From Vitrella brassicaformis CCMP3155 (lineage: Eukaryota; Protista; Chromerida): a stretch of DNA of 64,000 nucleotides. The notes below the pieces were generated by a model that saw only the letters and a list, made by a program, of their open reading frames with translations, was not told the DNA's origin and searched no databases. The stretch is taken from NCBI GenBank assembly GCA_001179505.1, contig CDMY01000269.1, positions 77,815-141,814 of the forward strand, read 5' to 3'. Of this stretch, positions 1-64,000 are shown piece after piece (the stretch's first letter is position 1; every line of letters starts with the position of its first letter). Made by a program: the position numbers and the translations under genes.

Positions 1-1025
1 CTCAGCTCATCTCGGCCCTGTTGTTGCCTATCCACTGCCGCAGACGGTCTCTGTGGTTCACATGTTGCAGTGCTGCTTAGTGTACCTCGCAGGATGCAGG
101 CGAGAAGGTGCATCGATTCCCTACTGCCCCTCCTCCAGGTCGACGTTGAACAGGTAGAGCAGCTCGCTCAGGAGAGAGGACGAGACACAATCACACGCAG
201 CCTGAAGTAAGTGAAGGACATCGACACACGCAGCAAAGTGCCGCTTCCATGGGTATGTCCTCGTCAGTTGCCTGTGGGTGCGCGCAAGTCTGCTACGGGT
301 CTTGGAATCATAGTCGAGCTGCTGCTTGCGACGTGCGATGGCCGTCACGCTGCGGGTGTGATGCGGCTCGCCTGGAGGACACTTGGGCAGCTTGTTGGCG
401 TCAGGCGGAGCAACCTCTGAGTGAAGGAAAGGGAGAAGTGAACATATCATTCATTCTTATTCATTCATCCTCCTCCTCGATGGGCGGCTCGTCCTCATCG
501 TCAGCCAGTGGGTTGACATTCAGTGGCGAAAGGCTGCCCTTCCCTCGCCGTGCCTGCTGGCGGCCGCCGCCCGCCTCCATATCATCATCATGCTGGGCGT
601 GCTAGTTGGGCACGTCGGCGTCGACGATGATCATCAGCATAACAACCAAACACAGCACCGACATGACAACTCGTCGTCATGGTCATCCACCGCACGCTCC
701 GAGTCACGGTCCTGATGAAGTTGCAGTGAATGACAGAAGTGATAGTGAAAGAGCTGTCAATCAGTGCTGACCTTTCACTCGTTTGCTGGCCTTCTCAGCG
801 CCTGAGTGAGAGGCAGAAACACGGACGAGTGAATGGATGGTGTGCTTTGCCATTGCTGCTTCTCTCTTACCCTCTGATTTGCCGCGCACTTTGCCGCCTT
901 CCACGTCGTGGTAAATGCATGCACCGTCAGGGGGCAGGAAGGACGCCCACACCCGGTCCGGGAAAAAAGAAGGATTTCTCCCATATGTATGTACATCTGT
1001 ATACATGCGCTCGACTTTGATGTCG

Positions 1026-1295
1026 AAAATCGCTTCTAGCGCAAGAATGAGAAGGCCAATCGGCCAAGTTTTTGGTGGAGCAGAGGCGCCATTCAATTCC
1101 CCACAACATAGGCAGCTCGGATTTTCGAGAAACGTGTTCTGTGTGGAGTTTTCCTTAGGTCTACGTGACGGCCTATATGTCTGCCGGCACAAAATCGCTT
1201 CTAGCGCAAGAACGAGAAGGCCAATCGGCCAGGTCTTTCGCCTGTTAAGTGCCCCAGAGGGAGCCCGAAAACATAGGCAGCTCGGATTTCCGAGA
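1026..1295. repeat. Two-copy degenerate tandem repeat, period 165 bp
   Basis: AAAATCGCTTCTAGCGCAAGAAYGAGAAGGCCAATCGGCCARGT at 1026 and 1191; AACATAGGCAGCTCGGATTTYCGAGA at 1105 and 1270; both blocks offset by exactly 165. Confidence 0.85.
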
Positions 1296-1951
1296 GCGGG
1301 TCTGTGTGTGGCTGTGCGCCGAAATCGGTAGTGTCTTGCGACATGCTCAAAAAGGTGGCGGTTTGTCAGAACCGCTCAGTTTGCTGTGGACAGCACATGC
1401 CACCAGCCCTGAACCGTATTGACATGTCAGTACAAGCCACGTCAACGAGTGTGTTAAGGTCATTGCAATCCGTACACACACGTCACGAGAGAGATGCGTC
1501 CACATGAATGATTCCGATCATCGATGTGTCTTGAGCTCCTCTCACCCACACACCACACCACACCTACACGTGCCCTGAGTGTGTCCCACCTGCCTGTGTG
1601 TGTTTCCATCTGTCTGTGCCTGCGTCTGTCTGTCAGTCAGTCTCTTCTCCCTCACATGATGGCAAAAGGCGAGACAGCACATCCACACAGCCACAGACAG
1701 AGAGAGAGAGAGAGAGGCGGGGTCTGTCTGTCTGTCTGTCTTGTCTTCTCACGCACACACACATGCAGACTGGATCGATCGTCGGATGGACGGGATGCGA
1801 TTGATGCGACGCCGACGGACGGGCGGATGAACAGAATCTCACCTGCACACCCAACACACAGACAGCGATGGATGGATGGATGGGATGTGTCTGCCCTCCC
1901 TCTCTGCTGACGTACTCATTCGTACTGTCTGTGTCTTGTTTGTGTGTGGTC

Positions 1952-2770
1952 TTATTGGGGAGGGTGCCAGCCGCGGAGAGAGTAGGGGTCGCTGAGACGG
2001 ATCGCCAGACGCATGTCAGACACCATGAGCGTGACACGTCTGCACACACATGGCCAACGGACGGACAGATGGACAGATGGTGTGTTGCAATGTGTTGTGT
2101 GTGTCGGTCAGATGGACAGCTCCTCACTTTGCGTGGATGGTACACTGCATGGCGTCCTCAAACAGCCGCACAGCGAACGCCTCGGTCGCCTCCTGCATGG
2201 CCAGCATCGCACTCGCTTGCCAGCGGAGGCCGCCCGGGGTACCCACCTGCTCCTGATCAGAGAGAGAGAGAGAGAGAAAGAAGGGGCGTGGGTGTGTGTC
2301 GAGTGGGTGTGTCTACCTGGCAGATTTCTTTGACGAGGCGGCGGAAGGGCAACTTGCGACGCAACAGGTCAGTCGACTGCATCAAGGCATCACATCACAT
2401 CGGCACACACACAAACATGAGCAAGACAGAGGTGAGGAGAGGCAGTCACTGCCTGTGTCAGTGAGAGAGTCAGTGAGTGCCTCACCTTCTGGTACTTGCG
2501 GATCTCACGGAGCGCCACTGTGCCGGGGCGATAGCGATACCGACCTGCAACCGACAAACACACAATCACACAGTCAGATCAACACAACACATCCATCCAT
2601 CCAATCATTGCAATGGAATGCACCCCGTCCATCCAGCCACTCCCTTCACCCTCTCATCCACCTGTTTTGGTCATCTTTGGGTGTCGCTTCTTGTCGCTGG
2701 CGGCGCTGAGTGTTTCCTTCTTGACGGCCTTGACGTCCTTCCGCATTGCCTGTGCCTTGGTGCGTCCCAT
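1952..2770 (-). CDS. CENH3: Centromeric histone H3 variant (CenH3/CENP-A-like), 5 exons, about 146 aa
   Basis: Exons 2770-2662, 2544-2486, 2376-2317, 2252-2128, 2039-1952, all GT-AG, splice in frame to MGRTK...[97 protein letters not shown]...*. H3 fold with a longer loop 1 and the CenH3-type substitutions (PFRRL for PFQRL, LRW for LRF, FEDA for FEDT). Confidence 0.9.
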
Positions 2771-3638
2771 GGGGCTGCCGGCTGGCGACTCTGAGCGAGG
2801 GTCAGGGGTGTCAGAGGGCCGGTACTCGACAGGTCAGACAATCAACCGACCAAACACACGAGCGGATGGACCGATCGGATGGATGAACCGACAGAAATTA
2901 GGCGAAAATTTATGGACGGAGAGAGAAGCAATCGAGCATCTCGCATCTGTTTTTGCGTATTCCGTTTACGTATCGCATCCTGTCAACACGAACCGCCCGT
3001 GGCGCTCTTTCACATCCAACGGCAGGCATGGTCAAATGAAGCACAAGGCACGACAGCTTCCCATAATCACACACATTCACATGACTCACTCACTATTCTA
3101 CACACACCCCACTGGGCACTGACGAGGGACGGACGCGGGAGGGAGGGAGGGAGGGAGGGAGGGAGGAAACAAAAATGAAAACAGCAAGCGCTGGTAAAGA
3201 ATTCACACGCTCTCAGCGTCCACTGCGATTGACCTCGACCACACCAACAACATTCCCATGCCCACACGGCAGTGTGTGGGCATGGAAGATTGTCGGAAGG
3301 ATCAAGCAAAGTCACAGTGTCAGTCGACGCGAGACAAAGCAGATGACCAACATGACTACCTCACAACACACACACACGCTCAAACCCCTCGCGCAGCCTG
3401 TCTGCCTGGCATCCACGGCTGTCGCATGCAATGCATTCATGCAGATGATGGACACTCTTGCGCACACGACATCTGTGCAAGCAAGACTGCCGATTATGTG
3501 CACGTCGAACATGTGAGGGCCGAGTCAGCCATGGCAAACCGCTACCGAACTCACAGCAAACATTACACTACACAGCCCCCCTTGTCCACCCACCCCGGTG
3601 TCTATCTGTCTGTACGCGTCCGTACGCATGTGGTGGTG

Positions 3639-4464
3639 TCATGATCTCGAGGCCCCGGAGATAACGGACCACAGTATGGTGAAGCCGAAGGCCGTGTAGA
3701 GGCAGTAGCGGGCCCACTTGTACCTCTGCGACCCCTGCTGGGCGTCCATGTTGACACAGAAGGCGATGCAGCCGATGATGGGGAAGAATATCGACAGAAT
3801 GCACGATATCTGCAGCGACACACCCATACACGTCACCACGCATTATGTGTTGGTGTGTGGAAGTAGGTGACTGGCTATGATTGTGCCGATCTATCTCACT
3901 CACCCTCGCACAGCTGAGCTTCCAGCTCATGTCGTCGTCGTATACCTGCTCCTGCTGCATCTGTGGCAGGCCGCCTTGCACCTCCTGCACCCCAATCACA
4001 TGTGCACCGCCCCACCCCTGAGGCGACCCGCCCCACGGCGGCTGCACATACTGCGGCCGATAAGGTCCCGCGCCGCCCCCTTGGTTGTCCTGCCACATTT
4101 GCGCATACGTCGGTCCACCGCCTTGCGGCTTCTCGCCTGCGTCCGTCGCCACTGGCTGGCCGACAACATACGGCAATGGTTGAGTGACTCCTGGTGTTGA
4201 CGGCACGGTGGACGATTGGTCGTATGGCGGTACGGGGCTAGGTGTGTACTGCGGGTTGACGGGGGAGCTGTGGTCTTCGCCAGAGATGTGATAAATCGCT
4301 TGTGAGGCAGCGGGGCCGGGGGATGGTGAAGTGCCGTTCGTCGCTGGCCAGTTGACGGGCGGTGGCTGGCCTGTGGATGTGTAGGCTGGCGGTGAGGCGC
4401 CGGCAGTGCTGTACACGGGATGAGGCTGGCTGGGCGGAGGGTCAACAGAGGGATATGATGACAT
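3639..4464 (-). CDS. Pro/Gln-rich protein with C-terminal Cys-containing two-hydrophobic-segment domain (dispanin/CD225-like), copy A, 2 exons, intact
   Basis: MSSYPSVDPPP...KLSCAR | ISCILSIFFPIIGCIAFCVNMDAQQGSQRYKWARYCLYTAFGFTILWSVISGASRS*; GT-AG intron. The family name is inferred from topology only. Confidence 0.75.
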
Positions 4465-4554
4465 AACGGCGGCTGCTGATGGCAGATCTTGATTGGTTCT
4501 AAGTCTCAATGATTATCGGGAATTGAACAGCAGCAGCTAAGGGGAGGGCAGATC

Positions 4555-4584
4555 TTCAGGGTTTGGGTTTCAGGGTTTAAACCC
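4555..4584. repeat. Degenerate telomere-like tract TTCAGGG-TTTGGG-TTTCAGGG ending in the palindrome GGGTTTAAACCC
   Basis: Read directly; related tracts at 6136-6158, 8557-8576, 10168-10184 and 48981-49017 (reverse). Confidence 0.55.
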
Positions 4585-4801
4585 TTTGGTCTCTCTCCCA
4601 CCTCCCAGAGGGAGTGGAGCTCTCGCGGGAGGTGTCGCCTCTCCCGTGTCGCACATTCCTGTCGCCGACTCTCGCCGACGAGCACTCACGTTTCTTGAAC
4701 AAAAGAAGCATTGCCAGCGAAGATCTCGGTCCTCAGCTGGTGAATCACATCCTCCGCCTCTTTCCTCCCAACAGTCCTTGCAAGCCGCAGCCGCATCGCT
4801 C

Positions 4802-5423
4802 ATGACATACCCCTCGGTTGAGCAGCCTTCCCTCGCCCAGCCGCAGCCCGTCAACTGGCCATCCGCCGACATCGCCTCACCCACCACTGCACCGGCATAC
4901 GATGTGCCCCAGACGATGCCGGTTGTTATCGGCAAGCCAATGGCGACGGCAGACACAGCCGGAAGGCCCGAGGGCGGTGATCAGCCGCAGTATGTGCAGC
5001 CATAGACGGTGCAGCCGCAGTTGGGTGGTGCTCATGTGATCAACGTGCCGGAGCCGGTAGTGTACAATCCGGGACACGAAGATGAGAAGTCAGGCCGGCT
5101 CACCTGCTTGAAGGTGAGATAGATCGATGTGGGCAGGGAGGCAGAAGCGGCCAGCCATACATTCTTCCCCCTGTGTGTTGTGTTGTGTTGTCCGTTCATC
5201 ATTCCAGGTGTCCTGTGTGTTGTCGGTGCTAGTCTTCCCCATCATCGGCTGCATCGCCTTCTGCCTCACCATGGACGCCAAGAAGGGGTCGCAGCGGCGC
5301 AAGTGGGCCCGCATCTGCCTCGCCACGGGCACGATCATGACGATCTTGTTCGTCACCTGGTTGGTCATGGTCATACGCTCCGGGGATTCCTCTTATTCTT
5401 ACTCTTACTCCTATTCTTTTTGA
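4802..5423 (+). pseudogene. Dispanin-like copy B with premature stop
   Basis: Near-identical to copy D over exon 1, but CCA TAG ACG at 5000-5008 replaces CCG CAG ACG; intron 5114-5207; exon 2 VSCVLSVLVFPIIGCIAFCLTMDAKKGSQRRKWARICL is still open. Confidence 0.75.
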
Positions 5424-6179
5424 CAAGAGCTGTCAAGAGCACAGCTCTCTTGTCACCTGCCTGCTGCGTTGGCTGTCCTCAGTCAGTGAGTGTCAAAGTG
5501 TGTCGTCCCCAGCCAGCCAGGTAGCTCGAGCGGCGTGTGTGTGTACGTGTGTGTGTCCCCCAACCGGGATCTTCCTGCCGGTTGGATGGAGAGGGTCAGT
5601 GAGGGAGTGAGTGGCGGTGTGGTGTATGGACTGCATGTGTGCAGTCTTCTCTTGTGTGGCTGGCTGGCTGGCTGTCGTGCTCGTGTGGCGCATCTCGTTC
5701 TTTGGTGCGTGCCTCACTGCATCCACGGCTGCGCGGCCCGGTTTGCGGCGCAGATCCAGAACAGCATGGTGTGAGGGGGTGGTTGTCAGGGAGGCCTCTG
5801 TCTGTATGGTGATTGTGCCTTGGTGCCTTGTGTCTGTCGTCGCGTACTGGCTGTCTTGCGCCCCTTGCTTCGCTCCCTTCCTGCGTTTGTGTTGTCTTCG
5901 TCTTGAATATGTGTGTGTGTGTGTGTGGCTGACTGACTGGCGGACCAGGGGAGGCAGTGGAGCCTCTGCTCTGCAGAGAGATGTATGGTCTGGTATGTGT
6001 GTATGTATTTGCATGTTGCGTGTTGATGAGACTTGTTTGATTCAAGTGGGCATGACGTAATACTATTCACTGCAGAAAGCGTGTGTGCGCACAACTAATT
6101 GTGTTGAACAACAGCAGCCAAGGGAGGGGAGATCCTCAGGGTTTGGGTTCCAGGGTTTCTTCTGGGATGATATCGGTTA

Positions 6180-8017
6180 ATGGGCAACAGAGTGCCGAGG
6201 ACGAGCAGCCAGCAGGACTGGCCTGCCATCCGCAACCAGAGCCTCGACGTCATTCATCGAGAGGGCAGGGATGAGCTGCACAAAATCAAGGCGGTCGGCA
6301 ACCTCAGAATCAGCGCCCGGTTCCTCTCGGGCGTCGACTTCGAGCCGGCTGTGCTCCGCCGCCGCCTCCGCGGCGCCCTGCACGACACCCAACTCGCCGA
6401 CGGGACGCCGCTGGATGCCGTGGTGACGTTCGACATAGACAATCTCGGGAGCAAGCTGCTGCTGCAGGTGTGGGTGCCCTAGACACGGGGGATGGATGGA
6501 TGGATGGATACTCTGGGTGTGTGTGTGCAGGCGTGGTGGCTGGTGGAGCACCAGCAGTGGGATGAGGCGGCCGACGCGCTGCGGCTGGCCCACCAGCTGA
6601 CCTACTGTGAGCTGCCGGTCATCGTCACACAGCAAGATTTAGAGAAACACCGTAGCAAACAGGTCGGTGGGCTGATAGGCGAAGGGGACGGGTGGGTGGC
6701 ACTCATCTCTCTGTGTTTGTGTGATGTGACGGATGTGTGTGACGTCAGGCGTATTTGGCTGAGCCGCGTGTGGTGGCGCTGTGGAAGATGGTCGGCCGCT
6801 ATGTCGACTTCGGTGGCGAGCGGGGCAGATTTGAGCTGTTCGACCACGGCAATGGCGACCTGCGGGCCGTCAAGGACGAGCCCGAGCACCGCCTCAATCT
6901 GACCCCCCTGCCCCCCGCCCACCCCTACCACACGCACACCAGCCCCCACAACCCCCCCGTCAGACACCACATCGCCGGCTACAACGACGACAGCGGCTGG
7001 TACGGCTGGTACACTGGTGGCCGGGTGATCACCGATGCGTCATTTTCCTCCTTTTTGATGAGCACCATCCTGCTGCGCACCTATCCCGACATGCAAAATA
7101 CCGAGAAATTCATAGACCGGTCGGCCAGTCCGTAAGGGGCACACCGATTGTGGTCGTCCCTGATGCTTCATTGCCTGGCTGTGTGTGTCTGTCTGCAGTG
7201 ATGCCCGTGGCGGCGTGTTGGCGGGTCTGCTCGACCAGTCGGTCCACCAGCCGGTCGAGGGCACCACGGCCGCCATGGCGTTTACCATTGCCAACTACGC
7301 ACCACACAAGTACCTGCTGCTGACGCCGTTCGACCACCCATTCATCGCATCCATCGACATCGACGACTCGGGGAATGGACAGGGCAAGCCACAGACGAGA
7401 GAGGGCCACCCAGACAGACAGCCCGTTCATTCCGCTGTGCTGTGTGGCTGCAGTGTGTGTGGCGGTGTATACGACCGAGCCGCTCGCAGCGGGTGTGTCT
7501 GCTGATGCGCCCTTCAAGCAGCGCTTCCCCCGCACCACCGCCATGGCGCGTTCCGTCCTGGGACCGATGACGATCGCACCCATAGTGTTCGACGGTGAGG
7601 ACCCCAATGAGGACGACAACGGCGATGGGCAGGACGACGATGGCAATAGCGATGAAGGTGGGTGGGTCTCTCTCTCGGCACAGGGGCCCTTGATGGATGG
7701 TCAGGTCGGTCTCACTTGTGTGCTGTGTTGTGTGCAGATATGGGTGGCGATAGCGATGACGGGGAGCGCAACGGCGGCGATGAGGAGGAGGGTAAGACAG
7801 ACAGCACGAGGTGAGGTGCATGAAGCAAAGCCAATCTGGCTTTCCCTCCTTTGTGTATGTGTGTGGTGGGTGGCTGTGCCTGCAGCTACGGCGGGTGACG
7901 GGGGCGGTGGAAATGACGGACACGATGATATATGATGTTGACACAGGTCGGTCGGTGGCACGTGTGTGTGTGTGTGTGCTGATTGTCATGTCTGTGTGTG
8001 CAATGATGGCAGGTTAG
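6180..8017 (+). CDS. Multi-exon protein of unknown function (family F, copy 1), acidic C-terminus
   Basis: Exon chain MGNRVPRTSSQQDWPAIR...SKLLLQ | AWWLVEH...YCELPVIV...RSKQ | AYLAEPRVVALWK...RFELFDHGNGDLRAVKDEPEHRLNL...DRSASP | DARGGVLAG...PFDHPF | ...PFKQRFPRTTAMARSVLGP...DGEDPNEDD; a conserved paralog at 47412-48955 supports coding status. The 3' end is tentative. Confidence 0.75.
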
Positions 8018-8994
8018 TTCGCTAGAGGTGGCGGCGAGGCGGTGTAGCTCACCCGACGGCACAAGACGGGGAAGGCATGGAAAGAGAGAGAGAGAGAGAG
8101 AGAGATGGGTGTGGTGTAGACAAACAAGAGGGGTGGGACGGGCTGGGTGTGTGTGGGTGCGTGTGCATACTCTACGCTTGGTGGAACTCCCTTGCGTCCC
8201 TCCCTGGATGGACGGCCCTTGTACAGATCGACAGACAAGCGTGTTTCATTAACGAACGAATGAGTGAATGATTCGACCGTGCATCGCTGCATTCGACTGC
8301 ATCAATCCGACCGTCCGTGTCATCCATCTCTCCCTCATCCACGATAGCCACGAACGCCAAACGAGACAGACAGTCAGACACACAGAAGTCACCAGACCGA
8401 CCCAAGCACCTCACGGTCATCACAGTTTGGTTCTCCTCGGCTGTGGCTTGGCAGTCATCACCCCATCCCATCCCATCAGCGGCAGTTTCACCGGGAAACA
8501 GTCAAGCACTCGGCTGTTTCAGCATGACGCAAAAATGCTTTGAGATCTGACCTGTCTCAGGGTATGGGTTTCAGGGCGGAGAGTTCAGTTATCACACGCA
8601 TGCAGTCCAGTGCACACAACACACACAGGTGGGTCAGGTCAGTGCACGCAAGCCCTATCAACACACACACAAATCGACTGACTACTTGACCCCCCACAGA
8701 TCAAGGCGATGCGCCACTCAATCAATCCGACATATACTGCCAAATGACTGAAACAGAATGTCTGCCTTCGAGGTACAGCCTTCTGATCGCCCCCATACAC
8801 AGCAACGACATTCGCTTGCCCACGAGGCAGTGTGTGAGCCGTGCCAGGGGACATCATCCGTCTGCTCAAGGGAAATCACTCACAGCGGCCGTCAGTCAGT
8901 CGGCAAAGCAGGGGAGGCAGAACACCAACATCGCATCACACATAACACATAACGCATACGTCACACCAGTGAGTCCAGCGAGATCCTCCCCTCC

Positions 8995-9578
8995 CTCAGG
9001 AGGTTGCCAACACCAGAATGATGATCAGCGCGATGACAGCGATGGGGGCGATGAGGCATTAGCGGGCCCACTTGTACCTCTCCGTCCCCCTCTTGGCGTC
9101 CAGGTTGACACAGAAGGCGATGCAGCCGATGATGGGGAAGAATATCGACAACACGCACGATATCTGCCCACACACACACAGAGGGAGAATGTTTGGCTGT
9201 GCGAGCAGCTGCCCACATCTCTTTGTGTGTCACCTGTGCGCAGGTGAGCATAGATTCTTCAGCTCTGTCCTGCACCTCGACCACGTGGATGACGTGAGCT
9301 CCGCCATTTAATGGCTGCGGCTGGACGTACGGCTGCTGGACGACGGGCCCTCCCACGCCTCCCTGGACCATCTGGGTATACGTGGGACCAGCCGCCATCG
9401 CCAGCGGCTGTCCGATGGCGTACGGCGCCGGCTGGACGACCACCGTAGTGGTGGACGGACCCGCGGACGACTGCGGTACGGGCGTGGGCGAGTACTGGGG
9501 GTTGACGGGCGAGGTGTGGCCTTCGATTTCTTCAGAGGAGTAAGTCGGAGGAGCGTCGACGGACGGAAAGGATGGCAT
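8995..9578 (-). pseudogene. Dispanin-like copy C with premature stop before the second hydrophobic segment
   Basis: MPSFPSVDAPP...EESMLTCAQ | ISCVLSIFFPIIGCIAFCVNLDAKRGTERYKWAR*; TAA at 9059-9061 where copy E has TAC. Confidence 0.75.
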
Positions 9579-9675
9579 TGCGGACGACTGTTAGGCTGAT
9601 GTCAACGAACGAAGAAAAGTCCAGCAGCAGGGCAAAACGGATTGGAAGGAAGATGGAATGTGCGCCTTTGGGACA

Positions 9676-9743
9676 CTCAAAGGCAGCTCGCAACCCGAGA
9701 GTTAAGAGAGCTCAAAGGAAGCTCGCAACCCGAGAGTTAAGAG
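9676..9743. repeat. Two-copy direct repeat, period 35 bp
   Basis: CTCAAAGGMAGCTCGCAACCCGAGAGTTAAGAG at 9676 and 9711. Confidence 0.9.
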
Positions 9744-9762
9744 CGGATGTCCTCCTGGGTTC

Positions 9763-9833
9763 TGTTGAGGAAATGATGTGTCGGCCCGCAGATGGATAAC
9801 CTCGGCTATAGCCTGATTGGTTTCTCAACAGGT
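9763..9833 (+). ncRNA. Candidate box C/D snoRNA-like unit 1 (71-bp direct repeat with 10018-10088)
   Basis: Terminal stem TGTTGAGGAA/TTTCTCAACA encloses ATGATG (9773) and CTGA (9813). The repeat is certain; the ncRNA call is inference. Confidence 0.4.
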
Positions 9834-9868
9834 CATGAGCTCCACTAACCTCAGTTGGAACCCCGATG

Positions 9869-9919
9869 AGCGGTGATGCCTAGGGCCAAACCGGGCGGAG
9901 AACAATCCTGCTGAGCGCT
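9869..9919 (+). ncRNA. Candidate box C/D snoRNA-like unit 2
   Basis: AGCG-GTGATG(9873)...GAACAATCCTG-CTGA(9911)-GCGCT; short terminal stem; C-to-D spacing like unit 1. Confidence 0.35.
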
Positions 9920-9932
9920 GCGGAGGGGTCGC

Positions 9933-9944
9933 GAGTTCGATTCC
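9933..9944 (+). promoter_or_regulatory. Pol III B-box-like motif GAGTTCGATTCC
   Basis: Matches the GTTCRANNC consensus within a T-arm-like GGTCGCGAGTTCGATTCC; no complete tRNA cloverleaf found around it. Confidence 0.3.
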
Positions 9945-10017
9945 TGGAGCAACACCGGAAACCTTGGAAAGGCAGGAGCGGAAAGGGGGTATCCTATCTC
10001 TGCGGTCCGAAGGGGGG

Positions 10018-10088
10018 TGTTGAGGAAATAATGTGTCGGCCCGCAGATGAATAACCTCGGCTATAGCCTGATTGGTTTCTCAACAGGT
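10018..10088 (+). ncRNA. Candidate box C/D snoRNA-like unit 3 (copy of unit 1 with 2 substitutions)
   Basis: Same stem and CTGA; box C reads ATAATG. Confidence 0.3.
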
Positions 10089-10379
10089 TCCTCTGTGCAT
10101 GTGGAGCGTGCGTGGCTGATTCCTGTTGCGTCGTTCGGTTGATTGTGGGCTGGCCGTTTAGGACATAGGTTTAAACCCTTTGGTTTCTCGCCTATCTCTT
10201 CGTGCCCTCTCTTCCCCGTCCCCGTGTCGCACATTGCTGTCGCCGACTCTCGCCGACGAGCACTCACGTTTCCTGAACAAAAAAGGCATTGCCGGCAAAG
10301 ATCTCGGTCCTCAGCTAGTGAATCACATCCTCAGCCTCTTTCCTCCCAACAGTCCTTGCAAGCCGCAGCCGCATCAGTC

Positions 10380-10971
10380 ATGACGTACCCCTCGGTTGAG
10401 CAGCCTTCTCTCGCCCAGCCGCAGCCCGTCAACTGGCCGTCCGCCGACATCGCCGCACCCACCACTGCACCGGCATACGATGTGCCCCAGACGATGCCGG
10501 CTGTCGTCGGCCAGCCACTGGCGACGGCAGACACAGCCGGAAGGCCCGAGGGCGGTGATCAGCCGCAGTATGTGCAGCCGCAGACGGTGCGGCCGCAGTT
10601 GGGTGGCTCTCATGTGATCAACGTGCCGGAGCCGGTAGTGTACAATCCGCCACACGAAGATGATAAGTCAGGACGGCTCACCTGCTTAATGGTGAGATAG
10701 ATCGATGTGGCCAGGAGAGAGAAACGGCCAGCCGTACATTCTTTCCCCTGTGTTGTGTTGTGTTGTCTGTTGATCATTGCAGGTGTCCTGTGTGTTGTCG
10801 ATCTTCTGGCCCATCGGCTGCATCGCCTTCTGCCTCAACATGGACGCCAAGGAGGGGTCGGAACGGCGCAAGTGGGCCCGCTACTGCCTCTACACGGCCA
10901 CCATCGGCATGATCATCGGGGTCATCTGGTTTGCCATGGGTGGAATGCAATCCTCTTATTCCTCTTATTAA
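10380..10971 (+). CDS. Dispanin-like copy D, 2 exons, intact
   Basis: MTYPSVEQPSLAQPQP...GRLTCLM (to 10691) | VSCVLSIFWPIGCIAFCLNMDAKEGSERRKWARYCLYTATIGMIIGVIWFAMGG...* (from 10783). Confidence 0.8.
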
Positions 10972-11877
10972 CCATTGACTGACAAGAGCTGTCAAGAGCA
11001 CAGCTTTAGTCGTTTTCATTCCTTGTGTATCGTGCCCACCTGCCTGCTGCGTTGGCTGTCCTCAGTCAGTGAGTGTCAAAGTGTGTCGTCCCCAGCCAGC
11101 CAGGTAGCTCGAGCGGCGTGTGTGTGTACGTGTGAGTGTCCATGTCTGTCTGTCTGTCAGTCCCCCAACCGGGATCTTCCTGCCGGTTGGATGGAGAGGA
11201 GGGGACGGGGGGAGGGAGGGAGGGAGGCACAGCCATCCAGATGGATGGAGCATATCGGTGCGTGTGCATTCTCATGATTGGCCGAGGGAACTGCTATGTC
11301 TGTGGATGGCCCTTGTACAGCCAGACAGTGGTGGTGACCATCCGTGCTACTGTGACTCCTGACTGACTTCATCCATGTGTGTCCATCAAATGTAACGAAA
11401 ACATCTCTGTCTGTCGTCTTGATTACCTATCGCGCACACGAGACTGCCCGTCCGTCACGTCTCACTGAGATGCATCAGAGTCTGTCGCACACGGCCCTTT
11501 CTGTACAGACAACCCTGCACACGAGTACGGCAACAGACGCTCCACCGGGAGTGTATATCTAATCAACTGGCAGCACCCCATCTCGCCGCACTCTAGCAAA
11601 GCTAGCAGCGTGGCCTTCACCCCCGTCGACAGCTCTTAAAAACATTTATATCGACACACACATCCATCAAGCTGTCTGTCTGTCTGTCTGTCTGTCTCAA
11701 CAAGGGCCAAGGTCCTCTCTGGCTGTCTGACCGTCTCACTCCTGACTAATGGCCAATGCGATCCCATGAGGCGTGTGTGGACACGCTCACCACAGAAACA
11801 AAGACAAACAGAAAAGGTGCGATGTGCGTATGGACACCGATCTGTCGCTGCAGAGTACATGAGTTGCTGGCTGTGTG

Positions 11878-13437
11878 TCATCCGTCCTGACGGCTGATGG
11901 CCCGGCGGATCCGGATCCGGATGAAGGCCATGTCGGCGATGCCCCCGAAGATGGCCTCTCGTGCCGCACCGATCAGTGCCGCCTCCACTCTCCCCTCATG
12001 AGACCCATCGCTGTCTTGGGGCGGCTCCACCAGCAGCGACATGCTCATGCCTGATATGCCATACTGCCCAGACGACACACACAGACACGGACGAAACTCA
12101 TGTGCCGCATCTGTGTGTATCATGTGTCGACTGACCTCTTTGACTTTGTCGATGACGTGTTGCAGTTTGTCGCCGTGCCGCTGCCTCTTGTCGGCCGCCA
12201 TCATGTCCATCTCACGCTCAATGGCCGACACCAGACGAGCTGAGTCCCACGACTGACTTAGGTCCAAGCCTCCGTCCCCCCTCACACCATCCCCAGGTGG
12301 CCACTGGACGAACCCGCGCCGCTTGAGTGACTGCAGGAAGCGCCGCAGCTGCGATATGATGACGAGTGCGATGCCCTTGTGGAGGCCGAGGTCGCGGCCG
12401 ATGTCCTCACACGCCGCCACACTGTCGATGTCGTCCAACATGTCCAACAAACTCACTGCCAAACCGACCTCCAACTCCTGCACACACAGAAGAGACAACA
12501 CACACATTCATACCGACTGTCATGTGTGTTGCTCGTTGCTGACCATGATATTGTCGGCTACGTGTCGCATGTCGGGTGATGCGTCGGCCTTGAGCAGCTC
12601 CACCAGGTGAACCTTCGTCAACTCATCGAACGGAATCACCTCCCCCTCGCGGTTGCCGTCGCCACGTGCACCACCCCGCCCGCCGTCATCCATCATGCGA
12701 TCGGCCGTGGTCGGCTCTCGGGCATCAGGTGCGTGTGGGTCATTCACTGGTGGACGGGGCGGTGGCATCGTCACGTCGGCGTCGAGTGTCTGGTCGCCAG
12801 CAGGCAGCTGCTCGTCATCTGCCGCCTTGAGTCGCTTGGGCCTGGGTGGTGTGGTGTGTTGCTGCCGATTGGTCTTCTGAAGCTGTTTGATGAATCGACT
12901 GGCGGCTTCCTTGATGTCCTCGCCGTCACGCTGCCCCACCATGGCCGGCAGCTCGTGACGCACAAACGAGTCGATGGACGCAAAGCTCAGAGAGGGGACG
13001 GCCGCCAGCATCGCCCCAATGTTGTGACCCACTTGACCAAACAGGCGACAGAGGACCATCCGCTGGGCGTGTGTCATGGGCTGCTGGTCCTCAGTGCCGT
13101 CCATGTCCATCTCCTGCTGGCGGCATGCCCAAGCGGCATCGATGGCCGCCCCCATGGCCTCCCTGGTGGCCGCTGAGAGGGGCACCGACTGCACTGGGGT
13201 GCCAGGCAGGACCACCTCGACGGCCAGCTGTGGCAGGGCAGACCCACTCCTGAAGCGCAGACAAAGGGGGGCGTGTCGGGATGGGCTCGGCCGAGTGCCT
13301 CCAGCTGCTGGTAGAAGTGGCGAATCAGATGCCCCTGCTGCACCGGCGTCACACGAGGGCCGCGACTGGCCGTGCGATTCGTCGGCGGCTCAGGCAGAGC
13401 GTCTTGCTGCAGCCGACTGAGGGTGTCGCTCTTGAGC
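11878..13437 (-). CDS. 3' portion of a multi-AP2 family gene (HFYQQ unit, helical unit, SAM-like domain, terminal exon), cut by a gap
   Basis: Colinear with 16168-17720 and 51363-52830 (GHLIRHFYQQLEALG...FDELTKVHLVELLKA...DIM | ELEVGLAVSLLDMLDD...DLGLHKGIALVIISQLRRF | YGISGMSMSLLVEPP...*). Carries a frameshift at about 13265-13271. Confidence 0.75.
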
Positions 13438-13737
13438 NNNNNNNNNNNNNNNNNNNNNNNNNNNNNNNNNNNNNNNNNNNNNNNNNNNNNNNNNNNNNNN
13501 NNNNNNNNNNNNNNNNNNNNNNNNNNNNNNNNNNNNNNNNNNNNNNNNNNNNNNNNNNNNNNNNNNNNNNNNNNNNNNNNNNNNNNNNNNNNNNNNNNNN
13601 NNNNNNNNNNNNNNNNNNNNNNNNNNNNNNNNNNNNNNNNNNNNNNNNNNNNNNNNNNNNNNNNNNNNNNNNNNNNNNNNNNNNNNNNNNNNNNNNNNNN
13701 NNNNNNNNNNNNNNNNNNNNNNNNNNNNNNNNNNNNN
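13438..13737. other. Assembly gap (others at 18571-18870, 40740-41039, 53110-53409 and about 60020-60320)
   Basis: Runs of about 300 N; the uniform size suggests placeholders. Four of the five lie in or beside the AP2 arrays. Confidence 0.98.
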
Positions 13738-14177
13738 GGGGGGGGGGATGGGGGGAGGGATGGTGTGTTCGTGTGTATGGGCCATGCGCGTTGCGCCGCA
13801 CACGGAAAGGCGTCTGTGGCTGTGACGTATATGTGTGCCAAGTGGGAATAGGTTGCACTGTGTTTGTATTCTGCCGCGGACAGGTAGTCTGGTGCGTGCG
13901 CGTTGGTGTATGGCGTGTGGCATGCCTGCCTCGGTGGTGTGGTTTCTGCAGTGTGCGTGTGTGTCGTGTGGTGTGACTCGATGCTGCCTCTTTTCTGTGC
14001 GATGAGTCCCCAGCTGCTTGCAGTAGTGATCCCGCCTGCACTTTGCTCTCTTGCCTGCGTGAATGGATGCCCGGTAGACTCGAGATCAGACGATCTGGTC
14101 GCTATAAAAAAGAAATGCAAGCTTAGAGTGAGGCTCGCAATGCGGAGGGAGAAAGGTCCACAATTGGTGAGAGCACG

Positions 14178-15217
14178 ATGCCTGTTGTAATCATCAGCAA
14201 CCCTGCAGCGCTTGGTAAGAGGAGATGGAATGTATTGTGTGCTTGTTGCGCCCGTGCATGTGTCTTGTTCGCGTCAGACACGCTCAAGGCGACAAAGAAG
14301 CTCGTCGTCATCGACTTCACCGCGTCATGGTGCGCACGCACCCACGCAGAGAGAGGCTGCAAGTGGCCGGCCAGATCTGCCTCATACATAACATTGGGTG
14401 TGTCATTTCATTCGCCACACACAGGTGCGGCCCCTGCCAGCGGATAGCTCCCGAGTACGAGAAGCTTTCCAACGAGTTCACCAACGACACGGCATTCTGC
14501 AAAGTCGACGTTGATGAGAACAAGGTGACAGACAGAGAGGGGTGGGGCAGTCATATCGCTCACTTTTGCTGCACATGTGTGTGTGTGTGTGTGTGATGTG
14601 TGGGTGCAGGAGACGGCCATGGCGCACAAGGTGGAGGCGATGCCGACCTTTGTCTTCGTCAAGGGCGGTGCTGAGGTGGAACGGCTGAAAGGCGCAGACC
14701 CTGCTACACTGCGGAAGGTGCGTGCCGACCACACTCGCACAGACTGCCAACTGTGTGTGTGTGTGTGTGTGTTTCAGTTGGTCGAGAAGTACGCGCCTCA
14801 GCAGCTGTTCACTGGTGGCGGCCACACTTTATCTGAGCCCTCGCACGCCCCGCCGCCCCCCGCACCCAACACCGCCAAAGACCACGACTACAGCCCACCC
14901 ATCAACACTGACAAGCCCACCACCAAGGTCGGTGTGTGCCCACTCACACACTTGGCAGCCAACGGTGCCCTTTGTGATGACACTGACTGCAGGTGACGCT
15001 GCGGCTGCACACGGGGGAGCAGGTGAAGCTGACCTTCAACAGCTCCATGGCCGTCAAGGAGCTGTACGCTGCGGCCTCCAAGGCGAGCAACATCGGTGTG
15101 GCCGACTTCCGGCTGTTCTCGTCGGCGGCTTTCCCTCCCAAGCCGCTGGACGACCATGCGCAGTCGCTTGAGGAGGCGGGGGTGATGGAGTGCCTCGTCA
15201 CGCAGAAACTCAAATGA
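14178..15217 (+). CDS. Thioredoxin (WCGPC) fused to an SHP-box-like motif and a C-terminal UBX-like domain, 6 exons
   Basis: MPVVIISNPAAL | DTLKATKKLVVIDFTASW | CGPCQRIAPEYEKLSNEF...FCKVDVDENK | ETAMAHKVEAMPTFVFVKGGAEVERLKGAD... | ...LFTGGGHTL...INTDKPTTK | VTLRLHTGEQVKLTFN...FPPKPLDDHAQSLEEAGV...*. Confidence 0.88.
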
Positions 15218-16167
15218 AGGACAGACAGACAGACAGACAGACGGGGAGATAATTCATTCGTCCATGCGAGGGAGGTGAGGCTGCTGTCTGGTGTGTCTGA
15301 GGCTGGAGAGGGGATGCCTGGAGTATGTTATGTGTGTCGGTTGACTGACGATGGGGCCTCCCTCATAACATACGCTCTGACTGAGTCGTGTCGATGGAGC
15401 CGGGGGCGGTGCGGTGCCTTTATGTATGTACTTACTCGTGGTGGCGGCTGGCCTGGCCGGCTGGCATCTTGGGTCGGTGTGTCTGTCGGTGTGGTGCCCC
15501 CCTGAATGCCTTTTTGAAGTAAAGACCATTGATAGATACCAGGTTGGTGATGCTTTGGATTGCATGCGTTCGTCAGTGCCTCTTCGGGCCGATGGCCGTG
15601 AGGCCGGCCACGATCTCATCATAACGGAGGTAGTGGCCCTCTTCACGGTAGCGGGCACCACGAGACACAGACGAATGCCATGCGAGTGCGAGAGAGGCAC
15701 GTATGATTGTATGCGACAGAGGTGTGCTGACTGAAATGCCGAGAGGGACAAGATGGAAGTACTTTGACGTGTCGTATCAATTGCGGAATGTCACCAATAC
15801 AACCCTGCCTGCCGAGAACACACGAGGAACAAGCCAAATCCTGCCTCACTCATCGCTGCGGCAGGCCTGACCGGCTGGCTGCACCAAGGAAGCATCGACG
15901 GATGTGCACAGTCATACACACACATACAACACACAGGAAAAGGGCGCAGCCCTTTTCCTGTCATGCACAAGACAGACATATGGGCACACACGTGAGTTGA
16001 CGCAAACGCGAGCAGACGGCCACGCCACATTGAGCTAATTCGAGGCTAATTAAACGCACCAAAATGCATCACGTGCATGTCTCAGACTGCCTAACGCGAG
16101 GCCACGGATTCTAATTAATTACAGGCGAAAACGCGCCGATGGACACGCTCACACGCACACTGGTGGC

Positions 16168-18570
16168 TCATTGGTCTTGTCGGCTGATGGTGCGGCGGAT
16201 GAGCGATTTGATGACCAAGTCGAATATGCCCCCGAAGACGGCCTTTCGGGCCGCGTCGATGAGTGCCGCCTCCACTCGCCCCTCATCAGACCCATCGCTG
16301 TCTTGGGGCGGCTCCACCAGCAGTGACATGCTCATGCCTGCTATGCTATACTGCACACACAGCACAGACATTGACATGTGCTCTATGTGTTGCGTGTGGA
16401 CTGACCTCTTTGATTTTGTCGATGGCGTGTTGCAGTTTGCCGCCGTGCCGCTCTTTCTTGTCGGCCGCCATGACGCCCATCTCACGCTCGATGGCCGACG
16501 CCAAACGAGCTGAGTCCCACGACTGACTTGGAGCCAAGCCTCCCTCACCCCTCACACCATCATCGCCAGAACCAGGTGGCAACTGGACGGCCGCCCGCCG
16601 CTTGAGTGCCCGCAGGAAGCGCCGCAGCTGCACTATGATGACGAGTGCGATGCCCTTTGGGAGGCCGAGGTCACGGCCGATGTCCTCACCCGCCGCCACA
16701 CTGTCGATGTCATCCAACATGTCCAGCAAACTCACCGCTGTGCCGATATCCAATGCCTGCACACACAGAAGAGAAGACGACACACATACATATAACTCAG
16801 CCTGCCCTCACATGTGTCTGTGTGGTGTGCTGACCATGATGTTGTCGGCTAAGTGTCGCATGTCGGGTGATGGGTGGGCCTTGAGCAGCTCCACCAACTG
16901 AACCTTCGTCAGCTCGTCAAACGGAATCATCTCGCCCTCCCTCTCGCCATCCCCGTCACCACGTCCAGCGTCCCGTCGTCCGTGCGTCGCCCCGTCCACC
17001 ATGCGAAGGGCAGCGGCCGGATCTCGTGCATCGGGCGTCACATCAGGGGTGTGCGGGCCATTGGCTGGCGAGAGGGACTGCGTCTGCGGGACCACATCGG
17101 CCGCGTCTCGACTCATGGGCTGCGGACGTGACAGTGGCTGCGGCACATTGGGCGTCTGTTGGCCACTCGGCAGCTGCTCGTCATCTGCCGCCTTGAGCGG
17201 CTCGAACATTGCTGGTGTGGGGTGCTGGTGACCGCGGTGGTGGTCGAGGTCTCTGACGAATCGCTTGGCCGCCTCCTTGATGTCCTCGCCGTCACGCTGC
17301 CCCACCATGGCCGGAAGCTCATGGCGCACAAACGAGTCGATGGACGCAAAACTCAGAGCTGGGGCGGCCGCCAGCATCGCCCCAATGTTGTGACCCACTT
17401 GACTGTACAGGCGACAGAGGGCCATCCGCTGGGCGTGTGTCATGGGCTGCTGGTCGTCAATGCCGTCAATGTCCATCTCCTGCTGGCGGCATGCCCAAGC
17501 GGCATCGATGGCCGCCCCCATGGCCTCCCTGGTGGCCGCTGAGAGGGGCACCGACTGCACTGGGGTGCCAGGCAGGACCACCTCGACGGCCAGCTGGGTC
17601 AGGGCAGACCCACTCCTGAACCGCAGACAGAGAGGCGTGTCGGGATGGGCTCGGCCGAGTGCCTCCAGCTGCTGGTAGAAGTGGCGAATCAGATGCCCCC
17701 TCTGCACCGGGGACACACGAGTGGCCGTGCGATGCTCCCGCAGCCCACCAGGTGGGCCCTCCCGCAGCCAACTGGGGGCCTCGATGTCCCCCGGCGAGGG
17801 ATTGCACTCGAATCGGTCGTCTCTGCGGGGCCGCGGTCGGTGGGTGTCACGGCAAGCCGAAGGGTGCAGGGGCACACCGCCCCCCACACCACCGTCACGC
17901 AGCTGAGGGGTCTGTCGCTGTTTGGCGGGCAGAGGAGGATCGTCGCCATCGTCGGCACTTCTCCAGTCAGCCGGGTCGCCATGCCTCTTGGCCCCTCCCT
18001 CTGACGTGTGCAATCGCTCCATCTTCTGTCTGTGTGCGATGGCGGCGTCTTTGGCCTCCTCGAAGCCAAGCTGCTTGACGGAGAAGGACTTGTACCTCCT
18101 GCTGTCGCCCACCTGCCAGTCGGCCTGCCATGCGTTGACTTTCTTGTGGTAGCTGACGCCCTTGACGCCGCTCTGATGTTCCAATCGCTCCCGGACTGTG
18201 GCCTGCCCTGTGCGCTCCATCTCACGACGATGCTGCTCGGCCAACGCCTGAAGGCAAGGGAGAGAGAAGGGAAGCGAATGGTCCATAAGCACCTTTGCTT
18301 AAGGCCGTGTAGGTCTCGCGCACCTTTGCTTTGTCGAAGCCGTGCTCTCGGACTGTGAAGAGCTTTTTCTTCTGCGTGGTGTCATCCTTCGCATACCATG
18401 TCGACCTCCACGCCCGGGCCCTCGCATCCCAGGAGACGCCCACGACCGTTGACTGATGCTCGGCACCTTTGCGGATGGCGGCCGTCTTGCCCTTGGTGGC
18501 CTCGGCTGCATTGCCGGCCTTTCGTCTCTGTCGCCTCTCGACGGTAGATGGGCTGCTGCTGGCGGATGGG
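16168..18570 (-). CDS. 3' portion of a multi-AP2 gene: one AP2 pair, HFYQQ unit, SAM-like domain, terminal exon
   Basis: AP2 pair at 18017-18458 (HQSTVVGVSWDARARAWRSTWY...HGFDKAK | ...HQSGVKGVSYHKKVNAWQADW...FSVKQLGFEEAKDAAIAHR); long ORF 16808-18292; 5' side lost in the gap. Confidence 0.85.
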
Positions 18571-18870
18571 NNNNNNNNNNNNNNNNNNNNNNNNNNNNNN
18601 NNNNNNNNNNNNNNNNNNNNNNNNNNNNNNNNNNNNNNNNNNNNNNNNNNNNNNNNNNNNNNNNNNNNNNNNNNNNNNNNNNNNNNNNNNNNNNNNNNNN
18701 NNNNNNNNNNNNNNNNNNNNNNNNNNNNNNNNNNNNNNNNNNNNNNNNNNNNNNNNNNNNNNNNNNNNNNNNNNNNNNNNNNNNNNNNNNNNNNNNNNNN
18801 NNNNNNNNNNNNNNNNNNNNNNNNNNNNNNNNNNNNNNNNNNNNNNNNNNNNNNNNNNNNNNNNNNNNNN

Positions 18871-21800
18871 CGGCATCGATGGCCGCCCCCATGGCCTCCC
18901 TGGTGGCCGCTGAGAGGGGCACCGACTGCACTGGGGTGCCAGGCAGGACCACCTCGACGGCCAGCTGTGGCAGGGCAGACCCACTCCTGAAGCGCAGACA
19001 AAGGGGGGCGTGTCGGGATGGGCTCGGCCGAGTGCCTCCAGCTGCTGGTAGAAGTGGCGAATCAGATGCCCCTGCTGCACCGGCGTCACACGAGGGCCGC
19101 GACTGGCCGTGCGATTCGTCGGCGGCTCAGGCAGAGCGTCTTGCTGCAGCCGACTGAGGGTGTCGCTCTTGAGCATAGGATTGCGGTCGAGTCGGTCGTC
19201 TCTGCGGCGCCGTGGCTTGGTGTCACGGCGAGCCGTAGGGTGCAGAGGCACACCGCCCCCTACACCACCTTGACGCAGCTGAGGCGCCTGTCGCTGTTTG
19301 CCGGGCAGAGGATCGTCGCCATCGTCGGCACTTCTCGAGTCTGCCGGGTCGCCATCCAGCATCGCCGCTCGCTCGGACGTGTGGGACTGCCTCTTCAAGA
19401 TGGCCCGTAGGTGGCTGATGGCGGCCTCCTTAGCACCCCGTAGCCCAGCTGCTTGACGGAGAAGGACTTGCTCTTCCTCCTGCCGCCCACCTGCCAGCGG
19501 GCTTCCCATGCGTTTTTCGTCTTGTCGAACCTCACGCCCCTGACGCCGCTCTGGTGCTTAGATCTCTGCTTTATTGCCGCTTGGCCAGTGCGGTCCATCT
19601 CGAGACGGTGCTGCTCGGCCAACGCCTGACGCACATTTGAGAAAAAATAGAGGATAAGATGGAGGCAGGGTGCTGGAATGCGATGTCGGTACCTTTGCTT
19701 TGTCGAAGCCATGGTCCTTGACATAGAAGGTCTTGAGCTCCTCGTTGCCGCTGCTCTTCTCGTACCACTTCGCTTTCCACGACTGCTCCCTTGCATACCA
19801 CGAGACGCCCGACACGTGCGACTGGTGTTCGGCAGCCTTTCGTGTGACGGCCTCGCCCTCATCCCTGGCTGTCTTGTTGGCCTGTGGCCTCGGCTTCCCC
19901 TCGATGGATGGTTTGCTGCTGCTGGACAGAGCCGTATCTCTGCGGCGGTGCTTTCGAGAGGGGCTGTGGTCGGCCGACTCGTCACGCAGCGAACCCTCTG
20001 GCCGCACCGAACCACTCCCCTCCTGCTGCCGGTCGAGCCATGAGAGGTCGATGACGCTCGCATGGTCGCCGAGTTTGTCACGGTGGATGGTGTTGCGGTA
20101 CGCCACACATTGGCGGAGAGCCTCGATGATGCTGTCACGGGAGTCAGGGGCGTCGATGACGAACTTGCGGAAGCCCAGGTGCTTGCCCTGGCTGTCAAAG
20201 TACGCGGCGAAACGTCTCGGTGAAGTCATACAGACGCCGAATCTGACGAGACGCCAAAGATAGGATGCAAAAATATGTCGCTCCCCCTTGTCGTGTGTGT
20301 TGCTCACCCTCCATTGGCGGGCGGACAGGCGTCGTTGAACCGTCGTACCAGTCGGTTCACCAGGGCCGTGGCGAGAACAGGTCCAGTCAGCCCATCCACG
20401 TCGGCCTCATCGTGCGCCCCCTTGCGGTCGACAGTCTGGCGCTTGGGGGCGGGGCGACGCGGCGGGTCCCCTTGGCCTGGACGATGGGGCGATGATGATG
20501 AGATTTGCGACTCCGTCTCAGACGATAAAGACATGGCGGCCTGCCGGCTTGACTGACTCGCTTGTTGTTTGCGGCTGCGACGGCCAGGAGGAGGGCGGTC
20601 GACCTCGATGTCTCCACGGGGCTCCACCTCCTCTGACACCGCCCCTCCCTTAGGTGTGTGGCGCCCCTCCCGTCTATGTCGGGGCGGTGTCTGATGGCGG
20701 GAAGCCTCCGCTCGATCGCAACGAGCGGCAGAGTTGGGAGAGGGAGCTGGATCGTGGACGGGCTGGCCGTCGCTGCCCAAGAAGGTGTAGTGCTGCTCTT
20801 GCATGGCCTGTCTGTGTGCTATCGCGGCGTTCTTGGCGACTTCATGGCCGAGCTCTTTGACGGAGAAGGACTTGGTCCTTGTTTGGCCGCCCTCCTTCCA
20901 GGTGGCAACCCACGCGTTGTTCTTGTAGTGGACGCCCCTGACGCCGCTCTGGTGCTCCGCTCGCTTCTTGATGGCCGCCCGGCCAGTGCGCTCCATCTCG
21001 CGACGATGCTGCTCGGCCAACGCCTGCTAAAAAAAGGATCACGGACATGAGAGAGTGCGTGTGTCATGCGTTGTTCTTTCTTGCCTTCTGCACCTTTGCT
21101 TTGTCGAAACCGTGCTCGCTGACGTAGAAGTACTTGCGTTCCTCCTTGCCGCCCTCGTACCACGACGACACCCAGGCCTGTTGCTGCTCGAGCCAGCGGA
21201 CGCCCGAGACGTCTGACTGATGCTGGGCGGGCTTGGGGATGACGGTCTTGCCGCCTTGGGTGGCCTTGCGCCTCGGCTGTCCGTCGGACAAGGACATGTC
21301 ACCATGCCGATCCATGTCATCACGACCACCGGCACCGCCCCCATCCTACACCCTGCCGTGGTGCTTCGGACGCTTGGACGCCGTACCATCACTCGTGCCC
21401 TTGCCGGTTTCACGATTCTGCAGCTGTTGCTGTGGGTGCAGGTTGATCCTCTGCACGTCGATCATGATAGCACCACCACCAGGGCAGCTGTCCTGCTGAT
21501 CCAAGTGCCGAGATGACGCCATGCTGCCGCCCCGCATATCGATATCATTCTCCTGTGCAGCGGGGGGCGACGGCTGAGGGCGGGAAGCTTCGGGTCGACC
21601 GTGGCCGGCGGCAGAGTGGTGAAGAGAAGGCGGCTGATGGACGGGCTGGCTGTCGCTGCCCAAGGGGGTGGAGCGCCTTTCCTCCATAGCACGGCGGTGC
21701 GCGATCGCTGCCTGCTTGGCAGGCTCGTAGCCGAGCTCAGCGACGGAGAAGTACTTGGTCTTCGTTTTGCCCCCCACCTGCCATTTGGCCACCCAGCGCT

Positions 21801-24800
21801 TCTGTGTCTTCTCGAAGTTGACGCCCCTCACGCCGCTCTGATGCTTGGATCTCTTCTTGGTTGCCGCCTGGCCAGTGCGCTGCATCTCACGACGATGCTG
21901 CTCGGCCAACGCCTGACAGACACATGACAGGCACAACATGGTCTTGTGGTGTTGCCCTTAGCTGCACCTTTGCTGTGTCGAAGCCGTGCTCCCTGACGTA
22001 GAAGGGCTTGTACTTCCTCTTGCCGCCTTCCAACCAGTCGGCCCTCCATGTTTTTTTCGTCTCTTCGTAGGAGACGCCCGTGACGTCCGACTGATGCTCG
22101 GCAGGTTTGCGAATGACGGTGTTGCCCTTGCCGGCCTTGTGCCTGGGCTGTCCGTCACGCGAAGACACGTCATCAGCCCAATCCATGTCGTCACCGCCAC
22201 CAACACCACCCACATCCGCCCCGCCACCGTCATGATGCGTCGGACCCTTGGAGGCTGCACCAGCACTCGTGCCTTTGTCGGCGTCGTGCTTGTCCGTTGG
22301 CTGTGGGTGCAGATTGATGCGCCGCACGTCGACCATGGTTGCACCGTCGCCAGCCGTGGCGTTGCGGTGGTGGGCCGCTTGGGCGGAGGCACGCAGGATG
22401 AGACGGGATGAAGTCACGTCAGGCACACTGAAGACACGCTCGTCGTGCTTGGCCTCCCCGTCCCGTCGACAAGCCACGAAGCTGGCCTCCTCGGCGTCCC
22501 ACTCGAGACCAAAGCTGCATGGCACACATATCAAGGAAAACGATAATGAGTGGCCTATTCCTGTCTGCGGTCTGCATTCCTGCTATCCACCTGTCGGCAT
22601 CGCCTCGGTTTACGTCCGTCAGCTGTCGCCTTGCCTGCTCCACCAGGCTGGCTGCCAGAGCGTGGCCGCTCCCCTCACTCAGCTTCGCCGACACATGTCT
22701 TTCCTTCCCGCCTCCCGACCGGTCGCGACGGCGCTTGGCCCCCGGTCGATGTGGCAGCTCCTCGCCCTCACGACGGCGATGTGCCTCCGATGTGGGTCGA
22801 ATGGGAGGCGGCAGGAGTTCATCCTGACTGTCCCTCCTGCTGCCCGGGCGATGGCTGGGCTCCCCACTCTCCGGACCAAACGGGTCGGCCATCAGCCTCT
22901 CACTGACACGATGTGCGGACCGGCCTCTGTGGCGGCGCCCAGGCTGAATATGGGGCGCCATGGGGTCATTGCTGTCAGGTGTGTGGTCACTGGGGCCCTC
23001 AGATAGAGACGGGGCCGGCATGGGCTTGCGCCTCGCTCCGCTGCGGCGGCGCGTCCGAGGTCGATTGCAGCCGTCGGGGCTGATGTCATCGAGCCAGCTG
23101 ATGTCCAGGGGGACGGCGGCCTCTCCCGTACTGACAGTGCTCAGACGGCTGAGCTCCTCGACAGCGCGGCGAAAAGCGGCGACAACGGCCGAACGGGAGC
23201 TGAGGTCGACCACCGGGACATCGACAATGCGCTCAGTCGCACCCTCCCCGACAGAGGACGGCACACGGACACGGAAGCTGCCGTCCTGCCAACACAGCCC
23301 GCATGACCTGCCCGAAAGAGCCAAACCCACACACACATGCACACACGCGACAAATCTGGCCCTTCCTTGTCTTCCCTTGTCTTTCCTTACCCGTCGCTGC
23401 TTAGGACATCAACCAGCGCAGCAGCCAGGTCGCCGCCCTTCATCCCACCCATGTGTGGCCCGCAGCTGGGGGGGCCGTGGCGGCGCGCCGAGTGAATCGC
23501 ACCATCATCATTGGGGGGGCTGCAAGGACGGCCTTTATCGCTCTTCGCCCCGCCCTCTGACGTGCGGCGCTGCGACTCCAGGGCACGTCTTTCGGCGATC
23601 GCGGCACCCAGAGCACCATCATAGCCGAGCTTGTCGATGGAGAAAGACCTCCACTTCTCCTTGCCTCCCTCACGCCAGGTGGCCACCCATGAGTTGCTGC
23701 TCTCGTTGTACCTCACGCCCTTGACGTCGCTCTGGTGCTCAGATCGCTTCTTGACTGCTGCCCTCCCCGTACGCTCCATCTTGAGACGATGCTGCTCGGC
23801 CAACGCCTGATACACACAACACACATGAGAGAGATTGACGATCGCCGTTGGCGTCGCTGTTGTCAGTACCTTTGCTTTGTCGAAGCCGTGCTCCCCGACA
23901 AAGAAGTCCTTGTACTTCCTGTCCCCCTTCTCATACCACGACACTCTCCACGCCTTGTCCCTTTCCGCCCATCTGACGCCACGGACGTCTGACTGGTACC
24001 TGCCCTCCCTGGCGTTGGGCGTCGGTGCTCCGTCGTGGGCTGGGGGGCAGCTGCCGAGCGGATGTGTGTGGCGAGGCTTCGGCGATGGGCTGCGATCGAC
24101 GGCTGACTCCTCATCGGCGGGCCCTGCCGACTCGGTGACTCTCTCCCCGCTCACAGTGGACTGAGGCCGATGACCATGGCGACGTTTGGCCGACAGACCT
24201 GGAGAAAACAACACAGACAGTCACAACTGCTGGGTGAGTATCACACACAGGGTGGGTACCTTTGTGACGGCGTGGCTCGTTGTGAGGTGGCTCAGCCACC
24301 CAACCACCAGCAGCAGCAGGGGGCATACACGAGGGACCGGGTGCACCGATGGGTAGCGCGTCGGCGGCGCGGCCAGGAGCGCTGCTCGACTCTGCACACA
24401 AGAAAAAACAGCAGCACGCACACAATGATATGCATCAGAGTCCCCCAGCCTCCTGTCATCCCGACCATCTAATGGCCTGCCTCTTCGGCCCTTGGGCTCA
24501 ATGCGGGGCGGCATGGGGTCACGCTTGTCGAGTGGCGGCGGAATGGACCCGTGTCCCGCGAGAGGTGAGTTGCCATCCCCTGCTGCCCCTCGCTGCGCCT
24601 CCTCGAGCCACGAGAGGTCGATGAGCACCCCCTGGTCGCCCAGACGCGAGCTGTGCAGGGCGTTGCGATACTCGACGGCTTGGCGGAAGGCCGTCAAGAT
24701 GGCCTCACGGGAGGTGACGTCCTCGCCGACACTGAACTGGCAAAGATCGACAGTGGCCGCAGCCTGGCTGTCCCAGAAGTAGCCCTCGAACACATAGGTT

Positions 24801-27699
24801 GCCCGCCATGAGACGCCGACACTGACACACACACATATCCAGAGACGAGTCCCTCATGACATCCGTCCGTCCGTTCTTGCTGCGAGTCGTCCTCCCTCGC
24901 GTACCCTCCGTTGTTGAGGCAGAGGGAGTGGACATTTGGCTGCTCCTGACGCAGCCGCCGCATCAGTCCACGACCCAACGCGTCGCCCGTCAGCCCGCCC
25001 AGATCGCAGCGGTCAGACGCAGGCGAGAGGCCGCCATCCTCCTCGTCCATCCGCCGCTGCTTGTTTCGCTGGCTGCCATTGCGGCCCTCGTGTGAGCCAC
25101 TGCTATCGCTGCCGCTCCATGGAGGCGCCCCTCTCTCGAATGGGGAGTGCCGCTGCTCCATCAAGGCCCGTTTGTGCCGGGTGGCGGCATCCATAGCAGC
25201 CTCGTAGCCCAGCCTGGTATGCTGCCGATTGGTCTTCAGAAGCTGTTTGATGAATCGACTGGCGGCCTCCTTGATGTCCTCGCCGTCACACTGCCCCACC
25301 ATGGCCGGCAGCTCGTGACGCACAACGACTCGATGGACGCAAAACTCAGAGAGGGGACGGCAGCCAGCATCGCCCCAATGTTGTGACCCACTTGACCATA
25401 CACACGACAGAGGACCATCCGCTGGGCGTGTGTCACGGGCTGCTGGTCCTCGGTGCCGTCAATGTCCATCTCCTGCTGGCGGCATGCCCATGCCGCATCG
25501 ATGGCTGCCCCCATGGCCTCCCTGGTGGCCGCTGAGAGGGGCACCGACTGCACTGGGGTACCAGGCAGGACCACCTCGACGGCCAGCTGGGTCAGGGCAG
25601 ACCCACTCCTGAACCGCAGACAAAGGGGGGTATCGGGATGGGCTCGGCCGAGTGCCTCCAACTGCTGGTAGAAGTGGCGAATCAGATGCCCCCTCTGCAC
25701 CGGCGTCACACGAGGGCCGCGACTGGCCGTGTGATTCGTCGGCGGCGTAGCCGGTGGGCCCTCCCGCAGCCAACTGGGGGCCGGCGAGGGATTGCGGTAA
25801 AATCGGTCGTCTCTGCGGGGCCTCGGTCGGTCGGTGTCACGGCGAGCAGTAGGGTGCAGTGGCACACCGTCCCCCACACCACCGTCACGCAGTTGAGGCG
25901 CCCGTCGGTGTCTGACGGGTGGAGGATCGTCGCCATCATCGGCACTTCTTGCATCAGCCTGGTCGCCATGCCTCTCCGCCCCTCCCTCTGACGTGTCCAA
26001 TCGCCCCATCTTCTGTCCGTGTCTGATGGCGGCCTCCTTGGCACCCTCGAAGCCAAGCTGGTCGACGGAGAAGGGCTTGGTCTTCTGCTTGCCGGCCTCC
26101 TGCCAGCTGGCCACCCATGAGTTGCAGCTCTTGTGGTAGTGGACACCCCGCACGCCGCTCTGGTGTGTCCTCCTGACTGATGCCCTCCCCGTACGCTCCA
26201 TCTTGAGACGATGCTGCTCGGCCAACGCCTGAAGCCAAGACGGAATAAAAATAAGGTGTGTGGCGCCTCTCGGGTTTCTTCCCACCTTTGCTTGATCGAA
26301 TCCATGATGTTTCATGTAGAAGTACTTGTGCTTCTGCTTGCCGTCACCCTTGTCGTACCAAGTCGCCACCCAGGCCTGGTCCTTCTCAGCCCAGTGGACC
26401 CCCTGCATGGCAGACTGATGCCCCGCACGCTTGCCGATGACGGCCTTGCCCGTGCCGGCCTCGGCTGTCTTGCCGCCCTTGCGCGTTCGCGGCTCCTTCT
26501 TGGCCCACAGACCTAAGAGAAAACACCACAGGCACCCAAAATGGATGGGTGGTCGACGATAGGAATGGTGTGGCTGTCTACCTTTGTCACCGGGAGGCTC
26601 ATTGTGAGGTGGGTCAGCTGAGCCACCACCACCACCACCAGCAGCAGCGAGGGTCATGGACGAGGGACCGGGGGCACCGGCGGGCGGTGAGCCATTGACG
26701 GGGGAAGGGACGCCAATCAACTCTGCACACATGGAAAGACGAACACACACACAATGATATACGTTAAAGTCCCCAAGTCTCTCTCGTTTCTGCTCTAGCC
26801 TTACCTGCAGCAGGTTTCCACTGAGTGACGGTCCGCTCGACGCCATCGATGACATCCGACACACTCTCGAACCGATCGTCAGTGTCTGCCGTGCCGTTGC
26901 GGACGGCCACCAGCAGGTCGCTCAGCATGCTCGTGTCCCAGCCCCTCACCACATCGTCGCGAGTGAGAAGCGCCCGCACCCACAGCGGCGGCCGGTCGGT
27001 CCCTCCCCCCTCCCCCCGCCATGCCGTCACCGCATACCGCTGGCCGTCGCCCTCGTCGGCCACACTGAACTCCAAACCCTCGTACTCGGCGGAGTAGTTG
27101 CGGTGGCCGGGGGTGCCCTTGTTGTGCAACACATCCGACAAGGGGATCGGCCGGCGGCTTGACGTCCTCTCCCGGTTGGAAGTGGCTGCAGGTCCCTCAC
27201 TTGAGTGCGGCCCGCCGCCTTGCTGCTTCTTCGGGTCGCGTGGTGCGTGATGCTGGTGGGTGGGCGACGGGTGCCGTTCTGCTGTGCTGGTGTTGTCGTG
27301 TGGTGCTGGTGTGTGTCGGTCTGCGGGGGCTGGTGGCAGTGGGTAGGGGTAGGGGGATGGGTGGGGTTGGGCGTCGGTCGTCTGCAAGGGTCCTCTGTCG
27401 TCTTGGACATTCGCTGCTACACCACCCTGACGCGGCGGATTTGCTGATACACCAACACGCGGTTGGCAGCCGGCGCCAGTCGGCTGTTCAAGGCCCTCCG
27501 GGGCGGCCGAGTGGCGCCGCTGATGAGATACAGACGAGCGGTTGTCCTGACGCATCTCCCTCTCTGGTACGGCCGCGCCGGCAGCATGTGACGACGACCC
27601 ATGAGTCGCCGAGGCCGCCTGCAAGATGTCTGCCAGAGCCCGAGAGCCGTCCTCTGCTGCTGGTGAGAAGCCGGCGGGATGAGTATGTCGACTCGCCAT
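18871..27699 (-). CDS. Giant multi-AP2 gene, locus 1 (5 AP2 pairs plus degenerate AP2-like units); three apparent frameshifts, possibly a pseudogene
   Basis: ATG at 27699 (MASRHTHPAG); AP2 pairs at about 25995-26420, 23576-23998, 21682-22096, 20799-21222 and 19395-19827. The junctions I checked join in frame through GT-AG introns, apart from indels near 25325, 19438 and 18985. Confidence 0.85.
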
Positions 27700-28194
27700 C
27701 GTCACTTTTGTTGCTGCCGTCCGTCCGACTCGCTCACGGGCTCCCCGTTGGCGCCATCAGAAGCAGAGATCACCAAGGTGCGGCATCACCGCTCCCGACA
27801 CCCACCAAGATCGCCAAAAGCGACAAGGGGAGGCGAGTGCACCATCAGATCTCCGTCTGCAGGCCATTCATGATGGGGTCAGCGGCGTTCTTCGCAAACC
27901 TGCGCGGAATCTGAAGCGTGACGCGAGCTACGAAGTGAAGCTCGCGCACTTTCGGCCTTTTCCCCCGAGAACGGCGCCTTCTGACCATGACGAGCCAGCA
28001 GCAGGGAGTTGATCTGTCGCGAGATCCCAAGTACAATGTCAACTACACAGGCGCCGCCACCGATGCCAGAACAAGTGAGCACACCACACCACACCGCAGC
28101 ACACTCAGCCCAGCCCGGCACGCCACAGCCCAGACAAGGAAGCCACAGAAAGGAAGAAGAACCAGCAAGAAAGAGACGGCGCAGAGCAGATGAG

Positions 28195-29599
28195 ATGGCA
28201 CTCCTCCCAAGACGCCATCGGCAAGGAGGGCGTGTATGCATTTGGCGAGCAATGCTGTCCCTCTCTCTGGGTGTGTTGTGCATTTAGATGCCGAGCAGGC
28301 GCCGTTGATGGAGGACATCGGTCGGCGTGTGGGTCAGGAGGTGATGGATCAGACCAAACAGGGGCTGCAGGACTTGGGCACCAGGATGCTCACCGAGGGC
28401 AGCAAGTGGTGGGAGGCCAACAGGAAGGAGTTGGAGGGTAAGCAAGTAAGGGAGCCGGTCTGGCCTCGGCACCCAGTGAGGACACAGGCAGGCAGGCAGG
28501 CAGGCAGGCCGCCCAGCCAGCCAGCCAGCCAGCCAGGGTCAGACAGGGGAGGGAGGGAGGGTAGATATCCGCTGTGTGGGTGAGTGAGTCAGCGGAGTGG
28601 GTCGGTGTGTCTGTCTGTGATGATAGTACTGGGCACTGATCGCCTGCCTGCCTGATACAGACAGAGCGGGAACGACATGCTGCACACAATACCATATACG
28701 CTGAGACATCCACACACACAGATGCGTTTCTTTGCATCCTTCTGTATATACTGGGGTGGGCTCTTTCTCTTGCTTTGCCCGCCATGCCATTGGTGGTGAA
28801 TTGATTGTGGTTGTCTCCCTCCCTGTGTGCGTCTGTCTGTGGCTCATTCATTCCTTCAGGTCCGAAACCCCTGCGCATCTTCTGCTTCATCGGTCAGTGC
28901 AGTGAGTGGTTCAGTGCAGTGAGTCCGTCCGTCCATGGCCTTTCCCACGTGTGCGTGTGTGTGTGTGGTGTGTGTGTGGTGTGTGTGCGTGTGTGGCCAA
29001 ACACAGGCGGTTTGCTGATGTTCATAACGTCGCTGCTGGGCATGATCAACCCCTTCGCTGCCGTATTCAACGCCCCCAACTACATACTCCAGACCTTCTT
29101 GGGGTACGCACGCACGCACGCCACAGGCCCACAGTCGAGCACCCACCCATCTCACATAGATGGGGCGTGTCGTCACTCACCTTCTCTCTATGTATGTATG
29201 TTGTGCGGTCAGTCTGTTTGGGTTCGTGACGATGATCCTGGAGGCGTCCAACATCCCGTTCCTCGAGCGGCTGCGGCCCCACGTAGAGGAGTGGGCCAAA
29301 TTCCTCACAGTCATCGGCGGAAAGGGACTCTTCTACATGTTCCAGGGTCAGCTACACTGTGTCACACGCGCGGGCTGCCCACACACACGCACACACACCG
29401 CCGATCTGTCTGTCTGTGTGTCAGGGTTCCTCGCGATCTCTCTGTGGGGGCTTCTGGACGTCATAGTGGGGGCATACATGGCCGGCCTGGGCCTTCTCTG
29501 CGTCGCATGGCACTTCGGACTCGTCAAGAAAATATCCAGGGTGGGCTAGGCGACAAAACAACACACGCCACACAGCGCATTCTGGCTGTGCAATCTCTC

Positions 29600-29633
<34 letters not shown>

Positions 29634-29770
29634 CGGATGGTTTGTGTCGATGTGGCCAGCGCCAACGGCAGCAGGCGGCCAACGACCCGTCGGCCTCTGG
29701 CCCCGGGATGGCCACACAGCAGGGGACCGGCCCGGGGGGATACGCCCCCATGCCACAGGGCGGCGTGTGA
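28195..29770 (+). CDS. COPI-associated / Tvp15-like Golgi membrane protein, about 7 exons
   Basis: ...PKPLRIFCFIG | GLLMFITSLLGMINPF...YILQTFLG | LFGFVTMILEA...EEWAKFLTVIGGKGLFYMFQG | FLAISLWGLLDVIVGAYMAGLG...; the E...FL...GKG.FY.F.G pattern is characteristic. Start codon tentative. Confidence 0.75.
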
Positions 29771-30794
29771 TGTGATCCACCCATACACTACACGGGCGTA
29801 TTAGCCTCCCCGTCCTCTCTGTCCACCACTCACACACGGACAGACAGTCGGCGTACCTAATTAGTTACCAAGACGGTTTCTTAGACACTTTTGGGGGATG
29901 GATGCTCTAGACTCTCTCTGATTATTTTTGCGCCGAGCCAGCGTGCTTTACTGCTGCGTGCGGCCGGAGGTCTGCCTTGTCCGCCTGCCTGCGTTTGTGA
30001 TTGTAAGTAAAGGGGTGGAGGGGGGAGGGCGACGGCAGACGTTCACTCACTGCACGGGCGGCGCGGGGCGGGGCGCTGCTGGGTGGCCGCGATGTCGTCG
30101 CGATAATTGATAGAAGACAGGGGGGAATGTGTGGATGCGATGCGTGTGTGTGGCGGGTGGGGTGCGACAGTCCAAAGCCGTCGCATCCGATCAGCCGATC
30201 CACTCACCCACCCACTTTTGCGTGACGATGATGGCCTGCCTGGGTGGGTGAGGGGGGATGCATGGCGTGGGTAGGTAGACTCATTCGGTGGACACGTATG
30301 TATTGCCAAGTGCCGCTTTCTTTTATCATTCGTGCGTGCGTGCGTGCACGTGTGTGTGGACCGACCGGTGTGCAGCAATGTGGTGCCTTATGCTCGCTCC
30401 CTCTCTCGACGTACGTGTGTGTGGATGTGTGTGAGAAGCGTGTACGGTTTTGCACTTGGCTGGCCGTTCGCATGGCTGGCTCCATCACGCAGGTTTAATA
30501 AGCTCATTCCTTCCTTGATCGACCCACTGCATGCCGTCACAGGTACATGTATGTGTGTGTGTGTGTGTGTCTGTGTGTCCCCTCCACACATGTAGTCATC
30601 GATACATAGATACATACATGTATGTGAGTGACCCATACATCCAATCGACTCGTTCGTTGCGTGGCCGGCCGGAATGCATGGACGAACGGACAGATATGCA
30701 TGCATGTCTCTCTCTCCCTGCGTGACATGACTGACTGAATACTCTCTTTCTTGCCGATACAAACACCTCTCACACACATCGATGTGATGGACGG

Positions 30795-33398
30795 TCACGG
30801 ACCATTCAGCACCTCCACTCTCTTCCGCAAATTTGCTCGCAGACTCTCAAGGTCCTCGTGGGACCGGTCAAAAAGCCGATTAATCGCCGCCCCATGCTTA
30901 TCAATGTGCTCAGCCGCCCTCGCCTGCCAATCGTCCAGATCCCTCTCCGTCATGGTTTTCTTCATCCGCAGCCGACTCAGCGCCGCCCTCTCCGTCGCCA
31001 CATCCACCTCCATGGTGCTGCTGTCTCTGTCTCCTTCTCTACACATTGACGTGATGTGATGCATCTCGGCCCGGCTGGCCAACGGGGGCAGACTGAGCCT
31101 CGATGGAGGCCCGCTGATTGGCAGAGGGAGGATGGACGGAGAGGAGTCGGGGGTCGAGACAGAGGGTGCGAGCCGTGCCAGGCTCATGTCGACTTCGCTG
31201 GCCACGCTGCGTTGTGCCGTCGCCACCAGGGCATCGTAAGTGTTGGCCTCCCCCGCTGTGAAAGGGCTGATAGCCAGCGACTCACCCCCATAGTCATCAG
31301 CCTCTCCTCCGTCTCTCAGCTGCAGGGTCGCTGACGAGGCCGGCCGGCGGCCGTCATCCAGCGGCTGCGACGGGCTCCGCATGGTGGTATGGAACGCTGA
31401 AAAAGCAGAAGAGGCCGCCTCGTCCAGTGGCTCATCGTCAAGGTATTCCAGGTGGGGGAGGCGGGCCAACACAGCCATGAGGCTCTCGGAATCTGCAGAC
31501 GACACATGAGGATGGTCGCTGCTCGGTGGGGCCTCGATGGCAGGGTGAGGCGCGGCATTGGTAATGGGGAGGGCGTCCTTTGAGGGGGAAAGGGGGTTTC
31601 CCTCCAGCCGCAGCTCACATAACCTGGCAAGAGTCTTCAGGGTGTCCAACGACTCCACATCTCGCAACCTGAGGACAAGACACAACGAACGGCAAGGTGG
31701 ATGTCTCCGACCGAGAGCAGCTGCCCTGACATGTTGTGTGAGAGGTCGAGTATCTCCACGTTTGGGGTTCTGTCTGCAAGGACCGTCAGCACGCCTCCAT
31801 CCAGGCTGTTCCTGGCGAGTGACAGCTGCGTCAGCTCCGAGAGCAAGGGGAACGCGCGAAGGTCATGGTCCGATAGACAACACGACTCGAGGAACAAGGT
31901 CTGAAAGGGGCGGGCAGCACAAGGTACGTATGAATGCACCCGTATAATATGTGTGATGCTGTCAGTGTATTGCTCACCTGCAGCTTGCTCAAGTGATCCA
32001 GGAAGAGGATAGGAGGAGGCTTAACGCGCACTCGTGTCGCCTTGCCCGTCCATGTCAGCGCAGCCCCGCCTGCACTCACATTGGTTCTCTGCAACTGGCC
32101 GCTGAGAGTACTGACTGATCTGCTGGCTGCTTCATTGCCGCTCTTCTGTGCCCTAAGTGAGGACAGCAGGTCTCTTATCGAGCCACGAGCCACCATCCTG
32201 GTCCTGACAGATGGAGAGGTGGAAGTCTCGGTGGGCGGCTGCTCGACTGGGGGGCAAGGAATAGGCTGACCAAGGGGGTTGTGGCTGATGTCCAGCTCAG
32301 TCACATTTGCGAGGTTTGCAAAAGCGAAAGCGTCGACGGGTTTGTGCTCGCCGAGGCAGTTGGCGTCGAGATGAAGCGTCTCCAGCCGCCGCAGAGGCTG
32401 CAGCCCCTCCACCTGAGCTATCAGGTTGCCCGATATGAAGAGGTGTCTCAGCTTGAGGAGCTTCCCCAGGCCATCGATGTAGGTGAGGCGATTTCTGGAG
32501 AGGTTGAGAGACACGAGATTGATGAGTGTGTCGAGCCCGCTGATGGATTCGATGGCATTGTCGTCCATATCGAGGTGTGTGAGGCGTACGCACCCCTCCA
32601 GCCCCTGGATGCCACGAATCGAGTTCGCATAGAGCCGAAGCTCCGTCAGGGACGCCAGACGGCTGAGTGGCCGCATTATTGTCATGGGATCGGCTGGCTT
32701 TGCACCATCAGTCTCTGTCGTCGCAACATCAGATGGGGGCTCCGATGTCGATGTGTGGTCCTCAAAAGGGAGGTCATCAGCCAGAAGAGACGACAGATTG
32801 TTGCACGACAGGTTGAGCGAGCGCAGAGAGGGGCCGTATCGCGACGCCAGCAAGGAGAGGCCGTCAACCCTGTCGATGAAATGGAAGCTGAGGTCCATCT
32901 TCAACGCTCCATCACGATCTCTCTTGGCCTTGACGGCGCCATTCTTCGTATCCTCCTTCTTTGTGGCCTCCTTTTCACCCTTAGGCTCCTCTTGATCTGT
33001 TGAAAGGAAGGACTCGGATGGCTCGCCAACGTCATCCAGATCCATCTCCACCGTGCTGTCGTCCCTCTCATCGACGGAATCACCAGCCTTTGCAGGGATC
33101 TCATCAATTGCTCCATCGGTGCGGCGGAAAGAGGGTGACTCAGCTCGGTGGAGAAAAGATACGGACCGCTCCTGCAGACAATGATGGGCAAATGACTGCA
33201 TGCAGCGTCTGTGTGAACGCATTATCTCACCAGCAGGGCCTCGTCAATCTCCGGCGGCTTCCCCTCCCATCTCTTGCTCTCCGAGAGATGTGCGGCCGTG
33301 CGGTCGGAGGAGGCCAGCGAAGTGGAATCGCCCCATCTCTCAAGCAGGCTCTTGCTTGGGCCTGCAGGAGGGCGCGTTTTCACCTCGGAAGTTGCCAT
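30795..33398 (-). CDS. Leucine-rich-repeat protein (SDS22-type repeats) with C-terminal coiled coil
   Basis: Repeats LTELRLYANSIRGIQGL, LTHLDMDDNAIESISGL, LVSLNLSRNRLTYIDGL, LRHLFISGNLIAQVEGL, LETLHLDANCL; further LRRs in downstream exons. Ends tentative. Confidence 0.88.
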
Positions 33399-33484
33399 TC
33401 TCTCGGTTGAGACGCCGAGGCCCCCAGTCCGTGGGGGCTCCTTTCCCTTCCCCCCCTCTCTCCCCTCCTCGGTCGGCCACAATC

Positions 33485-34912
33485 ATGTCTGGAGGTGTGA
33501 TCAGGCCGAATGACCCCACTGTGGAGGACAAGATTCTCGGTTAGCGGCGATTGTCACACATTACACGTCAAGGCGCCACAATGAATGTGTTCTTCGTCTG
33601 TTGGCAGGCCAGGGCGGGGAAGGAACGGTGTACAGGGGTGTGTGGCGAAGTCCAGATGGAAATATTTCTGTGGCTGTCAAGACATTCAAAGCCAACGAGG
33701 AGCTTGACGAGGGAGTACGGCTACAGAGCCCTATAGCTTTCCATCATGACGCCCGCGTGTGCGTGTGTGCGTCACGGTGTGCAGTCACAGTTCATGGAGG
33801 TGCTGGAGGAGTTCCTTCCGATGCTCCCCCTTTGTCACCCCAACATAGTGAGGGTGCATGGTGTCTGCAAACACGACAAATACGGCCTCGTCATCGTCAC
33901 AGGTGACAATCCTTCGCTTCATCCAGCTCCCTACGTGTCGTTTGTCCTTCTCAGAGTTGTGTACGGGCGGCTCTCTGGCCTCCTATCTGGCCAAGCATGG
34001 AGCCCCACCGCCGGAGCGGCGCGATAGGTTCATGAGAGAGGTGCATGACGCACAGAAAGAGAGTGTCGTCTGTGTCTCTCTATAAGTGTGTGCGTGGATG
34101 TCAGATATGTGAAGGTGTCCAGTACTTGCATGATAAGAAGATCATCCACGGTGACTTGAAGCCCGAAAATATACTGGTCTCAGCACATCACTCACGCATT
34201 ACTCGATCAAAACAGGTTCCTGTTGTCGCCCGTACTTGTCAGCTGACGGAGGGTCTCGTCATCAAAATATTGGATTTCGGGATAAGCCGGGGCGCTGAGA
34301 GAAAAACCACTGTGACTACAGGTATCCGTAGAAAGTGGAGGATGCGAACGTCGCCGCACAGGTGCTTGCGCTGCAGTTGCTGGAACCTTCTACTATATGC
34401 CTCCCGAGGGCATCGAACCGGAGTGTAAGCATGCCGAGATAAGATGAGCTCCTGGGATCACTGTGTCTGGTGCATTCATAGTGGGAAAACTGACGACGAA
34501 AGCTGACATTTGGGCTGTTGGCGGCGTCGCGATTGAGCTACACGGAGGTAAGAGATAAGAAAGAGCGCAGCTCAAATGCAAGACGGACCGTATTTGATTC
34601 AGGCCGGCGGCCCTTCGAAGGCTTTGGGCCGGCACAAATTCTCCACAAGGTCGTCAACAAGAAGGAGGTGAGATGCCATCACCTCTGCTTTCAACTTATC
34701 AGACTGACTCGGCCCGTAAAAGTCCTGCATCGGCCTTCCTTTTTATCAGATTCCTGACATCCCGCAATCCTTGCTCCCGCATATCAAGAACGCCATCAAG
34801 GCATGCCGAATAAGTTCACAGCATCCGTCTCCTTACTGTCTCTCTCCATGGTGATCAGAGTTGTTTCATCTTCAAAGCGGCCAATCGGCCAACAGCCACA
34901 CAGGTCGTATGA
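33485..34912 (+). CDS. Protein kinase, TKL-like, non-RD (HGD), about 9-10 exons
   Basis: LGQGGEGTVY, VAVK, HPNIV, ELCTGGSL, HGDLKPENIL, KILDFGIS, GTFYYMPPE, KADIWAVG, RPF, NRPT motifs in order across GT-AG introns. Confidence 0.92.
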
Positions 34913-35227
34913 ACTTTCATCAAGGGTGAGAAACGCTGGGGCTCACTGGGGCTCACATACTCGGTGCGTGTACGTTTCAGTTTCTCGATAAACTGGGGCT
35001 GTCTCGTTCGATGTCAAGCGGACAGCCGACGGATACGACTGAGGAACCGCCGACGAGCCCATGGGAATGGCTATTCGGCGGAAAGGCCAAGCGACAAGGT
35101 CCATCTACAGTATATGCATGTTCTTCGATAGATGGTCTCATTCTTGATTTCAGATGCCCTCTCACTTCCTGCGGCTCGCGGTTCACTCGGGAATGTGTCT
35201 CCCGCCGGCCATTCATCGGCTAGCCGC

Positions 35228-36958
35228 ATGAGCATGGCCAGCACCATGCCAGGGCCGCCCAGCACTGCGTCTCCCTCTCAGTCGCCCATTGAGGGAAAGG
35301 TGAGTGAGACGGGCAGGCAGGCTTTCCATCCCACATGTATCTGCACAATCACGTGATGTGTCGGAGTGTGGTGGTGTGCATGTGTCAGTTGGGGTCTACT
35401 ACGTCCACCACGGCTCCTCCAACTCGCTACTACGGTATGAGGGATGGAGATCAGCAGAGATCTGACGGCATCTGTGGACAGACAGGCGGGAAAGCGTGTC
35501 GGGAAGCCAGCTACGATTGCCAACTGTGTCAACTGTGTGTGTATGGTGTCCTTTCCCTTGTTTTTTCCTCAGTTGATCCGTCGTCTGCAGGTTTCAGCCA
35601 CGGCACGTACCCGTCACCGTACGGCATGCCGCTTGGTCCGCACGGGTACCCAGGTGGTCCGTATGGCTACCCGGCCTACCCGCCGGTACCAGGCCAGTAC
35701 TATGCCCCCGGGGCCGGCCAGTACTATGCGCCGGGGGCGGCTGGCGTTGCTCCCACAGTGTATGGTGGGCCCGGTGGTCACACTCAGGCGGTGCTGCCCG
35801 CTGAGCATGCCAAGGGGGGCGAGGCGGACGAGCCCAACAGTCACATTCAGGTGGTGCTCCCTGGTGAAGATGCCGAGGGGGGCGAGGCGGACGACGATGA
35901 GGGCGGCAGGAGGACAGGAGGGCCGGCGAAAGGCGGCAAACTCAGCGCTGAGGAGAAGGTATGTAAGTGGTATGTATACGTACGGTCCCGTAGGTGTGTT
36001 GTGTGGCTGAGTGTCTGTTGTGGGCGGGCAGAAGGATGAGAAGGCTCGTCTGCAGCGGGTTGTCAAGGACTTCGCAAAGGTACTGACTTACTGACTGTCA
36101 CGCATTCGTGTGTGCGAAGAGGTCATTAGACAATCAGGCCTGTGTGTGTCTCGTCTCGTCGTCCTGTGTCTCTCTGTGTGCATTTGTGTGTCGGTCAGGA
36201 TGCCGTCGGGGGGATGGAGATGACGGTCATAGACCTCGACGGTACACAGGCACAGGCCCGCCCAGGAGTGTCCAAAGTTCACCCTCTGGATGAGTGTGCA
36301 GGGAGGAAGTTCAGGACTCTCTTCCAAATGGACAGCTACCTCCAGGTAAGCCAGCCACTCACAACACAACAGACAACCCCACTGCAGTGCAGCCACTGTC
36401 TGTGCGATGGCCTGTCCGTCCGTAGTACTTCACGTTCGAGCCGGTCAAGGGCGAGGCTGTGCCAGAACACATGAGGAAGATCGAAATGAAATCGGTGGGT
36501 GCGGCGCGGGAGGACGTGGGGACAGATCCTGTCTATGTCGGTATGCGCGTGTGTGCATGTACTCAGGTCGACAGTGTGTACAGGGACAGCAAGGTCATGA
36601 AGAAGAAACCCAACTTCCCCTTCCCCGAAGACGCACCACACTGTGTCGGTAAGATGCCCATCAAATACTTCCCCCCATCCATGTGTGTGTATGTGTGTGC
36701 GTAGGATTCGAGACTCGTGGGGGTAGGGTCAAGTTATTTTTCCTTATCCCCGAGGAGGATGCCCGGGACAACTTCTACACATGTTTCAAAGTACTCAGGT
36801 GAGGACACACTCACACACAGAGGGAGACAGGCAGGAAGGGCGGCGTAGTCATGTCAGCCAGAGAGAAAGAGCCAGCCGCCAGCTAACGAGTGGGTGGGAG
36901 AAGACACACATGACTGTTTTCTGGCAGACTCAGCGTGGAGGTCAAGAAGCAGTCGTAA
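35228..36958 (+). CDS. Alveolate ISP-type PH-like domain protein with Pro/Tyr/Gly-rich N-terminus
   Basis: LSAEEK | DEKARLQRVVKDFAK | DAVGGMEM...FQMDSYLQ | YFTFEP...IEMKS | VDSVY... | ...EEDARDNFYTCFKVLR | LSVEVKKQS*. Family assigned from recalled similarity. Confidence 0.65.
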
Positions 36959-37389
36959 CAATTGGTGCCCTATTCTTCCAGCTGACAGGATTTTGGTCGG
37001 TACGTGTATGTCATGTGATTGTGAACGATCAGGAGGCAGTGAGACAGGCCGGTAAGACCACCGAAACTTAGATACTCAATGTGTCCTCTGCCTTCTCGCG
37101 CCATGTCACTGCTATCAGAATCATGCGCTCTGATACAGCCATGCAACACGGCACAGAAAGCCGGCAAAAAAGGCTTAACACATAGTCTTGTCGCTCACAA
37201 GCATTACACACTCTGATTAAGCCGTCCATTCATTCATTCAGACTATGCAAGTATGCACTGTTTTGTCAAGCAGATCTAGCCCAGCTCGAACGTTGTCACA
37301 CCGTACCTACACACACAGCAAAGTACAGCAGCAACAGCCATCAGAGAGAGGCGGGGAGCTGCAGAGAGAGACCGACGTGAGCTGTCTGA

Positions 37390-38681
37390 CTATCCCAGGG
37401 TTGTTGTGGTCAGGCCATACCTGACGCATACACACAGCACACACGAAGAGTATCCATCCACCATACGAGAAGCGCCAAGCCACCCACCCACTCACCATTT
37501 GTTGAGGCCGCCATTGAGGTGACTGACTTCGCTGCCGTCCGAGTGCTGCGGTTTGAGATACATCCGGCTGGTGCGGAACACCTCACCCATCCCGTACCTG
37601 AACAGGGACGATCAGACATCGTCATGCTCGAATGAGGCGCTTCTCAACGTGGGCCTACGTGTCTGGCAGGTGATGGCTGTGTGGGTTCTTGTCGGTGTCA
37701 ATGCAGTCCAGGTAGACGGGAATGGTCGATGAGCCACCTGCAGGCGACAGACAAACATGAAAGAACGGAAAACGGCCCCTGCTGTCTGTCGCGGCGCTGC
37801 TGCCCACCTGACAACTCTTTGGCCTTGCTGTCCTTGACGAGGTCCACAGCGGCGCCGAACAGCGCCTCAGCAGTGGGCAAGCCGTCAGCGAATAAAGGGC
37901 CAACTTTGAACCCGCGGAAGCACTCGCGAATCACGATATAGCCCTCAATGTTGCCATCGTTGGCTCGATGGATGAAGCACGCATTGTTCTTGACCCACGG
38001 CAGCAGGAAGCTCCGCCGGCCGCAGCCGAACACCGCTGCGTCATAAGCCACCAGCTGATCAAACACAGCCGCGTCATCAGCCGACAGCCGGCTCACGCCG
38101 CTGGCTGACGCGTCATCCCTCTCGATGACTGTGGTCGATGTCACCCTGAGCTCATAGCGGACCGACGAGAAGGCCACCTCAAAGCCGCTCTTTGCGTATC
38201 TGTCTCTCTGCTCGACCACCGCATCGAGTCCGAAGACGACATCAGAGCCGCCGTCACGCTGGCGGCCGTGCTCCAGTGCACCGTTCCACAGTGCTGCCCC
38301 GATGCCCTTGCGACGATGCTCCTGGGCAACGATGAAGAAACCGAGGAAGCAGTAGCGGAATGGGCGGCCGTCTGTCGTTGTGAGTGGGTACTGGACACAC
38401 GAGATGCAGCCGATGGGGACGGTGCCTGGATTGGGAGACTTGGACTCGGCGACAATGTAGCCCTCGCTGTCAGTCGCGAGGAAGGCGGACGCGTCGGACA
38501 AACCAGGATTCCTGCGTTCGACAAGTGAATTGACATGCGTCGCAACAACTTAGATCTGCGATTGCTTTGGCTCTTACCATCCCTCCTGCCGTGCCATCTC
38601 GACACAGAACTGCACCTCAGCATCGCCCTTCATCAAACGCAAGGCCAGCGCTTGCATGCCCTCAACAGATCTTGGAAACAT
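37390..38681 (-). CDS. GNAT acetyltransferase with YitH-like C-terminal domain
   Basis: VEMARQEGW | NPGLSDASAF...IGCIS...LGFFIVAQEHRRKGIGAALW...GLDAVVEQRDRYAKSGF...YDAAVFGCGRRSFL...FKVGPLFAD...VYLD...EVFRTSRMY...YGLTTTTLG*. Start tentative (38681 or 38657). Confidence 0.88.
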
Positions 38682-38826
38682 TGGAATGGACCAAAAATGA
38701 TCAAGCCACCACCCCGAGGCTTCCACAGGCTTCTGGGATGCCGGAAGCCTCAGAAGCAGACGCGAGCTTTTCAGTTGGATCGACAGATCTGCACTCGCGA
38801 CGGAAAGGCCGGGAGGAAGAACGCAA

Positions 38827-39864
38827 ATGAGGAGCGCACTGCTGCAGATTGTGAACGCCGCTTGTGCGGCAACGAGTCTTCGACTGCTTCTCGCTCTGCC
38901 GGCTGCCTCTATTGCGTCCCATGGCAGCCAGTCGCATCTCCCATCGACAGCCCTCACCCCTGCATTCACACCGTCTTTACTGAGGAGAAGCATCCCTGGC
39001 CATGAGGCGGCGATGCCATCTGCGATGACACAGCGGCGCCGGTGTGTGCGGATGAACGTGTTGACGGATCTATGGGGAGGCTATCTGAGCAGCCTGGACG
39101 CCCAGCCGCTGCTCACCAAGTGCCTCACCAGCGGCGTCATCCTGCCAGCCGCAGACATCGCAGCACAGGTGTGTGCATACGGCCGAGGCGATACAACACC
39201 CATGTGAGCTTGTCGTCGATATGGTGCCTCTTTGTTCACTGCAGTTGATCGAGAAGCGCGGAGATCCATCAGCGCCACGCGGCATTGACTTCACCCGCAC
39301 CTCCCGATGGCTGGCGGCCGGCTTCCTCCTCCACGCCCCATGGAACCACTACTGGTACAACTTTCTCGACGCCCGTGTGCCGCCGCCCACCGAGCCGCTG
39401 AGCGGCATCAATTTCTTGAGGCTGGCGTTGGATCAGTTCCTGCAGGCGCCCGTCTTCACGGCCCTCTTCTTCGCTGGTCAGTGCAAAGGACATAGAGAAG
39501 GCAGAATGACGACTCTCGTGTCATTTGTGTGTGTGTGACATTGTGTGTGCAGTGCTGCAGCTGCTGGAGGGCGCTAACACTCAGGGCGTGCGGGACAAGC
39601 TGAGCCGAGACTGGTGGAGCACCATGAAGACCAACTGGGTGGTGTGGCTGCCCGCGTCCTTCATCAACCTGGCCTTCGTGCCGACTGCTCTCAAGCTGCT
39701 GTACGTCAACGTGGTGAGCCGGCATGGCGTGAGGAGGGCAAGAGCCGACCGAAGCCGCACACTGTGATTCTCTGGTGTCTGTGTGTTGTCAGGTGTTCTA
39801 CTTTTGGTCTATATTCCTGTCGATTGTGGCCAACAGAGATGTAGAGCCGCAGAAACAGACATGA
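38827..39864 (+). CDS. Mpv17/PMP22 family membrane protein with long N-terminal extension, 4 exons
   Basis: PLLTKCLTSGVILPAADIAAQ | ...DFTRTSRW...APWNHYWYNFLD...LALDQFLQAP | ...WSTMKTNWVVWLPASFINLAFVP...LYVNV | VFYFWSIFLS...*. Confidence 0.92.
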
Positions 39865-41119
39865 GAGAGACTCGTGCCGGTGGTCTGATGGTAAGTACTG
39901 CTCTCGCCCCCTTGGTGTTTTGCGTCTGTATCATGTCGTCCGTCACGATGGTGGACACAGTGGCATCCAGTCTGTGTGTCGCCTGCGTGGACGGGGGGAG
40001 GTTCAGATGCGGACACAAAGGGGCAAGAGCGCCGGGTGCCTAGGGGGTGTATGTGCGAGAGTTTCCATGACAGCTCAAGTACATATGAGTGACGTGCTCA
40101 TGACGGGTTTTTCGGTCTCTGTTCCTTCATTGATGTGTGTTACGCTACACGCGACGATGTCGCCGACATACATACATGTAACCTGTCTGTCTTCCAGCCT
40201 GCCTGTTAAGGTGGGGTGCGGTGTGAGCAAGTTACATATGCTCGACTACCCGGCCCAGTCGCCAGTCTTGACTAAAGTGCTGCACACACCACACCACACT
40301 TCACCACACTACACTACCTGCAGACATTCATACGTACACGTAGATGGCATGACTAACTAATTGCATTGCACGCACCCATCAGTGCGACTAAACACGCACT
40401 CGTCATAATAGAAAGGTATTATGGCTTCCATCATCTCGCTGACTGACACGGACTAAACTCACACACATGCATGGGGGCCGAAAAGTTGTGTTACACCTTT
40501 CACTCACTCACTCACTGACGTCAGGTAGGCCGGTCAGTCCGTCGCTGTGTCGGTCGGTCGGTCGCTTGGTCGACGGATGGACAAATGATGATCTGCACAC
40601 GTAACCATATTTGGTCGGTCACAGCCATCGCACGCTCACACTCTCACGCACACATACACGCATCCACGCACCCCCAACCACCCCACCAATCCCTATTGCG
40701 GGAACCAAAGAAAAAAACAAAACACCCCACATGCACCCANNNNNNNNNNNNNNNNNNNNNNNNNNNNNNNNNNNNNNNNNNNNNNNNNNNNNNNNNNNNN
40801 NNNNNNNNNNNNNNNNNNNNNNNNNNNNNNNNNNNNNNNNNNNNNNNNNNNNNNNNNNNNNNNNNNNNNNNNNNNNNNNNNNNNNNNNNNNNNNNNNNNN
40901 NNNNNNNNNNNNNNNNNNNNNNNNNNNNNNNNNNNNNNNNNNNNNNNNNNNNNNNNNNNNNNNNNNNNNNNNNNNNNNNNNNNNNNNNNNNNNNNNNNNN
41001 NNNNNNNNNNNNNNNNNNNNNNNNNNNNNNNNNNNNNNNCCCCTCCCCCCACCGCCTCCAATGCCACCAATCAATCCGATTAATCAGTCCATCAGTCAAC
41101 CAATCAGTCAGTCAGTCAG

Positions 41120-42226
41120 TCACTCCCCTTCGCTTCTCCGCCTGCCTTTTCTCCTAAGGCTGATGCCCGACAGGCGCGTCTTCTCCAACCAGGACCCCAG
41201 CTTGGCCAGCGCCGCCTCCCTCTCGCTGCAGGCCGCCCGGCCGTGCCGCCCGTCGTCACGGCGCACTATCCGGAACTTCCCGGCGCGCGTCACCTCCTGC
41301 ACCGAGCCCTCCTTGGCCGTGGCCGCCTCGTCCATATTGGCCGTCTCGGTGCTGCGTGTGGTGGGCATCTCGCGTGGTGGCGACCGGTTGACCAGGTTCT
41401 CTTCCTCGACGTCGGTCACGTTAGGCGAGGCCTCGATGAAGGTGATGCCGCGAATGAACTGCGTGAGGGCCGGGGGGGAGCCGTCGGATGACGGCGAGCG
41501 GCCATTCAGCCGGGACAAGATGGACAGCGCCTCTCGCTGAAGGCTGAGGTTCTCCTCGAGCAAGTCGTGGTATCTGACACGCTTTGTGGCGTCGCTGTCA
41601 CCGTCCTCTCCCTCTCCCTCTCCGTCGGCCATGTCATGCTGCTCCTGCTGCAGTGCGTGCCGGTGTGTGTGGTGGGGCTGCTTGTCGGACGGCTGTCCGG
41701 CCGCCTCGTCTTCGGGCGGTGTGATGCCCTGCCGTGTGGGGCTCTCGAGGATGGCCGCTAGATCACTGGCCTGCCCCACCTCCAGCCTTAATGCATTCTG
41801 AATGATGTTCCGCTGCCGCTGGACATGCGACTGAAACCGACGAACAGAAACACATGACCAGTGCCAGGGTCTGTGCAAAGGGGTGCGTCATACCACGAGC
41901 AGTTTCTTCTCTGCCTCTAGCCTCCGTATCTCGCTGTCCTGATACTCCAACAACCTCTGCCAGATGTCAACCTGCAGAACACAATGCCGGCACACACACG
42001 CGCACAACTGTTGTGTTCTCAATGCGCCTTTGTGTGCCGTATTAGTCACCTGGCTTCTCAACGCCTCAACTTCATCCTTTAGTCGGATCCTCTCGAGCAG
42101 CTGCCTCCGCTCTCTCTCCTGCCTCTTGTCGTTGCCTGAACTGCTGGAACTCCGTGACGCCTGGCTATCTGACGGAGGACTGTCCAGCGGCCGACGTATA
42201 ATAGAGCCGGACGTAGAGATAAGCAT
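41120..42226 (-). CDS. Coiled-coil protein of unknown function, 3 exons
   Basis: ...ERRQLLERIRLKDEVEALRSQ | VDIWQRLLEYQDSEIRRLEAEKKLLV | SHVQRQRNII...LLEENLSLQREAL...; clean splice sites and a long final ORF. Confidence 0.65.
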
Positions 42227-42394
42227 CAGCAGTCAGCGCCTTGAGATTTTCTTCTTGCTATCTGCGAGCTAAGCGTTCCGAGCTACTTCGAATTTTCCCC
42301 GGCGCCATTCGCCGAGAAGACGAGCACACGCAGCAGCGCGTTGAGTGTGTTCAACGATTCCATCGTCATTTGTCGAGATCCATCAACCTGAAAG

Positions 42395-45300
42395 ATGCCG
42401 AAAGGTTCATCGTCAGTGTCGAAGGCCAAGGACTCCGGCAAGACCAAGAAGCTGCTCAAGCTCAAGTCCAAGCTCCAGCAAGCCGCCAGGGGCAAGATCG
42501 GCAGCAAGCAGAGGGAGAAGAGGGGCAAGGGCGTTAAGTTCGACTATGACCAGTTCGCCAAGCAGTTCCGAAAGCTGCAGGCAGGCGGCTCGCGGGCAGA
42601 TTGGGAGGTTGCCGACGACGAGAGCGTTGCATCTGACGAGGCGTTTGATGCCGATGACGAGGAGCAGTACGGCGAGACTATAGCGAGCATCAAATCGAGG
42701 GCAGAAGGGGCCCAAGAGGGACAAGAAGAGAGAGAGGAGTGGGACGAGGGCGACGATCATGACGAGCAGATGGACGCCTCGGCCAATCCAGGGCTCTTCC
42801 TGGACAGATTCATGTCTGATGACATCGACATGCCCCTACCCGACCAGCCACCGGCCTCTCAGAAGCCCGCCAAGCGGCGAGGGATGCCGAGCGGGCAACA
42901 TGACGACGAGGGAGAGGGAGAGGGGGATGGGGAGGAAGATGCGGATGATCTGTCGAAGCTCGTTGAGATGCCTGACGAGAACGATGCCCCTGACCCAGCA
43001 GAGCAGTTGCGCCGTCGCGTCTATCAGGAGTCCAGGCCTGAATCCGTCTTCGATATCGGCCCAGGTACGATTGGGCCGCAACCGCGTGTATGATTGGATG
43101 CCCGCTCGTTCGTTCGTTGTGTGTGTTGCCTTCCTGTTGTCATTCAGACGCCGGTGGTCGACGGGATCAGATCACGACCGATGACATTTTGGCGACCCTC
43201 CAGACCGACGCCGCACCGCCGAGAGGCGATGGTGCAGACCAGGACGAGGAGGAGGGGGAGGGGCAGCGAAGCGCTCGGGACGATGGCGTTCGTGGCGCCG
43301 CCAGCCAACTGAGATCTGAGCTAGAGACCCTGCAGAGAACAGTAGGCCGATGGATGGATGGATGGCCAACGAAATGAATGGACACGATGTGTGTGGATGT
43401 GATACTGTGCCGCGTATGTGTTGTGTGTGTGCAGACTGCCGTGAGTGAGCCGTTGTCAGAGCCCAAGGCGGCTCGTGTGGACAGGAAGCTCAAGTATGAC
43501 TTTGCGAGGAAGGACATACAGAAGTGGCTGCCGCAGGTCAAGAGGAACAGGTCAGCCAGTCAGTGAGTGAGTGACGACAAACAGCCCCTTCATCTCGCCT
43601 GCCCTCCTGCATGTGTGTGTGTGTGTGTGTGTGTGTTGGTTCAGGGAGTCTGAGCAGCTGCAGCTGGGCCAGGTGCCTGACGGCCTCAACAACTCTATGT
43701 AAGGGAAAGAACACACACACACACACGCATAAGGCGACCGAAGGAGACACCGCACCGTACACTAACTACACTATTCCGCTGTGGGTGTCAGGGCCAACAT
43801 CGTCTCCTCGTTCAAGCCATCGACCGACTTCGAAAAGGTGCGCACTCACACCCGACCTATCGCATTCATGGCCTTCTGGGCTGGGCGGGTCCTCAGGAGT
43901 TGTTGACGGCTCTGGAGGAGTCTGGTCTGCAGGAGAACGACAGAGCGGATGAAATGCCCGACGTGGGTGGCGGGGAAGAGGTGAGGGGGCGGGGAGGGGG
44001 AGGGGGGCTGCATGCGCTGCGCACGTGGTGGGCAGGTCGGCAGGCAGGCAGGCAGGCAGGCAGTCGGTAGGTGGTGTATATAATGATGAGACTTGTGCCA
44101 TAGGAAGTGCCGTCTGATGGGTGCCTTATTGGATCAGCACCCACACACATGACGCACAACAGCACTGCTGATCGATACATACATCATCGCACACACAAGC
44201 ACCCACACACATCAACGTGTGCACTCATCACCGACCCCCTTCTTGGTCGCCCTGTCTCTGTGTGTGATGTGTGTGTCCATCAGTCCGCTACATTGAAGCG
44301 TCTGAAGGCCCTGATGTTCCGCGAGCAGCGCCGCAACGCCCGGCTGGCCAAGATCAAATCAAAGACCTGGCACAAAGTCCACAGAAAGGTACGCATCCAT
44401 CGCACACCCACGCACACGACGCAGGGGGGAAGTGACATCTGTGTGTGTGTGTCGTCATCCCATCCCATGTCAGGCGGAGGCTCGCGAGAAGGAAAAGCTC
44501 ATGGCGCGGCTCGCTGTGGAGGACCCCGGTAAGACCATATTCAACACACTGCCGACTTTTGTGGACTCCCACTGACGCGCCTTAATTGTTCAGAGCTGGC
44601 GCAGTCCATCCAGAAGGAGTACGAAGAGAAGCGAGCCAGGGTAAGACATCCAGTGCCCCACCATAACGACACACCCACACAATACCGTCATCCCGTTGAT
44701 TTGATTCGCTGCAGGTGCGTATGTTGGAGCGGTCAACGGCGCGCAAGAAGTGGGCTCGACTGGCGGCTCGGTTCGGCGGCAAGGCCGTGCAGCCCCTCAT
44801 CACCGAAGCAGCACAGCGCGAACACGACGAGAAGGCCGCCATCGACAAAATCGCCAAGACCAAACCCGGCAACGCATACACACAAGGTAGGTAGGGACAC
44901 CGGTGGGGCGGGGCGGGCCAGCGGAGCAACACAAGACACAGACACACAAATCGGGACCACTTGTTGCAGGGGAAGATTCGGACGAAGAAGTTCATTTGAC
45001 ATCTGACGAGGAGGAGGAAGACGACGACAAGGCCGAGGGAGGTGGTGGTGGTGGCAGCTACGAGGAGCAGGTCAAGGGCAAGGCCAAGCTGCTCGCACTC
45101 GACGAGCTCAAACAGACTGACGGTGAGGGGAAGCGGCGGGCGAACCCATTCACATGGGTATGGATGTCTGTCTGCATTTCGCAGAACCTCTGCCCGACAC
45201 GGGTCTGTTTGCGCTGCCCTTCATGCGCAAGGCCATCGAAGAGGAGAGGTAGGAACCTTGCTTGCACACACCGACACCACACACACACGCACCGGTGTGT

Positions 45301-46855
45301 CCCTTCCTATATCTTCTGTGCGTCAGGGAGTCGAGCCGTCGTGAGGCCGAGAAGCTCCTGCAGGAGCTGGAGCAGGAGACCGACACCCATCCACACAGAA
45401 GACCCGACCCACGAGACGACCTGCAGCTCGACCAAGAGGACAAAGAACCCGATGACCACGAGAGCCAGCGGATCGCCGCAGAGAAGGAGGCCAAACAGGC
45501 CGAGAAGGAGAAGAAGAAAAAAGCCAAGACCGTCCGCTTCCGGGAAGAGGACCTCGAGAAGGCCAGGGAAGAAGTGAAGGGGATGCTTGGCCAGGACGGC
45601 GACCTCATAATGATGGCTGGCGACCACACACACCGGCCTCGAGAGTCCCTCCCATCTGCCGCCCTGCACACCAGCACCTCCACCAAGGTGCGCGTCGACC
45701 AGCCCCTCACCACACGTATGCCGGCAAAGCGACCACGCGACGAGCACCAGCACACAGACGAGCAGGAGCACCCGCCAAACCCCTGGATCGATGGCTATGT
45801 GCCTCCCAAGGACGACAGCAAAAAGAAGAGACGAAAGACCAAGAAGGGGCCGGCTGGTGGGGATGGTGACGGTGATGGGGCTGGTGGCGAGGAGGAGGAT
45901 GTGTTGGCAGGGTTTGACGTGGGCAGCACTGAGGAGAGGGAGCAGCAGCGGGAGCTGCTCAGACAAACCTTCCAGTCGTCGACACACGTACGCACAACCC
46001 ACCCAACGCACTTTGTTTGCTTCATTGCACCAAGTCCCCGGTCTGTCTGTGTGGGTGTGTCTGTAGGAGGACGATTTTGTGCGTGAGGTGGGCCAAGACG
46101 AGGACGAGAAGCTCACCGCCGAAGAGAAGAACACATCAGCAGGTTCGTTCACCACCCCACAACACACAACATCCACACATCAGACACATATCACCCTCTC
46201 TCTCTTCCCCTGATTGGTTTTGTCAGATCTGCCCGGGTGGGGCGAGTGGGCGGGGTCTGGTGTGCGTCCGAACCGCCGCAAGCAGCGGGAGAAGGAGGTG
46301 AAGGAGCGGCAGAAGCAGGCTGCCATCGCCAAGCGAGAACACCAGGTGCGGCGGAAGCCTGTGAGCGTCACCCAATGCCTCGACAGGAAGGCCGCCAAAT
46401 ACTACACCACCACAGTAAGTCGGTCCCACACACCACACCGCACACAGACGCAAGGAGGGAGGAGGAATGTTTGTGGTGTGGTGTGGTGGATACTTACTTC
46501 AGGTGCCTCATCCATATCAGTCCAAGCAGCAGTACGATCGGATGCTGCAGTAAGCAAGAGTACACACAAGGCCTGGGGGAGGGGCACCGACAAACAAATC
46601 GCCCGTGTGTGTATGTCAGGCACCCGACAGGCCCGGACTGGAACACCACTGCCGTCTTTCACCGACTGATTCAGCCCAAGGTACCAACACGCAGACTCGC
46701 AGACAGACAGGCACAGCACAGAGGGGGACAGGACAACACTCCTGAACCCCTCTGTCATGTCATATACTCACTCTTGTTTGTGTGCCATCAGCTGAATGTG
46801 CGTGTGGGTGCGGTGGTGCCCCCACTCCAACACGCCAAACACCTTTCGCCAAAGG
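42395..46855 (+). CDS. UTP14: U3 snoRNP / SSU processome protein Utp14 (3' end uncertain)
   Basis: Acidic N-terminus, then PLSEPKAARVDRKLKY...IQKWLPQVKRNR, LKALMFREQRRNARLAKIKSKTWHKVHRK, KWAR, LPGWGEWAGSG, DRKAAKY...VPHPY...QY...PTGPDWNT...QPK...GAVVPP. Confidence 0.92.
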
Positions 46856-46984
46856 TAGGGAGGGACATCGATGACACGCATCTTCCTCGGTGTGACTGCA
46901 ATGACTGGACTGGTGGACTGCATGTGGTACTTGGTGTGGCGTGTGGTTCAGGCTCGCGATTCGTTGCTGCGTGCATGGGACAGC

Positions 46985-49000
46985 AAGGCCAAGCCACAGC
47001 AGAGGAGAACCAAACTGTGATGGATCGTGAGGTTCTTGGGGCGGTCTGGTGACTTCTGTGTGTCTGTCTGTCTCGTTGGGCGTTCGTGGCTATCGTGGAT
47101 GAGAGATGGATTGGGTTGATGCAGTCGAATGCAGCGATGCACGGTCGAATCATTCACTCATTGGTTCGTTAATGAAACACTCTTGTCTGTCTGTCGATCT
47201 GTACAAGGGCCGTCCATCCAGGGAGGGAGGCAAGGGAGTTCCACCAAGCGTAGAGTATGCACACGCACACACACACACACCCAGCCCGTCCCACCCCCCC
47301 CTCTTGTTTGTCTACACCACACCCATCTCTCTCTCTCTCTCTTTCTTTCCATCCCTCCCCCGTCTTGCGCCGTCGGGTGAGCTACACCGCCTCGCCGCCA
47401 CCTATAGCGAACTAGCCTGCCATCATTGCACACACACGACGATCAACACGCATGTGCGCATGACGTTCTCACACCTCACCCCCACTCCCTCTCACCCACC
47501 TGTGCCGCCGCCATCGCCGTTGTCGTCCTCATTGGGGTCCTCACCGTCGAACACTATGGGTGCGATCGGTCCCAGGACGGGGCGCGCCAGGGCGGTGGTG
47601 CGGGGTAACCGGTCCTTGAAGGGCGCATCAGCAGACACACCCACTGCTGGCGGCTCGGTCGTCAACACCCTAGCACACACTGCAGACACACAGCACAGCG
47701 GAATGGGCTGTCTGTCCAAGTGACACTCTGTCGTCTGTGGCTTGCCCTGTCCATTCCCCAAGTCTCCGATGGCGATGTATGCGATGAATGGGTGGTCAAA
47801 CGGCGTCAGCAGCAGCTCCTTGTGTGGTGCGTCGTGAATGGTAAATGCTATGACGGCCGTGGTGCCCTCGACCGGCTGGTGGACCGACTGGTCGAGCAGA
47901 CCCGCCAACACGCCGCCACGCACATCGCTGCAGACAGACACACACAGACAGGCAATGAAGCATCAGGGACGACCACAATCGGTGTGCCGCTTCCCGACTG
48001 GCCGACCGGTCTATGAATTGCTCGGTGAGATGCATGTCGTCAATTGTGCGCGCCAGGATGGTGCTCATCAAAAAGGACGAAAATGACGCCTCGGTGTACA
48101 TGTCATCAGTGTACCAGGCGTGTTCCTCCTCGTCGTAGTGGCCGATGTGGTGTCGGACGGGGGGGTCGTGGGGGCTGGTGTGTGGGTGGTAGGGGTGGGC
48201 GGGGGGCAGGGGGGTCAGATTGAGGCGGTACTCGGGCTCGTCCTTGATGGCCCGCAGGTCGCCATTGCCGTGGTCGAACAGCTCAAATCTGCCCCGCTCG
48301 CCACCGAAGTTGACTTGGCGGCCGACGATCTTCCACAGCGCGACCACACGCGGCTCAGCCAAATACGCCTGACGTCACACACATCCGTTACATCACACAC
48401 ACAGAGATGAGTGCCACCTATCCGTTCCCTTCGCCTTTCAGCCCACTCACCTGTTTGCTACGGTGTTTCTCTAAATCATGCTGTGTGACGATGACCGGCA
48501 GCTCACAGTAGGTGAGCTGATGGGCCAGCCGCAGCGCGTCGGCCGCCTCGTCCCACCGCTGGCACTCCACGAGCCACCACGCCTGCACCCACGCACACAC
48601 AGACACACACACACACACGCAGAGTATCCATCCATCCATCCATCCCACGTGTATAGGGCACCCACACCTGCAGCAGCAGCTTGCTCCCGAGATTGTCTAC
48701 GTCGAATGTCACTACGGCATCCAGCGGCGTCCCGTCGATGAGTTGGGTGTCGTGCAGGGCGCGGCGGAGGCGGCGGCGGAGCACAGCCGGCTCGAAGTCG
48801 ACGCGCGAGAGGAACCGGGCGCTGATTCTGAGGTTGCCGACCGCCTTGATCTTGTGCAGTTCATCCCTGCCCTCTCGATGAATGACGTCGAGGCTCTGGT
48901 TGCGGATTGCAGGCCAGTCCTGCTGGCTGCTCGTCCTCGGCACTCTGTTGCCCATGCCCTCACGTCCCCTGGCCCTCCCGAAACCCTGGAACCCAAACCC
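46985..49000 (-). repeat. Inverted paralogous copy of about 6140-8470 (family F gene plus 3' non-coding flank)
   Basis: For example GTGCATCGCTGCATTCGACTGCATCAA at about 8280 recurs reverse-complemented at about 47115-47140; intron and flanking sequence are both alignable. Confidence 0.88.
47412..48955 (-). CDS. Family F copy 2 (paralog of 6180-8017)
   Basis: Same exon chain: MGNRVPRTSSQQDWPAIR...; AWWLVECQRWDEAADALR...; AEPRVVALWKIVGRQVNFGGERGRFELFDHG...; PFKDRLPRTTALARPVLGP. Confidence 0.78.
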
Positions 49001-49128
49001 TTCAAACCTTGAAACCCTCCTGAGTCGAGGGAGCGCAAGCCGAATCACGTTCCCCTCGGGGTTACAGACACGAGTCTCGTTAAACACAATAACCAACCAA
49101 CCAACGTTCGTCTGCAAGTCCTCCTTTT

Positions 49129-49364
49129 GCCCTGGTTAGTTCTGATATTGGAACCGTCAGATCTCGTCGGATCCGCAACCCCGTTTGCTGACACCCAAAA
49201 CAGTCGTCCGGGATGCCGTCCTTTCCGTCCGTTCAGGAGCACTCGCCCTGGTTAGTTCTGATATTGGAACCGTCAGATCTCGTCGGATCCGCAACCCCGT
49301 TTGCTGACACCCAAAACAGTCGTCCGGGATGCCGTCCTTTCCGTCCGTTCAGGAGCACTCGCCC
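49129..49364 (+). repeat. Perfect 116-bp tandem duplication spanning the 5' leader and start codon of dispanin-like copy E
   Basis: The unit starting GCCCTGGTTAGTTCTG occurs at 49129 and 49245 with GCCC at the junctions; ATG present at 49213 and 49329. Confidence 0.92.
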
Positions 49365-49870
49365 ACGCCCGTACCGCAGTCGTCCACGCTTCCCTCCGCC
49401 CCTCCTGGCTTCGTCCAGCCGGCGCCGTACGCCATCGGACAGCCGCTGGCGATGGCGGCTGACCCAACGTACACGCAGATGGTCCAGGGAGGGGCGGGAG
49501 GGCCCGTTGTTCAGCAGCCGTATGTGCAGCCGCAGCCGTTTGGCGGAGCTCACGTCATCCACGTGGTCGAGGTGCAGGACAGAGCTGAAGAATCTATGCT
49601 CACCTGCGCAAAGGTGACATAGATCGAGAGATGGGCAGATGCTCGCACAGGCAGACATTCTCCCTCTGTGTGTGTGGGCAGATATCGTGTGTGTTGTCGA
49701 TATTCTCCCCCATCATCGGCTGCATCGCCTTCTGTGTCAACCTGGATGCCAAGAGGGGGACGGAGAGGTACAGGTGGGCCCGCTACTGCCTCATGACCGC
49801 TTTCGCCGTCATCGCTCTGGTCATCATCCTGCGGCTCATCGTGCTGTCAGTGTGGTTGGGTGAGGTGTGA
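49329..49870 (+). CDS. Dispanin-like copy E, 2 exons, intact
   Basis: MPSFPSVQEHSPTPVPQ...EESMLTCAK (to 49613) | ISCVLSIFSPIIGCIAFCVNLDAKRGTERYRWARYCLMTAFAVIALVIILRLIVLSVWLGEV* (from 49682); closest to copy C. Confidence 0.8.
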
Positions 49871-51362
49871 GCGAGAGCATCTCGCTGGCCTGGCGCCTCC
49901 ACGACGGCCGTGAGGGCTCGTTGTGTTGTGATGCGATGTTGGTGTTCTGCCTGCCCTGCTTTGCCGACTGACTGACGCCGCTGTGAGTGATTTGGAGCAC
50001 ATGAAGATGTTTCCTGGCTCACACACTGCCGTGTGGGCAAGGCAATGTCCTTTATGCGGTTCATGTTGGTCACGAAGGCTGTCTGTTGAAGTAGGGTTTT
50101 GTTATTTTGTCAGCGTGCATACAACGGGAATGATTGTGAGTATCGCCGTCCTGTACATCTGTGTCTGCTGTGCTGTGTCTAACCTTCCCTCCCTCTTAAC
50201 TAGCCGAGTGTCGCCTGGCCTGTGCTGTGTGTGCATCGATGCATCGAGATGTGTGTGTGTATGTGTGTGTGTGTGTGTGTTTCTGAATAGGCCTTCCTTG
50301 ATTGACTTGACTGCCTTGTGGGTGGTAGGGCTGGGCTGCAGTGAGTGCATCCCATACACAGTACTGATGCCGTCTGGTCTGGACGGACCCAAGTAGATAG
50401 GGAGGGAAGGGAGATCTGATGGTTGTGAGGAGGCAGCTCTGAGTCGACCCTTCTGTTGATTGACCGGGGATGAATGAATGAAAGCCGTGTGCAATGCAAT
50501 GGACCGATGTGTCAGATAGATCGTATCAGGCCTCGTCCGCCGTCAGTCAGCAACAGACGCACACACACACACACACACACATCGCATGCAGTCCGTATGC
50601 TCCCCAGCAGATGAAGTCAGCAAAGAATGGCCCCACTGCAGCCCGTCTGCTATGAATGACCTAATCCACCACAGCAACCAGCGTTACCAATTCCTGTCAT
50701 CACACCACCAAGACACATACACAACGAGAGACAGAGAGCAGACACGAGACAGGGCGGCGATTGCCCGGTTTGCCCGCGATGTTTTTTGTGAGGGCATGCG
50801 CATTCGGGACGCCCTGACGGCAGTCATTGCTGAGACAGGCCAAGTGTGGGCTGAGGCCAAAGTTTTTTGCGCCTCCTTTTTCGTGAGGCGCTCTGAGCGG
50901 TTTTATTGATATGTCCATAGGTGCGACGTGTCCCGATGACGCCCTGATGTGGATAGTCACATGCAGTCAGTACATAAACCCTGACTGACAGAGAGTGCTC
51001 TTTTCTCGATGGTGACTCGATCAAAGAACCCACCCACCCATACAACGTCTACATGACGTGAATGTCTTCACAATGAAAGAGACACGTGCCACCACCAACC
51101 AACTGACACACGTGCAGCCAGACAGGGATGGCGTGGCCCACTGGACTGGACTGCGACAAGCAGCTCTTAAAAGATATGGACACACTCCATCAAGCTGGTC
51201 TGTCTGTCTGTGTCAACGAAGGCAAGAAAGGCGATCCATCTGATTGCAAAAGCGAGGGAAAAATGTCTTGCATATGGCGGAAGAATGCATGTGGACACGC
51301 TGATGAATAGATGTATTCGCCGATGTAGATGTGCAAAGGTAGGTAGATTGCTACACAAATGC

Positions 51363-54300
51363 TCATCCGTCTCGGCGGTTGATGATGCGGCGGATGAAAA
51401 ACTTGACGACTTGCAAGTCGGATATGCCCCCGAAGACGGCCTCTCGGGCCACATCGATGAGTGCCGCCTCCACCCGCACCTCATCAGATGCACCGCTGTC
51501 TTGGGGCGGCTCCACCAGCAGCGACATGCTCATGCCGGATATGCCATACTGCACACACAGCACAGACATTGACATGTGCTGTGTGTGTTGTGTGTTGACT
51601 GACCTCTTTGACTTTGTCGATGACGTGTTGCAGTTTGCCGCCGTGGCGCTGCTTCTTGTCGGCCGCCATCATGTCCATCTCACGCTCGATGGCCGAGACC
51701 AGACGACCTGAGTCCCACAGCTGACCGGCAGCCAGGCCTCCCCCACCCCTCACACCATCCCCGGGTGGCCACTGGACGGCCCCCCGCCGCTTCAGTGCCC
51801 GCAGGAAGCGCCGCAGCTGCGCTATGATGACGAGTGCGATGCCCTTTGGCAGGCCGAGGTCGCGGCCGATGTCCTCACCAGCCGCCACACTGTCGATGTC
51901 ATCCAACATGTCCAACAAACTCACTGCCGTAGTGATCTCCACCTGCACACACCGACATGACAACACACACATTCACGCAGAGTGCCTCCACTCATGTGTG
52001 TTGCTTCGCCGCTGACCATGATGTTGTCGGCAACGTGTCGCATGTCGGGTGATGGGTGGGCCTTGAGCAGCTCCACCAGCTGACCCTTCGTCAGCTCATC
52101 GAACGGAATCACAGCTCCCTCCCTCTCGCCATTGCCGTCGTCCCGTCCCCCCTCCCGTCCGTGGCCGTGCGTCGCCCCATCCGCCATGCGATCGGGCGTC
52201 TCGGCATCTCGTGTCTGTTGAGGCGCATCGGGTGCCTTGGGGACATGGACGCGCTGATAGGGTGGCGGCCGCATCGTCAGGGCGAAATCGGGCGGAATGT
52301 CGCCACTCGACAGCTTCTCGGCACCCGCCGCCTTGAGCGGCTTGGGCAGGGCTGGTCTGGGGTGCTGGTGACCGGGCTGATGAATGAATCGGTTGGCGGC
52401 CTCCTTGATGTCCTCGCCGTCACGCTGCCCCACCATGGCCGGCAGATCATGGCGCACAAACGAGTCGATGGACGCAAAGCTGAGAGCTGGGACGGCCGCC
52501 AGCATCGCCCCAATGTTGTGACCCACTTGACCAAACACACGACAGAGGACCATCCGCTGGGCGTGTGTCATGGGCTGCTGGTCCTCAGTGCCGGTGTCCA
52601 TCTCCTGCTGGCGGCATGCCCACGCGGCATCGATGGCCGCCCCCATGGCCTCCCTGGTGGCCGCTGAGAGGGGCGCAGACTGCACCGGGGTGCCCGGCAG
52701 GACCACCTCGACGGCGAGCTGGGTCAGGGCAGACCCACTCCTGAACCGCAGACAGAGAGGCGTGTCGGGATGGGCTCGGCCGAGTGCCTCCAGCTGCTGG
52801 TAGAAGTGGCGAATCAGGTCTCCCTGCTGGACCGGCGTCACACGAGGGCCGCGAGTGGGCGTGTGATGATCCTGCAGCCCACCAGGGGGGCCCTCCCGCA
52901 GTTCACTTCGGGCCTCGATGTCCGAGGGATTGCGGTCGAATCGGTCGTCTCTGGGGGGCAGCGGTCGGTTGGTGACACGGCGAGCCGTAGGGTGCAGAGG
53001 CACACCGCCCCCCACACCACCGTCACGCAGCTGAGGCGCCAGTCGCTGTCTGCCGGGCAGAGGACGTTCGTCGCCATCGTCGGCCCTTGTGGCATCAGCC
53101 TGGTCGCCANNNNNNNNNNNNNNNNNNNNNNNNNNNNNNNNNNNNNNNNNNNNNNNNNNNNNNNNNNNNNNNNNNNNNNNNNNNNNNNNNNNNNNNNNNN
53201 NNNNNNNNNNNNNNNNNNNNNNNNNNNNNNNNNNNNNNNNNNNNNNNNNNNNNNNNNNNNNNNNNNNNNNNNNNNNNNNNNNNNNNNNNNNNNNNNNNNN
53301 NNNNNNNNNNNNNNNNNNNNNNNNNNNNNNNNNNNNNNNNNNNNNNNNNNNNNNNNNNNNNNNNNNNNNNNNNNNNNNNNNNNNNNNNNNNNNNNNNNNN
53401 NNNNNNNNNACTCGACGGCTTGGCGGAAGGCCGTCAAGATGGCCTCACGGGAGGTGACGTCCTCGCCGACACCGAACTGGCGAAGATCGACAGTGGCCGC
53501 AGCCTGGCTGTCCCAGAAGTAGCCCTCGAACACATAGATTGCCCGCCAGGAGACGCCGACACTGACACACACACATATCCAGAGACGAGTCCCTCATGAC
53601 ATCCGTCCGTCCATTGTCGCTGCGAGTCGTCCTCCCTCGCTTACCCTCCGTTGTTGAGGCAGAGGGAGTGGACATTTGGCTGCTCCTGACGCAGCCGCCG
53701 CATCAGTCCACGACCCAACGCGTCGCCCGTCAGCCCGCCCAGGTCGTAGCGGTCAGGCGCAGGCGAGAGGCCGCCATCCTCCTCGTCCATCCGCCGCTGC
53801 TTGTTTCGCTGGCTGCCATTGCGGCCCTCACGTGAGCCACTGCTGTCGCTGCCGCTCCATGGAGGCGCCCCTCTCTCGAACGGGGAGTGCCGCTGCTCCA
53901 TCAAGGCCCGTTTGTGCCGGCTGGCGGCATCCATAGCAGCCTCGTAGCCCAGCCTGGTGTGATGCCGATTGGTCTTCTGAAGCTGTTTGATGAATCGACT
54001 GGCGGCCTCCTTGATGTCCTCGCCGTCACGCTGCCCCACCATGGCCGGCAGCTCACGGCGCACAAACGAGTCGATAGACGCAAAGCTCAGAGCTGGGACG
54101 GCAGCCAGCATCGCCCCAATGTTGTGACCCACTTGACTGTACACGCGGCAGAGGACCATCCGCTGGGCGTGTGTCATGGGCTGCTGGTCCTCAGTGCCGT
54201 CAATGTCCATCTCCTGCTGGCGGCATGCCCACGCGGCATCGATGGCCGCCCCCATGGCCTCCCTGGTGGCCGCTGAGAGGGGCACAGACTGCACCGGGGT

Positions 54301-57300
54301 GCCCGGCAGGACCACCTCGACGGCCAGCTGGGTCAGGGCAGACCCACTCCTGAACCGCAGGCAGAGAGGCGTGTCGGGATGGGCTCGGCCGAGTGCCTCC
54401 AGCTGCTGGTAGAAGTGGCGAATCAGGTCTCCCTGCTGGACCGGCGTCACACGAGGGCCGCGAGTGGGCGTGTGATGATCCTGCAGCCCACCAGGGGGGC
54501 CCTCCCGCAGTTCACTTCGGGCCTCGATGTCCGAGGGATTGCGGTCGAATCGGTCGTCTCTGCGGGGCAGCGGTCGGTTGGTGACACGGCGAGCCGTAGG
54601 GTGCAGAGGCACACCGCCCCCCACACCACCGTCACGCAGCTGAGGCGCCAGTCGCTGTCTGCCGGGCAGAGGACGTTCGTCGCCATCGTCGGCCCTTGTG
54701 GCATCAGCCTGGTCGCCATCCAGCACCGCCGCTCGCTCTGACGTGTCCAATCGCTCCATCTTCCGTCTGTGCGCGATGGCGGCCTTCTTAGCACCCTCGA
54801 AGCCAAGCTGCCTGACGGAGAAGGGCTTGTTCTTCTGCTTGCCGGTCTGCTGCCAGCTCGAGCGCCATGAGTTGTTTACCTTGTCGTAGCTGACGCCCTT
54901 GACGCCGCTCTGGTGTGCCGCTCTCTTCATGACTGCTGCCCTCCCCGTACGCTCCATCTCACGACGATACTGCTCGGCCAACGCCTGAAGGAAGAGCACG
55001 CGAAATGAGTGCTATTGGTCTTTGCTGTCGCTTGTGCTTTGTACCTTAGCTTTCTCGAAGCCGTGCTTCTTGACAGTGAAGTACTTGCTCCTCATCTTGG
55101 GGTCCCCCCTCTCGTACCACGATGACACCCACGCCTGAGACTTCTCATACCAGAAGACACCCGACACGTCAGATTGGTGCTCGGCAGCCCTTCGTATGCC
55201 CTGGCCGGTCTTGGTTGTCTTGCCACTGTTGGGGCTCGGCCGCCTCTCGATGGCTGATGGGCTGCTACTGCCGAGAGCCCCATCTCTCCGGCGTTGCTTG
55301 CGAGAGCGGCTGTGGTCGGATGACTCGTCACGCACCGACAGGCTCAGCTCCTCAACCCCCTGCCGCTGCCGGTTGAGCCATGAGAGGCCGATAATGGTCG
55401 CTCGGTCGCCGAGTTGGTCACGGTGGATGGTGTTGCGGTACGCCACACATTGACGGAGCGCCTCGAGGACGCAGTCACGGGAGTCGGGATCTTCGATGAC
55501 GAACTTGCGGAAGCCCAGGTGCTTGCCCTGTTTGTAGAAGTAGGCCGCGAAGCGTGTCGGTGAAGCCAAAGAGATGCCGACCCTGAGAGAGGGCACAGCC
55601 AACACAAAGGATAACGAATGTGTCGACTTCCCGTGTCCGGTGCGTTGCTGACCCTCCATTGGCGGGCGGACAGGCGTCGCTGAAGCGTCGTATCAGTCGG
55701 TTCGCTAGGGCTTTGGCGAGGGCAGTCCCAGTGAGCCCATCCAGGTCGGCCTCATCGCGCGCTCTCTTGCGGTCGACAGTCTTGCGCTTGGGGGCGGGGC
55801 GACGCGGCGACCCCCTCTCTTGGTCGCTGCGGCGACGCGTCTGACGAGTACCGGTAGGGCGCGCAGGGACAGCCAGCTGGGCATTGCTGTTGTGCGTGCA
55901 TTCGGGGCAGAACCACTTGCCCTTGGGGACGGCCGTCAGCTGGACGCAGTAGGTGTGGTAGGCCGCAGAGCAGCCCACGTTGTCACACAAGAGTAGTAGC
56001 TGCTCATCGTCGCCCTTGCCGCACTCCCAGCACCGCACCGAATCATCCGAACCACTCCCCGCCTCCTCAATGTCGTTGGTGCTCACCCTCTTGCGCCCTC
56101 GCCTGCCGCTGTGACTGGTGAACTCGGGGGGAAGGGGGCGGCGCGGCGGACTCGAGCTGCTGCTGTCGCGGTAGTCGCTGTCACCCCCCTCACCACCAGA
56201 CGACAGTGATGATGTTGAATAGCCCTGCCACTCCGACTCAGACGGTGAAGCCATGTCGGCATCGCGGCTGGCCTCACTTGACCGTGGCTTGGGGCCGCGA
56301 CGCCCGACTGAAGAGACGGACGGGGGAATGCGCCGATGGGGTGAAGAGCTCGGTTGGACATCAGACCTTTGACCCAAGTGCTGAGATGACGCCATGCTGC
56401 CGCCCCGCATATCGACGTCATTCTCCTGTGCAGCGGGGGCCGACGGCTGAGGGCGGGAAGCCTCCGCTCGACCGTGGCCGGCGGCAGAGTGGTGAGGAGA
56501 AGGTGGCTGGTGGACGGGCTGGCTGCCGCTGCCCAAGAGGGTGTAGTGCCTCTCCTCCATAGCACGGCGATGTGCGATGGCTGCCTGCTTGGCAGGCTCG
56601 TAGCCGAGCTCAGCGACGGAGAAGGACTTGGTCTTCGTTTTGCCCCCCAGCTGCCATTTGGCCGCCCAGCGCTTGAATCTCCCGTTGTAGTTGACGCCCC
56701 GCACGCCGCTCTGATGCTCAGACCTCTGCTGGACGGATGCCTGGCCGGTGCACTCCATCTCGCGACGATGGTGCTCGGCCAACTCCTGATCCATACGTTT
56801 GAGGAAATGGAGAGTGAGATAGAGGTGGGGTGCTTGAGTGAATTGTCGGTACCTTTGCTTTGTCGAATCCGTGCTCCTTGACGTAGAACTGCTTGCGCTT
56901 CTGCTTGCCGTTGTTCTTGTCGTACCACTTCGCTTGCCAGTACTGACCCTGCTCACACCAGTAGACGCCTGTCACGTCTGAGTGATGCTCGGCCCTCTGA
57001 ACGAAGGTCTTCTTCTTGCCCCGGGTGGCCCTGCGCCTCGGCTGTCCATCACGCGAAGAAACGTCATCAGCCCAATCCATGTCGTTATCGCCAGCAACAC
57101 CGCCCACATCCGCCCGGCCACCGTCATGATGTGCCGGACACTTGGAAGCCATACCACTACTCGTGCCTTTATCGGCGTCATCCTTGTCCGTCGGCTGTGG
57201 CTGCAGCTTGATGCGCCACACGTCGACCACGATTGCACCGTCGCCAGCCGTGGCGTTGCGGTGGTGCGCCGCTTGGGCGAAGGCACGCAGAATGAGCCGG

Positions 57301-60300
57301 GATGAGGTCACGTCAGACACACTGAAGACACGCTCGTCGTGCCTGGCCTCCCCGTCTGGTCGGTAAGCCACAAGGCTGGCCTCCTCGCCGCGCCACTCGA
57401 GACCGAGACTGAGTGAAGCACACATCAGGGAAGAGGAAAATGAGTGGCCTATTCCACGAGACTACATCGTTCTGCCCACCTGTCGGCATCGCCTCGGTTT
57501 ACGTCCGCGAGCTGCCGCTTTGCCTGCTCCACCAGGCTGGCTGCCAGAGAATGGCCGCCCGCATCACTCAGCCTCGCCGACACAATTCTTTCCTTCCCGC
57601 CGCCCGACTGGTCACGACGTCGTCTGGCCCCCGGTCGATGTGACAGCTGCTCGCCCTCACGACGGCGATGTGTCTCCGATGTGGGTCGAATGGGAGGCGG
57701 CATGAGTTCATCCTGACTGTCCCTCCTGCTGCCCGGGCGATGGCTGGGCTCCCCACTCTCCGGACCAAACGGGTCGGCAATCGGCCTCTCACTGACACGA
57801 TGTGCGGAGCGGCCTCTGTGGCGGCGCCCAGGCTGAATATGGGATGGCATAAGGTCATTGCTGTCAAGTGTGTGGTCACTGGGCCCTCAGACAGAGACGG
57901 GGGCGGCATGGGCTTGCGCCTCGCTCTGTTGCCACGGCGCATCCGAGGTCGATTGCAGCCGTCGGGGCTGATGTCATCGAGCCAGCTGATGTCCAGGGGT
58001 GCGGAGGCCTCTCCCTCACTAGCAGTGCTCAGACGGTTGAGCTCCTCGACGGCGCGGCGAAAAGCGGCGATGACGGCCGAACGGGAGCTGAGGTCGACCA
58101 CCGGCACATCGACGATGCGGTCCTCGCCATCTTCCCCGACAGAGGACGGCACACGGACACGGAAGCCGCCGTCCTGCCAACACAGCCCGCATGACCTGCC
58201 CGAAAGAGCCAAACCCACACACACATGCACACATTTGACGATCCTGGCCCTTCCGTCCCTTTTCTGTCTTACCCGTCGCTGCTGAGGACGTCGACGAGGG
58301 CAGCAGCCAGGTCGCCGCCCTCCATCTCACCCACACCTGGCCTGCTGCTGGGGGGGCCCTGGCGGCGCAGCGAAAGAATCTCATCATCATCATCATCATT
58401 GTGGCGGCTGCGGGAATGGCTCTCTTCTCCCGTCGCCCCTGCCTCTGCAGTGTGGCGCCGCTGCTCCATCTCCCGTCTGTGTGCGATGGCCGCCTGTTTG
58501 GCCTCCCCGTAGCCGAGCTCAGCCACTGAGAAGGACTTGCTCTTCCGCCTGCTGCCCTCACGCCATTGGGCCACCCAGTAGCCGCCGTTTTTTTGGTCGT
58601 AGTAGACGAACCGCACGCCGCTCTGGTGGCCAGATCTCCGCTGGACTGATGCCCTCCCTGTGCGCTCCATCTCACAACGATGCTGCTCGGCTAGCGCCTG
58701 GTGCACACGACAGACACGAGAAGAGATTGACGACCGCCGTTGGCGTCGCTGTTGTCAGTACCTTAGCTTTGTCGAAGCCGTGATGTTTGACATAGAAATA
58801 CTTGCTCTTCATCTTGGGGTCCCCCCTCTCGTACCAAGTCACCCTCCATGCTTTTTCCCTTTTCGCCCAGGAGACGGCACGGACGTCTGACCGGTACCTG
58901 CCTTCGCTGGCGTTGGGCGTCGGTGATCCGTCTTGGGCCGGAGGGCAGCTGCCGAGCGGATGTGTGTGGCGAGGCTTCGGTGATGGGCTGCTATCGACGG
59001 CTGACTCCTCATCGGCGGGCCCCGCCGACTGGGTGACTCTCTCCCCGCTCACAGTGGACTGAGGCCGATGACCATGGCGACGTTTGGCCGACAGACCTGG
59101 AGAAAACAATACAGACAGTCACAACTGCTGGGTGAGTATCACACACAGGGTGGGTACCTTTGTGACGGCGTGGCTCGTTGTGAGATGGCTCAGCCACCCA
59201 ACCACCAGCAGCAGCAGGGGGCATACACGAGGGGCCGGGTGCACCGATGGGTGGCGCGTCGGTGGCGCGGCCAGGAGCGCTGCTCGACTCTGCACACACG
59301 AAAAGACAGCAGCAAGCACACAATGATATGCATCAAAGTCCCCCAGCCTCCTGTCATCCCGACCATGTAATGGCCTGCCTCTGCAGCCCTTGGGCTCAAT
59401 GCGGGGCGGCATGGGGTCACGCTTGTCGAGTGGCGGCGGCATGGACCCGTGGCGCTGGAGAGGCGAGTTGCCATCCCCTGCTGCCCCTCGCTGCCTCTCC
59501 TCGAGCCACAAGAGGTCGATGAGCACCGCCTGGTCGCCCAGACGCGAGCTGTGCAGGGCGTTGCGATACTCGACGGCTTGGCGGAAGGCCGTCAAGATGG
59601 CCTCACGGGAGGTGACGTCCTCGCCGACACCGAACTGGCGAAGATCGACAGTGGCCGCAGCCTGGCTGTCCCAGAAGTAGCCCTCGAACACATAGATTGC
59701 CCGCCAGGAGACGCCGACACTGACACACACACATATCCAGAGACGAGTCCCTCATGACATCCGTCCGTCCATTGTCGCTGCGAGTCGTCCTCCCTCGCTT
59801 ACCCTCCGTTGTTGAGGCAGAGGGAGTGGACATTTGGCTGCTCCTGACGCAGCCGCCGCATCAGTCCACGACCCAACGCGTCGCCCGTCAGCCCGCCCAG
59901 GTCGTAGCGGTCAGGCGCAGGCGAGAGGCCGCCATCCTCCTCGTCCATCCGCCGCTGCTTGTTTCGCTGGCTGCCATTGCGGCCCTCACGTGAGCCACTG
60001 CTGTCGCTGCCGCTCCATGNNNNNNNNNNNNNNNNNNNNNNNNNNNNNNNNNNNNNNNNNNNNNNNNNNNNNNNNNNNNNNNNNNNNNNNNNNNNNNNNN
60101 NNNNNNNNNNNNNNNNNNNNNNNNNNNNNNNNNNNNNNNNNNNNNNNNNNNNNNNNNNNNNNNNNNNNNNNNNNNNNNNNNNNNNNNNNNNNNNNNNNNN
60201 NNNNNNNNNNNNNNNNNNNNNNNNNNNNNNNNNNNNNNNNNNNNNNNNNNNNNNNNNNNNNNNNNNNNNNNNNNNNNNNNNNNNNNNNNNNNNNNNNNNN

Positions 60301-62784
60301 NNNNNNNNNNNNNNNNNNNCCTCCCGCAGTTCACTTCGGGCCTCGATGTCCGAGGGATTGCGGTCGAATCGGTCGTCTCTGCGGGGCAGCGGTCGGTTGG
60401 TGACACGGCGAGCCGTAGAGTGCAGGGGCACACCGCCCCCCACACCACCGCCACGCAGCTGAGGCGCCAGTCGCTGTTTGCCGGGCAGAGGATCGTCGCC
60501 ATCGTCGGCCCTTGTGGCATCAGCCTGGTCGCCATGCCTCTTCGCCCCTCCCTCTGACGTGTCCAATCGCTCCATCATCTGTCTGTGCGCAATGGCGGCC
60601 TCCTTAGCACCCTCGAAGCCGAGCTCAGCGACGGAGAAGGACTTGCGCTTCTGCTTGCCGTTCTCCTGCCAGCTGGCCTTCCGTGCCTTTTTCGTCTCGT
60701 CGTAGGTCACGCCCTTGACGCCGCTCTGATGCTTGGATCGCTCCTGCACGGATGCCCGGCCGCTGCGCTCCATCTCACGACGATACTGCTCGGCCAACGC
60801 CTGAAGCCAAGAGAAAGTAAAAACAAGGTGTGTGGCGCCTCTCGGCTTTACTCCCTCCCACCTTTGCTTTGTCGAATCCGTGATGTTTCATGTAGAAGCA
60901 CTTGTGCTTCTGCTTGCCGTCGTTCTTGCTGCGCCAGTACGCTTGCCAGTATTGACCCCGCTCACACCAGTATACGCCATGCACGGCTGACTGATGCTCG
61001 GCAGGTTTGCCGATGACGGTCTTGCCCGTGCCGGCCTCGGCTGTCTTGCCGCCCTTGCGCTTCTGCGGCTCCTTCTTGGCCCACAGACCTGAGAGAAAAC
61101 AACACAGGCACCCAAAATGGATGGGTGCTCGACAATAGGAATGGTGTGGTTGTCTACCTTTGTCGTCGGGAGCCTCATTGTGAGGTGGGTGAGCTGCGCC
61201 ACCACCACCAGCAGCAGCAGCAGCAACAGCGAGGGTCATGGACGAGGGACCGGGGGCACCGACGGGCGGTGAGCCATTGACGGGGGAAGGGACGCCAATC
61301 AACCCTGCACACATGGAAAGACGAACACACACACAATGATATACGTTAAAGTCCCCAAGTCTCCCTTGTTTCAGCTCTAGCCTTACCTGCAGCAGGTTTC
61401 CACTGAGTCACGGTCCGCTCGACGCCATCGATGACGTCAGACACACTCTCAAAGCGATCGTCGGTGTCTGCCGTGCCGTTGCGGACGGCAACCAGCAGGT
61501 CGCTCAGCATGTTCGTGTTCCACCCCCTCCCGCCGTGGTGACGGCTGACAACCGCCCGCACCCACACCGGAGGCCGATTGTCCCCCTCCCCCCGCCATGC
61601 CGTCACCACATACCGCTGACCGTCGCCCTCGCCGGCCACACTGAACTCCACACCCTCGTACTCGGCGAAGTAGTTGCGGTGGCCGGGGGTGCCCTTGTTG
61701 TGCAACACATCCGACAAGGGGATCGGCCGGCGGCTTGACGGCCGCTCGTTGTTCCGAGCTTCTTTAGGAGACCCTTCACGTGAGCGGGTGCCGCCACCTT
61801 GCTGCTTCTTCGGATAGGGTGGTGCGTGATGCTGGTGAGTGGGCGACGGGTGCTGTCCTCCTGTGTTGGTGTTGTCGAGTGATGGTGTTGTTGCGAGGGC
61901 AGGTGGGTCGGCAGGTGGTGGCGAAGGGGTCTGGCTCTCTGAAAAGGGGGATGGGTGGGGCTTGGCGGCTGTCTTTGGTGGACAGACTGGGGGAACAGCC
62001 GCTGCTGCTTCATTCTGCCGCGGCTGGCTTGCTGATGCCGCATGGGAGTGAGAGCCGGCAGCCAGCCGCTGTGCAAGGCCCTGTGAGGGTGGGTGAGGCG
62101 CCTCAGTGGGATGAACAGACGGACCAGGAGCCGACAAGGCCGCCTGCATTGCTGGCACCGTCGCGACTCCGGGATTGGCTTGGACGGTCGCCGCAATGAC
62201 CACCTTGGGGGATTCTATGGACGGCACAGACAGACAGACAGACATAGAAGTGCCTGTGACAGCGTGTATGCGTGCGCATGAGCGTACCTTCTGCTGGTGG
62301 TGCCGCTGCTGCTGGTGGTGGTGGTGGTGGTGGCGGTTGCGGCTGTGGTTGCTCATGGGCCGGCTCAGATTCTGCGTGACGACCTGCACGGCACACACAC
62401 ATGTGGGTAGGGTAGATGTGTGGTGTGGATGGGATGAGCAGGTGCCCTTGTGGCATTCATTCAGCGAGCACTCACTCACCTGTGGCATCCATGTCCTTCT
62501 GCTGGTGCTGGTGCTGGTCAGGGGGGGACGCTGCACACACGCATACACAAACACGTGTGCGTCACATGGGCGTGTCTGCGTGTTGGTGTTGCTGTGGATG
62601 CTCACCTGGTTTCTTGACGTCGAATCGCCGGCGCTTCGGTGCCATCAGTGGCTGGCTCTCTGCAACAGCAGAGGACACACCCATCCATACACCCATGTGT
62701 GTGTGGTGGAGTGGGCACCCACGTGTGCTGCTTCCTCCCCCTTGATCCAGCTGCTTCTTGTCGACAAGTGGCGGAGAATCTGAG

Positions 62785-62815
<31 letters not shown>

Positions 62816-62913
62816 ATCCTTTTGGCCAGTGGGGTGTGTGGGAATTATATTGCGTGCCTGGAGGTTTCCCGACGTCGAATCGGCTCCTCCGTAGCACACG
62901 AGCAGGGATCACC

Positions 62914-62948
<35 letters not shown>

Positions 62949-63231
62949 GTGTGTCAACGCACAGCAGTGTATGTGTGTGTGTGATTTGGTAGGTACCAGT
63001 GGGCGGCGCTGGCGGCGCTGGTGGTGACTGGACAGAGCCCAAAAGAGGCGACTGGACAGGCACAGATGAACGGTGGGCCTGATGCACCTCAGATGCTGAT
63101 TGGGCCGCGCCGGCAGCATGTGAAGACGACCCATGAGTCGCTGAGGCCGCCTGCATAGCCAGAGCCCGAAAGCTGTCCTCACCTGCCGATGCTGAGAAGC
63201 CGGCAGGAGTATGAGTGGGCTGACTGGCCAT
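51363..63231 (-). CDS. Giant multi-AP2 gene, locus 2 (4 visible AP2 pairs, degenerate AP2-like units, PHD finger, SAM-like C-terminus), interrupted by two gaps
   Basis: ATG at 63231 (MASQPTHTPAG); AP2 pairs at about 60570-60996, 58464-58896, 56555-56987 and 54754-55179; no frameshift noticed in the visible sequence. It may be more than one gene across the gaps. Confidence 0.85.
55898..56032 (-). other. PHD finger (C4HC3) inside AP2 locus 2
   Basis: CWECGKGDDEQLLLLCDNVGCSAAYHTYCVQLTAVPKGKWFCPEC, in frame with the upstream AP2 domain in ORF 55475-56956. Confidence 0.93.
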
Positions 63232-63519
63232 CGTCACTTTTGTTGCTGCCGTCGCTTCAGCTTGCTCATAGGCCCTCCCCTGGCGCCGTCATGGGCACAG
63301 ATAACGGTAGATGCGGTGTCTGACGTTGACTCGATGAAGCACGTCTGTTGAAAACCGCCAGATCTCTGCTCAATTGTAGGAGATCTGCGGAAGAGCTGGA
63401 CTCTATGCCGCTGGCGAGGTCCTAAAACGCCTCAATCACTCGGGAATTGCAAGCTTTTCTGCGAGCTCGGAAAAGGCGGAAAGAGAAGTGGATCTTTGCG
63501 ACTCTTTGCAGCAGCAGCG

Positions 63520-64000
63520 ATGGTGGAGTACTCCATTATCTTGCCGACGTATAATGAGCGCGACAACCTGCCGCTGGTCATCTGGCTGATTGTGAGTGAG
63601 CTGCAGAAGGCGGACATCGGCGATTGGGAGGTGGTGGTGGTGGACGACAGCAGCCCTGACGGCACGGCAGACGTCTGCAGACAGCTGCAGCGCATCTACG
63701 GCCACCGACACATCCGTCTGCATGAGCGGCCCGGCAAGCTGGGCCTCGGCACTGCCTACCGCAGCGGCCTGGAGGTCGCAAAGGGCGCCTTCATCATTCT
63801 GATGGACGCCGACCTGTCGCACCACCCCAAGTTCATCCCCCAGTTCATCGACATGCAGCGGACCACACAGGCCGACATCGTGACGGGGACGCGCTACAAG
63901 GGGAGGGGCGGCGGTGTGTATGGGTGGGACATGCGGCGCATCCTCACGAGCCGTGTGGCCAACTACCTGGCGCAGGTGATGCTCAGCCCCGGTGTGTCGG
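63520..64000 (+). CDS. DPM1: Dolichol-phosphate mannosyltransferase subunit 1 (partial, runs off the window)
   Basis: MVEYSIILPTYNERDNLP...VVVVDDSSPDGTAD...RPGKLGLGTAY...IILMDADLSHHPKFIPQFI...DIVTGTRY...GGVYGWD.RR.LTSRVANYLAQ. Confidence 0.96.
   Translation, partial: MVEYSIILPTYNERDNLPLVIWLIVSELQKADIGDWEVVVVDDSSPDGTADVCRQLQRIYGHRHIRLHERPGKLGLGTAYRSGLEVAKGAFIILMDADLSHHPKFIPQFIDMQRTTQADIVTGTRYKGRGGGVYGWDMRRILTSRVANYLAQVMLSPGVS

What the first reader, a model, noticed from the sequence alone, without database searches (positions are those of the whole stretch)
18017..26420. Giant poly-AP2 proteins: 20 canonical AP2 domains in 10 tandem pairs across two loci
Characterised ApiAP2 factors typically carry 1-4 AP2 domains. 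Locus 1 strings 5 pairs (plus 1 beyond a gap) and locus 2 at least 4 pairs into what splice as single reading frames. Each pair has a fixed grammar: type a (HQSxVxGVxW...W...WY...FxVxxHGFDKAK), an intron, a conserved linker (ALAEQHRxxMERTGxA) and type b (HQSGVxGVxY...W...FSVxxLGxxxAKxAAIAHR). The beta-strand residues that contact DNA in known AP2 structures vary from pair to pair while the scaffold is fixed. This resembles a diversifying, array-type DNA-recognition system analogous to zinc-finger or TALE arrays (inference). It is the best candidate here for an undescribed system.
Basis: partly seen in the sequence, partly recalled or inferred. Interest (0 to 1): 0.88.

Follow-up and report, generated by a model that had tools for sequence, protein, structure and literature searches.

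The report
Broken tandem AP2-pair gene arrays in Vitrella
This alga's DNA really does carry twenty copies of a DNA-binding module, strung in ten pairs along two duplicated stretches, but a real stop signal, reading-frame breaks and uncertain assembly joins mean they are not shown to make two giant proteins, and the gene family was already known to be expanded.

Summary
The window is the last 64 kb of Vitrella brassicaformis scaffold CDMY01000269.1. All 20 AP2 domains (10 a/b pairs, minus strand) are real. Every pair has the same phase-0 intron.

The "single reading frame" claim fails for locus 1:
- A TAG at 21346-21348 and a 1-nt frameshift inside the fifth pair's b domain are reproduced without difference in reassembled DNA contigs and in RNA-like contigs.
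- A further frameshift lies at about 25323.
- The public annotation calls three abutting genes of 1849, 572 and 863 aa.

The N gap is not a trustworthy join. Its flanks are 100% identical to other contig ends, and locus 2 shows the same problem.

The RNA-like contigs are spliced at the a|b introns. One runs unspliced across the TAG, so the array looks like one transcription unit whose 3' cassettes are no longer translated in frame.

Paralogs elsewhere are annotated with 6-7 AP2 domains plus a PHD finger, above the "one to four" quoted in reviews. Woo et al. 2015 already reported the family expansion.

The scan noted this stretch before (s1-212041) and another giant AP2 protein in this genome (s1-246546).

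The parts
16168..27699 (-). Locus 1: an array of six AP2 a/b pairs. The public annotation calls three abutting genes here: 27699-21346 (1849 aa, P0151), 21315-19395 (572 aa, P0005) and 19362-16168 (863 aa, P0159, which spans the N gap).
26833..27096 (-). The only N-terminal family domain of locus 1.
   Evidence: (HMM built), E 1.9e-39
25980..26420 (-). Pair P1. Type-a exon 26420-26286, 57-nt intron, then a-helix plus type b 26228-25980.
25323..25326 (-). A 1-nt deletion (TT against TTT in two paralogous copies) that shifts the frame in the region after P1b. The public model bypasses it with a predicted intron. Not checked against reads.
24602..24823 (-). c unit 1 (three strands plus a long helix; divergent AP2-like fold).
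23552..23998 (-). Pair P2, with a 63-nt intron.
23088..23306 (-). c unit 2.
22319..22516 (-). c unit 3.
21658..22096 (-). Pair P3, with a 55-nt intron.
21346..21348 (-). In-frame TAG that ends the annotated gene 1. It lies 30 nt upstream of the ATG of annotated gene 2. It is present with 0 differences in contigs of three DNA-like runs and one RNA-like run.
20775..21222 (-). Pair P4, with a 70-nt intron. It is a tandem duplicate of the P3 cassette (20681-21474 matches 21564-22345 at 74%). It sits where locus 2 has a PHD exon.
20032..20241 (-). c unit 4.
19413..19827 (-). Pair P5, with a 67-nt intron. Its b domain is cut short by the frameshift.
19436..19439 (-). G run holding a 1-nt deletion inside the helix of P5b. 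The correct continuation GAKEAAISHLRAIL... lies in another frame. Contigs of an RNA-like run and a DNA-like run show no indel here.
18571..18870 (.). Assembly gap (300 N placeholder). The join across it is not supported.
18871..19174 (.). Contig end, 100% identical to 13134-13437, which abuts gap 13438-13737.
18200..18570 (.). Contig end, 100% identical to the last 371 bp of scaffold CDMY01000290.1. The gene model P0001 (1727 aa) on that scaffold ends in this sequence.
17993..18458 (-). Pair P6, with a 76-nt intron. It is followed by the terminal tail region, down to 16168.
51361..63237 (-). Locus 2: a segmental duplicate of locus 1 (about 85-91% nucleotide identity) holding four pairs, a PHD finger, two N gaps and a tail. 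I could not recover a public gene model for it.
60546..60996 (-). Pair Q1.
58443..58896 (-). Pair Q2.
57880..57883 (-). A 1-nt deletion (CCC against CCCC in locus 1) that shifts the frame. Not checked against reads.
56531..56987 (-). Pair Q3.
55898..56032 (-). PHD finger (PF00628, 30.1 bits against a cut-off of 24).
54733..55179 (-). Pair Q4.
53410..53861 (.). Contig end, 100% identical over 452 bp to the other end of the same contig (59568-60019). Both ends abut gaps.

Best explanation
WHAT IT IS. This is a recently duplicated cluster of a Vitrella-specific ApiAP2 subfamily, part of the large paralogous apiAP2 expansion already reported for this alga. Its genes grow by internal duplication of one cassette. 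The cassette consists of a 'c' unit (a divergent AP2-like fold), a long low-complexity spacer, a type-a AP2 domain split by a phase-0 intron before its helix, a linker of about 10 residues, and a type-b AP2 domain. A single N-terminal domain sits at the 5' end of the gene and a tail region at the 3' end. Some members also carry a PHD finger.

THE TWO LOCI. Each of the two loci in the window began as one such gene.
- In locus 1 the array is still transcribed and spliced, at least from P3 to P5.
- Its reading frame is interrupted by a real TAG after the third pair and by a real frameshift in the fifth pair. Another frameshift after the first pair is not verified.
- As sequenced, locus 1 can therefore give at most the annotated 1849-aa, six-AP2 protein.
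- The downstream cassettes are untranslated or decaying.
- The sixth pair beyond the gap may belong to another scaffold's gene.

HOW IT LIKELY WORKS (inferred).
- Each a/b pair acts like the PfSIP2 tandem AP2 module, binding a bipartite DNA site.
- Different pairs carry different residues on the DNA-facing sheet and are tethered by long flexible spacers, so an intact family member would be a multivalent factor that reads several separate sites.
- The PHD finger would add chromatin reading.
For: IDENTITY.
- The window equals CDMY01000269.1 of GCA_001179505.1.
- Family members are all Vitrella CCMP3155 proteins.
- Woo et al. 2015 report one cluster of 50 homologous apiAP2 genes in Vitrella.

DOMAINS.
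- Pfam and HMM scans find the AP2 domains.
- The AlphaFold model of a pair has pLDDT 81 and shows two beta-beta-beta-alpha folds.
- Its best solved matches are tandem-AP2 proteins, including PfSIP2 bound to DNA, 6sy0 at E 1.4e-5.

CASSETTE GRAMMAR.
- The intron position is the same in all pairs.
- The c units form one family.
- There is one N domain per locus.
- The segmental duplication is seen.

DISRUPTIONS.
- TAG. Contigs X1 rec4, X2 rec13, X5 rec22 and X8 rec29 all show 0 differences.
- P5b frameshift. X8 rec26 has 0 differences and 0 gaps, and no indel rows are reported.
- 25323 frameshift.

TRANSCRIPTION AND SPLICING.
- X8 contigs stop at the exon borders 19627/19692, 21093 and 21912 with 6-8 unmatched letters beyond.
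- X8 rec29 covers 21093-21511 unspliced, across the TAG and the annotated gene border.
- X8 depth is absent over 23671-24870, while the DNA-like runs cover that stretch.

PAST FUNCTIONAL CONSTRAINT. Away from the sheet face, AP2 positions have pN/pS of 0.35-0.5.

STAND-ALONE PARALOG. P0002 is 2058 aa with 7 AP2 domains and a PHD finger. Its gene has no gap and is flanked by unrelated genes.
Against: - The RNA evidence comes from one run of unknown type, judged to be RNA only from its behaviour.
- The evidence is assembler contigs, not reads. Low-abundance spliced or edited isoforms would not be seen.
- The DNA runs may be the data the assembly was built from, so they exclude a consensus error but not a culture-specific mutation.
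- The frameshifts at 25323 and 57880 lie in short homopolymers and were not checked against reads. They could be errors.
- Separate translation starts for the downstream fragments (the annotated 572-aa and 863-aa genes) are not excluded.
- No DNA-binding data exist for any family member.
- The closest solved sequence relatives (T. gondii AP2IX-6 and AP2VIIb-2) are mitoribosomal scaffold proteins, not transcription factors.
Confidence: 0.65

Rival explanations
1. One reading: each locus encodes one giant protein with 10-12 AP2 domains, and the apparent breaks are sequencing errors, are removed by splicing, or are read through.
For: - All cassettes lie on one strand with no foreign gene between them.
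- There is one N domain and one tail per locus.
- The annotated genes abut within 31-33 bp.
- An RNA-like contig crosses the gene1/gene2 border.
- The three frameshifts sit in short homopolymers.
Against: - The TAG and the P5b frameshift are reproduced without difference in reassembled DNA contigs and in RNA-like contigs.
- The RNA-like contig is unspliced across the TAG.
- The gap flanks match other contig ends.
Confidence: 0.1
2. The public annotation's view: locus 1 is three independent, separately translated AP2 genes of 1849, 572 and 863 aa.
For: - The gene calls are.
- An ATG follows the TAG by 30 nt.
- AP2 positions away from the sheet face are under constraint.
Against: - There is no room for a promoter or UTR between the calls.
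- Genes 2 and 3 lack the family N domain.
- Gene 2 ends in a frameshifted, truncated AP2 domain.
- Gene 3 is modelled across an N gap whose join is unsupported.
- An RNA-like contig is continuous across the first border.
Confidence: 0.15
3. Order and copy number in both loci are partly assembly artefacts. P6 with its tail would belong to the gene at the end of scaffold CDMY01000290.1. P5 would run straight into the tail at 13437-11878. The 6.16-kb unit 53862-60019 would be collapsed or mis-scaffolded. This is compatible with the main explanation and bears on the count of pairs per gene.
For: - There are 371-bp, 304-bp and 452-bp stretches of 100% identity, each ending exactly at a gap edge or a scaffold end.
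- An orphan tail-only gene model follows gap 13438-13737.
- All gaps are 300-N placeholders.
Against: The scaffolder presumably had mate-pair links for its order. Perfect repeats of 300-450 bp can be real in a family that undergoes gene conversion.
Confidence: 0.4
4. The AP2 pairs are not DNA readers but RNA-binding or structural scaffolds, as in the Toxoplasma mitoribosome.
For: The best solved sequence and structure matches are T. gondii mitoribosomal tandem-AP2 proteins (PMC11742926).
Against: - PHD fingers are present in the family.
- The proteins are very large, and the family has tens of fast-evolving paralogs.
- Basic residues on strand 3 are conserved.
- PfSIP2 bound to DNA is also a strong structural match.
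Confidence: 0.05

Closest known systems
ApiAP2 transcription factors (Pfam PF00847), including the Vitrella paralog cluster of 50 genes reported by Woo et al. 2015 (PMC4501334)
   Same: - The AP2 domains score above the Pfam threshold.
- The alveolate lineage is the same.
- Expansion is by gene duplication.
- The window's proteins are already deposited as AP2/ERF domain-containing proteins.
   Different: - Reviews give one to four AP2 domains per protein (PMC6631176). Here annotated paralogs have 6-7, and the genomic arrays hold 8-12.
- The architecture is a fixed c-a-b cassette with a conserved intron inside the type-a domain.
- I found no description of that architecture in the searchable papers.
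PfSIP2 tandem AP2 repeat bound to two SPE2 half-sites (PDB 6sy0)
   Same: Two AP2 folds are joined by a short linker. The Foldseek match of the pair model is E 1.4e-5 over 134 columns.
   Different: - Sequence identity is only about 20%.
- PfSIP2 has one pair, whereas here the pairs are repeated many times.
- DNA binding was not tested here.
T. gondii mitoribosomal tandem-AP2 proteins (AP2IX-6 and AP2VIIb-2; PDB 9fi8, 9hqv, 9g6k, 9i05)
   Same: These are the closest solved relatives by sequence (E 1.7e-8) and by structure (E 2.8e-8). They are also tandem AP2 proteins.
   Different: They are ribosome scaffolds of about 170-570 aa. The Vitrella proteins are 1000-2300 aa with PHD fingers and many paralogs.
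C2H2 zinc-finger and TALE arrays
   Same: A small DNA-binding fold is repeated, with variable residues on the recognition surface.
   Different: - Pairs are 560-620 residues apart, not joined by short fixed linkers.
- There is no evidence of one contiguous reading head or of a per-module code.
Algal multi-AP2 genes, for example the seven-AP2 gene CsuAP2-007 of Coccomyxa subellipsoidea (PMC4982375)
   Same: A single annotated gene holds seven AP2 domains.
   Different: - It is in the green-algal, plant-type AP2 lineage.
- No paired a/b grammar or c units are reported for it.
- I did not compare the sequences.

Membership tests
AP2 domain (PF00847) / ApiAP2 | Profile match above the curated threshold | tested here: met
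   -. For example, P0151 scores 234 bits with 6 stretches, and single type-b domains score 44-56 bits against a cut-off of 33.3.
- First exons of type a alone score 30-38 bits, because their helix lies in the next exon.
AP2 domain (PF00847) / ApiAP2 | Three-stranded sheet packed on a C-terminal helix | tested here: met
   The AlphaFold model has strands 19-22, 27-34 and 40-46 followed by helix 47-68, then strands 85-88, 93-100 and 103-110 followed by helix 111-131. One search matches it to 6sy0 and 3igm.
AP2 domain (PF00847) / ApiAP2 | Sequence-specific DNA binding | not testable with these tools
   This needs a protein-binding microarray or DAP-seq.
PfSIP2-type tandem AP2 module | Two AP2 domains joined by a short linker in one polypeptide | tested here: met
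   About 10-16 residues lie between the end of the type-a helix and the first strand of type b, in all ten pairs.
PfSIP2-type tandem AP2 module | Binding of a bipartite DNA element by the two domains | not testable with these tools
   Inference only.
Array-type DNA readers (C2H2 zinc finger, TALE) | Modules abut through short conserved linkers and form one contiguous reading head | tested here: not met
   In P0151 the pairs start at residues 377, 1059 and 1619. The spacers hold low-complexity sequence, c units and other regions.
Array-type DNA readers (C2H2 zinc finger, TALE) | Recognition residues under diversifying selection | tested here: inconclusive
   -. Pooled pN/pS on the sheet face is 1.14 for type a and 1.51 for type b, against 0.41-0.51 for the rest.
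- The counts are small, the site class was chosen after inspection, and no codon-model test was run.
Single giant gene | One uninterrupted spliced reading frame across all pairs of a locus | tested here: not met
   - TAG at 21346-21348 and frameshift at 19436-19439, both reproduced in contigs of the DNA-like and RNA-like runs.
- Frameshifts at about 25323 and 57880.
- Unsupported gap joins.
Processed-out or decaying pseudogene (for the 3' cassettes of locus 1) | Disabling mutations | tested here: met
Processed-out or decaying pseudogene (for the 3' cassettes of locus 1) | Neutral evolution or loss of expression | tested here: inconclusive
   - The region is still transcribed and spliced in run X8.
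- dN/dS between locus 1 and locus 2 is 0.35-1.23, depending on the segment.
PHD finger (PF00628) | Profile match above threshold | tested here: met
   In locus 2 the match is at 55898-56032, at 30.1 bits against a cut-off of 24. Locus 1 has none, and the P4 pair sits in the corresponding place.

The most novel reading that the evidence does not exclude
Intact members of this family would be translated as single proteins with 7-10 canonical AP2 domains plus 3-5 cryptic AP2-like c units. Candidates are the stand-alone P0002 and possibly the true, correctly assembled versions of these two loci. Their pairs would have been driven apart by positive selection on the DNA-facing sheet. That would give a cassette-built, multivalent DNA reader that evolves new target combinations by cassette duplication and swapping. 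No such mode of transcription-factor evolution has been described for ApiAP2 proteins.
Probability: 0.2. Interest if true: 0.65.

Novelty: new variant of a known kind. Interest (0 to 1): 0.42.

Why it matters
ApiAP2 factors are the main gene regulators of malaria and Toxoplasma parasites. They are usually described as carrying one to four AP2 domains.

Vitrella is a free-living relative of those parasites. In it, the family has grown by copying a fixed three-fold cassette inside genes, giving annotated proteins with 6-7 AP2 domains and genomic arrays of 8-12. This shows how the family can expand and shuffle DNA-binding modules, and it offers natural sets of closely related AP2 pairs for studying specificity.

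It also gives two cautions:
- The largest arrays sit in the least reliable part of the assembly.
- At least one array is interrupted by real mutations, so domain counts taken from raw sequence overstate what is translated.

Tried and rejected
- I looked for a public gene model for locus 2 with three word-index searches covering lengths 271-863, 950-3022 and 1224-3895 aa. None was found, so I have no official calls there.
No run is labelled RNA. I inferred that X8 is RNA from its behaviour.
- A single read-laying run was allowed, so the frameshifts at 25323 and 57880 and the region upstream of 24870 were not checked.
- Foldseek of the c-unit model against the PDB gave nothing significant. Only the wide VIA-align search put AP2 folds on top.
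- hhalign of the N-terminal domain against AP2 and against the c units gave nothing.
- Pfam found nothing in the tail, the N domain or the c units. The 'SAM-like' note from an earlier finding therefore stays untested.
- The loose ends of contigs might have been alternative exons. All of them map to paralogous copies instead.
- tblastn 'internal stops' mostly fall in read-through of real introns and were discarded.
- I considered a mobile-element origin for the cassette. No transposase, integrase or terminal repeats turned up in the loci, and I did not pursue it.

Full report
**Source**

Earlier notes of this scan named the genome as Vitrella. I confirmed it. The window is 100% identical to the last 64 kb of scaffold CDMY01000269.1 of assembly GCA_001179505.1 (record position = window + 77814). 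All close protein relatives are 'unnamed protein product [Vitrella brassicaformis CCMP3155]'.

**The observation**

- A regular-expression scan, a six-frame scan with HMMs built from the hits and Pfam agree on ten a/b pairs of AP2 domains, all on the minus strand.
- Locus 1 has six pairs: P1 to P5, and P6 beyond the gap. Locus 2 has four pairs: Q1 to Q4.
- Domain E-values are 1e-24 to 1e-45.
- Each pair has a phase-0 GT..AG intron of 55-76 nt at exactly the same place, after ...HGFDKAK.
- The Pfam match to the first exon of type a ends at profile position 41 of 54.
- In an AlphaFold model of a spliced pair (pLDDT 81), the segment ALAEQHR..MERTG is a helix packed after three strands.
The true linker to type b is only about 10-16 residues.
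- Foldseek places the pair model next to tandem-AP2 proteins of the Toxoplasma mitoribosome and next to the PfSIP2 tandem AP2 bound to DNA (6sy0).

**The gap, tested first**

All five gaps in the window are 300-N placeholders.

- The 371 bp directly after gap 18571-18870 (window 18200-18570) are 100% identical to the last 371 bp of another scaffold, CDMY01000290.1. The gene model P0001 on that scaffold (1727 aa, two pairs plus a PHD finger) ends in exactly this sequence.
- The 304 bp directly before the gap (18871-19174) are 100% identical to 13134-13437, which abuts gap 13438-13737. An orphan, tail-only gene model follows that gap.
- The contig ends therefore overlap other contig ends. A natural alternative is that P5 runs into the tail at 13437-11878, while P6 and its tail continue the gene on scaffold 290.
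- Continuity and frame across the gap are not supported. The public 863-aa model that bridges the gap is not trustworthy.
- Locus 2 has the same problem. Contig 53410-60019 has 452-bp ends that are identical to each other, and each end touches a gap. The number of pairs there is a lower bound at best.

**Is it one reading frame?**

The public annotation calls three abutting genes in locus 1:

| Gene | Window range | Protein | AP2 content |
|---|---|---|---|
| 1 | 27699-21346 | 1849 aa | six AP2 domains (P1-P3) |
| 2 | 21315-19395 | 572 aa | P4, P5 |
| 3 | 19362-16168 | 863 aa | P6, modelled across the gap |

- Genes 1 and 2 are separated by a single in-frame TAG and 30 nt. The flanking residues align with the homologous P2-to-P3 spacer.
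- Genes 2 and 3 are separated by a 1-nt deletion in a G run inside the helix of P5b. The expected continuation GAKEAAISHLRAIL... lies in another frame.
- A third 1-nt deletion at about 25323 is bypassed in the public model by a predicted intron. Seven paralogs code straight through that region.
- Locus 2 has a 1-nt deletion at about 57880.

**Reads**

I laid contigs of four public runs on 18871-24870.

- X1, X2 and X5 behave as DNA. Their contigs run through the introns.
- X8 behaves as RNA, on four grounds. Its contigs end at the exon borders 19627/19692, 21093 and 21912 with 6-8 unmatched letters beyond. One contig carries a 65-nt intron-sized skip. Its depth is absent over 23671-24870, where the DNA-like runs are covered. 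Its loose ends map to paralogs.
- The TAG is present with 0 differences in X1 (20992-21530), X2, X5 and X8 (21093-21511).
- The P5b frameshift is present with 0 differences and 0 gaps in X8 (19396-19627). No indel is reported there in any run.
- Both disruptions are therefore real in this strain's DNA and RNA.
- The RNA-like contig is unspliced across the TAG and across the annotated gene border.
- X8 depth is low (4-10) and fades towards the 5' side.

Each locus has only one N-terminal family domain. Together with the read evidence, this fits one long transcription unit whose frame is now broken. It fits less well with three independent genes, or with one giant protein.

**The family**

- Searches without a length filter and with one find at least 20 Vitrella paralogs.
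- Pfam counts 6 AP2 domains in P0151 (the window's gene 1), 7 in P0152 and 7 in P0002.
- P0002 is a gene with no gap inside it, flanked by unrelated genes on the other strand. A stand-alone 7-AP2 plus PHD model therefore exists.
- Scaffold 290 shows another run of abutting AP2 gene calls of 2226, 440 and 1197 aa, again with gaps.
- Woo et al. 2015 reported 'one cluster of 50 homologous apiAP2 genes' in Vitrella.
- The ApiAP2 review gives 'one to four AP2 domains'.
- A seven-AP2 gene is on record for a green alga.
- I found no paper describing the cassette architecture.

**Variation**

- In codon alignments of 20 type-a and 22 type-b domains from the window and three paralogous loci, core positions hardly change.
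- Alternating strand positions and loops change at 1.0-2.4 times the mean synonymous rate. Overall omega is about 0.6.
- Between counterpart pairs, pooled pN/pS is 1.14 (type a) and 1.51 (type b) on the sheet face, 0.41-0.51 for the rest of the domain, and 0.35 for the type-a helix plus linker.
It also shows past constraint on the fold.
- The site class was chosen after inspection, and exposed helix positions vary too. It is therefore not a test of positive selection.
- Whole-segment dN/dS between the loci is 0.35-1.23.

**Why it is not a zinc-finger or TALE-like array**

Pairs are 560-620 residues apart in the annotated protein. The spacers hold low-complexity sequence and a second repeated unit. 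The likely mode is therefore several independent bipartite readers on a flexible chain, not one contiguous reading head.

**The c unit**

- The units between the pairs form one family: 37 copies in the family proteins (ten of them in P0007), four in locus 1 and five in locus 2.
- Their AlphaFold model is confident (pLDDT 88) and has three strands plus a long helix.
- Foldseek finds nothing significant.
- In a search of 48,161 chains with VIA-align, the top four matches, and six of the top seven, are AP2 domains, at Z 4.6-5.8.
- hhalign aligns the c unit with AP2 in register, at P = 0.008.
- The c unit is probably a divergent AP2-like fold, so a cassette has three such folds.

**Verdict**

- The domains and their grammar are real.
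- The family expansion is known, and its members are already annotated.
- Six to seven AP2 domains per annotated protein, and the c-a-b cassette, are a new variant of the ApiAP2 kind.
- The claim of two giant proteins with 20 AP2 domains is not supported by this sequence.
- The scan had noted the same stretch before (s1-212041), and another giant AP2 protein elsewhere in this genome (s1-246546).

Noticed in passing
window 24602-24823, 23088-23306, 22319-22516, 20032-20241; 59500-59721, 57976-58194, 57216-57410, 55375-55581, 53408-53563: The repeated 'c' unit between the pairs gives a confident beta-beta-beta-alpha model. Its best matches among 48,161 PDB chains are AP2 domains (Z 4.6-5.8), although Pfam and Foldseek miss it. 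It is probably a cryptic, divergent AP2-like fold. The paralog P0007 has ten in a row.
   Followed up: yes
protein P0016 (CEM33424.1, another Vitrella scaffold): This 667-aa protein has six Pfam AP2 domains spaced only 65-120 residues apart (starts at 202, 282, 348, 467, 536 and 601). That is a much denser, truly array-like AP2 protein than those in this window.
   Followed up: partly
window 53410-53861 and 59568-60019: The two ends of one contig are 452 bp of perfect identity, and each touches an N gap. This looks like a collapsed or looped repeat of a 6.16-kb unit in the assembly graph.
   Followed up: partly
window 11878-13437: A third copy of the family's tail region, with no AP2 domains, is annotated as an orphan 362-aa gene directly after gap 13438-13737. 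Its first 304 bp equal the end of the P5 contig.
   Followed up: partly
AP2 exons of P1-P5 against Q1-Q4: Synonymous divergence inside the AP2 exons (pooled pS 0.36-0.38) is higher than in most flanking coding segments of the same duplicated loci (dS 0.05-0.25). This hints at gene conversion of the flanks, or at exchange of AP2 exons with other paralogs.
   Followed up: no
window 20465-21496 against 55810-56369: Locus 2 has a PHD-finger exon here. At the same place locus 1 has an extra AP2 pair (P4), made by tandem duplication of the P3 cassette. The TAG lies inside that duplicated segment.
   Followed up: partly
runs X6, X12-X15: Marine sediment metagenomes from 2023-2025 hold up to 45% of the sampled 31-mers of window 20300-24300. 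DNA nearly identical to Vitrella is therefore present in those samples.
   Followed up: no
type-b domains, e.g. P0151:436-498: The closest solved sequence relatives are Toxoplasma AP2IX-6 and AP2VIIb-2. Both are components of the mitochondrial ribosome rather than transcription factors.
   Followed up: partly
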